DNA of 64,000 nt. Origin: Neophaeotheca triangularis (taxonomy: Eukaryota). Each line of letters opens with the position of its first letter. Position 1 is the first letter of the stretch. Below the pieces are notes generated by a model. It saw nothing but the letters and a program-made list of their open reading frames with translations. It was not told the DNA's origin and ran no database searches. Below are positions 1-64,000 of this stretch, piece after piece. The stretch lies in contig BAAIJX010000025.1 of assembly GCA_054600435.1 (NCBI GenBank), positions 1-64,000 of the forward strand, written 5' to 3'. The translations under genes were made by a program, and so were the position numbers.

Positions 1-3
1 GCG

Positions 4-81
<78 letters not shown>
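4..81. repeat. Poly-C homopolymer (78 nt) at the window edge
   Basis: Uninterrupted C run at 4-81; probably a contig-end or sequencing artefact. Confidence 0.9.
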
Positions 82-83
<2 letters not shown>

Positions 84-906
84 ACCGGGTAGAGCCCGTC
101 TCTTTCACTTTGCACTGCCCGAGGCACGCGACCAGCATGAAACCTTCGAAAAACGTTTCACGGACGACCGAAGGCGCGCTCGGGGATCCTAGAATAATCG
201 CCAGACCGACTCTTTCTTATGAGCATGGCTGGGAGAAGGTCGAGGGCCAGCAGTCACTGGTCCTCGGTGAAGATGGGAGCACCAGTAGCCGCTCATGTCG
301 GCGCCTCTAATGAAACCTGTCGACGTTACCGCCGGACATTGTTTTGTGGAGTCGCTTGTTCATTTCTGCAGGAACCAGTCCATGACGCGTGAGGTTGATG
401 TTGTTCTTCGCGCGCGGGAAGACGTGGTTGGCGAGCGCTTAATATCGGTGCACGTGCCATTGCCTCGTGGAGAATCTCCATTGGCTAATAAAGGTAGGAG
501 GTATTGAAGCGAGCTGCATTAACAGTCATAGGTGCATTGCATAGCATTTTACTTTGTTGTGCAAAAGATCAAATATTCCACGCTCAAGAGTTTCAGAAGC
601 GTGCAGACTCTATGAGTCACCTAGAGGGCAAAGAGATCTTGTGACTACCCAAATATGCTACGGAACCAAAGAGAGTGCATTAAGAATGGCAATAATCGCC
701 TAACAGGACGCCCATGCTCGTCATATCCTTGGCCCCATCTCTCATCAAGCACCTCAGCAAGCTCAGCGCCGCCCCAGGGAATTAAGCTGTGAAAGCATTC
801 ATCAGACATCGTGAAGTGCAATAAGAGAATTTCAATCTGTCAAATCAGCAGAGAGCCACGCACGTTCCATGCCTATCCGATATTCGTCGCTCGAGTCCGT
901 TGCTTG

Positions 907-1635
907 CTACAGGGTAGTCGTCGTTGTGATCGAGGCCACTGCACTGCTGGGCACAGGCTGGACTGGCGTCTTCGTCGGGGCTGGCAGCGACGAGGATGAG
1001 GTGACCTTGCACGGCGGTGCAGTGAACGAAGGCCACGTGAAGCCCGTGCAAGCCGGGAAGCAGCCACCGTACCACTGACCGCAGTCGTTGATGTAGTCAG
1101 CACAAATGGTCTCGGTACACGTAGAAGTCGCGGTGGATGTGGAGGAAGGGCATGGCGGCTCCTCGAAGATTGGGACCGGGTCGCCGGCGCAGTATGGCTC
1201 ACAGCCACCATAGAGTAAACCGCAGTCGTTGATGAAATCGAAGCACACGACTGGGCAGGTTGGCGGCGGGGGGTTAACGGGTATCGTGGTTGACAGGCAG
1301 GTTGGCGACGGGGGGTTGACGGGTATCGTGGTTGACGGACATGGCGGAACGGGAAAAGTTGGAAGCGGATCGCCGTCGCAGTGTGGTACGCATTCGCCAT
1401 ACCAAATACCGCAGTCGTTCGCGCTGTCAATGCAGAGCGTCGGGCATTCTGGCGTCGGTGTCGCTCCGTAGTTTAGTGAAGAGGTAAGTGTTCCTCTCGG
1501 GTAGCCATGGTCGTGGTGAGGCCATTGTCTGTTGGCCCATCGGTTGCCGCGATTACGTCCTTTCCCTGACCCTCGCCTGTCAGCGGCTGCGAGGGAGCAG
1601 GCTGCACCTAACGCGAAGATAGTGAATAGATGCAT
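907..1635 (-). CDS. Secreted Cys/Pro/Thr-rich protein with three Cys-rich repeats
   Basis: Signal peptide MHLFTIFALGAACSLAAA; three copies of C-x3/4-C-x-D-x2-NDCG-x2-YG-x-C-x-P-x-C...PPC; Ser/Thr-rich tail. Confidence 0.8.
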   Translation of the reverse strand: MHLFTIFALGAACSLAAADRRGSGKGRNRGNRWANRQWPHHDHGYPRGTLTSSLNYGATPTPECPTLCIDSANDCGIWYGECVPHCDGDPLPTFPVPPCPSTTIPVNPPSPTCLSTTIPVNPPPPTCPVVCFDFINDCGLLYGGCEPYCAGDPVPIFEEPPCPSSTSTATSTCTETICADYINDCGQWYGGCFPACTGFTWPSFTAPPCKVTSSSSLPAPTKTPVQPVPSSAVASITTTTTL

Positions 1636-2562
1636 GGTGCAGTTGGTTTGAAATCGATGTAAGTGCTATAGAGAGATCAGAAGGGCTGAGCTGAGCTCTT
1701 GCAAGCACGACAGACCAGGCTCCTTTGATTTCTTTTATACCATGAGTATTACCCCTACCTGAAATAGCAGTATTGATATCGCCTGACCATCGGGCGACAT
1801 ATACGAGCTTTGAAAGCCTTCCACGTCGCGCATGGCTGGGTGGTCGGGATAGAATACGATGTTACCGCCAAGCTTGAGCTGAGCAATGCAACCTAGATAC
1901 ATAGAGACGGATGGTGGAAGGTCAGGCCACCCTTCCGTAGTCGGTCGTGTCGCTACCGTGCCCGTGGGGCGCCGCCTCGAGTGATTTCCTGGTATAATCC
2001 TCCAATATCGTCGATCTTGGAGTCCCGTGGGTGACGCTACCACGATAGCCAAGGTACCTTACCCCGGCAAGACCATGGTCTTCCTGACCTTCACAGCAGA
2101 TGTCACGGTTGGGCGGAGACTTGTTCGCCTGAATTCTACCATCTGGGAAAGGTCGTGTGCTGCCTCAGCTTCAAGAGCCATTCGTGGTGGCTTGTGGCTG
2201 GCGAAGCTTGTCGTACAAAGCGCTCGGGGCTCGTCGTGCATACCAATTGAAAATGCACTCGGACGACCTCGAGACGACACGCAGACAAAAGGAAGCAGTG
2301 GATTTGCGTGCAGCTGTTTAGCGACGGTCATTGCGTAAAGAGTGTCTTTGTTCAAGGTGCCAGAGACATGATGAGATAGGTCAGGGTCAGAGAGGTTCGT
2401 CAGACCTCTTTCAGGTCGAAGGCGGGCAGCTCCCGTCGTGCCCCAAGCATCCATCATTGACGACGTCATTGTTTGGTGCTTGAATGAGGTGTAATTGTTG
2501 CGATATAACACGGCAGCAGCTGTTGTCTTGTTATTATTAATAGGCAGTCTCCTATCCTCGAC

Positions 2563-3180
2563 ATGTTCTCCATCAGCAAGATCATACCTTCCATCCCGTT
2601 ACTCCTGTCGCTATTCTGTCTGTCCATCACAGTCACACTAGCCTCAGATCATCAAGCTCTCCACCACAAGCACGCCCACGCCCAGCAACAACCTCTAGAC
2701 GCCACTACCACCATGTCCAAATCACTCAATGGTATGTCCGCGGCATCACTCAGCACGGCATGATGTCCGAATCCATATTTGACGTATATCTGACCTTACT
2801 CTTACTCTACCTCAACAGTCTTCAAGAAGCCTTTGGCGCTCCACTCGACTCAACCCATGACCGGCTTCATGCGCAACGGCTACTGCGAGGTGCCCGAATC
2901 CGATTACGGCAACCACGCCATAGCCGCCGAAGTCACAGAGGAGTTCCTAAACTTCAGCGCCTCCAAGGGCAACGACCTGCGACCCATCCCAGGCATGAAG
3001 GGCGGGTGCAAGTGGTGCCTCTGCGCTTCGAGGTGGAGGGAGGCTTTCGACGCGAGAGGCAGTGAGAAAGATGGTGACAAGATTGTGCCCAAGATCTTCT
3101 TGAATGCCACCAACGAGAAGGCTTTGGGCAAGATTTCGTTGGATGAGTTGAAGATGTTTGCCGCGGATAAGGAGCAGTAG
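2563..3180 (+). CDS. DUF2237-family protein (2 exons; intron 2732-2818)
   Basis: Splicing GTATGT...CAACAG gives MSKSLNVFKKPLALHSTQPMTGFMRNGYC...NH...EEFLNFSASKGNDL...KWCLCASRWREA, the DUF2237 pattern; alternative in-frame ATG at 2713. Confidence 0.85.
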
Positions 3181-3580
3181 GGTTGCATCGGGAAGGAGGA
3201 TCGACGGCCATACATGGGATGCTTCTAGCACACTTACGAATTATTTCAATGCCACTTTCAGTCTTCTCCGGGCGCAGACTGGCTGAATCAAATCTCTATG
3301 GGATTGCTGCTACGCATGGGGCCCACGGAAACCACTACACCGTCTGATATATTAGCGAGCTCGGCATACTGGAGCTGGAAACCCTCTGCGACTTGATTTA
3401 ACCTCTCACCAATAACTGCTCTTATCGCTACTTTGGATTCAGTATCGTATGATTCGAGGCTTCTGTCTGGCCTTGCAGTGTCGGTTCTCGAACAGCACAC
3501 AAAACGCTTTCGGTGGGTCCGAGCCGTTGGTAGAGATTTGAAAAATCATATGTGCCAAACGCAACAATCGTCTTCATCAT

Positions 3581-3652
3581 GGTTGCATAGTTTAGTGGTT
3601 ATGACGCCAGATTCTGATTCTGGAGACCCTGGTTCAATTCCGGGTGCGACCT
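3581..3652 (+). tRNA. tRNA-Gln(CTG)
   Basis: Acceptor GGTTGCA/TGCGACC, anticodon arm CCAGA-TTCTGAT-TCTGG, T-loop GGTTCAATTCC, downstream T-run (Pol III terminator). Confidence 0.95.
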
Positions 3653-4327
3653 TTGTTTTTTGTCCTTTTGGCGTCCATATATATCATGTTCCTTTTATTC
3701 TGTTCTCACATTATTGAACGTTTTCGGGATTTCTTTTTGCTCCCGAGCCATGAGCGTCCCGAGGTGGGCATTCTGCCCGGCTTTTCTAGCTGCTTTGTCA
3801 GCCCTGGACTCCACCTCCATTGCATTTTGCTTCAGCAAGCCAACCTTACTACGTACGGTCTTACGTTCGTCCCTCTGCACCAATTCACCACGTAGCTTCG
3901 GAGCCGTTTCCGGTGTATCTATCTCAAATGTCGCGCATCAAGCATGTCGACGCAGCTCAATAGCTCTCCAATTGTTGTCGATCGTTGCCCATGAAAGGTT
4001 TTGCAGTCAGAAGCCCTCCGATAGACGCCGCTGCAGGTCTGGAGACCATTGTTTGCATCGAGGTTACAGGAGCAATCGTACCGACAACCATGTTCTGGAA
4101 GGTACGCAAGTAAGGTATCACCAGTCGGTAGATTTCATGACCTCTTCATTGATTGGCGTTTTGATATGACCCTCGCTGTTAATAGACTTTTGGCCAGAAC
4201 ACGCTCACATCTCCTATCTCAATGAATTCAACTTGGAAACCACGTTCAATATACAATTAGAATTCCCCGCCCAGTCAGAGCTCAAGAGTCTACCCTCAAT
4301 TCCTACTGCAATCACACAGACCTTATC

Positions 4328-4769
4328 ATGTCCAGTTCTCCAGACAAGTATCTATACTCCACCCCCCGCGACTCCAAAGAATTGCAACGTCTAAACAGCC
4401 AACACGCCATCATGCTCATAGATAACGTTTCTCCTGGTTTGCTGCCGACGTTGCAGTGGACTGTCGGGTTTGAGGCTTTTTCGGAGCTGTTTGCTACTGA
4501 TCGTGATCCTAGTGTCAGGGAGAGGGGGAGTATACGGAGATTGCCAAGGAGGCTGCGGAGAGTATTTTGCGTGGTATGGTTAGTTCGAAGGAGAGGAAGG
4601 AGGCTGGGTGGACGGATGACGAGTTTGAGAAGGTGGTCAAGGAGGCTGAGGAGGAGTGTAAAACCAGGGCAAATTTCAGCTTAGGGTCGATTTGCACATT
4701 GTTTTGGGCTACAATTGAAGAAGTACGTGTATACCCTGTAGTCATATCTTCTCGTTTCTACTTCACAAC
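4328..4769 (+). pseudogene. Possible internally deleted remnant of a LaeA-like SAM methyltransferase
   Basis: N-terminus YLYSTPRDSKELQRLNSQH resembles the ExxRLxxQH motif; a C-terminal-like segment (GWTDDEFEKVVKEAEEEC) follows an intron-like 3' end; no SAM-binding core between them. Confidence 0.3.
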
Positions 4770-7700
4770 TCATGCACCGCCACGTCCGCCGACCTTATTG
4801 AGCGCAGTCTTTTGAGCCTCGGACATCTGAATCTTCGGCAGTGCCGCTGCACCCTTCCCATCCGGCGCAGGCATGAAGCCACGCTGGACCAGGAAAGAGA
4901 GATAGCTGCCAACCGTGTCAACCGTAACTCCACTGCCTCTAGAGACGTCCTCTCCAGTCCTCCTCTTGTCCGCCAACAGCACTCTCGACGAGTGTCTATC
5001 ATCCAGCACCAGTGACTTGGTTGCAGCAGGCAAATCACCAATCACCATGTTGTAAAGACCGAGAAGCGCAAGCTGTTCCTTGTCCTTACCACCCTCGCCC
5101 TCAACGTAATCGATAACCTTGGCCTTCCAGCTCTCGTACGGCTCTTGAGGGCAAGCGTAGTTGTACTTTTCAAGCGAGCTGAGGTACTTGTTAAAGGTAA
5201 GGCGAGGGTGAGCGTCAACGTGAGAGACAATCGGCTCTTCCTCGACCGAATCCTTGTCGGCTGCTGGTCTGTTGTAGAAAGTGCTCGCGTTGACCAGCCG
5301 AGCAACGTGCGATACGGGAACCATGTTGATGCTGCTCTTGCCTAGATCTGGGCGCGAACCGATCTGCAAACAGCCTTTGAGCATTCTCACGAGGAAGTCG
5401 TCGGTGTTGCTTACGCCGGTCTTCTGGTCGCCCATCACATAGCCGGAGCGGATGACTCTACCGTCTAGACCGCGTTGGACGGCTTCCATGATGAGTTTCT
5501 CCGAAACCCACTTTGATTGGCCGTAGCCGGAACCCAGACCTTGTCGGGCTCGGTCGAGACCATCGAGCTCAGAAATTGGGGTGCGTCCGAGCTCCCATTG
5601 TCGAAGGTACTCGTCGTTGTCCAGGGCGCTGGTAGACGAGACAAAAGCAAGACGCTTGGGGCGGGTCGAAGAGTTGCACAGCTTGATGCACTCGAGAGTG
5701 CTGACCACGTTTCCAGCCTTTAGGTCCTCATAGGGCAGAATCCAGTGCACTCTTGCGCCGTTGTGGACAATGTGGTCGGCACCATCCTCCACCTTCTTCA
5801 AGTCTTCGTCGCTCATGCCCAAATTTGGCTTGGCAAGATCGCCAATGACCACTTCGAGGTTGCCCTCAGTCTCCCACCAATCCTGCCAGAGACCGTAGGC
5901 GGTGCATGTCTGCCGAATGCGGTCCATACCCTCCTTGTGAGACTTTGCACGAACGTGTGCGTAGACGTGCGAGGGAGCCTTGGTATTGAGTGCGTCAGCC
6001 ACGACGTATGCTCCGAGAAAGCCTGTCGCTCCGGTGAGCAGTATGTTTCGGCCTTCGACGTCAGTAGGAGTGGTAGCAGTCTGTATCTTCTTGGGCAACT
6101 CGTTGATCAGATTCTGGAGGTCGTTGGAGTAATGCACAGGCTGCTCCTCTGGCTCCTCGGCGTCTTGTGTCACGGTATCGAGGCGCATGTCAACGGGGTT
6201 AATGCTGCGGTCGATTTCCCTCGCAACCTTTTTCAGCGTAGGCTGCCGGCTCATGACTGACGTCGCCAACTGAACGTCCCACTTCCTCTTGATCTTTGGC
6301 AGGATCTGGACTGTCATGATAGAGTCTCCTCCCAGGTCAAAGAAGGACGTGTCTCTCGACAGAGAGTCGGGGTCTTTGTTCGGGAGGTATTGCGACCAGA
6401 TCTCGGCAAGCTCTTGCTCAGTCTTCGTCCGAGATTCCAAGTCAGTGGCCTTGGGTGCAGCTCCTACCAGATCAGCTTGCTCCGGGAATGGAAGAACTCG
6501 CTTGTCGACCTTGCCGTTGGGGTTCAAAGGAAGCCTGAACATTGGTATGAAGAGCGTAGGTACGGCATACTGTGGCAGTTTCTGTTTCAGTGCTTCCCTT
6601 GCACTGTTGGTCAACAGCTCGAACATGTTGATTCTGGCCGCGATGTCGGTCTCCGGCTCGCCGTGGATAGACACCTTGCGACCCTGTCTCTGCTCCGCCG
6701 CCCAGGCGTAGAATCTCTCCTGGTCTGGGACGTAGTAAGAGACGAGAATCTGCTCTTCGTTGTGGTTTCGCTTGACCAGTGTGACATTCTCCCGGATCAA
6801 GGGGTGCTTCGACAGGTGCGTGTCGATCTCCCCAAGCTCAATTCGAAAACCGCGAATCTTGACTTGGTCATCTGCGCGACCCACGCACACGACGTTGCCA
6901 TCCGGCAAATAGCGCCCCAGATCGCCGGAGCGGTACATGCGGTCTCTAGGACCAAGATAGCAATCTCTCCACGCCTCAATCTTGCTTTCAGCTGAGACCT
7001 TTTGCTTGTCTGCTTCCACCCATTTTGTCTGGTCAGAAAACCAGTTTTTAACAAATTTGGTATTCGTAAGGTCGGTCAGGTCGTCTCCCAAGTAGCCTTC
7101 GGCCAAACCACCAGCTCTAACGTAAATTTCGCCAATCTCCCCAACCTCACACTGGTGCTCTTTCTTCTCGCGATCAACAACGAGTAGTTGAACATCCTTC
7201 ATACCCTTTCCAGCTGGGATGACATCGCCCATTTGGTCGAGGTACTGCGCATCCTCGTTCAGGCTGGGAATCTCGTAAAATGAGACGGCGCGCTGTGTTT
7301 CCGTGGTACCGTACATGTTCTTGATTCTGCAGTTTGGTGCCAGTTGCTGGAGACGACGACAGTCACGCTTAAGCAGCACGTCTCCCACGAAGAAGGCGGC
7401 ATGCAGGCTCTCAACCTTGGGATTCTCGCTACCGAGCAAGATTTGACCCATGGCTGGCGTAAGATGGGTTACGGAAATCTTGTTGTCGCTTGCCCACTTT
7501 GCAAGTCTGTCGAAAGTGATATCCTCGGCTGGGGGGACGATAAGCGATGCACCCAGGTAAAGAGGGGTGAATATGTCTCGTTGGATTGGATCGTGAGCAA
7601 TGCCCGACAGCATGCTGAAGCGCTCGTTTTCGGTCAAGTTGAAGCGCTGAGACATCCACGGGAAGTAGTACGCCAAACTGAAATGCCGTCCTTTCACGCC

Positions 7701-8360
7701 CTTGGGTTTGCCCTCTGATCCGGAGGTAAAAGAGAGCGTAGGGGTACTGTCTGGCCCTACGACAACAGGTGGCAGCTGTGCCTTCTTCGTCATTGCTTCG
7801 CTCAATATGTCACTGCCATAGGCGTCACCGCCTTTCAAGGTGCCGTCATTTTCTAATTTGAGCGCGGGTACCTCTGTCCTCAAAGACAGGTTGTTGGAAA
7901 TGTAGTCCCGGACAACTGCATCCAAAGGTCCAGCCTCTTGCGTAGCTTTCTCAATCACGACCAGTGCCCTTGGTTTTGCGACGTCTAGGTAGATGGTTTG
8001 GCGGTCCGGGGGGTATTGAGGGTCAATGACACTGAATGTTGCGCCAGCTTTCAACACACCCATAACGGCCACCACCAAATCTACACCTCGATGGGCGTAC
8101 ACCATGACGACCTCGCCCCTTTGGATGCCACTGCCTACCAAATGATGAGCGAGGGTATTGGACGCCTCATTGATGTGGGCGTAGCTGAACACTCGTTCCG
8201 GAGTGTTGCTTGAGGCCGTCTCCACTACACAAGTTCTTTCGGGGTGCTTTTTGGCGTTGGCTGCGAAAATCTCGTGTATGGCTCCGATGTACCCAGACCA
8301 GTTGAGGTCCGAAGTTGGGTTGGGCCGCACATCTTGGGCACTCGCAATTGAAGTGGCCAT
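4770..8360 (-). CDS. LYS2: L-2-aminoadipate reductase (A-T-R domains), 1196 aa
   Basis: FTSGSEGKPKG, YGTTETQR, YRSGDLGRY, QVKIRGFRIELGEI adenylation motifs; carrier FFDLGGDS; reductase LLTGATGFLG and GYGQSKWVSE. Confidence 0.97.
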   Translation of the reverse strand: MATSIASAQDVRPNPTSDLNWSGYIGAIHEIFAANAKKHPERTCVVETASSNTPERVFSYAHINEASNTLAHHLVGSGIQRGEVVMVYAHRGVDLVVAVMGVLKAGATFSVIDPQYPPDRQTIYLDVAKPRALVVIEKATQEAGPLDAVVRDYISNNLSLRTEVPALKLENDGTLKGGDAYGSDILSEAMTKKAQLPPVVVGPDSTPTLSFTSGSEGKPKGVKGRHFSLAYYFPWMSQRFNLTENERFSMLSGIAHDPIQRDIFTPLYLGASLIVPPAEDITFDRLAKWASDNKISVTHLTPAMGQILLGSENPKVESLHAAFFVGDVLLKRDCRRLQQLAPNCRIKNMYGTTETQRAVSFYEIPSLNEDAQYLDQMGDVIPAGKGMKDVQLLVVDREKKEHQCEVGEIGEIYVRAGGLAEGYLGDDLTDLTNTKFVKNWFSDQTKWVEADKQKVSAESKIEAWRDCYLGPRDRMYRSGDLGRYLPDGNVVCVGRADDQVKIRGFRIELGEIDTHLSKHPLIRENVTLVKRNHNEEQILVSYYVPDQERFYAWAAEQRQGRKVSIHGEPETDIAARINMFELLTNSAREALKQKLPQYAVPTLFIPMFRLPLNPNGKVDKRVLPFPEQADLVGAAPKATDLESRTKTEQELAEIWSQYLPNKDPDSLSRDTSFFDLGGDSIMTVQILPKIKRKWDVQLATSVMSRQPTLKKVAREIDRSINPVDMRLDTVTQDAEEPEEQPVHYSNDLQNLINELPKKIQTATTPTDVEGRNILLTGATGFLGAYVVADALNTKAPSHVYAHVRAKSHKEGMDRIRQTCTAYGLWQDWWETEGNLEVVIGDLAKPNLGMSDEDLKKVEDGADHIVHNGARVHWILPYEDLKAGNVVSTLECIKLCNSSTRPKRLAFVSSTSALDNDEYLRQWELGRTPISELDGLDRARQGLGSGYGQSKWVSEKLIMEAVQRGLDGRVIRSGYVMGDQKTGVSNTDDFLVRMLKGCLQIGSRPDLGKSSINMVPVSHVARLVNASTFYNRPAADKDSVEEEPIVSHVDAHPRLTFNKYLSSLEKYNYACPQEPYESWKAKVIDYVEGEGGKDKEQLALLGLYNMVIGDLPAATKSLVLDDRHSSRVLLADKRRTGEDVSRGSGVTVDTVGSYLSFLVQRGFMPAPDGKGAAALPKIQMSEAQKTALNKVGGRGGA

Positions 8361-8931
8361 ATTGGCAGCCGATCTCCAATTTGGATCGAAGCGTGTCCAG
8401 TCAAAGGAGCCTCACTGCAAGAGTACCCAGCTGTGTCCTCTTGTAAAGGCCTCGCAAACAGGAAATTAACCACTGGGCAAAAAGCCGGCTCGCAATGGGT
8501 CCGAATTGGGGCAGAGCTTCAGCGGATGATCGCCTCGTCAGTTGTCTTCAATCCTTAAACTCTTCGTAAGTTGAGTAAGATATTCAATTATCAGAACCAG
8601 GGATGGGTGAGTTCACTCATATGCCACCACTTCATGTAACTGCGCAGGTGCCATTAATGGTGGTGACTTTAGTAAGGTACCTAGCCGGCAAAATTCCACA
8701 GTGAATCCGTTCCGACTTCGGACGACCGAGCCATTGCTTGGCATATATAGACCGCATCACGTTCAACTGCAGTAGCCAAGTAGAGCACACACATGCAACA
8801 TGCAAGTCAAGCCTTGTTACGACTGCTTACTCACCTGAAGGTATGCTTGATTGCTTCTTGCTCCTTACCCCTGCCGTTGTTAAGACGAGCCTGCCGCTTC
8901 ACTAGTATGGGATGCACCGCAAGACGGCATC

Positions 8932-10758
8932 ATGCCGACCACAGCCCATGGCCGTCGAGCTGAGAAGAAGGCTCCAAAGGGGTTACCGGTGCAGGGCATG
9001 CCACTTGAGCAGGATGAGGCTCCTACGGCTGCAAATAGGCCTGACGCTACCGAGCTTCGACGTATTCGGGCTGCATACTTTGGCCGGCCTTTAGCGGAGC
9101 GTCAGAAGGTCGTGAAGCCAGTCCTCGCCACCAAAGCCGAGAGTACAGCCAGTAGCAAGTCGCATCGTGAGCAAAAGCGAAAATGTAAACACACGAGCCA
9201 TTCCAGATCCGACAAGTCGGCCAGTACATCGAGACGCAGCCCCCAAGACCAGGGAAGCTATGTATATGGGCATGGTCCTCACCAAGATCCTCGGCGCCAA
9301 CACTCGAAACCTTCACGACATCGACAAGACGGCGGACAAATGCGTGGTTATGCTCCGTCCCAGTCGAGCCCCCCTCCCCAGTCTGATCAGGTCCGCAGTG
9401 CGGCTGGGCAGGTCGCTACTGCTAGAACGCACCCGGCTTTGCAAGGGAGTCGCACCACATCAAGTCGACTTGCTCATGTCAAGGAGGACAAGGATGGCGA
9501 ACGATACCAAGCGCATGCGGCATCGCGTACGAAGCGTCACTCCACGCTCCTAGGATCAATCTTCCGCCGAAGTTCTGCTACCAACGTGCCTACACAGCCG
9601 AAATTGGTGGAATGCCTGACTTGCGGGTCTGATGATGTTCCGTCAGCCAAGTCAGCCAAGCTCCATTGCGGTCATCGAATGTGCCACGAATGTTTAAAGC
9701 GTGTCTTCAACATGTCCGTCACGGATCCAGCGCACATGCCTCCGAAATGTTGCACTGACGAACACATTCCCTTGAAGTATGTTGACAAGCTGTTCAGCGA
9801 CCGGTTCAAGAGGCAATGGAACGAGCGCTATCAGGAATACAACACCAAGAATCGCATCTATTGCCCGTCTCCAAAGTGCGGAAATTGGATTAAGCCCTCT
9901 CACTTGCACACCTCCATGGGAAGAAAGTACGCACTCTGCCCAAAGTGCAAGACCAAGGTGTGCGCGCATTGCAATATGAAGATGCACAGGTCGCTTGATT
10001 GCCCGCAGGACCCAGATATTCAGAAGTTGGAGCAGCAAGCCAAGGACGAGGGGTGGCAACGCTGTTACAATTGCAGTGCCTTAGTCGAGTTGAAAGAAGG
10101 GTGTAACCATATGACTTGCCGCTGCACGGCAGAGTTTTGTATCAAATGCGCAAGTAAGTGGAAGAGTTGCGATTGCCCCTGGTTCAACTATACGCAAATC
10201 CCGCACCCCGACCGTCTCGACGGCTTAAGAGTGACAGAGCCAATCCAGGTAATTTATCGAAGAGTTTTCGCCGCAGCCCGGCAAGGAGCAGGCGATGATG
10301 CAACCGTAGCGCAGGGAGAGGGTCAGCAGCGACCAAGAGCAGGTCCAGCACCTGAGCAAACTTACCAAGAAGAGATGGACGCTCGTCGCGAGCAGGAGCG
10401 TTCGGACGCCGACCTCGCAAGGCGGATGCAGTTCGCCAATTTCGTGGGCGACCGCGAAGGGGACGCCGGAGAGGACTTCCCGACCCATGCTGAAAGAACG
10501 AATAGAGAGACGTGGGGTGTTGGCAACCAAGCGGGCCATTTGCTCAATGAAAACTTCGTGCAGAACGCCGCCGACGTCGTCATGTCTGCTTTTGGTGACG
10601 CAAAGATGGGACGGCGGGGTGAGCGGGCAAGCGGTCGAAGGCGGAGTGCGAGGGAAAGTGGTAATCGCACGGGAGATCCAGGGTTGGTGCCGAACTTCTT
10701 GGGCGATGAGAGCGTGCTTGGCGTGGGACCTTCAAGAAGGGCGCATGGAAGGAATTAA
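8932..10758 (+). CDS. RBR (RING-IBR-RING) E3 ubiquitin ligase
   Basis: RING1 CLTC...CGHRMCHEC, IBR YCPSPKC...CPKC...CAHC...H, RING2 CYNC...EGCNHMTCRC...FCIKC. Confidence 0.92.
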   Translation: MPTTAHGRRAEKKAPKGLPVQGMPLEQDEAPTAANRPDATELRRIRAAYFGRPLAERQKVVKPVLATKAESTASSKSHREQKRKCKHTSHSRSDKSASTSRRSPQDQGSYVYGHGPHQDPRRQHSKPSRHRQDGGQMRGYAPSQSSPPPQSDQVRSAAGQVATARTHPALQGSRTTSSRLAHVKEDKDGERYQAHAASRTKRHSTLLGSIFRRSSATNVPTQPKLVECLTCGSDDVPSAKSAKLHCGHRMCHECLKRVFNMSVTDPAHMPPKCCTDEHIPLKYVDKLFSDRFKRQWNERYQEYNTKNRIYCPSPKCGNWIKPSHLHTSMGRKYALCPKCKTKVCAHCNMKMHRSLDCPQDPDIQKLEQQAKDEGWQRCYNCSALVELKEGCNHMTCRCTAEFCIKCASKWKSCDCPWFNYTQIPHPDRLDGLRVTEPIQVIYRRVFAAARQGAGDDATVAQGEGQQRPRAGPAPEQTYQEEMDARREQERSDADLARRMQFANFVGDREGDAGEDFPTHAERTNRETWGVGNQAGHLLNENFVQNAADVVMSAFGDAKMGRRGERASGRRRSARESGNRTGDPGLVPNFLGDESVLGVGPSRRAHGRN

Positions 10759-11439
10759 GAGGGAAACACGTAACGGCCACTGATCACGAGAAAACGAGTC
10801 ACGAGTGCACGATACGGAGCAATGCCGACAGCATATGAAACCAACCACCCCTCAATGAGACTATAAATCCAAGTCGCGGCTGAGGTCAATAGCTGTGTTT
10901 GTGAGTTTGGCCCAATGGCTGCGGCGTCGGGGAGTAACATCCTTGGCGCTACACCACCATCAGAGACTACATCTCTACAGGTTTAGACGGGCGTTCGAAT
11001 CTTACCAGTAAAGTCAAACGCTGGCCTCTTGAGATTACTCGAGGATTCTCTTACCATTTATACGGAGTTTGCTTCCTTCACTCATAGAGTGGAGTTCCTT
11101 TTTGCTCTTTTCCCTGGGTTGCTCTTTCATAAACTCCTTAGCTTTTTCTTACCAACTGAGATCCTCGCAGCTGTGTTGTTGGTAAACCATTGGCTTTCTT
11201 CTATTTGCCGTGCGTGCCTGGCAGCCCGTCTCTTCGTTCTCGTAATACACCACTACAGGCGACGGCTTCCGAGAAGGCGAGCACCTGGACTCCCGTTACG
11301 CCGCCGCAGAACCACGAATGTCTACACGTGAGCCATTCCACCAAGCTGCATGGCATGCCGAAGCATACATCTACCGGCATTGGGCACGGTCAAAGGCAAA
11401 GTCACTGCCTGTCGGCCGCCTCTTCAAAGAGCCAGCATC

Positions 11440-11745
11440 GCACAAGAAGACTGTACGGGATAGCAGAATACGATTCAGGCCGGGAAGCGCAACGAGGCTG
11501 ACTCCAGCACGTGATGAAATTATTCCAGAGATGGAAACAAGAGAGCATGGGCCTACAAGATATTAGCCCGGGGGGCGTCCGCTGTCGTTATGACCCACGG
11601 TAGATTCCTCGGCCGCCTATTCACAGAGCAAGGGATGGCACAAGAATAATATATAGGGCAGCAGAATACACTCCAGGCCGGGAAGCGCAAAGATGCTTGC
11701 TTTGGGACCTGCGGAAACTCTGCCAGGGATGGACACAAGATCTAC
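11440..11745. repeat. Degenerate ~198-bp-period tandem duplication
   Basis: CAGGCCGGGAAGCGCAA at 11476 and 11674; GCAGAATAC at 11463 and 11661; CCAGrGATGGAmACAAGA at 11525 and 11723; all offsets are 198. Confidence 0.75.
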
Positions 11746-11940
11746 ACGGGGCATGATGCCACAGAATCACAGCTCGGACGGCATTCTGGTCTGCTCGTTG
11801 TTGGTCGAGCGCAAAGATGTCTTGTAGCATCTATGTAGGGAAATCTGCGGCGAGAGCTTCTACGTTTGCCCCTTGCCCTATCAATTGAGATGCTATTGAC
11901 AGGGCTCGTTAAATAACCACAGCCCTCGAGCCATGGTGGC

Positions 11941-13436
11941 TCAAGTGTACAGATCCAGCTGTTCCGGAGTCATGTTCGTCACTCGGTACCTCGAGATGTA
12001 ATCGTCACGGTTGACTGCAGGTCGTCAGTCATGTACCATGTCTAATGAACTTATAAAAGGAAGTACTCACTGTAGCCGCCGCACATCCTACGCTTTCCGG
12101 TGAAGGCAGAGCGGCCATGAAGAACACGCCAGTTGTCGAAGACTGCGAGAATTTGTTAGCTTATATGAGGCACACATATAGCGGTCCTGGGCATAGTGCT
12201 ATACTTAGGATTTTGCCCGGCTGCAAGCTGAACCAGTATTGGTTCTTTAAGTCGTTGACGATAGCGTTGAACTTGGCAGCAGCGTCGTACCATTGGTCAA
12301 TCTTTGTCCAATCGTTGGTCAGTTCGGAGCGGTCGGCCGTGTTCCATCTGACCTGGACTACTTGTTGCAGCTCCTTGTCGAAAGAAATTACGGGCACGGG
12401 TGCTGTGGGCTGAATCTTGACATCCTCGTTGCCGCTAGCATGTGCGTAGACGCCGGTCGTAAGCAGTGTCCGGTAGGCCTCCTCGTCCGTCTCATACAGC
12501 TGCTTTGCGGCTTGGAACCCGTCGACAAGGCTGGACTCACCTCCAGATCCCTCGGTGTGGGAGAGCATGTGGAGTGCTTGCAGGCCAGCAGGCTCGGTGA
12601 AATAGGTGTTGTCCGTGTGAGGTTCCAATGCTTCGCTGGTGTATGCAGTGTCTTTGGAAGACAGGTCAGAGGTGAAGTCGTAGAAGCCGCCGTAATGTGT
12701 ATTTCTGATTGGCCCAATCGCCTCGAGCAGCGTCTGCGTCGCTTCTGGAGTGGGAGGAGAACCGTGGACGAAACAAAAGCCGTGCGTCCGTATCTTTGAC
12801 AAAAGATCTCCAAGCCTTGTGTTGCCTTCCAGGGTGTCGTAATGTACGGCCGGAGGGTCATCAGCAATCCTAGACGTCCAGGTCACCGGACTCACAGTGC
12901 CCGTTCGGCTCCAGCGATCGAGTCTTCGGTTTCTGTTGGCGATGGCACTGGCGGAGAATGTGCTACGATGGCCATCGCCGAAGATGACATTATAATTGCT
13001 GTGCTCGTCTCGACTGCATTCTTTGATTGCTCCGAGTCTGGCGTCACTCAGAACATTGATCTGACGCTGACCAGTCTGGGGGTTGCGGCATTCTGCGCAA
13101 TAGCAATGATCCCTGAGCCATCTGCCTGAGACAGAGTGCCAGGTACCATTGTTGTCGTCGAGATCAAGAATCTTGTTGCCACGGCATTGGGGACGGGGCT
13201 TTCCCCGTGGATCAGGCAATTCGTCATGTATTGGATGCCGCGTCTGACTGGCACTAATGCTTACTGCACGGGGTGAAGCTCCTGCAAGCAATGGCGACCT
13301 TTGTTGATGGGCGCGGTGGCGGCCGGGGCTGGGCCAAGGTTAGCAGTTGACCGAACAATCCTCGTCACAGGCGCAACCCATACAATAGCGTTATTCTCCT
13401 CGTCAAACCTGAACCCGGTGCCATCTTGACCGCCAT
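11941..13436 (-). CDS. Trimethyllysine dioxygenase / gamma-butyrobetaine hydroxylase family (4 exons)
   Basis: WLRDHCYCAEC zinc site, DTAYT..LEPHTDNTYF, spliced C-terminus IFDNWRVLHGRSAFTGKRRMCGGYINRDDYISR; first exon from ATG 13436 joins ORF 12161-13291 through a GTATGG..CCCAG intron. Confidence 0.9.
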
Positions 13437-13783
13437 CTTCGCGTTAGGGATACTTAGAGTTTAAAGGGTCACGTGGTTGATGTTTGAGAAGGCCGTGTCT
13501 GAAGCCGACATGAGACACGATCGATGCCGTGGCCCTAGCTCAAGAACCTCGGTAAAGTTACGATTCCGCTCTCGCGCCAACCTTTGAGAGTGTTAAGCAA
13601 GGATTATTGTGTCCTTGCTGTACGCCAAGTCCTATCGCAGTCAGACCGCATCGAGCAGTAATCGACAAAAGGCGTGATAGAAGGAAGCGAAAATGTTAGA
13701 ATAAGCAGCTTGATCCAACGATTGCCAAAAGAAGAGCTGTTTGTTGTTCAAGAAGAAAAAAAAAAAAAAGGGTAACATCATGA

Positions 13784-13882
13784 CGACCGAGGCAGGACTC
13801 GAACCTGCAGTCTTTGCCAGACTGGTGATGTCCACACAGGGATAACCGGAAAGCAACGCCTTAGCCATTAGGCCACTCGGCC
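13784..13882 (-). tRNA. tRNA-Arg(CCG) with ~26-nt intron
   Basis: GGCCGAGTGGCCTAATGG...TTGCT-TT-CCG-G[intron]T-GGCAA...GGTTCGAGTCC...CTCGGTCG; long T-run downstream on the minus strand. Confidence 0.92.
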
Positions 13883-14406
13883 AGTTTCGAGAACTGGAGT
13901 CGACGACAAGAGCAGAGCTCCGCCAATGACGTCATTTTGGAGTTATCGAATATAATCACCACAAAGATGTAGTTGGCACTTCGCTTCGTATCAAGTGCCC
14001 TCACGAATCTACGCTGAGAAATCCAAAGAAGTCTTTAATCAAGCGATTGGGACCGTCGATGCTGTGCGGAACTCGGTGATTGCAAGATTTGTGATGATTA
14101 CAAACTTGGTTGATGGCATTTCTATATGTGTTCTAGCGTATCACCGGAGCTATTGCTGCCCAAGGCCTCAAGACGAAAAGGAGGGCGTGAACCCGTTCAT
14201 ATGTAGACCGAGGATCAAGGGGCCCTTGAGGGTCGCGCACACCGCGACTTCATTCTGACGACGTCCGGTTGCGCACTTTAAGCTTTCAGGGCTGACCTTA
14301 GCAGAAGCAGTACGTTCGAATAATTCATAACGTATCTACATCTCTCCAAACCCTTCTCAAAACACCCCTATATCGAATCTCGAAGACTACAGCCACCCTC
14401 CCACAT

Positions 14407-16721
14407 CTATCCTGCCGGACTCGTGCAGCTAAAAGCTTTTATGCTAGCGTCACTGTACGAGTTTTTCATCCCAATAATGGAGCTGTATATTCCAAGCACA
14501 GCCGTCACCACAGCCCCCAAAAAGTAAAAGGTGTTGAAGAGGTTGCCCAGCAATTTCTTGGAATATCCCCGCCAGAAGCGCTTGAAGCTGCCGTCGGCGC
14601 GGTGAAGCTCTCCCGTAGCGGGTACGAAGACGTCCTCGTCGATCATGCTGTCCTTGAGGACGTTGTAGCCGATCATCAAGATTGGTGGGAAAGTGTAGGT
14701 GAATTGAAGAATCATCTGGGCGTCGAGACATGGTTAGCTTCTCAAGGGGTACTGTGGGCATGGCTCTGGGGTTTGTACGTACCGCCGCTCCGACGAAGCT
14801 CCCCAGGTAGGAAATTTGAGGAACAGCCGCCGCGAGCACGAACGCGAGCGCCCAGTAGATCGGCACAAAAGCAATCCAGATGAATTTGCCGCCTCTCTCC
14901 TCTAGCGGCGGGAAGTGGAGGAATTCGCGACCCACGTTAGCGTAAAGCACCTCGTCTCTGTTAGCTTTCACGCCCCTGGTTATCGGAATATCGAATCCGT
15001 ACCTTTATGCCGATGTTTCCGTATAAAGTCGCAGCAATCAAACCCGTGATAAGTGCGAAGACGTTGCCCACCGTCTGCCAAGCATATGGGTTGATGCCCT
15101 GATACGCCGGGTTGAAAGTGCCCTGACCTTGGGCCGAGTACACCACCATGCCGAAGATGATGTAGCAACTGAAGATGAACAAGTCGGCCAGTATCAACCC
15201 TTTCCAGAAGTCTCGTGGACGTCTCATCTCGGCCATGAGCTCGTTGAAGAGCGTGGCACCTTTCATAGGTAAATGTGTATTAGCAGATTGTTTGATTTGG
15301 CGTGGGACTCAAAATTACCTCCATAACTGGAAGATTGTGTATCAGCAGACTGTCTAACTCATAGGATCATTTTGTGACGCTAACCTGTACACGCTCTGCA
15401 TCAAGCCGTTGATCTGGTCGGTAAGCCCCTTGCCGTCGGGAATTTTTGCGGTGTGATAGATCGGCCCTTCTTCTATGCCATATGAGGCCTTGACTGCGTC
15501 CCAGTTTGGCTCCGAAGTGTTGGTAATGACCATACTGGGAAAGGGCTGTCAGCACCTTGGGTCCCCAGTGTTTCCGCAGCTCCGGTGTACATTTACTCAC
15601 GTCATGATAAGGATGAAAACATTCATCCAGACGGCGATGTTTGCAAGGTAACTCAAGCGCTGAAGTGTACGTATCTGACCTAGTAGTGCACCACAGGCCA
15701 AGAAGATGACTTGTGCAACCACAACTGATCGCAAGTTAGTTTGAGTTTAATTGATTCTTGATCTTTGCCGTTTGATTTTCGTCCTCTTTGATGTTCAGCT
15801 TCCCTGGCGTTCATTCAGGGGTAATTACTCACAGCAAAGGAACCCATTGCCGCTCGGACCTTTTGCGAGCTGCGCAAGACCTTGACCCTTGCTAACGATG
15901 AGCAAAGTAACGTTCAAGAAAAATTGCAGGCTTTGCAGAACGTTGACTACGTGACGAGCCCAGCCTCCGAAGATACGGTAGGCCAGGTCACCATAGTTCT
16001 TGACCGGATACTTCTCCGAGTCGAGGCCAAGGAATTGGTTATGCAATTGCAGACCGCTAAAGAAAGCCATAAAGCCGAAAACAGCATACAAGGCAGCTCC
16101 TGGACCGTACCCGAGCTGGCTTAGTGACCACGGCACGGAGAAAGGTCCCAATATGTCTGTGGTGATTAAGTAGAACACGGCACCCCACGTTGCCGTTCTG
16201 GCTGCTCTGGAGGCTGTGTGCCACTCCTCGTCACTGACGGGCGGCGAAGCCGAATTGACACGATTCGCTTCGTCTTTGCCAAAGTTCTCCTTCGAAGACT
16301 GAGCTGGACCGCTGCGATTCTCCTCGTCCCTGCCATACTTCTCCTTCGACGACTTTTGGGAGTCCGCCTCGTCTGCGTTTCGTTCGGGTTCGGATTCGGC
16401 TTCGGGCATCGAAATGATTTGGCCAGTCCGGATAGTGCGATCCTTCTCGGCCTCCCTTCTCCCCTTGAGGTAGCCTATCATGGTCTTCCATACACTGGAG
16501 AGTCCCTTGTCGGCTGGCAAAGTCTTCTCATACTCTCGTTCGATGCTGGCGAAGTAATGATACTCTTCGAAAGAAATTGCTGGGTCGTAAATCTGAGCCG
16601 ACCTATTCTTGCGATAGATGGGCCTTCCTGTATTCTCATCGTAGTGGTAAGATGCGATGGCGTCTGGTTCAGCACTCAGTCGAGGGTCGGCAACGCCTCC
16701 GAGGTTTGCTGGTGTTTCCAT
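14407..16721 (-). CDS. Neutral amino-acid permease (Aa_trans/Mtr-like), multi-exon
   Basis: RTATWGAVFYLITTDILGP, NYGDLAYRIFG, GQIRTLQR, VYSYGGATLF (via 8-nt microexon), MAEMRRPRDFWKG, ILQFTYTFPP. Confidence 0.92.
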
Positions 16722-18426
16722 GCCGTCGAATTCTTGGGCGCACGGGTCTGACAGAAAGCCAAGCAAGTCTTGAGCAAAGCTTGGAACTCTTAGCAGTTAC
16801 TATAAGCTTGGCCGCGCCTGGTCACTGCAGGTGGGAGTGAAACAGAAAAGTAATCACTGGGAGCACTTCAAGTTCAGCCCACAGGTCTGCTGAATATATG
16901 AGGGGGTAAGTAGGGGATTTGGCCTTTGCAACTCCCATTTGTAATGCCACCCACCTTCGGTGCCGGTTGGAAAGTCGGGGTCGCAAATAATAATATTGAG
17001 GACGGATCGCGGCACCACCAGAAGTGCCTCTCTCGCTAAACCCTAACCCAAGCCCGACAGAGCGCCGTGTGGGGTAAAACTCAGAACCAGACAAGATCAT
17101 AATAATAATAATAATGTGGACCATTCGGTTGATCAGACACGGCCATACTACATTTGTGTTTGCGTCCAGCATGGTGCTGGAAACGCTTCACAAGCATCTA
17201 CCATTGCAAATGGCGGTCATGGTCAACGAGGCCCATCAGCTCTGCGATGCGTGGTGGCAGCTCAAAGGGAGCTGGAGTCTTTGATTATGATGAACCTTGA
17301 CATGGCTTTCTAGCTTTGGCAGCAGGTGATGGTGCGGCGCGCCAGGGGTCAGGGACTCGTATAGAGTGGAAGACCTACCTCTTCGGGCTTACTGCCTTGT
17401 TTGCATCGCTCGAGCTGTCCGACATGCGTCAGAGGGTGTAGGGCAATAATGCCCTGCAAGTGCTAGGATATGCTCTCGGCAGAAGGGTTCAGGTGTGAAG
17501 GGTAGACCACGCGTACTTGAGCAGCGGTGTTGGACGGACCGGGTGACCCGACCAAGCGAGGACGTGAACCGCAACTTTGAATTCGCGCCGCGAGCGACCG
17601 GCTGTGAAAGTACCTGGTTCGCCTGAGGGAAGGCGCGGATGAAAGACAAGACAGAGAAGGAAAATGCTGCGAGTTCACGCGTGTCGATTCTACGTGCAAG
17701 CCATTGTATTGTTGGGTGCCTACCGCGTTCTTTGCTAATGGGAGTTTGGGAAGCGACAATAGTAATACCATGGTTCTTCAACAAGCATACTGTCAATGGT
17801 CATAAGGCTTCGGGTTTGGGTTGCAAGAGTGATTTTTCCCGGCACAAAGCACCCTCCACTTGCTGTAATGATTCCCGGAGTGTCGAGCGACGAGGCATGC
17901 GATCTCTCCTACAAAGTCCACAGTGGCACGAAACCTGAATTTGTTCAATACTACTGGTAGACTATGTCAACGGACTCGATTGGACCGACCGCAGTCATGT
18001 CCTGCAAACATTTGTGGTTATCACTAAGCGACTGATCGTAGGCTTGAGGGGCACCATCCAGCCTGATCAAGCTGCTTAGACCAATAGCTGGCGGGTTCAA
18101 CAACCTTATCATGACCGGGAAGCGAAGGGAAATGGCCACAAAGACCGGTGTTGTATTCTCACCCACCAAATGATGTCCTGATAGATTCTTGTAAGAGTTA
18201 CAGTAGGTAGACAGACAGGCACCTAGGTGCGAGGTTGCGATGCCAAGCACCCCGCCGTATGCTACCGCGGTGCGAGACAAGCCAACATCCGAGGTTGTTC
18301 AGGAGCTTCACTTCATTCAACATACATCAAGATGGCCGCGATCAATCTAAACAGCATCATCCTCTTTGGCTCTAGATCTGATACGTATTCCCTATCGGCG
18401 TCAGAAGAATCACTCACTCCTTCAAC

Positions 18427-19463
18427 ATGACGACTACCGCGAATCTTACAGTCCCCAGCCTCTTCAGCTACAAGGACCATGTAGTTCTCGTCACAGGAGG
18501 TGCCACTGGCCTAGGAGAGATGGCAGCTCAGGCCTTTGTGCAGAACGGAGGCAAGGTCATCATTGCTAGTCGCAAGGAGTCCGAGCTCAAGAAGACCAGC
18601 GAGCGCCTCAACAAGCTTGGCCCTGGCTCTTGCGACTACGTTGTGGCCGACCTGAAAGATAAAGCCGGATGCGACGACTTGGTATCGAAAACCAAGGCCA
18701 AGACTGATCGCTTGACCGTCTTGATCAATAACAGCGGTGCTTCGTGGTAAGCTGACACCGTGTGGCATACGAAACTACTTTGCCTTGGGGATCGGGTCTT
18801 ACGCTGTGCCTTTGGAATCACATACAGCTAACAAGCACCAGGGGCGCGCCGTACGAGGACTTCCCAGTGAGTTTTGCACTCTCAGATATCAAACCCTGAG
18901 CCCAACAATCTAACCCAAACCCCAACCATAAGGAAAGCGGCTTCGACAAGCTTTTCAGTTTGAACGTCAAGTCAGTATTTTATACAACCGTCGGACTCGA
19001 AGGGCTGCTGTCCAAGGATGCTACTCCGGATCGTCCGAGCAGTGTGTTGAATGTTGCTAGTATGGCTGGGATCCAGACCACCGATGTCACGGCCAGCGAT
19101 GATGGTGGCCTCTCGGCGCCCGGATCTGGCACCTTCAGCTACGGACCAAGCAAAGCCGCATGCATTCACCTGAGTCGGATCCAAGCGGCCAAGCTTGCAC
19201 CCAAAAACATCAACGTCAACGCCGTCTGTCCTGGCGTTTTCCCAAGCCGCATGACTGCCTTCGGTCTCCGCGAAGCCGGGGAGCACATCGCATCGGGCCA
19301 GCCTACTGGACGCATCGGGAAGCCCAGCGACTTCGCCGGGCTCATTCTTTTCCTCACTGGTACAGCTGGTGCACACATGGTCGGTGGCGTGTTTGAGATT
19401 GACGGAGGGGCTACGCGGACAGGCTTCAGGGGCAAGCCGAAGCCCAAAGAGAGCAAGATGTAG
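18427..19463 (+). CDS. Short-chain dehydrogenase/reductase (RhlG-like), PTS1-like C-terminus SKM
   Basis: TGGATGLG, LINNSG, YGPSKAA; introns 18747-18841 and 18867-18932 flank a 25-nt exon giving WGAPYEDFPESGFDK. Confidence 0.92.
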
Positions 19464-19506
19464 AGATTGTATCGTCGTTTTTACTGTATTGCACAAAGAC
19501 TATCTT

Positions 19507-20013
19507 CTACCAACCCCACGTTCCCGGTCCGCCTTTGACACTGCTTCTCTCGATGTCGCTTGTCATCCATCCGCCATAGAAGTCACCAGGCTGAGCCTCC
19601 ACCTTCTCCCCATCTACATAGCAATCCCAAGGCCCGGCGTAGAAGCTCAAATAGCCATCAATAGGCTTAAAACCCTCGGTCGGTGAATCGTACGACCATA
19701 GCCTGTTCTTGACAAACTCTCCCTTCTTGCTCGGGTTCTCGACGCTGTAATATGTCGCTCTGCCTTTCCATTCGCAGTATGAGTTGTTACCCGTCTTCGA
19801 CAGCGGTACGCTCAACGACGAGGGTGGTAGGTAGTAAGTAGGCGGATGGTGTGTTTCGAGCACCCAGTATCCTTCCTTGGTATCTGCTATGGTGTTTCCG
19901 TCCCATTTGACTTGGAGATGGCGCTTGGTAGGCTCGCATAGTGGTGGGCGAGGGAAGTTGCGCGGGTTGAGCTTGGTCGTGGTTGCCATTGCGCGTGATA
20001 TCACTCGACTCAT
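19507..20013 (-). CDS. DUF427-family protein
   Basis: VLETHHPPTYYLP, SYCEWKGRATYY, WSYDSP, QPGDFYGGW motifs. Confidence 0.88.
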   Translation of the reverse strand: MSRVISRAMATTTKLNPRNFPRPPLCEPTKRHLQVKWDGNTIADTKEGYWVLETHHPPTYYLPPSSLSVPLSKTGNNSYCEWKGRATYYSVENPSKKGEFVKNRLWSYDSPTEGFKPIDGYLSFYAGPWDCYVDGEKVEAQPGDFYGGWMTSDIERSSVKGGPGTWGW

Positions 20014-20366
20014 CGATGAAATCTAGGTACTGTACTTTTCAATTCCGTCGAACGTGTAATCGTAGGAATGACTACCCAGGTAGAGACAATGGTGTCAATC
20101 GTTCTCTAGTCGTCATCGGGCAACGTCCAGTCGTCCACGGGCCCACCTGCAAGATCACGTAAGCAGTCAGTCAATTGACTTCCGAGGTTCGAGACCTTCG
20201 TCGGTAACTGGGCAATCATCGTCCCGAATTTACCACAACGCGAATAGTCTCGTAGTGCTGCAAGAAAGTAGGTACGATCCGCAAATACCGTTCTCATCTC
20301 GATACTCCCTTTCAACTTTTCCCGTTTGTCGTCGCGTTGTGCTGGTACCATAAAGCCCCGGCAGCC

Positions 20367-21494
20367 ATGGGAGAACGCCTCTTCAAGCCCCTGCAACTGG
20401 GCAGACTGACCCTCGACCACCGCATGGTCATGGCACCCCTAACTCGGTTCCGAGCAAACGATGACCATGTCCCCGGCCCGTACTCTGCCCAATACTACGC
20501 GCAAAGAGCCAGCGTCCCAGGAACTCTGATCGTCACGGAAGCCACCTTCATCTCCCCACGAGCAGGCGGTTACAAAAACGTCCCTGGCCTCTGGAACGAG
20601 GAGCAAGTCGCCGCATGGAAGGAGATCACCGACGCCGTCCACGCCAAAGGCAGCTACGTCTACTGTCAGCTCTGGGCTCTCGGACGGGTGGCAATGCCGA
20701 ATGTGCTGGAGAGGACTGGTAACCGTGTGGTTTCCTCGAGCAACACTCCCCTTGACTCCGATCACGCGGAACCGCACGCGCTTTCGGTGGAGGAGATCCA
20801 GGGCTTCGTATCGGACTACGCGAACGCCGCCCGAAATGCCATGAAAGCCGGCTTCGACGGGGTTGAAATCCACGGTGCCAACGGCTATCTCATCGATCAG
20901 TTCTGGCAAGATGTCGTCAACCAGCGCTCGGACGAGTACGGCGGCAGCGTGGAAAAGCGCGCTCGGTTCGGTCTCGAAGTGACAAAGGCTGTTATCGAAG
21001 CCACGGGCGACAGCAAGAAGGTAGCGATTCGTCTGAGCCCTTTTTCCAATTTTCAGGGCATGAAGATGGCTGATCCGCTACCGCAATTCTTGCACATCGT
21101 GTCGGAGCTGAAGGAGCTCGATCTCGCTTACTTACATCTGGTGGAGTCGCGTGTCTCTGGCACGAGTGCGGCTGATGCTGTCTACGGGGCGGCGACCCGC
21201 GAAAATGATTCTCTAGTGGAGCTATGGGGAACGCAGGCGCCGATCATGCTGGCGGGTGGCTTCACACCCGAAAAGGCAAAGAAGGTCCTGGGTGAAATTT
21301 ACACCGAGGAAAATGTTTGCATTGCTTTTGGGAGGGCGTTCATTAGTAACCCCGACCTGCCTTTCAGAATCCGAAACGCAATCGAGCTTCAGCGCTGGGA
21401 CAGGAAGACGTTTTACAAGCGAAAGTCCCCAGATGGATACATAGACTATCCGTTCAGTATGGAGTGGCTGTCGAAGGCAAGTAGCAAGCTATAA
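20367..21494 (+). CDS. Old yellow enzyme (NADH:flavin oxidoreductase), C-terminal SKL
   Basis: HRMVMAPLTRFRA, AGFDGVEIHGANGYLIDQF, RSDEYGGSVEKRARF, FGRAFISNPDLP; ATG at 20367. Confidence 0.95.
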   Translation: MGERLFKPLQLGRLTLDHRMVMAPLTRFRANDDHVPGPYSAQYYAQRASVPGTLIVTEATFISPRAGGYKNVPGLWNEEQVAAWKEITDAVHAKGSYVYCQLWALGRVAMPNVLERTGNRVVSSSNTPLDSDHAEPHALSVEEIQGFVSDYANAARNAMKAGFDGVEIHGANGYLIDQFWQDVVNQRSDEYGGSVEKRARFGLEVTKAVIEATGDSKKVAIRLSPFSNFQGMKMADPLPQFLHIVSELKELDLAYLHLVESRVSGTSAADAVYGAATRENDSLVELWGTQAPIMLAGGFTPEKAKKVLGEIYTEENVCIAFGRAFISNPDLPFRIRNAIELQRWDRKTFYKRKSPDGYIDYPFSMEWLSKASSKL

Positions 21495-21658
21495 ACAACA
21501 AGCAACTGCTTGCTCTTCGCACAGCGCGCGCCTCACACGGATTTCCCTGATCCATCGTATATTCCTCGCCGAGAGATGGTTGCGTAGTGGTCGCCGCTCC
21601 CACAAATTCACAAAAGCAAACCTGCTCCCCTATACATGTTCCCGTATTGACACATAAG

Positions 21659-23391
21659 CTAAGCCTGCCTCTTCCTATTGTTCAGATCCTCCTCGATAGT
21701 CTTGATCATCTCATTGCCCATCTTACTGCCCTCCTTGAACCTGGGCTCAAAGTACTTCTGTATCTTCTCGAACTTCTCCCTGTAGCCGTCCATATTCCCA
21801 AAGCTCACTCTCTCACTCCAATCGCGCGCCGCAAACGTGAACTCCAGGTCGTCTGCGCGGAATGTGTTGTCGTTGATGGCGGTGTCGATACACTCTTCGA
21901 GTAGTGTGGTGTTCCTGTATAGGTTCTCTGCTATGCCGAGCCAGAGACGGAAGAGCTAAACACAGATTAGCGACTGGACGTGTAGAGAAAATTTGTGTAC
22001 TCACAGGTGTTGAGCAGATCATGTGATCGTAGGGCACAATACCCAGCTTCCACCAACAGTCCACCATGGCCAGCAGGCTCAGATGGTTGTTCTTGACTCT
22101 TTCGGCCGGCTTCTCACCCAGACTAAATCGGTCCAGCAGCTCGTCTTTCAATAGCAGATCTCTGTCGTCCTTTTCCTCGTCTCCGAAGACCGCACTCCTG
22201 GCGGCATGTATTCTCTCAGTAAGTTCTTCCCGGTGTCCGCCCAGCATGAGCTTGAAAAGTTCCGTCACGCTCTCAGCGTACTGTCTAATCTGCTTTGCGG
22301 CGCTTGGGTTGAGGATTGCTAGTCCCGCGTAGACGTGCCACTTGTTGCTGTAAATGCGCAAAGTCAAGTTGATCTTCACGTTCTCAATGCCGCCGAGGTA
22401 GCGCGGTATCTCCCATGGAAACTGATTGTTTGCTTGCCAAGCAGATCCCATGCTCAGAAAAGCTGCGTGTGTCACTGCTTGGGTATCCGCCGTGATCCTA
22501 TCGTGAAGAGCTGCGGAGAGTGGGACGTGTGTGCTACCAAAGCACGAGAGGATACGCTCCACCTTGTCGACGGACTGCTGAGAAGCTCGGTGCTTGATGA
22601 TGACCAGAGGCTGGCCTTTTGGGTTCACACCAGGCCCATGGAGAGAGTGACAGGACACGATCTCGACGTCTGAAGGTAAGTGTCGCTCGAAAGCGGCCAT
22701 CTCGGGGGCTTTGCACGAAGTTTGTCCACCAACTATGGCCCCCATCTTGGTGGAAGGCCCAAACGCGGCAACGACGGCATCAATATTCTTGGCCTCGACG
22801 CTATACAAAATGTAGTCACTGGAGCGGGAAACGAAATGTCCGTTGCGTAGAATGGTGATATTTGGCTGCCGATACCTCAGCATGCTATCTAATTACATTG
22901 CTGCGAAGAGGAAGGCCATACTCTGTCCGCAAATTCTTGGGCGAGCTGCTCTTGCTTCTCTGGCATATCGCAAGCATGAACTCTGCGCTACGATGAGTCT
23001 ATGTTCGTATCCTGACTTGAGTATTGGATTAGCTGTTGTGCTCTGCGCAGAAATTGCTCAATCTTAAAAGAACATTGCGGGAATGCGTTTCAGACAAAAA
23101 TAATTAAGGTAGCTGAGATGTTACATCAGTGACGGACCACCGGTCAACAGCACCTGGACGGTAGCTGTTGGTGCCGGCGGACCATACTCGAGCCAAATGC
23201 ACTCAAGTCATCATTGCATTGCAAGCGAGGGGGAGTAGTAAGAGATAGGAAGAGCTTACCGATGAAAAGTCGCCAGCTGGACATGTCCCCCACCACCGCA
23301 GGACTTACTTCCAGCCAGCATCGCTAATCCTTCGGGCATACATCTTGCCCATGTCCCCCATGCCGATAATACCTACTACCGCGTCTCCCAT
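21659..23391 (-). CDS. TYR1: Prephenate dehydrogenase (NADP+), multi-exon
   Basis: Exon 1 VGIIGMGDMGKMYA; GGQTSCKAPE, SCHSLHGP, HDRITADTQAVTHAAFLSMG, NKWHVYAGLA; last exon ends ...NNRKRQA* at 21659. Confidence 0.95.
23082..23220 (-). ncRNA. Box C/D snoRNA, snR13-like, in TYR1 intron 1
   Basis: Box C ATGATGA (23214-23208), box D CTGA (23093-23090), terminal stem AATGC/GCATT; antisense elements GCATTTGGCT and GCTACCTTAA match conserved LSU rRNA TTAAGGTAGCCAAATGC. Confidence 0.88.
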
Positions 23392-23736
23392 AATGAGATA
23401 ATGCGCAAACACAGCGCGCTTGGCCAATGACTGCTGCTCGATAGGAGAAGGAGAGACCAGGCCAAGGGATTCAGAATGTCGACTGGCTGAATGAAGGAAG
23501 CTGCAGCGCAGTCACAAAGAAAAGAGTGCAGATGTTGTTGTAAAGTTTAGGAAGAGTTGAAGTCGCGAAGTTGGAGTTTGTATTTGCTGCGAGCACAGGC
23601 CTTCGGTCGGCGCTTGGCGCTCGTATTCCGCCGACCTCGAACTGGCCCACACATTTCGACGAATTTGCTGCGACGAAAGTTGCACCTTTGACTTCGACTT
23701 CACGACCACACCACCCAGTCGACAACCACCACCAAG

Positions 23737-24405
<669 letters not shown>

Positions 24406-25136
24406 ACGTATCGCATGGTACGTTTGCATGGTTGTGGCTATGCTCAAACGGTGGTGGAAATAGGAGAAGAAAGGCATCAGCTATTAGCAGCGACACTCAC
24501 GCGGGGAACGGCTTGCGCCTGGTCCCTATGGTTCTACGTAGTCGCATAGCAGAGCAATGCCAAGATACTGTCTCAAATGCACTGCTAGAACCAAATATGC
24601 ATTCATGTTCTCGTCCCAAGAAGTGACTTATATTGTTTCTGAGACACACGGCTCGAACTCCTACCATTCCTTATCGGTCTCGTGCAGTGAACATTTCCTG
24701 GTCGATGCGACATCGTGTTTATGGTGCACTCAAGCTACCTACATTTGGCAGAAACAGAAAGATTGAGATGTGTGACCAAGGTGCTGTGTCATTACTATGC
24801 AGTCATTGAGACTGGGATTAATGCAACTTTGGTGCCTAAGGCATGAATAATGCCTAGCCCAGTTTGGAAGTGACGTTTGTCTCACCAATGAAAGTGGCAT
24901 TGGATCTTTGATTATTGTTATTACCCCTACCTTGCCTTCTCCGACTCTTCTTCTCTACACCCTTTTCCTTCCCTTCTATCTCTCACCAAACCCGTAACCC
25001 AAGGACGACGAACGTTTCTCTCTTAAATCACGCGCGCGCACGACTGCAAAGCCACTTGCTCGCCAGCGAACCCAAGCGAGCGCTCTTGTCACTACTTCTA
25101 GCCTCTGCGGCAAACAACACTCCATAAATCGAAGAC

Positions 25137-25970
25137 ATGGCCACTCGCGCCGCCCACAAACGCCTGACCCGCGAATACGCCGCCCTCTCGACCAACCCAC
25201 CTCCATACATCTCCGCCCATCCAAGCGAAACCAACATTCTCGAATGGCACTATGTCCTCACCGGCCCACCCCAAACCCCCTATGAAGGCGGCCAGTACTG
25301 GGGCACTCTCGTTTTCCCACCCGACTACCCTTTCGCACCACCAGCAATCCGTATGCACACCCCCAGCGGCCGTTTCCAACCTTCCACCCGTCTCTGTCTC
25401 AGCATCTCCGACTTCCACCCCAAAAGCTTCAACCCAGCCTGGGAAGTCAGCACAATCTTGATCGGCGTGCTCAGTTTCATGACGAGCGAGGAGATTACTA
25501 CTGGCAGTTTGTCGGCTACCGACGCTGAGCGCAAGGCCTACTCGCAAAGGACGAGGTGGTGGAACAGCACAGGTGGAGGCTCAACGCAGAGGACTTTGAA
25601 CGGTCAAGGTGCGCAAGACAGCAACGCCAAAGGGTTCGGAGGCATCAAGGCAGGTGATGGCGGCAAGAGGTTCAAGGAGGAGTGGCCCGAGTTGGATGAG
25701 GAAAACTGGAAGTGGATGGAGAAAGAGAGGATTGACCCCCAGACTGGGAGGAGCTTGGTGGCCAAACCATCTGTGCAGCAGAACTGCGCTGGAGATGCTG
25801 CCTCGCTAGGCAGGAGGCCGAGCGGAAGTGCGGGTGTAGTGGAAGGGGCACAGGCTGCTAGGGATGTTGGGCAAGGCTGGTTTGGAAGAAACAAGTTGTA
25901 CCTCATCGCTGGCGTCGTGTTCGCCTATGTGCTTGTCGCGAGGATGATGAGCGATCAGAGTTCAGCGTAA
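25137..25970 (+). CDS. UBC6: Tail-anchored ubiquitin-conjugating enzyme E2 (Ubc6/UBE2J2)
   Basis: AHKRLTREY, NILEWHY, TPSGRF..TRLCLSISDFHP, C-terminal TM LYLIAGVVFAYVLVA. Confidence 0.95.
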   Translation: MATRAAHKRLTREYAALSTNPPPYISAHPSETNILEWHYVLTGPPQTPYEGGQYWGTLVFPPDYPFAPPAIRMHTPSGRFQPSTRLCLSISDFHPKSFNPAWEVSTILIGVLSFMTSEEITTGSLSATDAERKAYSQRTRWWNSTGGGSTQRTLNGQGAQDSNAKGFGGIKAGDGGKRFKEEWPELDEENWKWMEKERIDPQTGRSLVAKPSVQQNCAGDAASLGRRPSGSAGVVEGAQAARDVGQGWFGRNKLYLIAGVVFAYVLVARMMSDQSSA

Positions 25971-28118
25971 GAGTATGGCACAAAGGATGAGCGAGCAGCA
26001 TGTGCGATTTAGCGAGGCGTCCACGGTCTACGGTCTGCAACGAGCCTTATGATCGGCCGTTGATTCAGGAAGCGATTACGCGATTATGAAGAGCTTGATA
26101 GTCAATCGATTTGTTGAGGCTTTTTTCCACGAATATGTTTTTTCCGAGACGGTCTTTCGGCTTTCACGAGATTTCCACTTGGTCTGGATACGCCGGACGT
26201 GTGGCTTGAGTACCTGCTATCCCCGTGGCCCTGCTCACGCCCGTGGCCCCTGTCCAGTGTCCATAATTTGTGGTTGGTTTGAGGCCTTCTGCACTGCTAT
26301 CGAATCACTCAGGACACCCTGGCGCAGCTGGAGCGGAGAGACCGGCGTACTCGTCTGACGTATCGATCTCGTACTGCGGTAGACGTCGCTATTCAGGCAC
26401 CACTTGACCACGACATGTTAAACGTCTCAGCCACGCCCTTTTTAGCCTGCGATACACGAAGCTCTTGGGTTGACTCAATGGACTTGGGTTGAAAGCCATG
26501 TCCGAATCCTTGCCAAGGAGCTCGTGCCTTGCAGGTATGCGTAAGCAATACATGCCGTGACCACGAGGTAAGTTCAACTACCTGTACACGTCCAAGATGA
26601 CCTTTTAGATCAACCTTCGTCTCGCTCCCGGTCTCTTCGAGGTACCGTCGGAACCTCAGGTGGGACAAACTGCACCCCACAAGCCATGGTGCATCCACGT
26701 TGTCGCCATGGCCGGGTATAGCTTCCGCACGGTACCCACTCATCATGGACAACAACCCATGTGACGCGCGAAGATGCTTAACACAGGCTCGTGCTGCTGT
26801 CCCAGCCTTCTTTTAGAAACGCTGAGATCTGGCCACTCGTTCAAAACACATTCTGGCTTGCTCGATCAGCCGTTGGCGTCTTCAGCCTTTCGAACCGAGC
26901 CAGCCTCGACGCTTCGTGACTGATGCTGACAATCGATTTGCAGACGCAAAGCTCCTACTGCTTACGCTTCCAATGATTGCACTGTTTAGAAATCTGATCC
27001 TGAAGCGGGCACATCACATGCCCTGCGGTAACATGTCTTCCTAGTACCTGCCGCCAGTCGCCTCGTTAGGACCGCGGGAGGTACATGGATATCCTTTGGA
27101 TCCTGTCGGTAAATCGCAGGCATAGGTTGTCGTCGCCATCTAAATTTTTTCGACATGTGGTTGTTATCTTAGGTTGGGGCACTGTGCTGGATGAACTGTA
27201 GATCGTTGGAGGCCTTCAGATATGCCTAAAACGACTGCTTCAGGGCTACTTGTCTCTGCTGTCTTTGGACAGCGCATCCCATACAGCGCCCAGGAACGGA
27301 TGCTGTGATACCATGCATGGTTGCTCTTCCCGACACTGGAGTCGTTTCATAGAGGCGTGGGCCCCTTGTCCCTACTGCATTCACGCATTCAGCGCGTTGC
27401 AGGGGAGCGATAATCTGCACTGCAATGCACGTCGTTCGCCTCCCAACACTACGGGAGGATGTATGCGCAGAGCTTGGTATCTATACTTTCTTCCGAGGGA
27501 GCATCTCTCTTGGCCGAGCTCTGATCCACGGCAAAGCGTTCGTAGCGAATTCTCCAAGGACGCAACCCTGCACTTACCAGGCACGATATGTCAACCTCCG
27601 ATATCGTGCATGTCAGCGTCGAGCAGCAGCACTCAAAAGTCACTGATGCAGGAACTCTTACGTATCGACGACGTCTGTGGCCTTTTCGAGGGAGAGAATC
27701 TCACTGACTACTTCTCGTGGCCTACATTTCTGTTGTCGACGTACATCGTTCTGGCTACACGGCCAAAAGACAGTTTAATCATTCCAGGCTGCTATTGGCG
27801 AAGACGTCTTGCTGCAACGATATGCAACACGACCGAAGATCAGAACAATTCCCGTGTGCGCCGCGCCATCTTCTGCTTGTTGTTCGGCGGTCATTAGACC
27901 TCGCAATAGATTCTCGCCCCTTTGAAGGGCAACATCGGCGAACTAGGCAATTCCCTGGGAAAAACATATATACTTGCTCCCTTGCACCCAGCAGCTCTTC
28001 CAACACTTCCAGAAACCAACACTCAAGGCCATCACCATCGCTAGTCCACTCGCTTACTAGCCCTCCAAAGTCATACAGTCGTCTCACAGCTCATACCACC
28101 CCCATTTCATCAGTAGCT

Positions 28119-29621
28119 ATGCGTTTCTCCAGCATCGTCACCGGCCTCTGCGTCATTGCAGTCGGCGTCCAGGCCTTCCCGGCCGAGACAGACTACAAGG
28201 ACAAGCCGGCCAGCACAGCCAAAGACAACGACCATGACGGAAACCCTGGGGGCAACCCTGGTGGCAACCCTAGCGGAACGCCTGGCGGCAACCCGGGAGA
28301 GGAGTGTCCCACCAAGACGGAGTTCATCACCACAAGTGGAGGGACCGTCACTCAGGCTGTCACGTAAGTGCAACTGATCCTGCTTTTAGTCATTACAGTC
28401 TCCTCGGCCTCTTGGAGCCTGTCCACCCTTTATGAGCTATAGCTCAGTTGTGCTCCCTTCTATTGGGAGTACCACTAGTCGTTGCTCATATTCCACGAGC
28501 TCTTTACTGACAAGCTGTCAGCGTCACGGAAGGCGGGCAATGCCCAACTTCGGAAGCTTGCCCTGTCAACCCCGGGGTCAGCGTCACGGTGACCGAGACA
28601 GAGCAGGGCACTTGTCCCACATCCGAGGCCTGTCCCGTCAACCCAGGAGCCAGCGTTACGGTGGTTGAGACGGAGCAAGGAAGCTGCCCAACTTCCGAGG
28701 CTTGCCCAGTCAACCCAGGCGCGACCACTACTGTCTTCAGAACTGAGCAGGGATCTTGTCCTACTTCTGAAGCCTGTCCCGTAAACCCAGGAGCAACCAC
28801 CACCGTCACCCAGACCGAGGAAGGAGCTTGCCCTACCGATGCTTGCCCAGTCAACCCCCCGAGTACTGCCACCGTGACTGAGACCATTTCAGGTGAAGTC
28901 GAGACTGTAACCAGTACAGAGCAAGGGGTCTGCCCGACCTCTGAGGAGTGCCCAGACGCCCCTGCACAAACGACTACAGTCACTCAGACCGAGACCGAGA
29001 CTGTCGCTGGTGGAGAGCCGACCGCCATCTCCAGCTGCACTGCTACGGAGACGTCGACTACGACGAGATACCGGGTACGTTGTTCCATGCGCTTCCGAGC
29101 TCGAACCATTCCCAGCGTAGTAACGAAACGTTCAAATCCGAATCACAACCCCCAAATAGTACCAAACCAGATTGCTCCCGCTAACTCATTTCTCCCGCAG
29201 GGACAAGAGGGCACACGAATCAGATGGCGTACCGCCACGGTCACTCGCACCGAGAGGGCCGCCGACTGCCCCTCGCAACCTACGCCAACGCAAGGTCACC
29301 AGACGAACAACTGTGGCGACAACACTCGAGGCTACTGCTGCACGGGTAATGATGCTGGGAACTGCCAGGCTATGGGTGGGGTTTTTTGAGCAAAAACTTG
29401 ACCTCGAGATCGAGACGGCTGACGCTTCACTAGATGGTTCGAAACGCATGTGCAATGGGAACGTTGTCTGCTGCAACGGCAAGGATGTAAGTTCCTGTCG
29501 ACCCTAGTTTGAAACTGCACTTACTAACTGGGAACAGTCTCTTCACACTTGTATGCGTGGTATCGCCGTCGGTGGCGGCCACAAAGGGGGCTGGAGCCGT
29601 AAGGGTGATGGATACAACTGA
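28119..29621 (+). CDS. Secreted repeat protein with C-terminal hydrophobin-like 8-Cys domain (5 exons)
   Basis: Signal peptide MRFSSIVTGLCVIAVGVQA; GNPG repeats; CPTSEACPVNPG repeats; introns 28364-28521, 29075-29200, 29376-29433 and 29487-29537 keep the frame and give C-X7-CC-X7-C-X9-C-X5-CC-X8-C. Confidence 0.8.
28530..28960 (+). repeat. Coding tandem repeat, ~72-bp (24-aa) unit, 5 copies plus 1 degenerate
   Basis: Repeated TEQGxCPTSEACPVNPGAxxTV units. Confidence 0.9.
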
Positions 29622-29899
29622 TGCAGCAATTGCGCCACGGCAGAAACCGGAAAAGTCTTGATGTGCGACGTTTAGGGTACAACAAACACACTCATTTGGC
29701 CAAGGACTTGATTGATGAATTAGCTAGCTAGCATTCTCCTAATGCTCCTAATGTACCATGGGCACAGTAGTGCAGGCATGGCCTCCAAAAAGAGTCCCGT
29801 GTACCTTCCCTTTCAGTGATGCTTCTGTCTGGCCGTGAAAGCTTGCGCCTATTTCACAATAATCTCGAGATCTGGCCGAATAGGTAAGTCTCGCTGATC

Positions 29900-31435
29900 G
29901 AACTACTGAGCGAGCTCGGTGATGAGCCTAGCATCGATGGGATCATAAAGATCCAGCAGCGTAGCACCGGGGGCTGGCGCTCTCGTACGTCAGCAAAGCC
30001 AATTGTCGATCGGTTAGTGGCGAACCACTGATGACTTGTCGTGATGCTGCGGTGTCGACAAGTGTTTTACTGATGGCTTGTTCGAGAACCTAAGACCAGC
30101 GACGTGAGCTTGTGTCGTCACCAAGATGTTGTAGTCCTTTAAACCAGAGACGAAGTGGTCTCTTAGGGCACCGTCTACATCTGTCGAGGCATCACCGGCA
30201 TGGATCTCAACCCACTTCCATCCGTATTCTTCGTCTCTGCATTTCCCCTTGAGCGCTGTGACGAGCCACTCGCAGAATTCCCTCCGGCCACACACGAAGA
30301 GAAACAAATCGTGGTCGGATGAAAGATCTTGCCGGTGTCGCAGTGTAGAGAGACAATGCTTAAGAGAGAGGAGGCGAGGGCGAGTGGCAATCCATTGCGT
30401 ATCGTGGAACCTCTTGGCTAGCGAAGGGAGATACTTCTCATTCCGTTCCTCATCTGCAACATCAACCAAAGCATGCGAAGTGCTGAAAGTCTCGTCGACC
30501 TTCAGAGTCGTTTCGAGCTTCCAGAACAGCCCGGAACCTCGCCCTGGTAGAGCAGTGCGGCAATCTGTCGCTCAATATCGTCCGAGACGCCGGACAAATG
30601 ACGATGAAAGAGCCACCCAGGGGTTCGGAAGCTAGAACGTACATCGTCTCACACACTTTTTTATGGCGGGATTGCTTCTGCTCAGTGATTGCTTGACCTC
30701 GTCCGTGATGAAACACTGAACGCTTTCCAGGTTGAGGACTTTAGAGCGTGAGAGTTGAACCAGGCGTCCTGCGGTGGCCACGACAGCATCGACAGGCTTA
30801 TAGCGACCGTGGGAATACTTTCGGGCCAAGATTTACGTCGCTCTGGGCTACCGTAGGCGCCCTGGAGCACTGACGGGACATTATCACGGGGTGCTTGGGT
30901 TTAGGCGTGCTAGGATGGCGTCGAGGTATTCTGCGGCTTGACACCAACCATGAGGGCGGCGGTTGGTTTTCCAACGCTGTGGGAGCCGGGAATGATGGCG
31001 GAATACCGTGAGCCAATCCTGGAGGTAGACGCTTGGGTGAGCTTGCTCTGGATCGGCCGTGGTGTGGGACCAACCTCGTCCATGATGGTGAAGAGTTCCC
31101 TTTCCAGCTACAGCGAGCCCCAGGTGCGTGAGTATGAGTTGATTCCCTCCAAAAAACACTGCCTTGATAGGCTCCTTCCTGGTGGGGCCAGCGTCCTTCA
31201 CTGTGGCGGCCACGGGGGAGTTTCGTTCGTGGACGTGATCGCCATCCAAATCGTGCTTCTTATTTGCGCTGGTACTCAGCAAGAAACGACGGATCGTCTC
31301 ACACAGTGGTTTAGGTGCGTACGATGCAGTGACGTCCGGTCTCGTAAAATCAAGTGCTGCAAATGGGGCGAGAACGACGACAGCACCAACGCCAGCGCAT
31401 GCCGTGCTTATCGATGAGACCCAGTTGTTGAGCAT
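29900..31435 (-). pseudogene. Degenerate DEAD-box RNA helicase
   Basis: Broken across frames: Q-motif-like TWGSL*LERELF...PTPRPIQ, eroded motif I SVGKPTAA, VVATAGRL..LNLESVQCFITDEV, C-terminal VEIHAGD...HFVSG...NILVTTQ..AGLRF; stops and frameshifts; boundaries approximate. Confidence 0.7.
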
Positions 31436-32104
31436 TTTGAGGAGCGCGCATATTCGGCAGGGAATTGTTGAAAGGTCCTACCACCTTCCGGGGCCTTCAT
31501 GGCAATCTGGCGGCAGTGTGTGGAACCACTTGGGCCGTCCACTTACCCTCTAAGATCGGTAGCAGTGCCGCCAGGTTTCTGTGCAGATCGCTTGCGCTGA
31601 AGGCGACGTTTCGAGAGCGAAATAATCGATGTCGAAGAATGTGGCGCTAACCCGTGGCCAATGAAACCCGCAATCTGAATCAAATTATGAGCCTGGCGTG
31701 GTATGTGAATGGTTGTGGTTGTGAGGCTCGCAAAGCTCGAAGGAAGGCGGGTCCTAGATACGCCCCACCGTCAAGACGACAAGTTAAGAGAGTACAAGCC
31801 GTGAAGAGCTTGAAACAGCTTGAAAAAGGGGGTAATCCTTGCATATACCAAGTTAGTAGATGGACGTAGTGAAGTTCAGACGCACCGAGATGAGTAAGCC
31901 GGGCGGTGGCATCTGAAGCACGTGATACCGCGGCAGAAAGCGACCGATGACATATTCACGATAGCAGCTTCCAGAAACGCGTCGCCTCTAAGTGTGTACA
32001 GGTGAGTATTCCATCAGTACAGACATGGCACCGATCAAGTTCTCTAACGACGATACCACGCAGTGCTTCGGGGCCACTCAGCCACGACTCCAAGTTCTGC
32101 CGCC

Positions 32105-34480
32105 ATGACAAACCCAGCAGCGGAGCCGCCATCGCTGAAATGGTCGGCCCAATTCACCATCCCGCCATCGCCTCGAAGTAGAACACTTCCCGGCGATAAG
32201 ATCCTCCTACCACCCACCGCACTAGAACAGCTCCTCTCAGCCTCAGCGAACGTAGCCGCCGAAAAAGCGAGATCGGATCTACCCCAGTACGACCCTTACA
32301 ACTCCGCAACCTACTCCGCCTACAGACAGGCCGAGTCGCAGTATGAGGATCAAAGACACCAGCTCCCTTACCCGCTTACATTTCGCTTGGTAAATCCTGA
32401 GAATGGCAAGGCTTTGTATGCGGGCATTCGCGAGTTCTCAGCTGAAGAAGGGGAGGCTGTGTTGAGTCCTTTTATTCAAGAATCCCTGGGGTTAACTCAG
32501 GACGGAATTACTGAGGAAGATGGCGCTATGGCTATAGATAAGGATGGAAAGTCCAGCGAGCGGCCGCAAGGACCGACCATCACTATACACGCGAAGCAGC
32601 TTCCGAAGGGAACGTTTGTCAAACTACGGCCCCTGGAGGCAGGTTACGATCCCGAGGACTGGAAAGCGTTGCTGGAACAACATATGCGGCAGAATTACAC
32701 TACTTTGACCAACGGGGAGGTACTGGTAGTTCCCGCGGGCCGTGGGATAGATGGTAAGAAAGAGGAGTATCGATTCTTGGTTGATGGCTTTAAGCCGGAG
32801 ACAGATGGGGTTTGTGTTGTGGATACGGACATTGAGGTTGACATTGAGGCGCTTAACGAAGATCAAGCTCGGGAGACTATGAAACGGATAGCCGCGAAGT
32901 TGACAAAGATGCCAGGGAGTGAGCAGGGGAGCTCGCCGGACGGAGAACTGGATCTATTTGGGGAGCAACGGGGTCAGGTGTTGCCGGGGGAATATGTCGA
33001 CTACCAGTTGCCGTCTTGGAATCGGGCCCAGCCGGTCGAGTTTGAGCTTAACGCCGAGGACGACGAGGATGAGATAGATCTGTTCGTGAACCCTTTTTCC
33101 GCGACCCAGCGAGCGAAGCCAAGAGTCGACGAACATGTCTTCGCGGACCTCGATGGCCGGCCTCGGAAGCGAATACGCCTGGAACCTACCAACGTTGAGC
33201 TTGAGAACGCCGAAGCTCTATTCGTATCAGTGCATGCGTTTTCCCCCACAGTGCATACAAACGGCCACACAGATGATTCCAAGCAGTCCATGCCAAGGCA
33301 CTTCACGCTCCGCGCATCTCATCCAGAGCCAGCGACATCCTCCGCGCAGAACGACGAGTCACAGACCGAAGAACCTCCGAATCCGGACGAGGTACGTTGC
33401 AAGAATTGCCAGCAATGGGTACCTCAGCGCACGCTCATGCTCCACGAGAACTTCTGCCTTCGCAACAACGTCCTTTGCCCTCACGGCTGCGGTCAAGTCT
33501 TCCAAAAGCGGTCTCCCAAGCACGAACAGCACTGGCACTGTCCCCACGATACCTTTCACGGCAACACCATTCTTTCACAAGAGAAACATAACAAGCTCTA
33601 CCACCCACTTTCCCCCCTGCACTGCGGCGACTGTAGCACAGCGCAAGACTTCACCTCCATCCCACTCCTGGCCCACCACCGCACAACAACCTGCCCCGCG
33701 AAAATCATCCTCTGCCGCTTCTGCCACCTCGAAGTCCCTCAAGAAGGCGACCCAGACGTCCCAAACCCAGAAGCCTTGCTCTCGGGCATGACGCCGCACG
33801 AACTAGCCGACGGCGCACGAACAACGGAATGCCACCTCTGCTCCAAGATTGTACGTCTTCGGGACATGGAAACGCACCTCAGGAACCACGACCTGGACCG
33901 GCTTTCCCGCCCACCGCCGCAACCCTGCCGTAACGTTAATTGCGGCCGGACGGTGGACGTGTGCTCCAAATCTGGGGACACGAGAGCAGGCACGCGGATG
34001 GGTCAGGGACCAGGCAACGACATCGGCCTGTGTAGCTCCTGCTTCGGGCCGTTGTATGTCTCGCTCTACGATCCCGAGAACAAGGCTCTGCGGCGACGGA
34101 TAGAGAGGCGATATTTGCAGCAGCTTCTCACGGGTTGCGGCAAGAGCTGGTGCAGGAATGAGTTTTGCAAAGCCGGGCGGAAGAATTTGGGGGTCGGCGG
34201 GGATGTCACCACTAAAGACGCGTTGCCAATGGTCAAGCCGTTCTTGGAGGGCATGGCTAAGGGGCAAGCTACGCCTTTGCATTTCTGCGTCGATGAGAGT
34301 AGCCAGAAGCGGCGAATGTTGGCTGAGATGATGGCGGCGGAGGACGGAGGACCGTTCGGAAAAGGCGGGTACGAGCTTGAGTGGTGTGTCGGTGCGCTTG
34401 AGGCGGAGGGCGGAGACTTGGATGCCGCGAGAGGTTGGTTGAAGAACTGGGCGCCGGCAAAGGCCGAGGGTGGAAGATGA
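32105..34480 (+). CDS. UFD1-domain protein with zinc fingers and AZUL-like zinc domain
   Basis: GDKILLPPTALEQL, YAGIREFSAEEG, LPKGTFVKLRP (UFD1); CKNC..HENFC and CHLC..H fingers; RYLQQLLTGCGKSWCRNEFC (AZUL-like). Confidence 0.88.
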   Translation: MTNPAAEPPSLKWSAQFTIPPSPRSRTLPGDKILLPPTALEQLLSASANVAAEKARSDLPQYDPYNSATYSAYRQAESQYEDQRHQLPYPLTFRLVNPENGKALYAGIREFSAEEGEAVLSPFIQESLGLTQDGITEEDGAMAIDKDGKSSERPQGPTITIHAKQLPKGTFVKLRPLEAGYDPEDWKALLEQHMRQNYTTLTNGEVLVVPAGRGIDGKKEEYRFLVDGFKPETDGVCVVDTDIEVDIEALNEDQARETMKRIAAKLTKMPGSEQGSSPDGELDLFGEQRGQVLPGEYVDYQLPSWNRAQPVEFELNAEDDEDEIDLFVNPFSATQRAKPRVDEHVFADLDGRPRKRIRLEPTNVELENAEALFVSVHAFSPTVHTNGHTDDSKQSMPRHFTLRASHPEPATSSAQNDESQTEEPPNPDEVRCKNCQQWVPQRTLMLHENFCLRNNVLCPHGCGQVFQKRSPKHEQHWHCPHDTFHGNTILSQEKHNKLYHPLSPLHCGDCSTAQDFTSIPLLAHHRTTTCPAKIILCRFCHLEVPQEGDPDVPNPEALLSGMTPHELADGARTTECHLCSKIVRLRDMETHLRNHDLDRLSRPPPQPCRNVNCGRTVDVCSKSGDTRAGTRMGQGPGNDIGLCSSCFGPLYVSLYDPENKALRRRIERRYLQQLLTGCGKSWCRNEFCKAGRKNLGVGGDVTTKDALPMVKPFLEGMAKGQATPLHFCVDESSQKRRMLAEMMAAEDGGPFGKGGYELEWCVGALEAEGGDLDAARGWLKNWAPAKAEGGR

Positions 34481-34521
34481 AGTTCGATGTCATTCCATAG
34501 CCGGCCATGGAAAGCCTTCGC

Positions 34522-36057
34522 CTATGTTCCATTGACCTGAATTCCCCCTTCCACATTCCGTGACCACCATTCTTGCCAATCAACTACTTTCTTAGTAAGA
34601 CGTGCTTCCTCCGCCGCGAAAACCACGGCATGCGATCGAATGACCTCTTCCAACGTACACCCCATAAACTCCCGCTGAGCCTGCTCGACAGCCATCCCAT
34701 CGTTTTTCACAGCCCCGACCGCCCTCACAAACTGCGTCGCAAGCCCGTCGTCCCCGCCACCATGATGCGAACTCCCAGGCACCTCCGGCTTGAACGTCTC
34801 AGTCGAGCCATGAGTAAAATCATGCACGGTGATGCTCTTGCTATCATAGCTGATCTCGCCAGTAGAGCCGTAGACTCTCCCTCGTCTCTCGCACTGCGCA
34901 AGAGAGTGTGCTATCATGTGGAACGTCGCCGTCTTGGCCCGCCGAACCAACGGCATGCCAGCAGGCGTCGGAGAATCCTCCCATTCAAACGTCACATACT
35001 GGTCGTCCAAGACGTCGTTGTCGGCTTCCCAGACACATCGACCATACCACGGTCGCGCTTCGATTTCTGCTTGGGGTGTCTCGCCGACAGTGTAGTCTTC
35101 GGCTAGTGTTTCGAAGAGTTTGGCTTTCGCGGCCTCAGGGTTGTGATGGAGATAGAGGTCTTCGACTTCGGGGTTGACGATGTGCACCGGCCAGGCGGCT
35201 TTGCCCTGGGCCAGGTGTCGGTCGTGGTAAATGCGGGGCGCGGAATAGATGCAGGTTTCCTCGAGGGGGCAAGAGAGGCAGTTGGTGGCTTCGCCGGCTG
35301 CAAGGGGCTTACGGGATTTTTTGAAGAGCTTGAGGGAGCCGGTCGAGGATATGCTGCTGGGAAGGTGCGGTGGGGATTCTCCATCTGGAGTGACGGGTGA
35401 ACAAAGCAGCCAGAGGAGAAAGTCGATATCGTGACAACTCTTGGTAAGTAGACTTGGTGCGGTCTTTGACTCCTTGCGCCAGTTACCGCGGACGTATGAA
35501 TGACTGAAATGCCACCAGCCTACGGGCTCTGTATGCTCTATGGAGATGATTTCGCCAATGACGCGTTCCTCGAGTAGGAGATGGCGGAGCATCATGTTGT
35601 GGGGGCTGTAGCGAAGGACATGGCCGATAGCGAAGACGGATCTAGGACCCTCGAGCACGGCATGTTGGATTCGAATACAGTCGGCTAGGGTTGTGGCCAG
35701 GGGCTTTTCGCACATGACGTGCAGACCCAGAGGTGCGAGTGCTGTCGCGACTTCAACATGCTGCTCGTCAAGGACGCAGATGAAGATCCCATCAATGGCA
35801 GGCGCTGTCGGGAGCGCAGCAGCTACATCTTTGCGCCGCCGTTGTTCGTACTCAAGAAACTGTTGCCAACCGGTGAATTCCTGCTCCGGCGACGGTTGCG
35901 CTTCTCGCCATATATATTTGGAGCCTAGTTGCTTGCGCTTGAAGGCGATTGGATCTGCCACTGCTGCTATCGCTCCCAGTCCGGAATCGACGACTGCTCG
36001 CGAATATGCATTGCCTCTAGAGCCCGCTCCAACGATGAGGAATCGTGGTCTCGCCAT
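34522..36057 (-). CDS. Gfo/Idh/MocA-family oxidoreductase (StrI-like)
   Basis: IVGAGSRG, HVMCEKPLA, GHVLRYSP, HSYVRGNWR, KSCHDID, HGGGD. Confidence 0.92.
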   Translation of the reverse strand: MARPRFLIVGAGSRGNAYSRAVVDSGLGAIAAVADPIAFKRKQLGSKYIWREAQPSPEQEFTGWQQFLEYEQRRRKDVAAALPTAPAIDGIFICVLDEQHVEVATALAPLGLHVMCEKPLATTLADCIRIQHAVLEGPRSVFAIGHVLRYSPHNMMLRHLLLEERVIGEIISIEHTEPVGWWHFSHSYVRGNWRKESKTAPSLLTKSCHDIDFLLWLLCSPVTPDGESPPHLPSSISSTGSLKLFKKSRKPLAAGEATNCLSCPLEETCIYSAPRIYHDRHLAQGKAAWPVHIVNPEVEDLYLHHNPEAAKAKLFETLAEDYTVGETPQAEIEARPWYGRCVWEADNDVLDDQYVTFEWEDSPTPAGMPLVRRAKTATFHMIAHSLAQCERRGRVYGSTGEISYDSKSITVHDFTHGSTETFKPEVPGSSHHGGGDDGLATQFVRAVGAVKNDGMAVEQAQREFMGCTLEEVIRSHAVVFAAEEARLTKKVVDWQEWWSRNVEGGIQVNGT

Positions 36058-36622
36058 GCTTCAAGAGGGAAAAGAAGGTACAGGGTCGATGCCTTCCTAC
36101 TGCTACTTGAACAACCCAGAATGTGGTGATTTGTTCGCCTCAACCCGTCGACGAGGTCTGCATATTGAACTCGTCAGACTCTGGTCTCTCCGTCCCCTTT
36201 TGCTATGAGAATTACCATGTGGCAGTCAATGTACTATAAAAGGTAACGATTGGGACAACGAGCACATGTAAGGTACCTTACTGTAGGTCTTATCCAACGG
36301 TACCTTGCCTTGGTACAGGTAGGTAAGGTAGTTAAGTTAACGTTATCGCCGAAGCTGTACTTACTTAGGTCAGCAGTGCTGAGGTCGAGTTGATTGGCCC
36401 AAGCTTCCCGTCCTTTCAAGCCGTCTCAGCTTCCTTCGCCCTCTAACCTCGGCACTCCTCTCCATCAACGCGACTTCGGCTGTGGCAGTACTGGACATTC
36501 TGTACATCCCGACCAGACCGGTAGGTGGAACTCTTCATATTTGTTGGAGCTCTCCCTTCAGCATTCCAGCATAAGTCCAAGATCAATTTCACTTCCACTT
36601 CCAAGCATCTCACTTGGCAAAC

Positions 36623-37611
36623 ATGGCGAACAAGCGTGTCGAGCAAATCGCTGCCCACCTCAATTTTCCCAAGGGAATGCTTGTTGGGCAGGTAGCAATC
36701 ATAACGGGTTCAGGACAAGGCATTGGCGCAGAGGCAGCTAGACTGTTCGCCAAAGAGGGCGCAAAGGTTGTCGTCTCGGATATTGATGCTAGTAAGCAGA
36801 AGAGACCAAACACTCTCGAAAGGTGACGACGGTCTGACGGTACGACTATAGAGAAGTCGCAAGATGTAGTGGATAGCATCAACTCCGCTGGCGGCAGCGC
36901 TCTCGCCGTCCCCGGTGACATGCTGAGCGACGCCTACATCAACGAGCTTGTGAAGAAGACAGCCGAGTTTGGCAACGGCAAGATCCACATAATTGTCAAC
37001 AATGCAGGCTACACTTGGGACGGTGTGATCCACAAGGTAAGCGACTTCTGCAGCTCTCAAAGTCAGACAGTGCTGACAACAGCCGAAAGACCACGGACAA
37101 GCAATGGGACAACATCATTGCACTCCACGGTACTGCTCCTTTCAAGCTCGTTCGCGCAGCAGCACCCTACTTTCGCGTCAAGGACGGCGAGCCCAGGAAC
37201 ATTGTAAACATCTCCTCGACCTCTGGTCTGCACGGGAATGCCGGGCAAGCAAACTACGCCTTGGCCAAAGCTGGGGTAACAGGTCTTACCAAGACGATTG
37301 CGAAGGAATGGGGCCCTGCCTTTGGTGTCCGGGCCAACACGATTGCTTTCGGGTTCATCATGACTCGTTTGACGGCCGCGAAAGAGGAGGGAGCATTTGT
37401 GACAACACCGGATGGAGAAAAGGTGGCGTTGGGGATACCGCAGGCGCAGAAGGCGTCGAGGGAATCTGGGGATGCGGCGTTCAAGGACATTCCACTTGGC
37501 CGAGCTGGCACGGCCACGGAGGCAGCGAGCTCGATTCTGGCGGTAGTCAGTCCGTTGTTTAGCTATGTGAGCGGGCAGACGATTAGCGTGACGGGTGGGA
37601 GGAATTGCTGA
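36623..37611 (+). CDS. SDR, 3-oxoacyl-ACP/CoA reductase-like, with N-terminal PTS2 (3 exons)
   Basis: ITGSGQGIG, VNNAG, GQANYALAKAG; N-terminal RVEQIAAHL fits PTS2 R[LVI]x5HL. Confidence 0.92.
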
Positions 37612-38411
37612 GGGGCGCGAGCGAGGATACATGGTTATTTGTTATAGCTGCGATACGGATTTCTGATGGCTGTTCGATGCATGTGAGGTGTATTGCTCGG
37701 ACAAGCATCTCTAGACGTGCAGCCAATTGTTCCCAAGATGGATTTGTCGTTTCAGCCTAGAGTGCCTAATGCCACGCCCGTGCTGCAATGCACCGCGTAA
37801 ACGGAAATGGAGAGATGAGGCGTCGTCGCTAGTCAGGGGTTTTCGAGAATAATCGGGCCAATTATGTATTTGGGTGTTATTGTTGGGTATCTTAAGCGAG
37901 ACAAAGTAGGTAAGTGGTAGAGCAGTATATTGTCGATAAATTTGTAATAATCCACCTGCATCTTCTCAGGATGATGATGCTCGAGTAATGGAATGGAAGT
38001 GCCCAGATGGTTGGAAATTATTGAAACCTGAGGGTGAAGCGTGAACTCTCTCCGCAAAAAGGGAGCGGACATTAAGGTACCTTTACCTTACCTTATAACC
38101 TATATTGATTGACAAGCTGCAACGGTCAACGGTCAAAAGCTAGCTAGGTAACTACAGTAGGTACATGACTTGGCGGCCTGTCTTGTTTCCCTTTGGTCAA
38201 TGGTGCCGATATTGATTGGCTGACAGAGCATCGTTATTATTATTATTATTCTCCTCTCTCCTTCCATCTGTCGCATCTGTTTCACGTGTAGCTGCGCCCC
38301 GCCATCCACTGGTACCTGCAGTACCGTCTAACTGCCTTGCCAAACAACACGGCCAGTAGCGGCCGATAGCAAGGAAATACTAGAAAGCTGGAGTGGACGG
38401 GACGGGAGGTC

Positions 38412-40055
38412 ATGGCTGTTCGACGGCCGGTGTCGATTGTTGTCGACAAAGACGGCAACCAAGCTCCCTCCTTCTCCCGTCACATTTCGGATGAATTAGC
38501 AAAGGAAGTGCCAATGCCCACCTACACCATCTTCGAAGATCCGCCGTGGAAGAAGGACGGCAGAGCTTCCATGGCCCCCACGGCCTCCAGCGTCTACAGC
38601 GAAGACGTCGGCGATGCATCCATGTCTCTTGCCGAACCTCCCTCGCCATTGCCTCCTCAGCATCGCGACGACGACAACAACAACAACACCCCGGACAGGT
38701 TCCACGCGCACCCACAGCAACAAATCAATGACCACGGCCCGCAACAAAGGACTTCCAAACTTCCCATCTTCCAGCAAGTGCGATCCATGCTACATAAGCC
38801 ATCACCTCTCGTTACACCAAACAACACCACCAAGTGGGACCAATTTTCAGGGGGGCCAAGTTTGCCACGCAAAGCGGCGCAAGTCAAGCCAGACAGCCAT
38901 GTGAATCCTTACCAAGGCGCGTTTGAGGCGAGACATCATTCCTCCGAGCGAGCGAAGAGCGCCCAGAGGGACGTCTCACCAGTCTCAGTGCTGCAAGACG
39001 ACGACATCAAACCCACCGTACCCCTCAAAGCTGGCCGTAACACCCCCAGCATTCACTCGCCAGTCTCCTCTCTCTCCACTGCCACTATCGATCACTTTGA
39101 CCATCAGCCACCGAACGCGTACCTACAGCCGTCACAAGGAAAGACGGCCAAGCTACCGAAATCAATCAAACGCAAACCGGTATCGACCTCTTCTCGCAGT
39201 GCTTCGGAGAACATCCCACCTCAGCGCAAGCCATCAACGCTAAGCTCGAGTAGCTCACCAGGAGACGGTGCCGCGCAAAACAACGAGGGACCCAGAAGCC
39301 GTTTTAGTTGGACTACCGTTGCCACATCTGTGGCGCCCCACCGTCAGTCAATGGACACCAACGTCACCAAAACCACCGAGCCACAGCAAGACACTCCCCA
39401 ATTACCCAGCCGCTTCAGCTGGAGCACAATCAACACAGCACCTACAAATCACGGGCACATGGAGTCAGAAGCACCGGAACCGCCACCCCCGATCCCTCAG
39501 CAATACGCAAATAACCAGCAGTACACCAAGAACACACCCATGCAATCCATTCTCTCGCGCAGCCGCCCGATCCAACGCCAGGAAGAGCAATGGACCCCAC
39601 CACGCAAGACGTCCAGCCCCGTCTCCCGCACCGGCACACCCACATCCCGCACCAAAACCTACCCTTCAAATCTAACCCCCAACTCAACCTCTGCAACTAC
39701 CGGCGGCAATAACAGTGGCAAAGCCAAGAAGCTGCCACCTCCCCCGGCTCCCTCAATCCCACAATCCCACCTCGACGACCTCCTGTCCCAAGAAAAGGAC
39801 GTGCAGCAACAACGTCGCAACATCGCCAAAGCCATCGCGGACCTGGAGAAAGTGGAAAAGGCCTCGCCGCTCGAGGTGACGTTTGCGCAAGTCAAGGATG
39901 CCAAGAGGGAGCTGGAGAGGCTGAGGAGACGCATGGATGAGGTTTCCCTCGAGGAGGCGGAGGTTGGGAGGGCAATTGTGAGGGCGAGGCGGAAGGAGGA
40001 GGCCAGCGATGGGTTTCAGGGGAGTGGGCTTTGGGTGAGGAGGGTTACTGGGTGA
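38412..40055 (+). CDS. Uncharacterised Ser/Pro-rich protein with C-terminal coiled coil
   Basis: 547-aa ORF; repeated SRFSW(T/S)T motif; helical C-terminus ending GLWVRRVTG. Confidence 0.8.
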   Translation: MAVRRPVSIVVDKDGNQAPSFSRHISDELAKEVPMPTYTIFEDPPWKKDGRASMAPTASSVYSEDVGDASMSLAEPPSPLPPQHRDDDNNNNTPDRFHAHPQQQINDHGPQQRTSKLPIFQQVRSMLHKPSPLVTPNNTTKWDQFSGGPSLPRKAAQVKPDSHVNPYQGAFEARHHSSERAKSAQRDVSPVSVLQDDDIKPTVPLKAGRNTPSIHSPVSSLSTATIDHFDHQPPNAYLQPSQGKTAKLPKSIKRKPVSTSSRSASENIPPQRKPSTLSSSSSPGDGAAQNNEGPRSRFSWTTVATSVAPHRQSMDTNVTKTTEPQQDTPQLPSRFSWSTINTAPTNHGHMESEAPEPPPPIPQQYANNQQYTKNTPMQSILSRSRPIQRQEEQWTPPRKTSSPVSRTGTPTSRTKTYPSNLTPNSTSATTGGNNSGKAKKLPPPPAPSIPQSHLDDLLSQEKDVQQQRRNIAKAIADLEKVEKASPLEVTFAQVKDAKRELERLRRRMDEVSLEEAEVGRAIVRARRKEEASDGFQGSGLWVRRVTG

Positions 40056-40956
40056 GTGGGGATGGGAATTGAACGAATCGAAGTGAGGAATGGTGTAAGG
40101 GTAATGGCTGGAGTGGTGGGGCGGGATGCGTACTGGGCGTGCTTGTGGCGAGGGAAGGCATGGGTCTGTCATTCTTGAGCGTTCAGCCTGAGCGAGCGTG
40201 TTTTTGGCGTTATACTTCCGATGGGGGCGAGCGAAAGGCATCATAGCAATCTTGAGCGTTCGAGCGGGACAGGCTGCTCTTGATCATTTTGTACTATCAG
40301 CGCTCGAAGCGAGCATGGGGTTGCACGCCCGAGCTCTAGCCAATGAACTTCATTCACAGACACTACTAAGCCTACGCCCTCAATCTCTACTAATTGAGAG
40401 GTGGTTTGAAGAATACCTTTGCAACTTTCGGTACTGAACGGCAGCAACATCGCTCCCACATTTACCGCTCTCGCCTCACCCCCCTGTTCCCTTTGCTTTG
40501 GGGCTACTATAGTTTCTCCGCGTCCATCGGGCACAAGGCGCGTACACCGTCTTCATGTGCTACGGTTGGCTGCACCTATTGGACACGCCATCGATGGAGT
40601 ATAAGCGCATTCTTCTCCGCGAGACCGACAGCTTTGCGAAGAATCATCCCGATCCAGCCGCATTCGGTCCGTAGACCGCCATAGTATTTCTCGTGAAGAA
40701 GTTTACTGCGGGACAGCGCCGACCCTGGGCGTAAAGGTGGACTCGCTGGAACCTGGTATCGTCTTTTCAGCGGAACATTTGCCGGAAAGTAGTAGGTTTT
40801 TCCAGGTGACACACAAGTCGGGACTAGCCAGCATGGACTTTACGCCGTGATCGTCCAGTCAGTCGAGAGAGGGTAATCGGCGTCGGCGCCGGTGAGAACC
40901 GGCGGATGTCCAGTGTAATTGAGGTGGTTGGGCATTTCAGAATGGAAAAGCCCGGT

Positions 40957-41840
40957 TCACCCTTCCTGATGCATCGACGCAGGACTCCAGTATTCCGTCT
41001 CGTCGGCCTGCGTATCAATCCAGACAAGACTGTCGGAGAGCAGGTCATCCAGCACGGCCACGGCTCTGGCTTGCTCCCAGCCAAGGTTCGCTCGCAACAT
41101 CGAGACGGTAACATAGCCTAGTACCTGTATGACTTCGAGCACGATCGATTGATCCGGGTTCAGCTCTTTGGGGACTGAGCGGATGAATTTGGTCGATCCC
41201 AGAGTCGTGATTGCAAAGCCACCGCCCAGGGGTGCCAGAGAGTCCAACGCACGGAGAACGTCGTCTCTACAAGTTGACGGCCAGCAGTCAGCATACCAAA
41301 ACCCACCATTGCAGGAAGTGTGGTAAGGGGAAAGTGTAGAGAATCTACGTACTCTGTAACGTCCATGCCACCCCCGACAGCCCGCCCCTTGGCCACCATC
41401 TTCCGCACCTCGCTCACGGCAATCATCCCTCCATTCTCCGCCCGCGTCTCACGGCAGACTTCGACAACCCTCACGGCCAACTCAAAGTAAAAATCATTAA
41501 CACTGCTCCCCAGCATCTTAGCCCAAACACTCGCCCCAGCCTTGCCGCCACCACCCGCCGCCCCGCTCCCGCCGGCGCGGACATTACTCCCAGCCAGGGG
41601 ATCCACGCCAATGGCATTGCACATGCGAGCGAACTCGGCGCGAAAAGAGGGGTTGGAGCGGATGTCTTTGGCGTGGGTGAGGGAGAAGTTGTGCAGGGCG
41701 GCTTGGAAGACGGAGAGCTGATTTGCCAGGGCGTCGGCGTGCGTGGTTCGTAGCGTGGCGCCGTGGCGGGCGTATTGGTCGGCGGAGATTGTCGCTTTGG
41801 AGAAGGCGCTGAGGCCTACGCCGCGTCTGCTTGATGCCAT
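40957..41840 (-). CDS. SNF8: ESCRT-II subunit Vps22/Snf8 (2 exons)
   Basis: RRGVGLSAF, FRAEFARMCNAIGVDPL, DFYFELAVRVVEVC, RSVPKELN.DQ, WIDTQ...YW. Confidence 0.93.
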
Positions 41841-42292
41841 GGTTTGCCGTCTGTATTGTGTTTCAAGGGGGGTGATGGAGTTGTCAAAGTCAAGTAGGGT
41901 GACTTGGCGTCTGATAAGCCCTGCCCGGCTGTCATCGAGCCTTGTCTGGGGTTACCGTAAGGTATCCCATCCAGACGATTTCCAGGGTGTCAGCTTTCCC
42001 CGCTTGCGTCACTGTCGTCAGGCACAGCCCAGCACGCCTGGCCCCGTGCAGGCATGGAGGACCCTGTACCTGTCCCCTGTTTTCCAATTGTTTCCCCTCC
42101 CTTGAGCCCCCGAAGTACATAATACCTACGCTTTTTTATACCACCAACTGTTCCGAAACCCACTAGTTCATTTATAGGAGCGTAAACTTGGTCTCGCTCA
42201 CAGCTGACGACCATCAACAACCCTACAGACTGTCCGCGAAGTTGGTCATCAGTAGCAACAGCACACAACGACCCCCTTTTTAGCCCATAACC

Positions 42293-43648
42293 ATGGGCGA
42301 AGCAGCTGGTGTTGCGTACGGGATCGAGACACTTGTAGAGGGTGCCATTGCGGCAGCAAAAGGAATCTATGACCCGACATTACCGCTGAAAGCAACGCTC
42401 AAACCCGTTGGCGGCCTGGATTTGCATCGCGCCCAACACACGCTAGCCATACGCAATGGACGAGCATACATCTTCGGTGGAGTGACCACACATGGCAATG
42501 GGCACACAGAGCTTGCGGACAATGCCATGCACATTGTGATTCTACCTTCGTCCGGCGTCGAGAGTGCAGACTACAGAAGGATCGAGCCGACACCTGAGTC
42601 TCCGCCAGCAAGATTTGGGCACAGCTGTGCGTTGATCGATGACCGTATATATATGTACGGTGGGTTTTCGGCGAGCTCTGGTGGCACTCTGAAAGAGCAA
42701 GGTAGGGTCTGGGTTTACGACACAAGTACGGACAGATGGTCGCATCTTGATCCGCCAGAGGGTTCCGTTACACCGCCTCCGCGAGCCGAACACGCCTCGA
42801 TTGCCAGCGAACACCCAAAAAACGAGCAGCACCGCACCGATGAGGGATCATTGCCCCAACAACCGCCAGATCCTGCCGATGTTGTTCCAGAGCCCGCTGG
42901 GCCGGACACGTACGGTACCGTGGTCGTTCAAGGCGGGAATGGTGCAAAGACAGGGTACAACGACTTGTGGTCTTTCGACGTCCATAGCCGGACATGGGCC
43001 GAATTGCCGGAGCCTCCCGAGCCACCAGCGTTGCAGAGCGAGAACCCAAGCCTGGGAATTGTCCCAAGCTTAGCAATCGTAGGAAGCCGCATCTATAGTT
43101 TCTCGGCTGGACAGATGAGCTACCTCGATCTGGCGAAAGGCGCTTTCTCCGACAAGGGCGGCACAGGCGAGCTCGGCCTCGTTCCTCTAGGCCCTTGGTC
43201 GACTCTACCACCGATGAGCAGCTCACTCGATAAGTCACCTCCAGCCGAGCGTACGGAGGCATGTTTGCTGCCCGTCACCACTGGCCAGGGACGCAATTAT
43301 CTCCTGCTCGTTGGCGGACGTACACTGACCGGAGAGCTGTTGGACGACATCTGGGCTCTACAACTGAAGCCAGATGGCATGACCGCCGCGTCGTTCAAGG
43401 ATGCTGCAAGAGAAGCCATCAACAAGAACACTCGCGAGTCTGAGTGGGATGAAGTCAAATATTACAGCAGCGAAGGGAAGATGATCCAAGAGGGCCAAGA
43501 TGGGCGTGGCTTGGGTGGACGGTATCAATTCTCTGTTGCCAAAGGTTCGGAGGTCGACGGTGCCACGGTAGTAGTATGGGGCGGACGCAACATGGCCGCG
43601 GGTGAGAAGCTGTTTGGTGATGGGCTGATGATTACTGTTGATCGATAG
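42293..43648 (+). CDS. Kelch-repeat (galactose oxidase-like beta-propeller) protein
   Basis: AYIFGG, ARFGHS..IYMYGG, WVYDTSTDRW, NDLWSFD...W, LLVGG...DDIWAL. Confidence 0.85.
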   Translation: MGEAAGVAYGIETLVEGAIAAAKGIYDPTLPLKATLKPVGGLDLHRAQHTLAIRNGRAYIFGGVTTHGNGHTELADNAMHIVILPSSGVESADYRRIEPTPESPPARFGHSCALIDDRIYMYGGFSASSGGTLKEQGRVWVYDTSTDRWSHLDPPEGSVTPPPRAEHASIASEHPKNEQHRTDEGSLPQQPPDPADVVPEPAGPDTYGTVVVQGGNGAKTGYNDLWSFDVHSRTWAELPEPPEPPALQSENPSLGIVPSLAIVGSRIYSFSAGQMSYLDLAKGAFSDKGGTGELGLVPLGPWSTLPPMSSSLDKSPPAERTEACLLPVTTGQGRNYLLLVGGRTLTGELLDDIWALQLKPDGMTAASFKDAAREAINKNTRESEWDEVKYYSSEGKMIQEGQDGRGLGGRYQFSVAKGSEVDGATVVVWGGRNMAAGEKLFGDGLMITVDR

Positions 43649-44161
43649 TCGGGGCACTTGGGCACGAGCTCGAAATGCAGTTATGAATGCTGGACTAATG
43701 CCTTCAAGACATTGAGTTGCTATCCTAGGGCAGGCATGTTTATGATTCCGCATGCTGTTTAGGCTAGTAGAGTCAAAACGTACGACTTTCAAGTCTATAT
43801 CATGGATAAAGCAAAAGCCCGGGCGATGATTGAAAGGTTGATGAAGCCGAACGGCCTTTAACCGATGGCCAAAGCGCTGTGTACAATATGCCGATGAAGC
43901 TCTCCGAGTTCGCAACCGAACAGCATTGCCGCTTCTTCGTCCCCCCAATGCAACAGCCGAGTATTATTGCCTGACGCCGAGCTACTATTGCCTCTGGTCT
44001 AACAAGTAGGTACTTTCTCTCCTGTCTCATCATTCACATCTCTTCTCTCGTCTCTTAGCTCCTCAGTTCTACAAAGTCGCAGCTCGCCCGAGGCACTCAA
44101 GCTTGCAAGCACCCTAACAGCAGCTCGACTGGGAGCTCCATCTTTCACAAAACATAGCAAA

Positions 44162-45403
44162 ATGGCAGGCTTCATCCAGAAAGGCACCAAACAAATCCTC
44201 CAAAAGAACCCCAACGACGTCATCTTCCTCTCCAGCCTACGCACACCCGTCACGCGCGCCAAAAAGGGCGGTTTTAAAGATGCCCACGATCACGAGCTGC
44301 TGGCGCATGTGCTTAAAGCGACGCTGGCCGCGAACCCGAACCTCGATCCGCGCCTCATAAATGACATACACATTGGCACAGTGCTGTCGGAGCTTGGGGG
44401 TAGCAAGGCGGGCCGCATGGCTGCTTGCCATGTCGGATACCCGGAGACTGCGGCTTTTCAGACAGTGAACAGGGCGTGCTCGAGTGGGTTGAGTGCTATT
44501 ACGAGTGTGGCTAATCAGATTGCGACGGGGATGATTGATATTGGTGTAGGCGGGGGGATGGAGAGTATGACCAAAAACTATGGGAGTAGGGCGATTCCCA
44601 CGCAACTTTGGGCCGACCTCAAGGAGTCGCCTGAGAAGGATGCGAGGGATTGTATCATGAGCATGGGTATCACGGCTGAGAATGTCGCTGAGCGGTATGG
44701 TGTTAGTAGAGAAGATCAGGACGCTTTCGCGGTTTCGTCGCATCTCAAGGCTGCAAAAGCGCAAAAGGAAGGGTTGTTTGATTCGGAGATTGTGCCTGTT
44801 ACAACGAGATGGCACCCGAACCCCGAAGTGCCGGATATGCAGGAGGAGATCACAGTCACGAAGGACGATGGCATCCGGCCTACTTCTAGCCCGGAGAGTC
44901 TGGCCAAGATGAAGCCGGCTTTCAAGCCGGACGGCACAGCTACGGCGGGCAATAGCAGCCAAGTCTCTGACGGCGCCGCTGCGACGCTGATGATGCGGAG
45001 ATCGACTGCTACACAGCTGGGATTGGCGGGAGATATTATTGGCAAATGGGCGGGTACGCAGGTCGTGGGTTGCAAGCCGGACGAGATGGGCATCGGGCCG
45101 GCGATTGCGATTCCCAAGTTGCTCGAGTATACCGGGGTGCCGAAGGAGGATATTGGGATCTGGGAGCTCAACGAGGCTTTTGCAAGCCAGGCGCTGCATT
45201 GTACGAGAACGCTCGGCCTGGATTTGGACAAGGTGAACCCAAAGGGTGGCGCGATTGCTCTGGGACATCCGCTCGGTGCGACTGGTGCGAGACAGCTTGC
45301 TACGCTTATGCCGGAGATGTTGAGGCAGGGTCAAGAGCTCGGAGTCGTGAGCATGTGCATTGGCACTGGCATGGGCATGGCGAGCTTGATCGTCAGAGAA
45401 TAG
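44162..45403 (+). CDS. 3-ketoacyl-CoA thiolase
   Basis: VNRACSSGL, TAGNSSQVSDGAAA, ELNEAFA, GGAIALGHPLGATG, SMCIGTGMG. Confidence 0.96.
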   Translation: MAGFIQKGTKQILQKNPNDVIFLSSLRTPVTRAKKGGFKDAHDHELLAHVLKATLAANPNLDPRLINDIHIGTVLSELGGSKAGRMAACHVGYPETAAFQTVNRACSSGLSAITSVANQIATGMIDIGVGGGMESMTKNYGSRAIPTQLWADLKESPEKDARDCIMSMGITAENVAERYGVSREDQDAFAVSSHLKAAKAQKEGLFDSEIVPVTTRWHPNPEVPDMQEEITVTKDDGIRPTSSPESLAKMKPAFKPDGTATAGNSSQVSDGAAATLMMRRSTATQLGLAGDIIGKWAGTQVVGCKPDEMGIGPAIAIPKLLEYTGVPKEDIGIWELNEAFASQALHCTRTLGLDLDKVNPKGGAIALGHPLGATGARQLATLMPEMLRQGQELGVVSMCIGTGMGMASLIVRE

Positions 45404-45438
45404 TCACAGTGCAGCGTAATAATCAAGTCGTGTAATGC

Positions 45439-46167
45439 TCAATTGTCTGGCTTGGCCTTGTTCTTCTTCTTGCTCTTCTTACGGGACTTCTCTGCCAACA
45501 GCTCGTCCAGGTAGCTGCCGCCTTTCCTTTTTGCAGGCTTGTTGCCTTCCTCAGACGCGCCATTTGTAGCTGTATGTGCGCTCTGCTTCTTCGCTGCAAA
45601 AGCCGCAATCGCATCATCTCCGTCAAGTGTTGAAGCGTCCGTTCCATGCGAGACCGGCGCCGGGACTTCCTCAGAGTCTGATTTCGGTGTCCTCTTCTTT
45701 GACTTGAAGCTGGCAGCCCTTCCCTCGTCCTCGTCATCGCTTTGCTCAGCCATCGGGTTTAGCCCTGATGCAGTCGCACCCGTTACTTGCCTCGGAACCT
45801 GATATTTCACAGCAGCCATGCTTTTACCGGCAGTCATCTCCTTGGATTTCTTGTGCGCTTGAGCCGCCTTCTTGCCCATAATCTGCTCCCTCAGTCTGTC
45901 GTTCGAGGACAATTTGGAATGAAGGGCACCTTTGTCAGGTGAATCGGATTTGTTGGCTGATTTGGACCCAAGCCCGGAGAGCTCGCCGAGTTCTTTGAAT
46001 TCGTTCTCTTCTTCGCCTGTATTGCTGCTTTCATGTTGTTTTTTGTCTTGGCCTTGGGTTGATGAAGGCAGCCAAGATTGGAGGAGGCGTTGGCTGCGGG
46101 CCATTGCTACGTTGGAAGTGTTGAACATTGCGGCTAGGCGCAGTTCGGAGTCTGTTGTTGCGTCCAT
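45439..46167 (-). CDS. Uncharacterised basic nuclear protein (DUF3245-like)
   Basis: N-terminal NVAMARSQRLLQSWLP, DDEDEGRAA, C-terminal SYLDELLAEKSRKKSKKK. Confidence 0.7.
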   Translation of the reverse strand: MDATTDSELRLAAMFNTSNVAMARSQRLLQSWLPSSTQGQDKKQHESSNTGEEENEFKELGELSGLGSKSANKSDSPDKGALHSKLSSNDRLREQIMGKKAAQAHKKSKEMTAGKSMAAVKYQVPRQVTGATASGLNPMAEQSDDEDEGRAASFKSKKRTPKSDSEEVPAPVSHGTDASTLDGDDAIAAFAAKKQSAHTATNGASEEGNKPAKRKGGSYLDELLAEKSRKKSKKKNKAKPDN

Positions 46168-46443
46168 TTCGGTGCTTCAATTCGTAGAGGTTGGTTCTGT
46201 ATTGTAAAGGAGTACAGGCCCGCACGCAGGTGCTACTACTAGAGTACGGTAGAATGTGAGCATGTGAGAGACTGGCTGCGGCGGCAGAAGTTCGGAGGTT
46301 ATTGGCGCGTGCAAGCTCGAAGACAGCTCCCGTCCTTCAAACGTCTCCCCCCTCTGTGTTTGCGCAGATCAGTCTTATATACTGACCCTCTACCTTTACT
46401 CCCTCCCCTCCCACTACCAACCCCCTCCCCCCCAGACCACAAC

Positions 46444-48049
46444 ATGTTCAAGCTCGCCCGCAGCAGGCAGTTTGCCTCTGCTTTCAAGGCGGCAAAGGTG
46501 CGAAGCCATGCGCAGAAAAGCAGGTTTGGGTAGTACAAAGGCTAATCAAAACCAGGACACTCCTATCAGACGAGCTGCCTTCCAGCAAACCCGCAACCTC
46601 TCCATTCACGAATACCGCTCGGCTCAGCTGCTCGACTCGGTGTGTACTTCCGATCACTGGCGAAGTTGCACCTCGGACTAATCAGGAGGCAGTACGGTAT
46701 TGGTGTGCCAAAGGGGAATGTCGCTCACAGCGCAAGGGAGGCAGAGGAGGTCGCCTCGAGCATTGGTATGCTGGATTTCAAAAGCGTATGCCAGGGCAAA
46801 ACTGACCATGAGCAGCGGGTGAGGATATGGTGATCAAGGCCCAGGTGCTTGCTGGTGGCAGAGGCAAGGGTCACTTCGACAATGGCTTCAAGGGCGGTGT
46901 CAGGATTGTCTACTCGTAAGCGATATGGTGCTATTCAAGCGGCGGGCCCATCGGTACTGACGACGTGGCAGCCCTCGCGAGGCCTCCATCCTCTCCGACC
47001 AGATGATCGGCCACAAGCTCATCACCAAGCAAACTGGCGAGCGTGGCCGTATCTGCAACAGCGTGTACATTGTCGAGCGCAAGTTCGCCCGCAGAGAATT
47101 CTACCTGGCCGTGCTCATGGACCGCGCATCGCAAGGTCCCGTCATCGTCGCCTCCAGCCAAGGTGGTATGGACATTGAGACTGTCGCCAAGGAGTCGCCA
47201 GAGGCTATCATCACGACCAAGGTTGACATCCACACCGGCGTCACTGACGAGATGGCCACGAACATCGCCGAGCAGCTCGGCTTTAGCTCCCAGTGCGTGG
47301 AGTCGGCCAAGGACACCATCCAGAAGCTTTACAAGGTCTTCATGGAGAAGGATGCCACGCAGATTGAGATTAACCCCCTGTCTGAGACGTCTGACCACAA
47401 GGTGCTGTGCATGGATGCCAAGCTCAACTTCGACGACAACGCCGACTTCAGGCAAAAGGAGATCTTCGAGTGGCGCGACACCAGCCAGGAGGATGCTGAC
47501 GAGGTCAAGGCCGCTACCCACGGCTTGAACTTCATCAAGCTTGACGGTGACATTGGCTGCTTGGTCAATGGCGCTGGTCTGGCCATGGCCACCATGGACA
47601 TCATCAAGCTCAACGGCGGCCAGCCTGCCAACTTCCTCGACGTCGGTGGTGGTGCCACACCGAAAGCTATCAAGGAGGCTTTCGACTTGATCACTGCCGA
47701 CCCCAAGGTCACCGCCATCTTCGTCAACATCTTCGGTGGTATCGTGCGCTGTGATGACATCGCCAAGGGTCTCATCAGCGTTGTTGAGAGCATGAACTTG
47801 AGGACACCGGTCGTCGCCCGTCTCCAAGGTACCAACATGGAGCAGGCTCACAAGCTCATCAACGAGAGCGGCTTGAAGATCTTCTCCATTGATGACCTAC
47901 AAAATGCGGCGGAGAAGAGCGTGCAGTTCTCCAAGGTTGTTAAAATGGGTAAGTTTTGATGCGAGCACGAGCTATTCTTGCGCAATTACTAACACATAGT
48001 TACAGCGAGGGACATTGATGTTGGTGTTGAGTTTACCCTGGGCATATAA
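46444..48049 (+). CDS. LSC2: Succinyl-CoA ligase beta subunit, mitochondrial (multi-exon)
   Basis: [68 protein letters not shown]; ends EFTLGI*. Confidence 0.96.
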
Positions 48050-48489
48050 GATACTTGCGGCGTGCCGTTTTCCTATTTGTATTTAAGGAGTCTACTTGCG
48101 ATTCCCACTTGCAAGCCTGTACATGTTGATTTGAAGCTGGCAACCGATTTTTCGTGAAGCATCCAGCCAGGGCCGGCCTTCCTAGGTCAACCGCGGGTTT
48201 GTGCCGCTAGACCCTTGATCGCTAGTGATCGTTTTACGCTTTTCTTGACTCCACCTTGACAAAGCTTGAATGTCTACCATGCAGCTTAGCATCATTGCCC
48301 GCGTATAAGAGGCGTCGATAAAGATACCGCTACCTAATAAGGTACTATGAACGGGCGAGAAACTGAAATACAATCGCTGATCTGCCCGCGGCCGGGTATT
48401 TGGTCGCACCACCACTCGAGCGAACTCACACTGGGCTCTGATCCAAACGTTGACTTTTGATGTAAAGGAGTCGAACACTCGCAGATTCT

Positions 48490-50226
48490 ATGGCATCGAA
48501 TGACCCGGGCCTTGCGCCCTCGAGCGCACCAGCAGAAGACCCGACTCGTGGCGCAGTTGAAGAAGGAAAGAACGGCACCATCATAGAAGACGACCGTCCA
48601 GTGGCACCAGACCAACTCGACCCGAGATGGGAAACCACTAAGTGGGAAGTCTGGGCTTATTACAGCTATTACATTGGACACAACGGACTCGCGCTCTTCA
48701 ATTTTGCTCCCACGGCGGCGCAAAATCTGCTGTATCAACATGCCGAACGCATTGGCGGGGCTGGAAATGACATTATCGTCTTCGCTGGTGGTCGGAAAAC
48801 CATTAACTCTGTCATCTTACTTGCCAATGGATGGAGTTTTGCGATTCAAATCGTGGTGTTCCTGGTTTTGGGCTCCTTTGCCGATTTTGGGACGTTCAGG
48901 CCAAACATTCTCATAGTTCTCTCGATAATTGCATACGGCATCTCCTTCGGCTGGCTCGGAGTGCATACCGAAGAAGAATGGGAAGCAGGGCTGGCACTGT
49001 ACATTATCGGTCTCATCGCCTACCAGCTCTGCCTCACCTACTGGACGGCCGCATTTCCTGGCCTTGCGCGAAACACACCCCTCATGCGGACCAAAGCCGC
49101 CGAATTTGAGAGCGGTGATCTCACGCGTACAGAGTATGACCATGTAGACTCGATGAAACGCAACGAGATTGCCAACACGGCTTTTTACGTCCAGAGCTGC
49201 GGCGAGCTGGTTATATTGGCCGTCATTGTCGGCATCATGTTCGGAATCGACGTCAACGCCAGCACCGCGAACAACAATTGGGGGTTGAGCGTCCTCATTA
49301 CGTTCGCTACCAGTTGCTGGTTGCTGTTGAGCTTGCCGTGGTTCTGGCTGGAAAAGCGTCGACCAGGTCAAGACCCGGGTATGAATATCATCATCGCTGG
49401 GTTTTGGCAGCTGTACCGGGCTGTAACGCAAATCTGGCGGTTGAGGCAGAGTCTCTTCTATCTGATAGGGTACTTTTTGCTGGGAGATTCGCTAAACACA
49501 ACGGTTACCGTGATTGCAACTTTGCAGAATGAGATTGTCGCGTACAATACGCTGCAGCTGACTTATCTGCTCATTGTGGGTATTGCGGCGCAGGCGGTGG
49601 GTATCTTCGGTTTCTGGCAGATTCAAAAGCGGTATGGGCTCTCGACCAAGACCATGTTCAATGCCGTCGCTGTCGGCATCATAATTCTCGACGGTTGGGG
49701 GTTATGTGGGATTTGGACTGATAGTGAGTCGAGCAACATGGGCGGAAAGCAATCAATCTACAGCATGCTGACTTGAAAAGGATTCGGATTCCACAACCTC
49801 TGGGAAGTCTGGGTCTATCAGGCCTTCTATGGCCTCTTTGTCTGCCCCTGGTACAGCTACTCTCAGATTGTATGCTTGATTTCAACTCAATCCACTGACA
49901 GATCCGCTAACGAAATAACTCAGATGATTTCCGAGGTGACTCCCCGCGGCAAAGAGTTTCTCTTCTTCTCGCTCTTTAGCATCATCGGCAAGACTAGCAG
50001 TTTCATCGGGCCCTTGGTGTCTTCGGCTATCATCGACGCAAGCCCAAGTCACAACAACTCAATGCCGTTTGCATTCTTATTGGCGTTGAGTGTTGTCAGC
50101 GCTGCGTTCATTTTCTTCTGTGTCGATCTACGCAAGAGCCGGGAGGAGCAAGCGGTATTCTTGGAAGAGGAGAGGTTGGCCAAGACCAAGGTCGTCGGCC
50201 GGAATAATGAGGCCAAGGTAATTTGA
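48490..50226 (+). CDS. ATG22: Atg22-family vacuolar amino-acid efflux MFS transporter (3 exons)
   Basis: WEVWAYYSYY, LEKRRPGQ, YFLLGDSLNTT, MISEVTPRGKEFLFFSLFSIIGKTSSFIGP; multiple TM helices. Confidence 0.88.
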
Positions 50227-50628
50227 TGGTCTGCTATGTAGGATTGGAGCCTACCGAGGTATCTACTGTATGTAGAAGTTGATTACGCGCCGTGACCGCC
50301 AGCTCAGGAGCGGATCTCAAGTGTCTGGCGGCTTCCGTTGGTGTTTGGCAGCAACGCGACTTACTCATATCTGGCAGTCTGACATCGCGAATTGCAAGAG
50401 CAAATACCGGACTCGAATCCAGAGTCTGAGGTGCGTACCCTTTGCTATTGCCCGGCTGCGTTTCGTTGGTCATGTACCGAGCGGCTGGTATTCTTTACTT
50501 CAACACTATCTGGAAAACGGGGGGCATACTGGATCACTTCTCCCGCAGCCTGTAGAATTACTCAAGACTTCGATAAAACTAGATAGAACTTCTAGCTACC
50601 ATTGGCAAATCAACATCGAGCCGTTGCA

Positions 50629-52017
50629 ATGGTGTCTACGGTAGACCCAACAGGAAACACCCTTCCTCGTAACAAGCGGTTTGCGAATGGTCATCCACTG
50701 CAAGATTGTGCTTCCCTCCAGCTCAAACACGAGACAGTTCATGGACCCATCCAATTCCTCGACCCAACCCGCGCTCATTACGATCATGTGTTGTCGGCAG
50801 GAATACCCTCTTCTAGCGATGGCTCGCCAGAAACCACATCGTTGGACGGCCCTACAATCACCGAAGACCCGGGGAAGCCGGCCACGAACATTAGCTACAT
50901 GTGGACATCGCGTAACAACCGCAAAGGAAGGCATGCTATGATTGTCAAGCCTCGCGAGACCGCCAACACCGAATACCATACCCCTCCCGTTACTTCGTCT
51001 CCGAGAGAAGTTGCTCGCGGCATCTGGAGGATGCTCACGTACTACCCAGTCTGGGATGTGTCATACCTTGTTGCCTTTATCTTCACTTGGGGCAGCGTTA
51101 TCTGGGTCATCAACGGCTTCTTAATTTTTTTACCCCAGACCAACCCCGGAAGCGTGACCAAGCATCAGGAGGAATACGGAGGCGGTATCACAGCGTTGAT
51201 TGGCGCGACCGTCTTTGAGATTGGCAGTGTCTTGTTGATGCTGGAGGCCGTGAACAAGAATCACGCCGGCTGTCTTGGTTGGGCGATCAAGCGCATTCCT
51301 CACGACCACAGCTCTCGATCAACGGATCAGGGTCTGCATACCCATCACGTCGTTCCAGACCACAATGCCTGTACGCATCACCACGCGAATCGCGGCAGCC
51401 TCGTCGGCCCTACCAAGACGACTGGTTCAGAGAGCGCCATCGTGTCGACAGAAAAGACAGAAGACATTATTCGCTCCTGGTCATGGATGCCAACCCGCGA
51501 TGAGCTGCGCACTAAATATCTCCACGACATCGGCTTCATCGCCAGCTCGTGGCAAATGTTCGGGGCCACCGTCTTCTACATCTCCGGCTTCACGTCCATG
51601 CCTAGCATTCACAATAGCCTCTCCCCGACGTCCAAGCTCGTTCTCTACTGGGTTCCTCAGATCATTGGGGGTACCGGCTTCATCATCAGCGGCACTGTGT
51701 TAATGATCGAGACGCAGCGGCATTAGTGGTTGCCAGCGCCGCGGAGTCTCGGTTGGCACATTGGTGCTTGGAACCTGGTGGGTGGTATTGGTTTCACGCT
51801 TTGTCCGCTCTTTGGGTTGTACGAGAGTGAGGAGCGACCTTGGGTGAAGTTTCAGGTCATGTGCAGTACATTCTGGGGTGAGTGGTTTCCGAATTGTCAT
51901 TGATGGCTGGGCCAATGCTGACTTGCTTCCGAAGGTAGCCGGGCCTTCCTTGTAGGAAGTGCTATCCAGTGGTACGAGAGTTTGGAGAAGTATCCCGTCG
52001 AGAAGGAGAGGGTGTGA
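50629..52017 (+). CDS. Integral membrane protein (YrhK-like repeats) interrupted by in-frame TAG at 51724-51726
   Basis: WTSRNNRKGRH, YPVWDVSYLVAFIFTWGS, FEIGSVLLMLEAVN; after TAG the frame continues WLPAPRSLGWHIGAWNLVGGIGFTLCP...STFW, intron 51878-51934, then GSRAFLVGSAIQWYESL. Confidence 0.8.
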
Positions 52018-53789
52018 ATGGATCGAGGCCCGTGAGAGACGTATTCTTTCTATGCACCTACTGTAGGCACGCAGCATTAGCTCTGCTACCAAGCCCAAAC
52101 CCGAACCCTCAAGACGACTTCATTTCTAAAACTCATAGAAGGTATAGCACCCTGCCCACGGCGGCTCGGACTTGGCAAGCGGCTCCTCTTCTCCAGGCTT
52201 CCGTCAAGCAATGACCGAAAGCGACTGATGAAAAGTGCAATTGTGGTGAACCATCAAAAATTCCACCAGTGAGGCCCCCGAAGGAGACTCATGCAGAGAC
52301 TCTACCGCGCTGTGCAATGCAGAGAGTCTCCACACCCGGAAGGCATGCGTGAGCGCCCACGGGCTGGCAAGGTAAGTATGGAGAGAGAAGAGAGGAAGAG
52401 GAAGCCGGCAGGAAGGGCAACTTGGTTTTGTGCCTGCGTGAAGCCCGTGCATGTCACTAGCGTGATGGCTTGTTCCGCTGAGCGTGATCAAATATTCGCT
52501 TGCGCTGAATTTCGCCTGAGGCACCCCTTTAGTGAATCCAGGACGCACAAGTCTATCCTTTGTAGCAGAATCAATGGCGTGCGACGGGTATGACTGTGAA
52601 CCCTCACTTATAGCCAAGCATACTATCAGACTACCACCTCGAGGTCCATGCCAATCTCAAGCATACCTTTTACAATCCGGTTGCGGCGGTCGACGAAGTT
52701 GTCTTGAAGCCTCGGTCCGGAGCAGGTGCTAGCCTCAGCAGCTCGTTGCGGTAGTCAAACTCCCATTTAGCCGCCGCACATTTCAACGCTTCGTTTGTAC
52801 CTCAGACTGAGTGTAGGAGATCAGGAGGCAAGAGAAGACAATACACCACCGGCTTTGCCTAGTCACTAACTCCTCCACAATCAACCATTGGGACTTATGC
52901 TTCACGAACTTAAAGCAGTAACAGGAAATCCGCAGCATCATTGTTGAACTCTGACCGTCCTGTTTCGATCGAGCAAACTCATTAGCTAACAACGACTTCA
53001 TGTAGGCGTAAGTGAATCATCCGAAGACAGAGAGCTAGGCTTGGGCGACGTGCTCTTGATCAACATATCTCCGGTGACTAGACAAATGCGGGGCAGAGAC
53101 CACTGGTCATCTTTAGTCAGTAGGATCTCGTCAATGGTCCCCTGCAACCTACATGCATATGGTAAGGGGCACGCAGAGCGCTTCTCTTTGTTGAGGCGTA
53201 TATGTGCCCCCATAGACAAGACAGGGTCGTCGAGCGACACACAAGCTTTCTAATCAAGAACAATGGCCTTTGACTGCCACTCCCTCGTTGAGTGGTATCC
53301 TGATTTGGTCACTGTTAGATTCTAGTTATCAGCGACTTCGATGCTAAGAAGATGTCCTTGAACAAGGTTGCGCAGCCTGTGCTTGTTCAAAAGGAGATGG
53401 CAACGGTGGCTGGATCCCTTACGGCCTTTCAGCTATGGTCGCTGGTATCCTATTGCCCTTAGTGTCGTCCGAGGATCGAGAAATGAGTACATCAATGATG
53501 CCCAATTCAATCAACCTGAACACCTTAGGTCACTAGGCTTCTCACTCAACTGCATGCAAAATCGGTCGAGGGTACGCGCGGAAGTAAGCGTGCCATGGAC
53601 CGATTTTGCATGCACATGCTTGGCTTCTGTAAACAGGATAGACCACTTATTTCTGACGCTGGACGCGAAAAGGTGTCTGATGCCACAAAGCCCAGAGCCA
53701 CGGTGAAAATAAATAAGACAGGTAGATCAAGTCATACGTAATTCGTGAGATCGTGGCAATCGCCCCCTTGCTGCGTTCAACGAGACTTC

Positions 53790-55673
53790 TCACCAAGAAT
53801 ACTGCTCAACAGCCACGTCCACATCCATACCTCGCCGCACAAGACTAGCACATGTATTGCGGACAGACCGGTTCATGCCATCTGGCCCTGAAACAACGAC
53901 TCCAGCAGTCCCGCTTTCCTCCAGGGACTCGGATACTATCCCGCCCACCATTCCTGAAACGTCAGGCCTGCCATGCGTCGCTGTAGGGCTCGGCACGACG
54001 AGGTTGAGACCCTTATCCTTCAGCTCGTCCAGCCGTTCCTGCCCTAGCCAAGAGACGTGAGATGCCTCGTGAATCACCCAAATGAGGTAGACTCTCTGGC
54101 GTGTAGAGGCCGTCTCAGCGTCAGACCTACCGTCGCAAAGCAAGCTCCATAGCAATGGATAAGCGACGGCAATTCCAGATCCTCCTGCCACGATTATGCT
54201 GAGGTCGCTCGACCGCAGCATTTCCAAGGCGTGCAAGGAGCCGTATGGCCCGTCTAGCCGAACGGCAACGGAAGCATACATCCTGGCGTACTCGAGTAAA
54301 TCCCTTGAAAAGCCATCGTGAGCTCGGACAATGAGGTTGAACCAGGCATGTGACTGGTCTTTGCCTGGCGCTGCTGATGCTATAGTGAAAGGATGGGCTT
54401 GGACGATGTGCTTGCGCGCCAACGCAGGGACGGTGAGGAAGATATGCTCAGACGGCCGCCAGCCGCGAGCTGTACTGAGAACGTCGCGTCTCGTAAACCA
54501 GCTGGATAGGCTGATTGCTGTTGTGGGCCAGTCTGCGGATACCAAGACCGTCTCAGCATCTTCCATTACGGTCAAGTCGGCCCGCACGGTTCGAGTCTTC
54601 AGCAGCAACCTGAAAATTAGCCGATCGATTAGAAACACGGCCAGAGTTATGGCTACATAGGTACGGCATCCTTGGTGATGGAACCAAAGGAACACCAACG
54701 CAGCCGTCTGTAGCACGACATGCAGCGCAAGGAACAACTCGTACCATCTCTGACGAAAGCTTGCGAGAGAGGTCAAGTAAAGTATCTCGTAGCATGCAAA
54801 CGCACCAATGCCAAGCAAGATGATCTTCAGGAGCAGGAAATGCCAGAGGGTCTCTCCCGATGGTCGAAAGTAATACCACCAGGTAACGAGCATGCTAGCT
54901 CCGTGGACTACGGCGAGGGAGCACAAGATTTCTCCCAGACGCCGATGAAGGATGTTGAGACTTTCGTAGGAGTGGCCAGTCAGATGCTTGAGGGGCTGGT
55001 TCTTGGCCGAAAGGATGTATAGCCATGGTAGATTCGCCACAAACAGCAAGCCACTGCGGTCGCCCAAAGCGAATGACATGGGTGCGGTTATTGGGATCTT
55101 GTAGAAAGTATACCACACATTTAAGCCGAGAACCGTGAATACCATCAATGTCGTGGCGTTCGAGGGCAGCTTCTTGTTCACAATGGGGATTGGCCGCGGT
55201 TGGTACATCAATGCGGCTGGCAGGACTGCTATGATGCGACTAATCGAAGACGGGGGATCGCGTGCGTGATATTCATGAAGCAAAGGAGCCCGTTGGTCGC
55301 CCTCGTCTTTGTTCCATAGTGGTGGCGTTGCGTTACCCTCCAAGGTACTGCTCGAAGAGCTCGAAGAGAATGTATTGCTCGGTGATGTTGCAGTCGTAGT
55401 ATTGGCACTTCGAGCAGTCTTTACGCCATTCCTATTTCTCCAGCGGCGGCGTTGTTGCAACACAATGTTGAGATGCCACAGCGAGAAGAACAGGACTACA
55501 CCGAGCAGCGCGATCTGATAAGTAACGATGAACCACTGGTTGAATGCGATCAACGCCCGTAACTCGCGCTCGGTCTCATCAGCATCTCTCGGGGACTTAG
55601 TGACGACTTCATTCCTGCCATCTTTCGGTCCCTCCACGATACCGAATGAAGCACTGAGAGGGAGGCTCTCCAT
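53790..55673 (-). CDS. Ferric reductase-like transmembrane protein (FRE/NOX family)
   Basis: Heme histidines LNILHRRLG / VVHG / LALHVV / WFHH; FAD HPFTIAS; DGPYG; NADPH VAGGSGI; ends EQYSW. Confidence 0.92.
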   Translation of the reverse strand: MESLPLSASFGIVEGPKDGRNEVVTKSPRDADETERELRALIAFNQWFIVTYQIALLGVVLFFSLWHLNIVLQQRRRWRNRNGVKTARSANTTTATSPSNTFSSSSSSSTLEGNATPPLWNKDEGDQRAPLLHEYHARDPPSSISRIIAVLPAALMYQPRPIPIVNKKLPSNATTLMVFTVLGLNVWYTFYKIPITAPMSFALGDRSGLLFVANLPWLYILSAKNQPLKHLTGHSYESLNILHRRLGEILCSLAVVHGASMLVTWWYYFRPSGETLWHFLLLKIILLGIGAFACYEILYLTSLASFRQRWYELFLALHVVLQTAALVFLWFHHQGCRTYVAITLAVFLIDRLIFRLLLKTRTVRADLTVMEDAETVLVSADWPTTAISLSSWFTRRDVLSTARGWRPSEHIFLTVPALARKHIVQAHPFTIASAAPGKDQSHAWFNLIVRAHDGFSRDLLEYARMYASVAVRLDGPYGSLHALEMLRSSDLSIIVAGGSGIAVAYPLLWSLLCDGRSDAETASTRQRVYLIWVIHEASHVSWLGQERLDELKDKGLNLVVPSPTATHGRPDVSGMVGGIVSESLEESGTAGVVVSGPDGMNRSVRNTCASLVRRGMDVDVAVEQYSW

Positions 55674-55960
55674 GGACAACGAAGGTGAGGGAGAGAGAAC
55701 GAGGGCGGAATGAGGATGGACGTGGTGAAACGGAGGACGGCGGCTGCAGCGGGAGCCAGCTGCATTTTTATCAGATCCATCTAATCTGCCGCGCCTTGTC
55801 GCCAAGCCAAGCTAGCTCCTCCCGTCGGAAGCGCACAAGCTCGAAAAGATACCTACCCTTTACCGAGCAGCTTTTTGCGACTTCAAACTTCTTTTCTTCT
55901 CCAGCGACCAACGAAAAACCCGGACACACCACAAAGCTCGACCAGCACAACTCCGTCGCC

Positions 55961-57287
55961 ATGGCCCCTCAGAAGCACCAGTCGTCTGTCAAGACGTATG
56001 TCACCACTCTCACAACCGCAGGAGCCTTCGGGTGAAGAGTTGCAGCACAGTCGGTCCGCTCAAGATTTGCTTGCTCCTATGCAGCATCCATACATACACA
56101 CACATGCACTCCAGTCCTGCACGTAGTCAAACTCTGACACGTCAGAATGTGGAGTGCGTTGCGCATCCATGTCGAAAGGCATTGGCAGCATCTCGCTCAG
56201 CGAGGCTTTGTCGGATGAGCACCGCCCATGGTGTCTCACCGATGAAATTCCACTCTTCATGAGTGTGTTGCGGAGAATGCATGAGAGCCAGACCACTGTG
56301 CCGCAATTCTTCGCTCGGAGCTTCATAGCTTCAAGCGGACCGACTGACAGTGTTGTATAGGAGCGTCCCTACCCAGGACCAGATCCTCGTCCCCGAGACT
56401 CTTCTCAAGAAGCGCAAGTCCCAGGAGAAGGAGCGCGCCCAGAAGCAGGAGGACCGTGACGCCAAGAAGAAGGTAAGCAGCAGCATGAGCTTTTCCTTTT
56501 CCCCCTGCGTAGTGATGATATTTACCCAACCTCGGCTAGCCTTTTTGCGATGCTGCCTGTTTGTTAACCATCTTTCGGGACTGATACACCCCCCTCTTCA
56601 CCATTTGCATCTCGTTCAGCTTTGTACGAACGCTGGTTGCTGACAGTGCAATTCCAGGAGAACAAGCAGAAGCGCGACCAGATCTTCAAGCGTGCCGAGT
56701 CCTACGTCAAGGAGTACCGCGATGCAGAGCGCGAGAAGGTCCGCTTGGCCCGTGTTGCAAAGCAGGAGGGCTCCTACTACGTCCCCGCCGAGCCCAAGCT
56801 CGTCTTCGTTATGCGTATCAAGGGTATCAACAAGATCGACCCTAAGAAGCGCAAGACCCTGCAGCTCCTCCGTCTCCTCCAGATCAACAACGGTGTCTTC
56901 GTCCGTCTGACCAAGGCTACCGTCGAGATGCTGAAGATCGTCGAGCCCTTCGTTGCCTACGGTTACCCCAACCTCAAGTCCGTCCGCGAGCTCATCTACA
57001 AGCGCGGATACGCCAAGACTGAGGGCAAGCAGCGCACTCCCCTCACCGACAACGCTGTCATCGAGGAGAACCTCGGCAAGTACGGCATTGTCTGCATGGA
57101 GGACTTGATCCACGAGATCTACACCGTCGGCCCCAACTTCAAGCAGGCCAGCAACTTCCTCTGGCCCTTCAAGCTCAGCAACCCCACTGGTGGCTTCAGG
57201 CCCCGCAAGTTCAAGCACTTCGTCGAGGGTGGTGACTTGGGCAACCGCGAGGAGTACATCAACCAGCTCATCAGGCAGATGAACTAG
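55961..57287 (+). CDS. RPL7: 60S ribosomal protein L7 (uL30); exons 55961-55995, 56361-56472, 56658-57287
   Basis: [73 protein letters not shown]. Confidence 0.97.
56509..56587 (+). ncRNA. Box C/D snoRNA (snR39/snR39B/snR59 family) in RPL7 intron 2
   Basis: Box C GTGATGA 56512-56518, box D CTGA 56581-56584, GTA/TAC stem; guide ACCATCTTTCGGG complementary to LSU rRNA CCCGAAAGATGGT. Confidence 0.88.
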
Positions 57288-57810
57288 GTTGTCTAGCTGA
57301 ATGCGCATCCTCGGCGTCGAAGAGTTTCAGGCTCTGCTGGACGGGATGCTGTCATCTAGTTAGCGTCAAATGCAGGTACTGGCGCCTCGTTGCGTCTAGA
57401 CTTTGAACTGCTAAAATTGATACCCATTTTCACTTCCTTTGATCCTGATATTGTTTATATGTGTGCTGTGGGTTGGAAGTGCCGTCTGATACAAGTGCCA
57501 ATTCTGTACAACCTAAGGACAACCTGGAAGGTTTCCATCTTGCTCTCTGATAGCTCGAGTCATATATGATATGTCCCATACGAGAGGACTACAATGTACC
57601 TCTCAAGGGTGATCGGTCCTGCGAGTTGGCAAATGGCTTTACATAAAACCTGTTCTCCCTCTACGTACATACCTGCGAACTTGACTACAAGTAGGGCTTG
57701 AACTGAATGAACGTTACAGCGTCTGGAGTTCTCAAGGGCATCAACAAACAGCCCACTCCATTCTCAAACAGCAAAAATCTAATTGAAAGCGAAAGGAAGA
57801 GCAAAAAAAC

Positions 57811-57912
57811 TGGACGAGATGGGTTTCGAACCCATGACCTTTCGCAGACGGCGAATTTCAAGTGAAGATTCTTGTATGCAAAGCGAACGCGCTACCACTG
57901 CGCCACACGCCC
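57811..57912 (-). tRNA. tRNA-Ala(TGC) with intron
   Basis: GGGCGTGTGGCGCAGTGGTAGCGC, TTCGC-TT-TGC-A[intron]T-GCGAA, GGTTCGAAACC, G3:U70 pair, downstream T-run. Confidence 0.93.
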
Positions 57913-58544
57913 CGGTCGTGATGGACATGCTTTCCGAGCATTAATTGTATATAATCCAAGACAATCTAGGGTTAGGGTTGGAGAATCTACAGAATGCGGA
58001 CTATACCACATTCCATTGGTCGGTCGGTGCTAATATCACGTTGTAGTCTCTCTCAGCAACGGACATAAGTAATCGAAGTGAGTCCCTGCGGACTTGAAAA
58101 GGTCTTGAGTTGAGGAGGACTAACATCTGTTGGGGACGGTTAGGATTTGCCTGACCACCTCGATAGATTTGTTTACGGGCCGGTAACTCACATTTTACAT
58201 CGTAGCTACCTAGTAGGACTAGTAGACAATGCCATTAAATGTGCCATGCATCCCTCTAAAGGATCCCAGGTAAGCCCCGGGGGTGACAGCACGATAAGGG
58301 ATTGTATGCCCGTTTCCTCTTCATACGTCGCTCAACTGAGCAGCACTTGCTCGTAACGGGACCTTGAGAATGGCTGCTTCCTGAGCCATCTCGCCACTGA
58401 CACGCTGGTCGAAAGAAGTCCATGCCAACAGCGGCCCCGGAGCTCGCTATCATCAAAAGGCTACCAAGGTGAAATCGAGCAAGCCGTCGGGAACATCCAC
58501 TCATCTCTTTATCTCATTGAAGCAGCAGTATCCAGCAGAGCAGT

Positions 58545-59757
58545 ATGACACACCCATCACGAGCCGGTAAGACGGCAAGAAATGGACCTGGCACCTTCCA
58601 CTACAGCAGGATCTGGAACAGCGAGGTCCACCAACGAAGGATGAGGCTAGTTGCGTACCAGCTCGCCATCGCCTTCAGTGTCGCATCTGGGGCACTAGGC
58701 ATCGCCGTCGTGATAGGTGAGTAGTGCTCTCAGAGCCGTCGGCCGAAGCAGTGGACGGTTCAAGCGTCAGGTCTCAATATTGACTCACTCCCAGCAGGTA
58801 GACCTGGTAGCAAAGACATCTTGCACGACCCCAACAGCCTCGAAATGATTCACTACCGCGACTACATCGTCATGGCCACCATCAATGCCTTAACAGGGCT
58901 CTTCATCGGGATCGTCTACGGCAGTGCTACTATCCTCGAACTCTGCCATCCCTGGCGCAAAGCAACACGCTACGTTCGCATGGCTTAGAGAGCCTGCTCC
59001 ATTTTGACGATCATCCTCGGCCTTGCCTCTGCCCTTGTGCTGACACTGGCGACGTTCGATGGTACATGTCACGAGAGTGGCGGCCTCGAGGATAGCGGAG
59101 GAGGGAGAAACCGGGACGGCTGCCGGCTACCACCGTATAAGCACCAAGCAGAAGCCATAGCTGCCGTGGCATTGGTCTGGCCGGCCTGGGTCTCGAGCTG
59201 TATCAGGTAAGTGAAGGAGAATTGCCGCCCTGGTATCTCTTGCACTAATGTCGATTTGCAGCTGTGTCCTTCTTCTCCACTCAACGCGTGACCGGAAGCA
59301 ACTTGGAAGCACTCACCGACCAGACCGCTGGCGCCAAGTCCCAGCACGTGACCGTGACACAGAGTCTGACAAAGAGAGGGAAGACGACGAACACCCACCT
59401 GGTCCTCGAGCCTCAACCGCCGTTACAACTACCGACACGCCGCCACGGCCTACTCAGCAAGTTGTGGAAAGCGTATCGCTACCCGAGGACTCTGTACACC
59501 TGACCCCAAGGCGTTCGCCGTGCACTTTGATGCCACCGAACCCGGCACCGCCTGAAGGGGAGTTGGACGACAGCGGGATCACGCACGAAAGCGATTTCAG
59601 TACCATGGCCAAGGGAGGAGGACGTGTTGAGAAGTTTACCTCGCAATTGAGGCCGCTGGGTAGCCTGAAAACCGGAGGTAGTGTCATACAACTCAGTCAC
59701 AGAAGTTTGGCGGCTTTGACGAGCGGTGTTGCTGGGGCAACTCGAGACTGTCGTTGA
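58545..59757 (+). CDS. Four-TM fungal membrane protein interrupted by in-frame TAG at 58986-58988 (3 exons)
   Basis: Exon 1 ...RLVAYQLAIAFSVASGALG; exon 2 ...ELCHPWRKATRYVRMA*RACSILTIILG...AIAAVALVWPAW; exon 3 SCVLLLHS...; canonical introns preserve the frame. Confidence 0.65.
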
Positions 59758-59971
59758 GAGGGCTGAGATGCTGCGGTATTGGTTCTGTGGTATCAAATTT
59801 GAATTGCTGTACTAGAAGTCAAGTGTTATTGTGTACAAGTTGAGAAGCACAGGAGGCGAGAGTCTCGTAAAGCCAAACATTCTCCACGTCAAACGTCCCT
59901 TCAACCCTCAGGATTCCATAGACATTATACAAACCCCAACGCCCTCGCTCAAGGCCAAGTATCCTCCCCAA

Positions 59972-61031
59972 TCAATTATTCTTCCTTCTAGCCATCTCCT
60001 CCCTAACACCACCTCCACTTGCCCTGTACCACACATCACCACCCCACCTCACCATTCGCTCCGCCGCCGCCACAGGTCCATCCACAGCCGGCCTCACGTC
60101 CAAGAAGAACACAGGCTCTCCCGTCGGTTCCGGCGGTCCACTGTAATAATCAATCACGTACCGCCTCTCCTTGGCCTCCCCATCCTGACCCTGCCTCGCG
60201 ACAAACCAATCGTGGCGGTCAAAAGGCGGGTTATCGGGAAACTTGGCCGGGTACAACCAAGCCATGAACCCCATCATCCTCGCCTTGGGGGTCATTTCGC
60301 TCGGCCGGCCCATGAACCGCAGCAGCTTCGGCTCCGGCGCCTGCTCCCTGTCTCTTGCACTCCGCATTGCCTCAATAGCCAACGCCCTCTGCGCCCCCTC
60401 TTCGCCGTGCTTACACAGCTCCCAGCCCCTGCCCAGCCCACCCGCGAATCGGCGCTCCCACTCCCGAATCTCCTCCCAAGCGCCCTCGTTGAGGAAATTG
60501 TGCACGGCGACCATGGACTCGACGTGCTCGGCGGGAGTGTCGGTGTATCCTTTCCGCAAGAGCGCGTTGTACATTTGCTGCGGCGAAGGGTATTCCCAGG
60601 TCGCGCCTTGGAGGTCCCCGCGGGGGATGGTCGAGGCTTCACGCTCGAGGGGCAGCGAAACGCTTTGTTCTTTGGCTTCGCGCGTGTTGGAGATAGAGGT
60701 CGGCATGTAGTTCAGGGGGTTGAGCTTGGAGATGTAGGAGGGTGTGGGAGTCGGAGCGGCCGGGCTCTCGGAGGATTCGGGGGGAACGTAAGGGCAAGCG
60801 CTTGAGGGGGAGGTCGGTTGGGTTACGGCGGAGGGTGCGGGTGCGGGTGTGGGTGCGGTTGAGTTTGAGGGTTGGTGCATAGGGCATCCTGGCTACAGAA
60901 GAATGTTAGTATTGGTAGATATAGTGCTGATGCGGTTGCCGTACGGGTGGTGACGCATCTCCTCCTTTCGGTATTGGATGAGGCGCAACGGGTTGTGATG
61001 AGGACGTCGAGTCTGTCCAAAACCAGCCCAT
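59972..61031 (-). CDS. CYC3: Cytochrome c heme lyase (holocytochrome c synthase), 2 exons
   Basis: MGWFW start, CPM/CPY heme motifs, [46 protein letters not shown]. Confidence 0.92.
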
Positions 61032-61439
61032 CTTTGTTTTTTGTTCGTTTGATAACAGATGATAGGTCTAGGAGTTCTTTTCGATGGTGAGGTTGGATAT
61101 GAGCGATTACCGTGGGCTTAGTAGACGAATGTTGGTAGGATAAATGAAAAGGAAGTGATGATGAAAGCCTACATGTAGAAAGCCATATCAGAGGCGCAGA
61201 GGCGTTTCAGGGTCTAAAGAACTCGGATATTTGGGAGGCGACTTTGCCCCGATCTTGCCCGAGCAAACACTTTCGCCCCCTTTTTTCTGGACGATACTGC
61301 AGAAACTTTTCGTAGTGAAATTGTTGTATACGCCTTGCTAATAATTCATACTTCATAGCTGAACTCGTGAAACTAATGCACAAGTGGCCGTTGAGAATGC
61401 CATTCTCGGATCACGGCCGCCCTCACATGACAAAATCAT

Positions 61440-62778
61440 CTATTTGCTGGAGGGGCCCTTGACCAAGCTGTTTCCTTGCTCCTCCTTGACCTTGCCGAAC
61501 TTCTTCAGGCGAATCGCGTTCACGGTGATGAAACCGGTAGTGTCGCTGGGCGCAAAGTCACCAATCTCGTCCATGCTGCTCTCAGACTCATCGTACAGCT
61601 TCTCCGTCTCGCTCCAGCGGCCGAGGACGCTGAACATGCCCTTGAAAACCCTGCACCTCACGCTTCCGTTCACAGTCTTCTGGCTCGATGTGATGCTGTC
61701 CTCCAAGAACTCACGCTCCGGCGAGAAGTACAGGCCGTTGTACAGCAGCTTGGCGTAGTTGAATGTGACGAACTGGTCACGCAGCGCACGAATCTCGCGA
61801 TCCATAACCAGACCCTCGAGATCAATGTGTGCGGCTCGCAGACAGGTGAGGCCGGGTGTCTCGTAGCATCCACGCGATTTCAAGCCGATGAAGCGGTTCT
61901 CGACAATGTCGATACGACCCACACCGTGCTTGCGCGCAATAGCGTTGGCGGTGAGAAAGAGGTCGACGGCATCGGTGACAGTTTTCTTGTTAGAATCCTC
62001 GGTGTACTCAAGCTTCACTGGCAGACCCTTCTCGAATGAGATGGTGAAGTCCTGAGGCTGGTTGGGGGCTTGGGTGATGGGGTCCGCGGTGAGCTTCCAC
62101 ATGTCCTCTGGGGCAGCAGTGTTGGGGTCCTCGAGGATTCCGGCCTCGTAGGAGCAGTGTGCCAGGTTTTCGTCCATGCTCCAGGGCTTACTCTTGGTGC
62201 TTGAGACTGGAATGCCCGTCTGCGCGGCGTAGTCAAGCAGAGCGTCGCGGCCCGGGAAACGGTTGTAGAAGACAGGGTCGCGCCATGGTGCAATGACTGT
62301 GATGCTGGGCTGCAGCGCGTAGAATGCGAGCTCGAAGCGCACTTGGTCGTTGCCCTTGCCCGTGCAACCGTGGGAGACGGCGAAGCAGCCCTCCTTTTGA
62401 GCGACGGCGATCTGAGCGCGAGCAATGACGGGACGGGCGAGGGAGGTGCCGAGGAGGTAGACGTTCTCGTAGATGGCGTTGCAGGCAATGGCAGGGTAGC
62501 AGAGCTCCTCGATGAACTCGCGGCGAAGGTCCTCAATGTAGCATTGGCTGGCACCAATCTTCAATGCCTTCTCTTTGGCTGCTTTGAAGTCCTCCTCCTG
62601 ACCAACATCGGCCATGAAACAGACGACCTCATAGCCTTGGTCCTGGTTGACTAGTCAGAATGGCAACCTTCACCGCTACCTTGACTTTTTTGATGTTTCG
62701 ACTCACCAGCAGGTACCGCAGGATGCAGCTCGTGTCAAGACCGCCGGAATAGGCGAGGCAGACTTTTCCTTGGGCCAT
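61440..62778 (-). CDS. ARG1: Argininosuccinate synthase (2 exons)
   Basis: VCLAYSGGLDTS, YLLGTSLARP, HGCTGKGNDQVRFE, GRIDIVENRFIGLKSRGCYETP. Confidence 0.97.
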
Positions 62779-64000
62779 ATTGTTTTGTTGTTTTTGCTGT
62801 AGCTTCGGTGCTTTCGAGGGATATGTTGGAGCGGCGTCTAAAGGTCAATGGCTGATGGTATTGTCGCAAACGGCAGCGTTGTTGAGAAAAATAAGACGCG
62901 ACTCACACCAAGCAGCGTTATCTTATCTCGTACCTTGCGCATGCGACCGCCGATATCGCTTCGCCTGGACGGACATAAATTTTCGACCTGTCTATCATGG
63001 TGCACTACCTACCTTTAGGTACCTATAGGTATTTTTGTTGAAGTCGAGATATGCATCGTTGTTGTGACAGCCGCAGGACAAATGTTGAAGATGTATGTCT
63101 CTTGATTGTTGGCAGGTAACAAAAAGGCTCTCAAAAGCCGTGATAGAGGATTAAAAGCAAGTATCCGATCTAGATCTGACCAAACCCAGGTGTTCAGAGA
63201 CCAGTACGACTTGACGCCCCCCCCCAGTCCAGCAAGACCCCAGAGATGTGAGGTTCAGCATGGAACAGCAGACAGCCGTTAAAGTGAAGCTGCCCGCCCT
63301 CCCTCCTTATGTAGCGGTATCCCTCCCAACCTTTTGCCTTTTTGGTATGAAAACGCCATTTCCGCAGCCCGTTGAAAATGATCCCCTCGTAACGCCTTGC
63401 TAGAAGTATCGCATCAAAAAAGGCAAGCAGTCAAGATTTTTTTTGGCCATCCCCCCAAGTTCTGCCGAACGCGACAAATGAGTAAGCAAAACATAGCAAT
63501 TTAAAGAAGCACAACCAAAGCAACCACGCTTGGTGATCACGGGTTCCCGTTTTGCTACGAATCAACGCGCGCTAAAAGCAAACAAGCAAACAGTTAAAAT
63601 AAACGCATCCAGGAATAGTCTATCGGTAGGTCGAGAATGCCCGCGCCAAATTCGCGTAAGTGTTGGTCGATAACAGATTTCCTCTGTGATGCGTCCAGCA
63701 ATGTCGTGAAGGCGCAGGTCGTAATAGTCGTAGAAAGTGTGTGCAGTGAATGCAACATCAGGGGCAATGTCCCTCGAAGTGCCAAGAGCAAAATGCTCGT
63801 AAGAACGGATTGCAAGCTTTTGGTGCTTCCAGAATCCCAAATGGAAATGCAGGTTGTGGAGGCGTAAGAACGCTCAGATGAGACGTAGTTCCAATGGGGC
63901 CAACCATGTTGGTGCGCCAGTGAATTGAGCCCATTCAGCCCATCACAGTCTGTGCCGAATAGCTTGGCGCCATTGGGTAAGGACGGTAGTGCTGCTGGTA

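Follow-up and report, generated by a model that had tools for sequence, protein, structure and literature searches.

Two genes interrupted by a single TAG

The window is the whole 64,000-nucleotide stretch analysed here (contig BAAIJX010000025.1, positions 1 to 64,000) from Neophaeotheca triangularis, a salt-loving black yeast. Database taxonomy places the species in the Dothideomycetes, as the first-pass annotation of the window had surmised from the look of the genome. Two unrelated genes of the window each contain one in-frame TAG, and their features are as follows.

50629..52017, + strand: gene 1, fungal 'integral membrane protein' family, for which there is no Pfam model; 443 codons when read through
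50629-51877, + strand: gene 1 exon 1
51724..51726, + strand: site 1 TAG, codon 366 of gene 1; Trp in homologues, motif ETQxHWWxPA
51878-51934, + strand: gene 1 intron, canonical (GTGAGT...CTGAC...AG)
51935-52017, + strand: gene 1 exon 2, ending in the stop codon TGA at 52015-52017
51940..51942, + strand: CGG (Arg) in a Trp column of gene 1, last exon, downstream of the TAG; a radical W>R change
58545..59757, + strand: gene 2, divergent member of a fungal MARVEL-like four-helix membrane protein family; 359 codons when read through
58545-58716, + strand: gene 2 exon 1
58717-58794, + strand: gene 2 intron 1, canonical, with an in-frame stop inside
58795-59206, + strand: gene 2 exon 2, containing the site 2 TAG
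58986..58988, + strand: site 2 TAG, codon 122 of gene 2; Trp in homologues, motif VRxAW-K/R, where the third hydrophobic segment begins
59207-59261, + strand: gene 2 intron 2, canonical
59262-59757, + strand: gene 2 exon 3, the last exon (165 codons), with the stop codon TGA at 59755-59757

Both TAGs, at 51724-51726 and 58986-58988, were found in the sequence where the first-pass annotation had placed them; they are exonic, lie on the plus strand and are 7.26 kb apart. Their flanks, GCAGCGGCATTAGTGGTTGCCAG at site 1 and TCGCATGGCTTAGAGAGCCTGCT at site 2, have the context T-T-A-G-N-G in common, and the A that would be edited is 51725 at site 1 and 58987 at site 2. The canonical introns and coding-like downstream frames described earlier for both genes held up on inspection: introns, downstream reading frames and natural stops are intact, and in each gene the TAG is the sole lesion. 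Removal of the TAGs by splicing was rejected, as both sites are colinear with homologues within the most conserved motifs. The database protein models of the contig terminate exactly at the TAGs (P0002, 365 aa; P0125, 121 aa). As judged from the DNA, both are candidate premature-stop-correction (PSC) sites, i.e., genomic in-frame TAGs where orthologues encode an amino acid, mostly Trp (TGG).

Conservation of the tryptophan columns

Alignment to homologues bore out the expectation of Trp at both TAGs, with a near-invariant W column at each site. In gene 1, a 376-codon open frame (50596-51726) closes at the site 1 TAG, and the same frame is then open for 58 codons. We identified 638 homologues of gene 1 at E ≤ 0.001, of which the closest non-self match among those listed (P0003) is 64% identical. 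The TAG aligns ungapped to W in 21 of 21 aligned homologues, and a motif count over the non-self matches listed gave W in 118 of 119 and C in the remaining one; a metagenome scan yielded two distant loci (53% and 47% identity), and the codon in both is TGG. Of 127 conserved columns, 106 are retained in gene 1 and 114 in its closest relative; downstream of the TAG the count is 25 of 26, as in the intact relative. The column occupied by the Arg codon at 51940..51942 has W in 85 of the 90 homologues with a modelled last exon (F in 4, L in 1). A Pfam search of gene 1's own exons gave no significant match.

In gene 2, an 87-codon frame closes at the site 2 TAG, after which the same frame is open for 73 codons; in total, 238 codons are open after the TAG, including the 165 of the last exon. 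Of 30 aligned homologues, 29 have W opposite the TAG and one has C; the nearest relative, which is only 37% identical, also has W in this column. Of 23 family-conserved columns upstream of the TAG, gene 2 keeps 9, whereas three control members keep 15-22. Exon 2 gave no match in a 'longer' homologue search, and the family was recovered by an exhaustive representative search. The automatic Atlas name for the family is 'MARVEL domain-containing' (0.97); however, the best homologue scores 25.8 bits against the MARVEL domain (PF01284), for which the gathering cut-off is 32.8, and a Pfam search of gene 2's own exons (E ≤ 1) gave no significant match, only a chance-level hit to Neurokinin_B in exon 2 (E = 0.19). 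We therefore call the family MARVEL-like only.

Frequency of TGG to TAG changes and other stops in the window

Given the codon usage of the window, TGG>TAG accounts for 5-11% of the single-base routes to a stop codon. If both lesions were generic nonsense mutations, both being TGG>TAG would have a probability of 0.3-1.3%, and arithmetic from the window codon shares gives ~4% even when G:C>A:T transitions alone are considered. Two TGG>TAG changes out of two are thus notably improbable under generic nonsense decay.

We scanned the window for in-frame stops with at least 40 open codons on each side and obtained 49 candidates with coding-like flanks. Thirty of these run antisense to genes with Pfam support, 5 mark the natural end of an ORF or lie in in-frame introns, and 3 fall within the two genes described above (both TAGs and the in-frame stop of the first intron of gene 2), leaving 11 outside these classes. 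No further clear exonic stop was found among the 49 candidates, in a window of ~27 genes. A Pfam search of 27 of the candidates showed the stop crossed within a domain in only two cases, both of them in-frame introns. The long frames of the window (1213, 810, 673 and 624 codons) are intact, with full-length Pfam matches.

Young nonsense alleles as the favoured explanation

We tentatively favour the view that both TAGs are ordinary, evolutionarily young nonsense alleles; ordinary nonsense decay is the single likeliest reading, though its lead over the others is modest. TGG (Trp) would have become TAG by separate G>A transitions in two dispensable, lineage-variable membrane-protein genes, and the truncated products would most likely be inactive. 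The gene 1 product would comprise 365 of 443 residues and lack the last two family-conserved hydrophobic segments, and that of gene 2 would comprise 121 of 359 residues, with only two of the four helices left. We infer the absence of recoding, the dispensability of both genes and a recent date for the mutations. The gene 2 mutation would fall within roughly 3% neutral divergence, since a second lesion would otherwise be expected: assuming an indel-to-substitution ratio of 0.1, the chance of seeing no second lesion drops to 5% at a bound of d < 0.032 (gene 2) or d < 0.083 (gene 1). A recent origin fits the intact downstream frames. Among the homologues listed, none is stopped or truncated at either site, so the lesions are, as far as sampled, private to this lineage.

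Several further observations count in favour of young nonsense alleles. The low number of family-conserved columns kept by gene 2, relative to the control members, suggests weak constraint on its ancestral function, and the W>R change downstream of the gene 1 TAG, together with the somewhat lower number of conserved columns kept by gene 1 than by its closest relative, is suggestive in the same direction. Both families are multi-copy in related fungi, with several matches from one species in the gene 1 homologue search; the protein models end at the TAGs; and the editing machinery is reported to have originated in the Sordariomycetes. In addition, a review of hypersaline black yeasts describes the related Hortaea werneckii as clonal, and no passage on a sexual state of N. 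triangularis came up when it was searched. Against this reading, both lesions are of one rare type, no other exonic stop was seen in the ~27 genes, the lesioned genes are just 7.3 kb apart, which is itself unusual, almost all conserved columns downstream of the TAG are kept in gene 1, and a 238-codon frame stays open in gene 2. The pair resembles ordinary unitary pseudogenes of fungal genomes in the single disabling G>A transition, the multi-copy and lineage-variable families, the lineage-private lesions and the strong divergence of gene 2, and differs from them in that the same uncommon change, TGG>TAG, occurs twice within 7 kb, with no other kind of lesion found in the stop scan of the window.

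Possible stop-correcting A-to-I editing

In Fusarium graminearum, 71 genes have PSC sites ('PSC pseudogenes') whose TAGs are derived mainly from TGG, and editing prefers C or U at -2, U at -1, purines at +1, +3 and +4, and G at +2. According to published work, the Ame1-Tad3 interaction, which makes editing possible, originated in the Sordariomycetes, and there was a separate origin in the Pezizomycetes; no editing was found in Aspergillus nidulans or Botrytis cinerea. Reviews leave undetermined which classes of Pezizomycotina (filamentous ascomycetes) edit their mRNA, and state that species of other classes carry premature stops at PSC sites. No published report of A-to-I mRNA editing in Dothideomycetes was found in the literature searched. 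The present pair is like the PSC sites of F. graminearum and Neurospora crassa (e.g., PUK1 and AMD1) in having a genomic TAG at the Trp (TGG) of relatives in an otherwise intact gene, with U at -1 and purines at +1, +3 and +4, and one of the two targets is, like AMD1, a multi-pass membrane protein. The pair differs in belonging to the Dothideomycetes, in being known from DNA alone, and in that its TAGs are, as far as sampled, not shared by relatives. The machinery of F. graminearum and N. crassa includes an Ame1 with Sordariomycete-specific interface residues and short isoforms of Tad2 and Tad3. Pyronema confluens (Pezizomycetes), whose sexual-stage editing sites, in contrast to ours, are verified by RNA-seq, edits mRNA outside the Sordariomycetes, probably with an independent origin, which makes a further origin conceivable.

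It is possible, though we doubt it, that this halophilic black yeast of the Dothideomycetes uses A-to-I mRNA editing to put Trp back at the genomic UAG codons of two or more membrane-protein genes. A deaminase of the ADAT type (Tad2/Tad3-like) would convert UAG to UIG, read as Trp, in a stage- or condition-specific manner, and full-length proteins would be made only then; we regard this mechanism as the less probable account of the two TAGs. What such editing would need at the level of the sequence appears to be in place. The reading gains from TAGs placed exactly at near-invariant Trp codons of two unrelated genes, each as the sole lesion amid undamaged introns, frames and natural stops, from the conserved columns kept downstream of the gene 1 TAG, from the improbability of two TGG>TAG changes under generic decay, and from the precedent of the F. 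graminearum PSC genes and the reviews' open position on other classes. The first-pass annotation had also taken the shared T-T-A-G-N-G context as a sign of editing; the context itself is real, but the argument from it is mostly circular, as the codons largely force it. Five of six flanking positions are preferred at each site, with none depleted at site 1 and one depleted at site 2, by the F. graminearum preferences. However, any TAG supplies the U at -1 and the G at +1. At site 1, a His codon ends at position -2, where only C or U can stand, and a further conserved Trp codon occupies +2 to +4; at site 2, these last three positions hold an Arg/Lys codon. The context therefore adds almost nothing. 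The A of site 2 lies in a predicted hairpin loop (GGCUU-AGA-GAGCC) with both 20- and 30-nt flanks, and at site 1 a hairpin is predicted with the 20-nt flanks only; the placement does not discriminate, with 182 of 564 UAGs (32%) placed alike. Editing is also weakened by the reported Sordariomycete origin of the enabling interaction, by the negative reports on editing in A. nidulans and B. cinerea, by the loss of most family-conserved residues in gene 2 and the W>R change downstream of the TAG in gene 1, and by neither TAG being shared by any relative listed, although the nearest relatives, both with W at the site, are distant (only 64% identical for gene 1 and 37% for gene 2). Wherever editing is known, it is specific to the sexual stage, and we know of no sexual stage in N. 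triangularis.

If editing were confirmed, N. triangularis would add a third fungal lineage to those with stop-correcting editing, probably one of independent origin, and its first description in Dothideomycetes, and, with no sexual stage known, editing might follow stress or meristematic development rather than fruiting bodies. The two candidate sites are PCR-sized and lie in a fungus already in culture. They would either extend editing to Dothideomycetes or show that pairs of TAGs at Trp codons arise by plain decay, and the latter would bear on the practice of taking an in-frame TAG in place of Trp as genomic evidence of editing. Annotation is concerned as well, since both genes are currently modelled as truncated proteins.

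Less probable alternatives: strand-coordinated mutation, translational bypass and sequence variants

The competing explanation offered in the first-pass annotation, a RIP-like event or nonsense decay, was that TGG>TAG is also CpA>TpA on the opposite strand. This part stands: minus-strand CpA>TpA is plus-strand TpG>TpA, and a RIP-like or other strand-coordinated C>T event in the region would account for two nearby G>A changes that share both the strand and the TpG context. In the preferred dinucleotide context, W>TAG would make up ~29% of nonsense outcomes (arithmetic from codon shares of 1.6% for W and 4.0% for Q). The footprint that should accompany it was not seen in the indices. The usual RIP thresholds are TpA/ApT above 0.89 and (CpA+TpG)/(ApC+GpT) below 1.03, and the 2-kb bins between 50 and 60 kb have 0.65-0.88 and 1.12-1.28, respectively; GC is 0.50-0.57 over the whole window, with no AT-rich block. 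Bulk RIP was rejected on these normal-range values, and the two changes resemble RIP-mutated DNA in their dinucleotide context alone. RIP further requires duplicated DNA and a sexual cycle. Leakage of RIP into single-copy genes has been described for Leptosphaeria maculans, which the present case resembles in the CpA>TpA context and the clustered changes on one strand, and from which it differs in the normal RIP indices and in having no AT-rich block; on balance, we consider an event of this kind quite improbable. Decoding of UAG by a suppressor tRNA or by programmed readthrough is highly improbable. Nothing specific speaks for it beyond a tRNA gene located between the two genes, which on manual reading has the anticodon UGC (Ala) and a canonical intron; the window's remaining tRNA calls are Gln(CTG), Thr(TGT) and an uncertain one, and a suppressor tRNA was rejected as no CUA anticodon occurs among the tRNAs called in the window. 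Moreover, ordinary stops terminate other genes, and the stops with the bases that follow them, UAG-UGG and UAG-AGA, are not known to match readthrough motifs.

Alternatively, the TAGs may not be normal for the organism, which we consider improbable. They would then be assembly substitution errors, variants confined to the sequenced culture, or one of two alleles in a heterozygous or hybrid genome that has TGG elsewhere. The assembly is not error-ridden, as the long intact frames and full-length Pfam matches of the window indicate, and two random errors that both hit the middle base of a conserved Trp codon are very unlikely. On the other side, a single assembly was examined. Many wild strains of the related black yeast H. 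werneckii are reported to be heterozygous diploid hybrids. Strains of N. triangularis do differ, since a second sequencing run of the same organism contains 0.64 of the sampled 31-mers, implying a divergence of ~1.4%. The search of sequencing runs by sampled 31-mers also returned what is probably the source run, a fourth run, and the only RNA run listed, a marine metatranscriptome containing 0.06 of the words.

Both TAG codons occupy conserved tryptophan positions

The first-pass annotation had placed TAG codons at 51724 and 58986, both in the context T-T-A-G-N-G, and both are present as described in the window sequence. Site 1, the TAG at 51724-51726 in a fungal 'integral membrane protein' gene (gene 1), is flanked as CAT TAG TGG TTG CCA (51721-51735) and closes a stop-to-stop frame of 376 codons, after which 58 further codons are open in the same frame. 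Site 2, the TAG at 58986-58988 in a gene for a MARVEL-like membrane protein (gene 2), is flanked as ATG GCT TAG AGA GCC (58980-58994); it closes a frame of 87 codons and is followed by 73 further codons in frame, a short intron and a frame of 180 codons. Read through, gene 1 comprises 443 codons with the TAG as codon 366, and gene 2 comprises 359 codons with the TAG as codon 122.

Features of gene 1 and gene 2 in our gene models
50629, + strand: gene 1, start ATG
50629-51877, + strand: gene 1, exon 1
51878-51934, + strand: gene 1, intron of 57 nt (GTGAGT, CTGAC branch site, AG)
52015-52017, + strand: gene 1, stop TGA, end of exon 2
58545, + strand: gene 2, start ATG
58717-58794, + strand: gene 2, intron
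59207-59261, + strand: gene 2, intron
59755-59757, + strand: gene 2, stop TGA, end of gene

In the public protein annotation of this contig, both models end exactly at the TAGs (P0002 for gene 1, 365 aa; P0125 for gene 2, 121 aa), and the exon junction in P0125 matches our model of gene 2. The first-intron acceptor of gene 2 (58793-58797, + strand) is a tandem CAGCAG, with both AGs in frame and one Ala codon apart; the database model takes the first AG.

TAG stands in the place of Trp at both sites, which confirms the initial observation: homologues carry a near-invariant W column at each. For gene 1, 638 proteins were found at E ≤ 0.001, of which the best 120 were listed. With X as the TAG position in the read-through translation, site 1 falls within ETQxHWWxPA, in a column where all 21 aligned homologues have W; in a motif count over the 119 listed non-self matches, 118 had W and one had C, and no protein ending at site 1 was found among these 119 (best 120 of 638). 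The codon is TGG in both metagenome relatives with readable DNA (n = 2). For gene 2, an exhaustive representative search with exon 2 returned 58 proteins at E ≤ 0.001; X lies within VRxAW(K/R), and of the 30 of these 58 homologues that were aligned, 29 carry W in this column and one carries C. Because ungapped, highly conserved blocks surround both TAGs, neither is intronic, and an overlooked intron was rejected for both sites.

No Pfam model was found for the family of gene 1; a remote YrhK-like resemblance in the protein atlas (0.86 by features) suggests a lead, not an assignment. The gene 2 family is MARVEL-like: its nearest cluster name in the protein atlas is "MARVEL domain-containing protein" (0.97), and PF01284 matches of gene 2 homologues fall under the cut-off (best 25.8 bits vs. 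32.8). By hydropathy, gene 2 has four hydrophobic segments, the third of which begins at its TAG, and the TAG of gene 1, read against the alignment, directly follows segment 342-360, ahead of the last two family-conserved segments; therefore, both shortened products would lack family-conserved membrane-spanning parts.

Condition of the remaining coding sequence

The TAG is the sole lesion in gene 1 and in gene 2, in keeping with the canonical introns and coding-like downstream frames noted in the first reading. Of the family's columns with 90% conservation or more, gene 1 retains 25 of 26 downstream of the TAG, as does the intact P0003, its closest listed non-self match (64% identical), and 106 of 127 upstream vs. 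114 of 127 in P0003. At 51940-51942 (+ strand), downstream of the TAG and within the last hydrophobic segment, gene 1 has CGG (Arg), where W occurs in 85, F in 4 and L in 1 of the 90 listed homologues whose models include the last exon; this radical W>R change may point to relaxed constraint. Gene 2 is a very divergent family member, with 9 of 23 conserved columns retained upstream of the TAG vs. 15, 20 and 22 in three controls, and 4 of 5 downstream. All of its 359 codons save the TAG are open, and the start of exon 3 is weakly colinear with one homologue (E 0.03, single comparison).

Neutrally evolving downstream parts would soon gain a second disabling mutation. With indels assumed to be one tenth as frequent as substitutions, the probability that no second lesion has arisen drops to 5% at a neutral divergence of ~3% in gene 2 and of 8% in gene 1. 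Given these small bounds and no second lesion, the TAGs would therefore be either young or in frames still under selection.

Other stops in the window

We identified 268 stops in the window with at least 40 open codons on each side, of which 49 have coding-like flanks. Classed by where they lie, 30 of these 49 fall on the strand opposite a Pfam-supported gene, 5 coincide with ORF ends or with the two in-frame introns described below, 3 belong to gene 1 and gene 2, and the remaining 11 fall in no class; when 27 of the 49 were examined with Pfam, a domain spanned the stop in only two. These two, in the ATG22-like gene and in a short-chain dehydrogenase gene, were rejected as premature stops, each being a TGA carried by an in-frame intron with canonical signals (49724-49780, + strand, 57 nt, and 36792-36851, + strand, 60 nt, respectively) that a raw-frame reading would take for a premature stop. 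The window has about 27 recognisable protein genes, most of which are long intact frames with domains matched in full, and no clear exonic stop beyond sites 1 and 2 was found there, with frameshifts and Pfam-less genes covered less thoroughly.

With codon frequencies taken from the long ORFs of the window, we computed that TGG>TAG accounts for 5.0%, 7.9% and 11.3% of the single-base changes that create a stop, for a transition:transversion weighting of 1, 2 and 4, respectively, so that under generic nonsense decay both of two lesions would be TGG>TAG with a probability of 0.3-1.3% (~4%, by our arithmetic, with G:C>A:T transitions only).

Flanking bases and folding

In F. graminearum, according to a paper on its editing, the edited sites prefer C/U at -2, U at -1, purines at +1, +3 and +4, and G at +2, where C/A are depleted, and 62% of edited sites lie in predicted hairpin loops with 30 nt folded per side. 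Site 1 (UU-A-GUGG) has 5 preferred positions and 0 depleted, and site 2 (UU-A-GAGA) has 5 preferred and 1 depleted. This fit is weak evidence for editing, because the TAG itself and the neighbouring codons supply those bases: the -1 U and +1 G belong to the TAG at both sites; the -2 base of site 1 is the wobble position of a His codon, which can only be C or U, and its +2 to +4 bases form the following conserved Trp codon; in site 2, an Arg codon (Lys or Arg in the family) occupies +2 to +4. With flanks of 20 or 30 nt the A of site 2 falls in a 3-nt hairpin loop, and with flanks of 50 nt in a stem; that of site 1 falls in a hairpin loop at 20 nt alone, and the same test places 182 of the window's 564 plus-strand UAG triplets in hairpin loops; folding adds nothing to the flank evidence.

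Nonsense decay, editing and other explanations

Genome-wide A-to-I mRNA editing is listed in a review for Fusarium, Neurospora and Sordaria (Sordariomycetes) and Pyronema (Pezizomycetes), with no editing detected in Aspergillus nidulans or Botrytis cinerea; ~70 F. graminearum genes are said there to require UAG>UGG correction, and editing in further classes "remains to be determined". The machinery paper attributes editing to Tad2/Tad3 with Ame1, places the origin of the Ame1-Tad3 interaction in Sordariomycetes and infers that Pyronema editing is independent. The paper on restorative editing describes its premature TAGs, which arose within Sordariomycetes, as mainly former TGG codons changed by G>A, and reports premature stops at several such sites in species outside that class too. 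We found no report of A-to-I editing in Dothideomycetes in the full-text passages covered. The host, guessed from sequence to be Dothideomycete-like, is indeed a Dothideomycete (order Neophaeothecales), and a review characterises it as a halophilic black yeast living in salterns.

Ordinary young nonsense alleles at both sites quite possibly explain the two TAGs. We know of no sexual state of Neophaeotheca triangularis, and the low prior for stop-correcting editing in such a Dothideomycete favours plain decay, as do the heavy loss of family-conserved residues in gene 2, the W>R change in gene 1 and the restriction of both lesions to the N. triangularis lineage. Stop-correcting A-to-I editing (UAG to UIG, read as Trp) at both sites is a candidate that we consider somewhat doubtful. 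Editing, or another process specifically yielding or tolerating TGG>TAG, is favoured by the same uncommon lesion type occurring twice, by no other kind of lesion having been found in the window, by the intact frames of both genes and by the well-kept downstream part of gene 1. Assuming that ~0.5% of genes have premature-stop-correction sites if editing exists and ~1% have a young lesion absent editing, and using the computed TGG>TAG shares, a rough calculation with soft numbers puts the likelihood ratio for editing vs. generic decay at about 10-200; if the prior is a few percent, the posterior for editing might then lie, as softly, anywhere from ~10% to well above 50%. A small bench test of both sites is worthwhile, as it addresses a question that the field's own reviews call open.

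The RIP-like change that the first-pass annotation had set against editing fits in that TGG>TAG, read from the other strand, is a CpA>TpA change in the context that RIP prefers, and the two changes share a strand; however, by customary thresholds, no RIP footprint was found across 50-60 kb in dinucleotide ratios (TpA/ApT 0.65-0.88; (CpA+TpG)/(ApC+GpT) 1.12-1.28) or in GC (0.50-0.57 over the whole window). A RIP-like event is distinctly improbable, and a very light one at the region is possible. The 2-kb bin 58001-60000, which holds gene 2, has a TpA/ApT of 0.88, exceeded in the window only by 1.00 at 28001-30000 and in the normal range. Translational bypass of UAG is highly improbable: no CUA anticodon was found among the tRNAs called in the window, so local suppression is unsupported.

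tRNA and tRNA-like genes
57811-57912, - strand: tRNA gene with intron, between gene 1 and gene 2 (Rfam, 56.3 bits); anticodon UGC (Ala) and G3:U70 by our own reading, no ARAGORN call
13782-13875, - strand: tRNA-like gene, 94 nt (ARAGORN)
33517-33610, - strand: tRNA-like gene, 94 nt (ARAGORN)

Of the two 94-nt calls, one has no definite anticodon and the other is Thr(TGT); both adjoin or sit within protein-coding regions (TauD-like and UFD1-like genes). A sequence error or private variant behind the TAGs is improbable; the long intact frames elsewhere in the window argue against assembly error, which is unlikely as their cause. Between 50600 and 59800, ~6% of sampled 31-mers occur in one marine metatranscriptome run, and these words may stem from the tRNA or from the conserved gene for ribosomal protein L7, not from gene 1 or gene 2.
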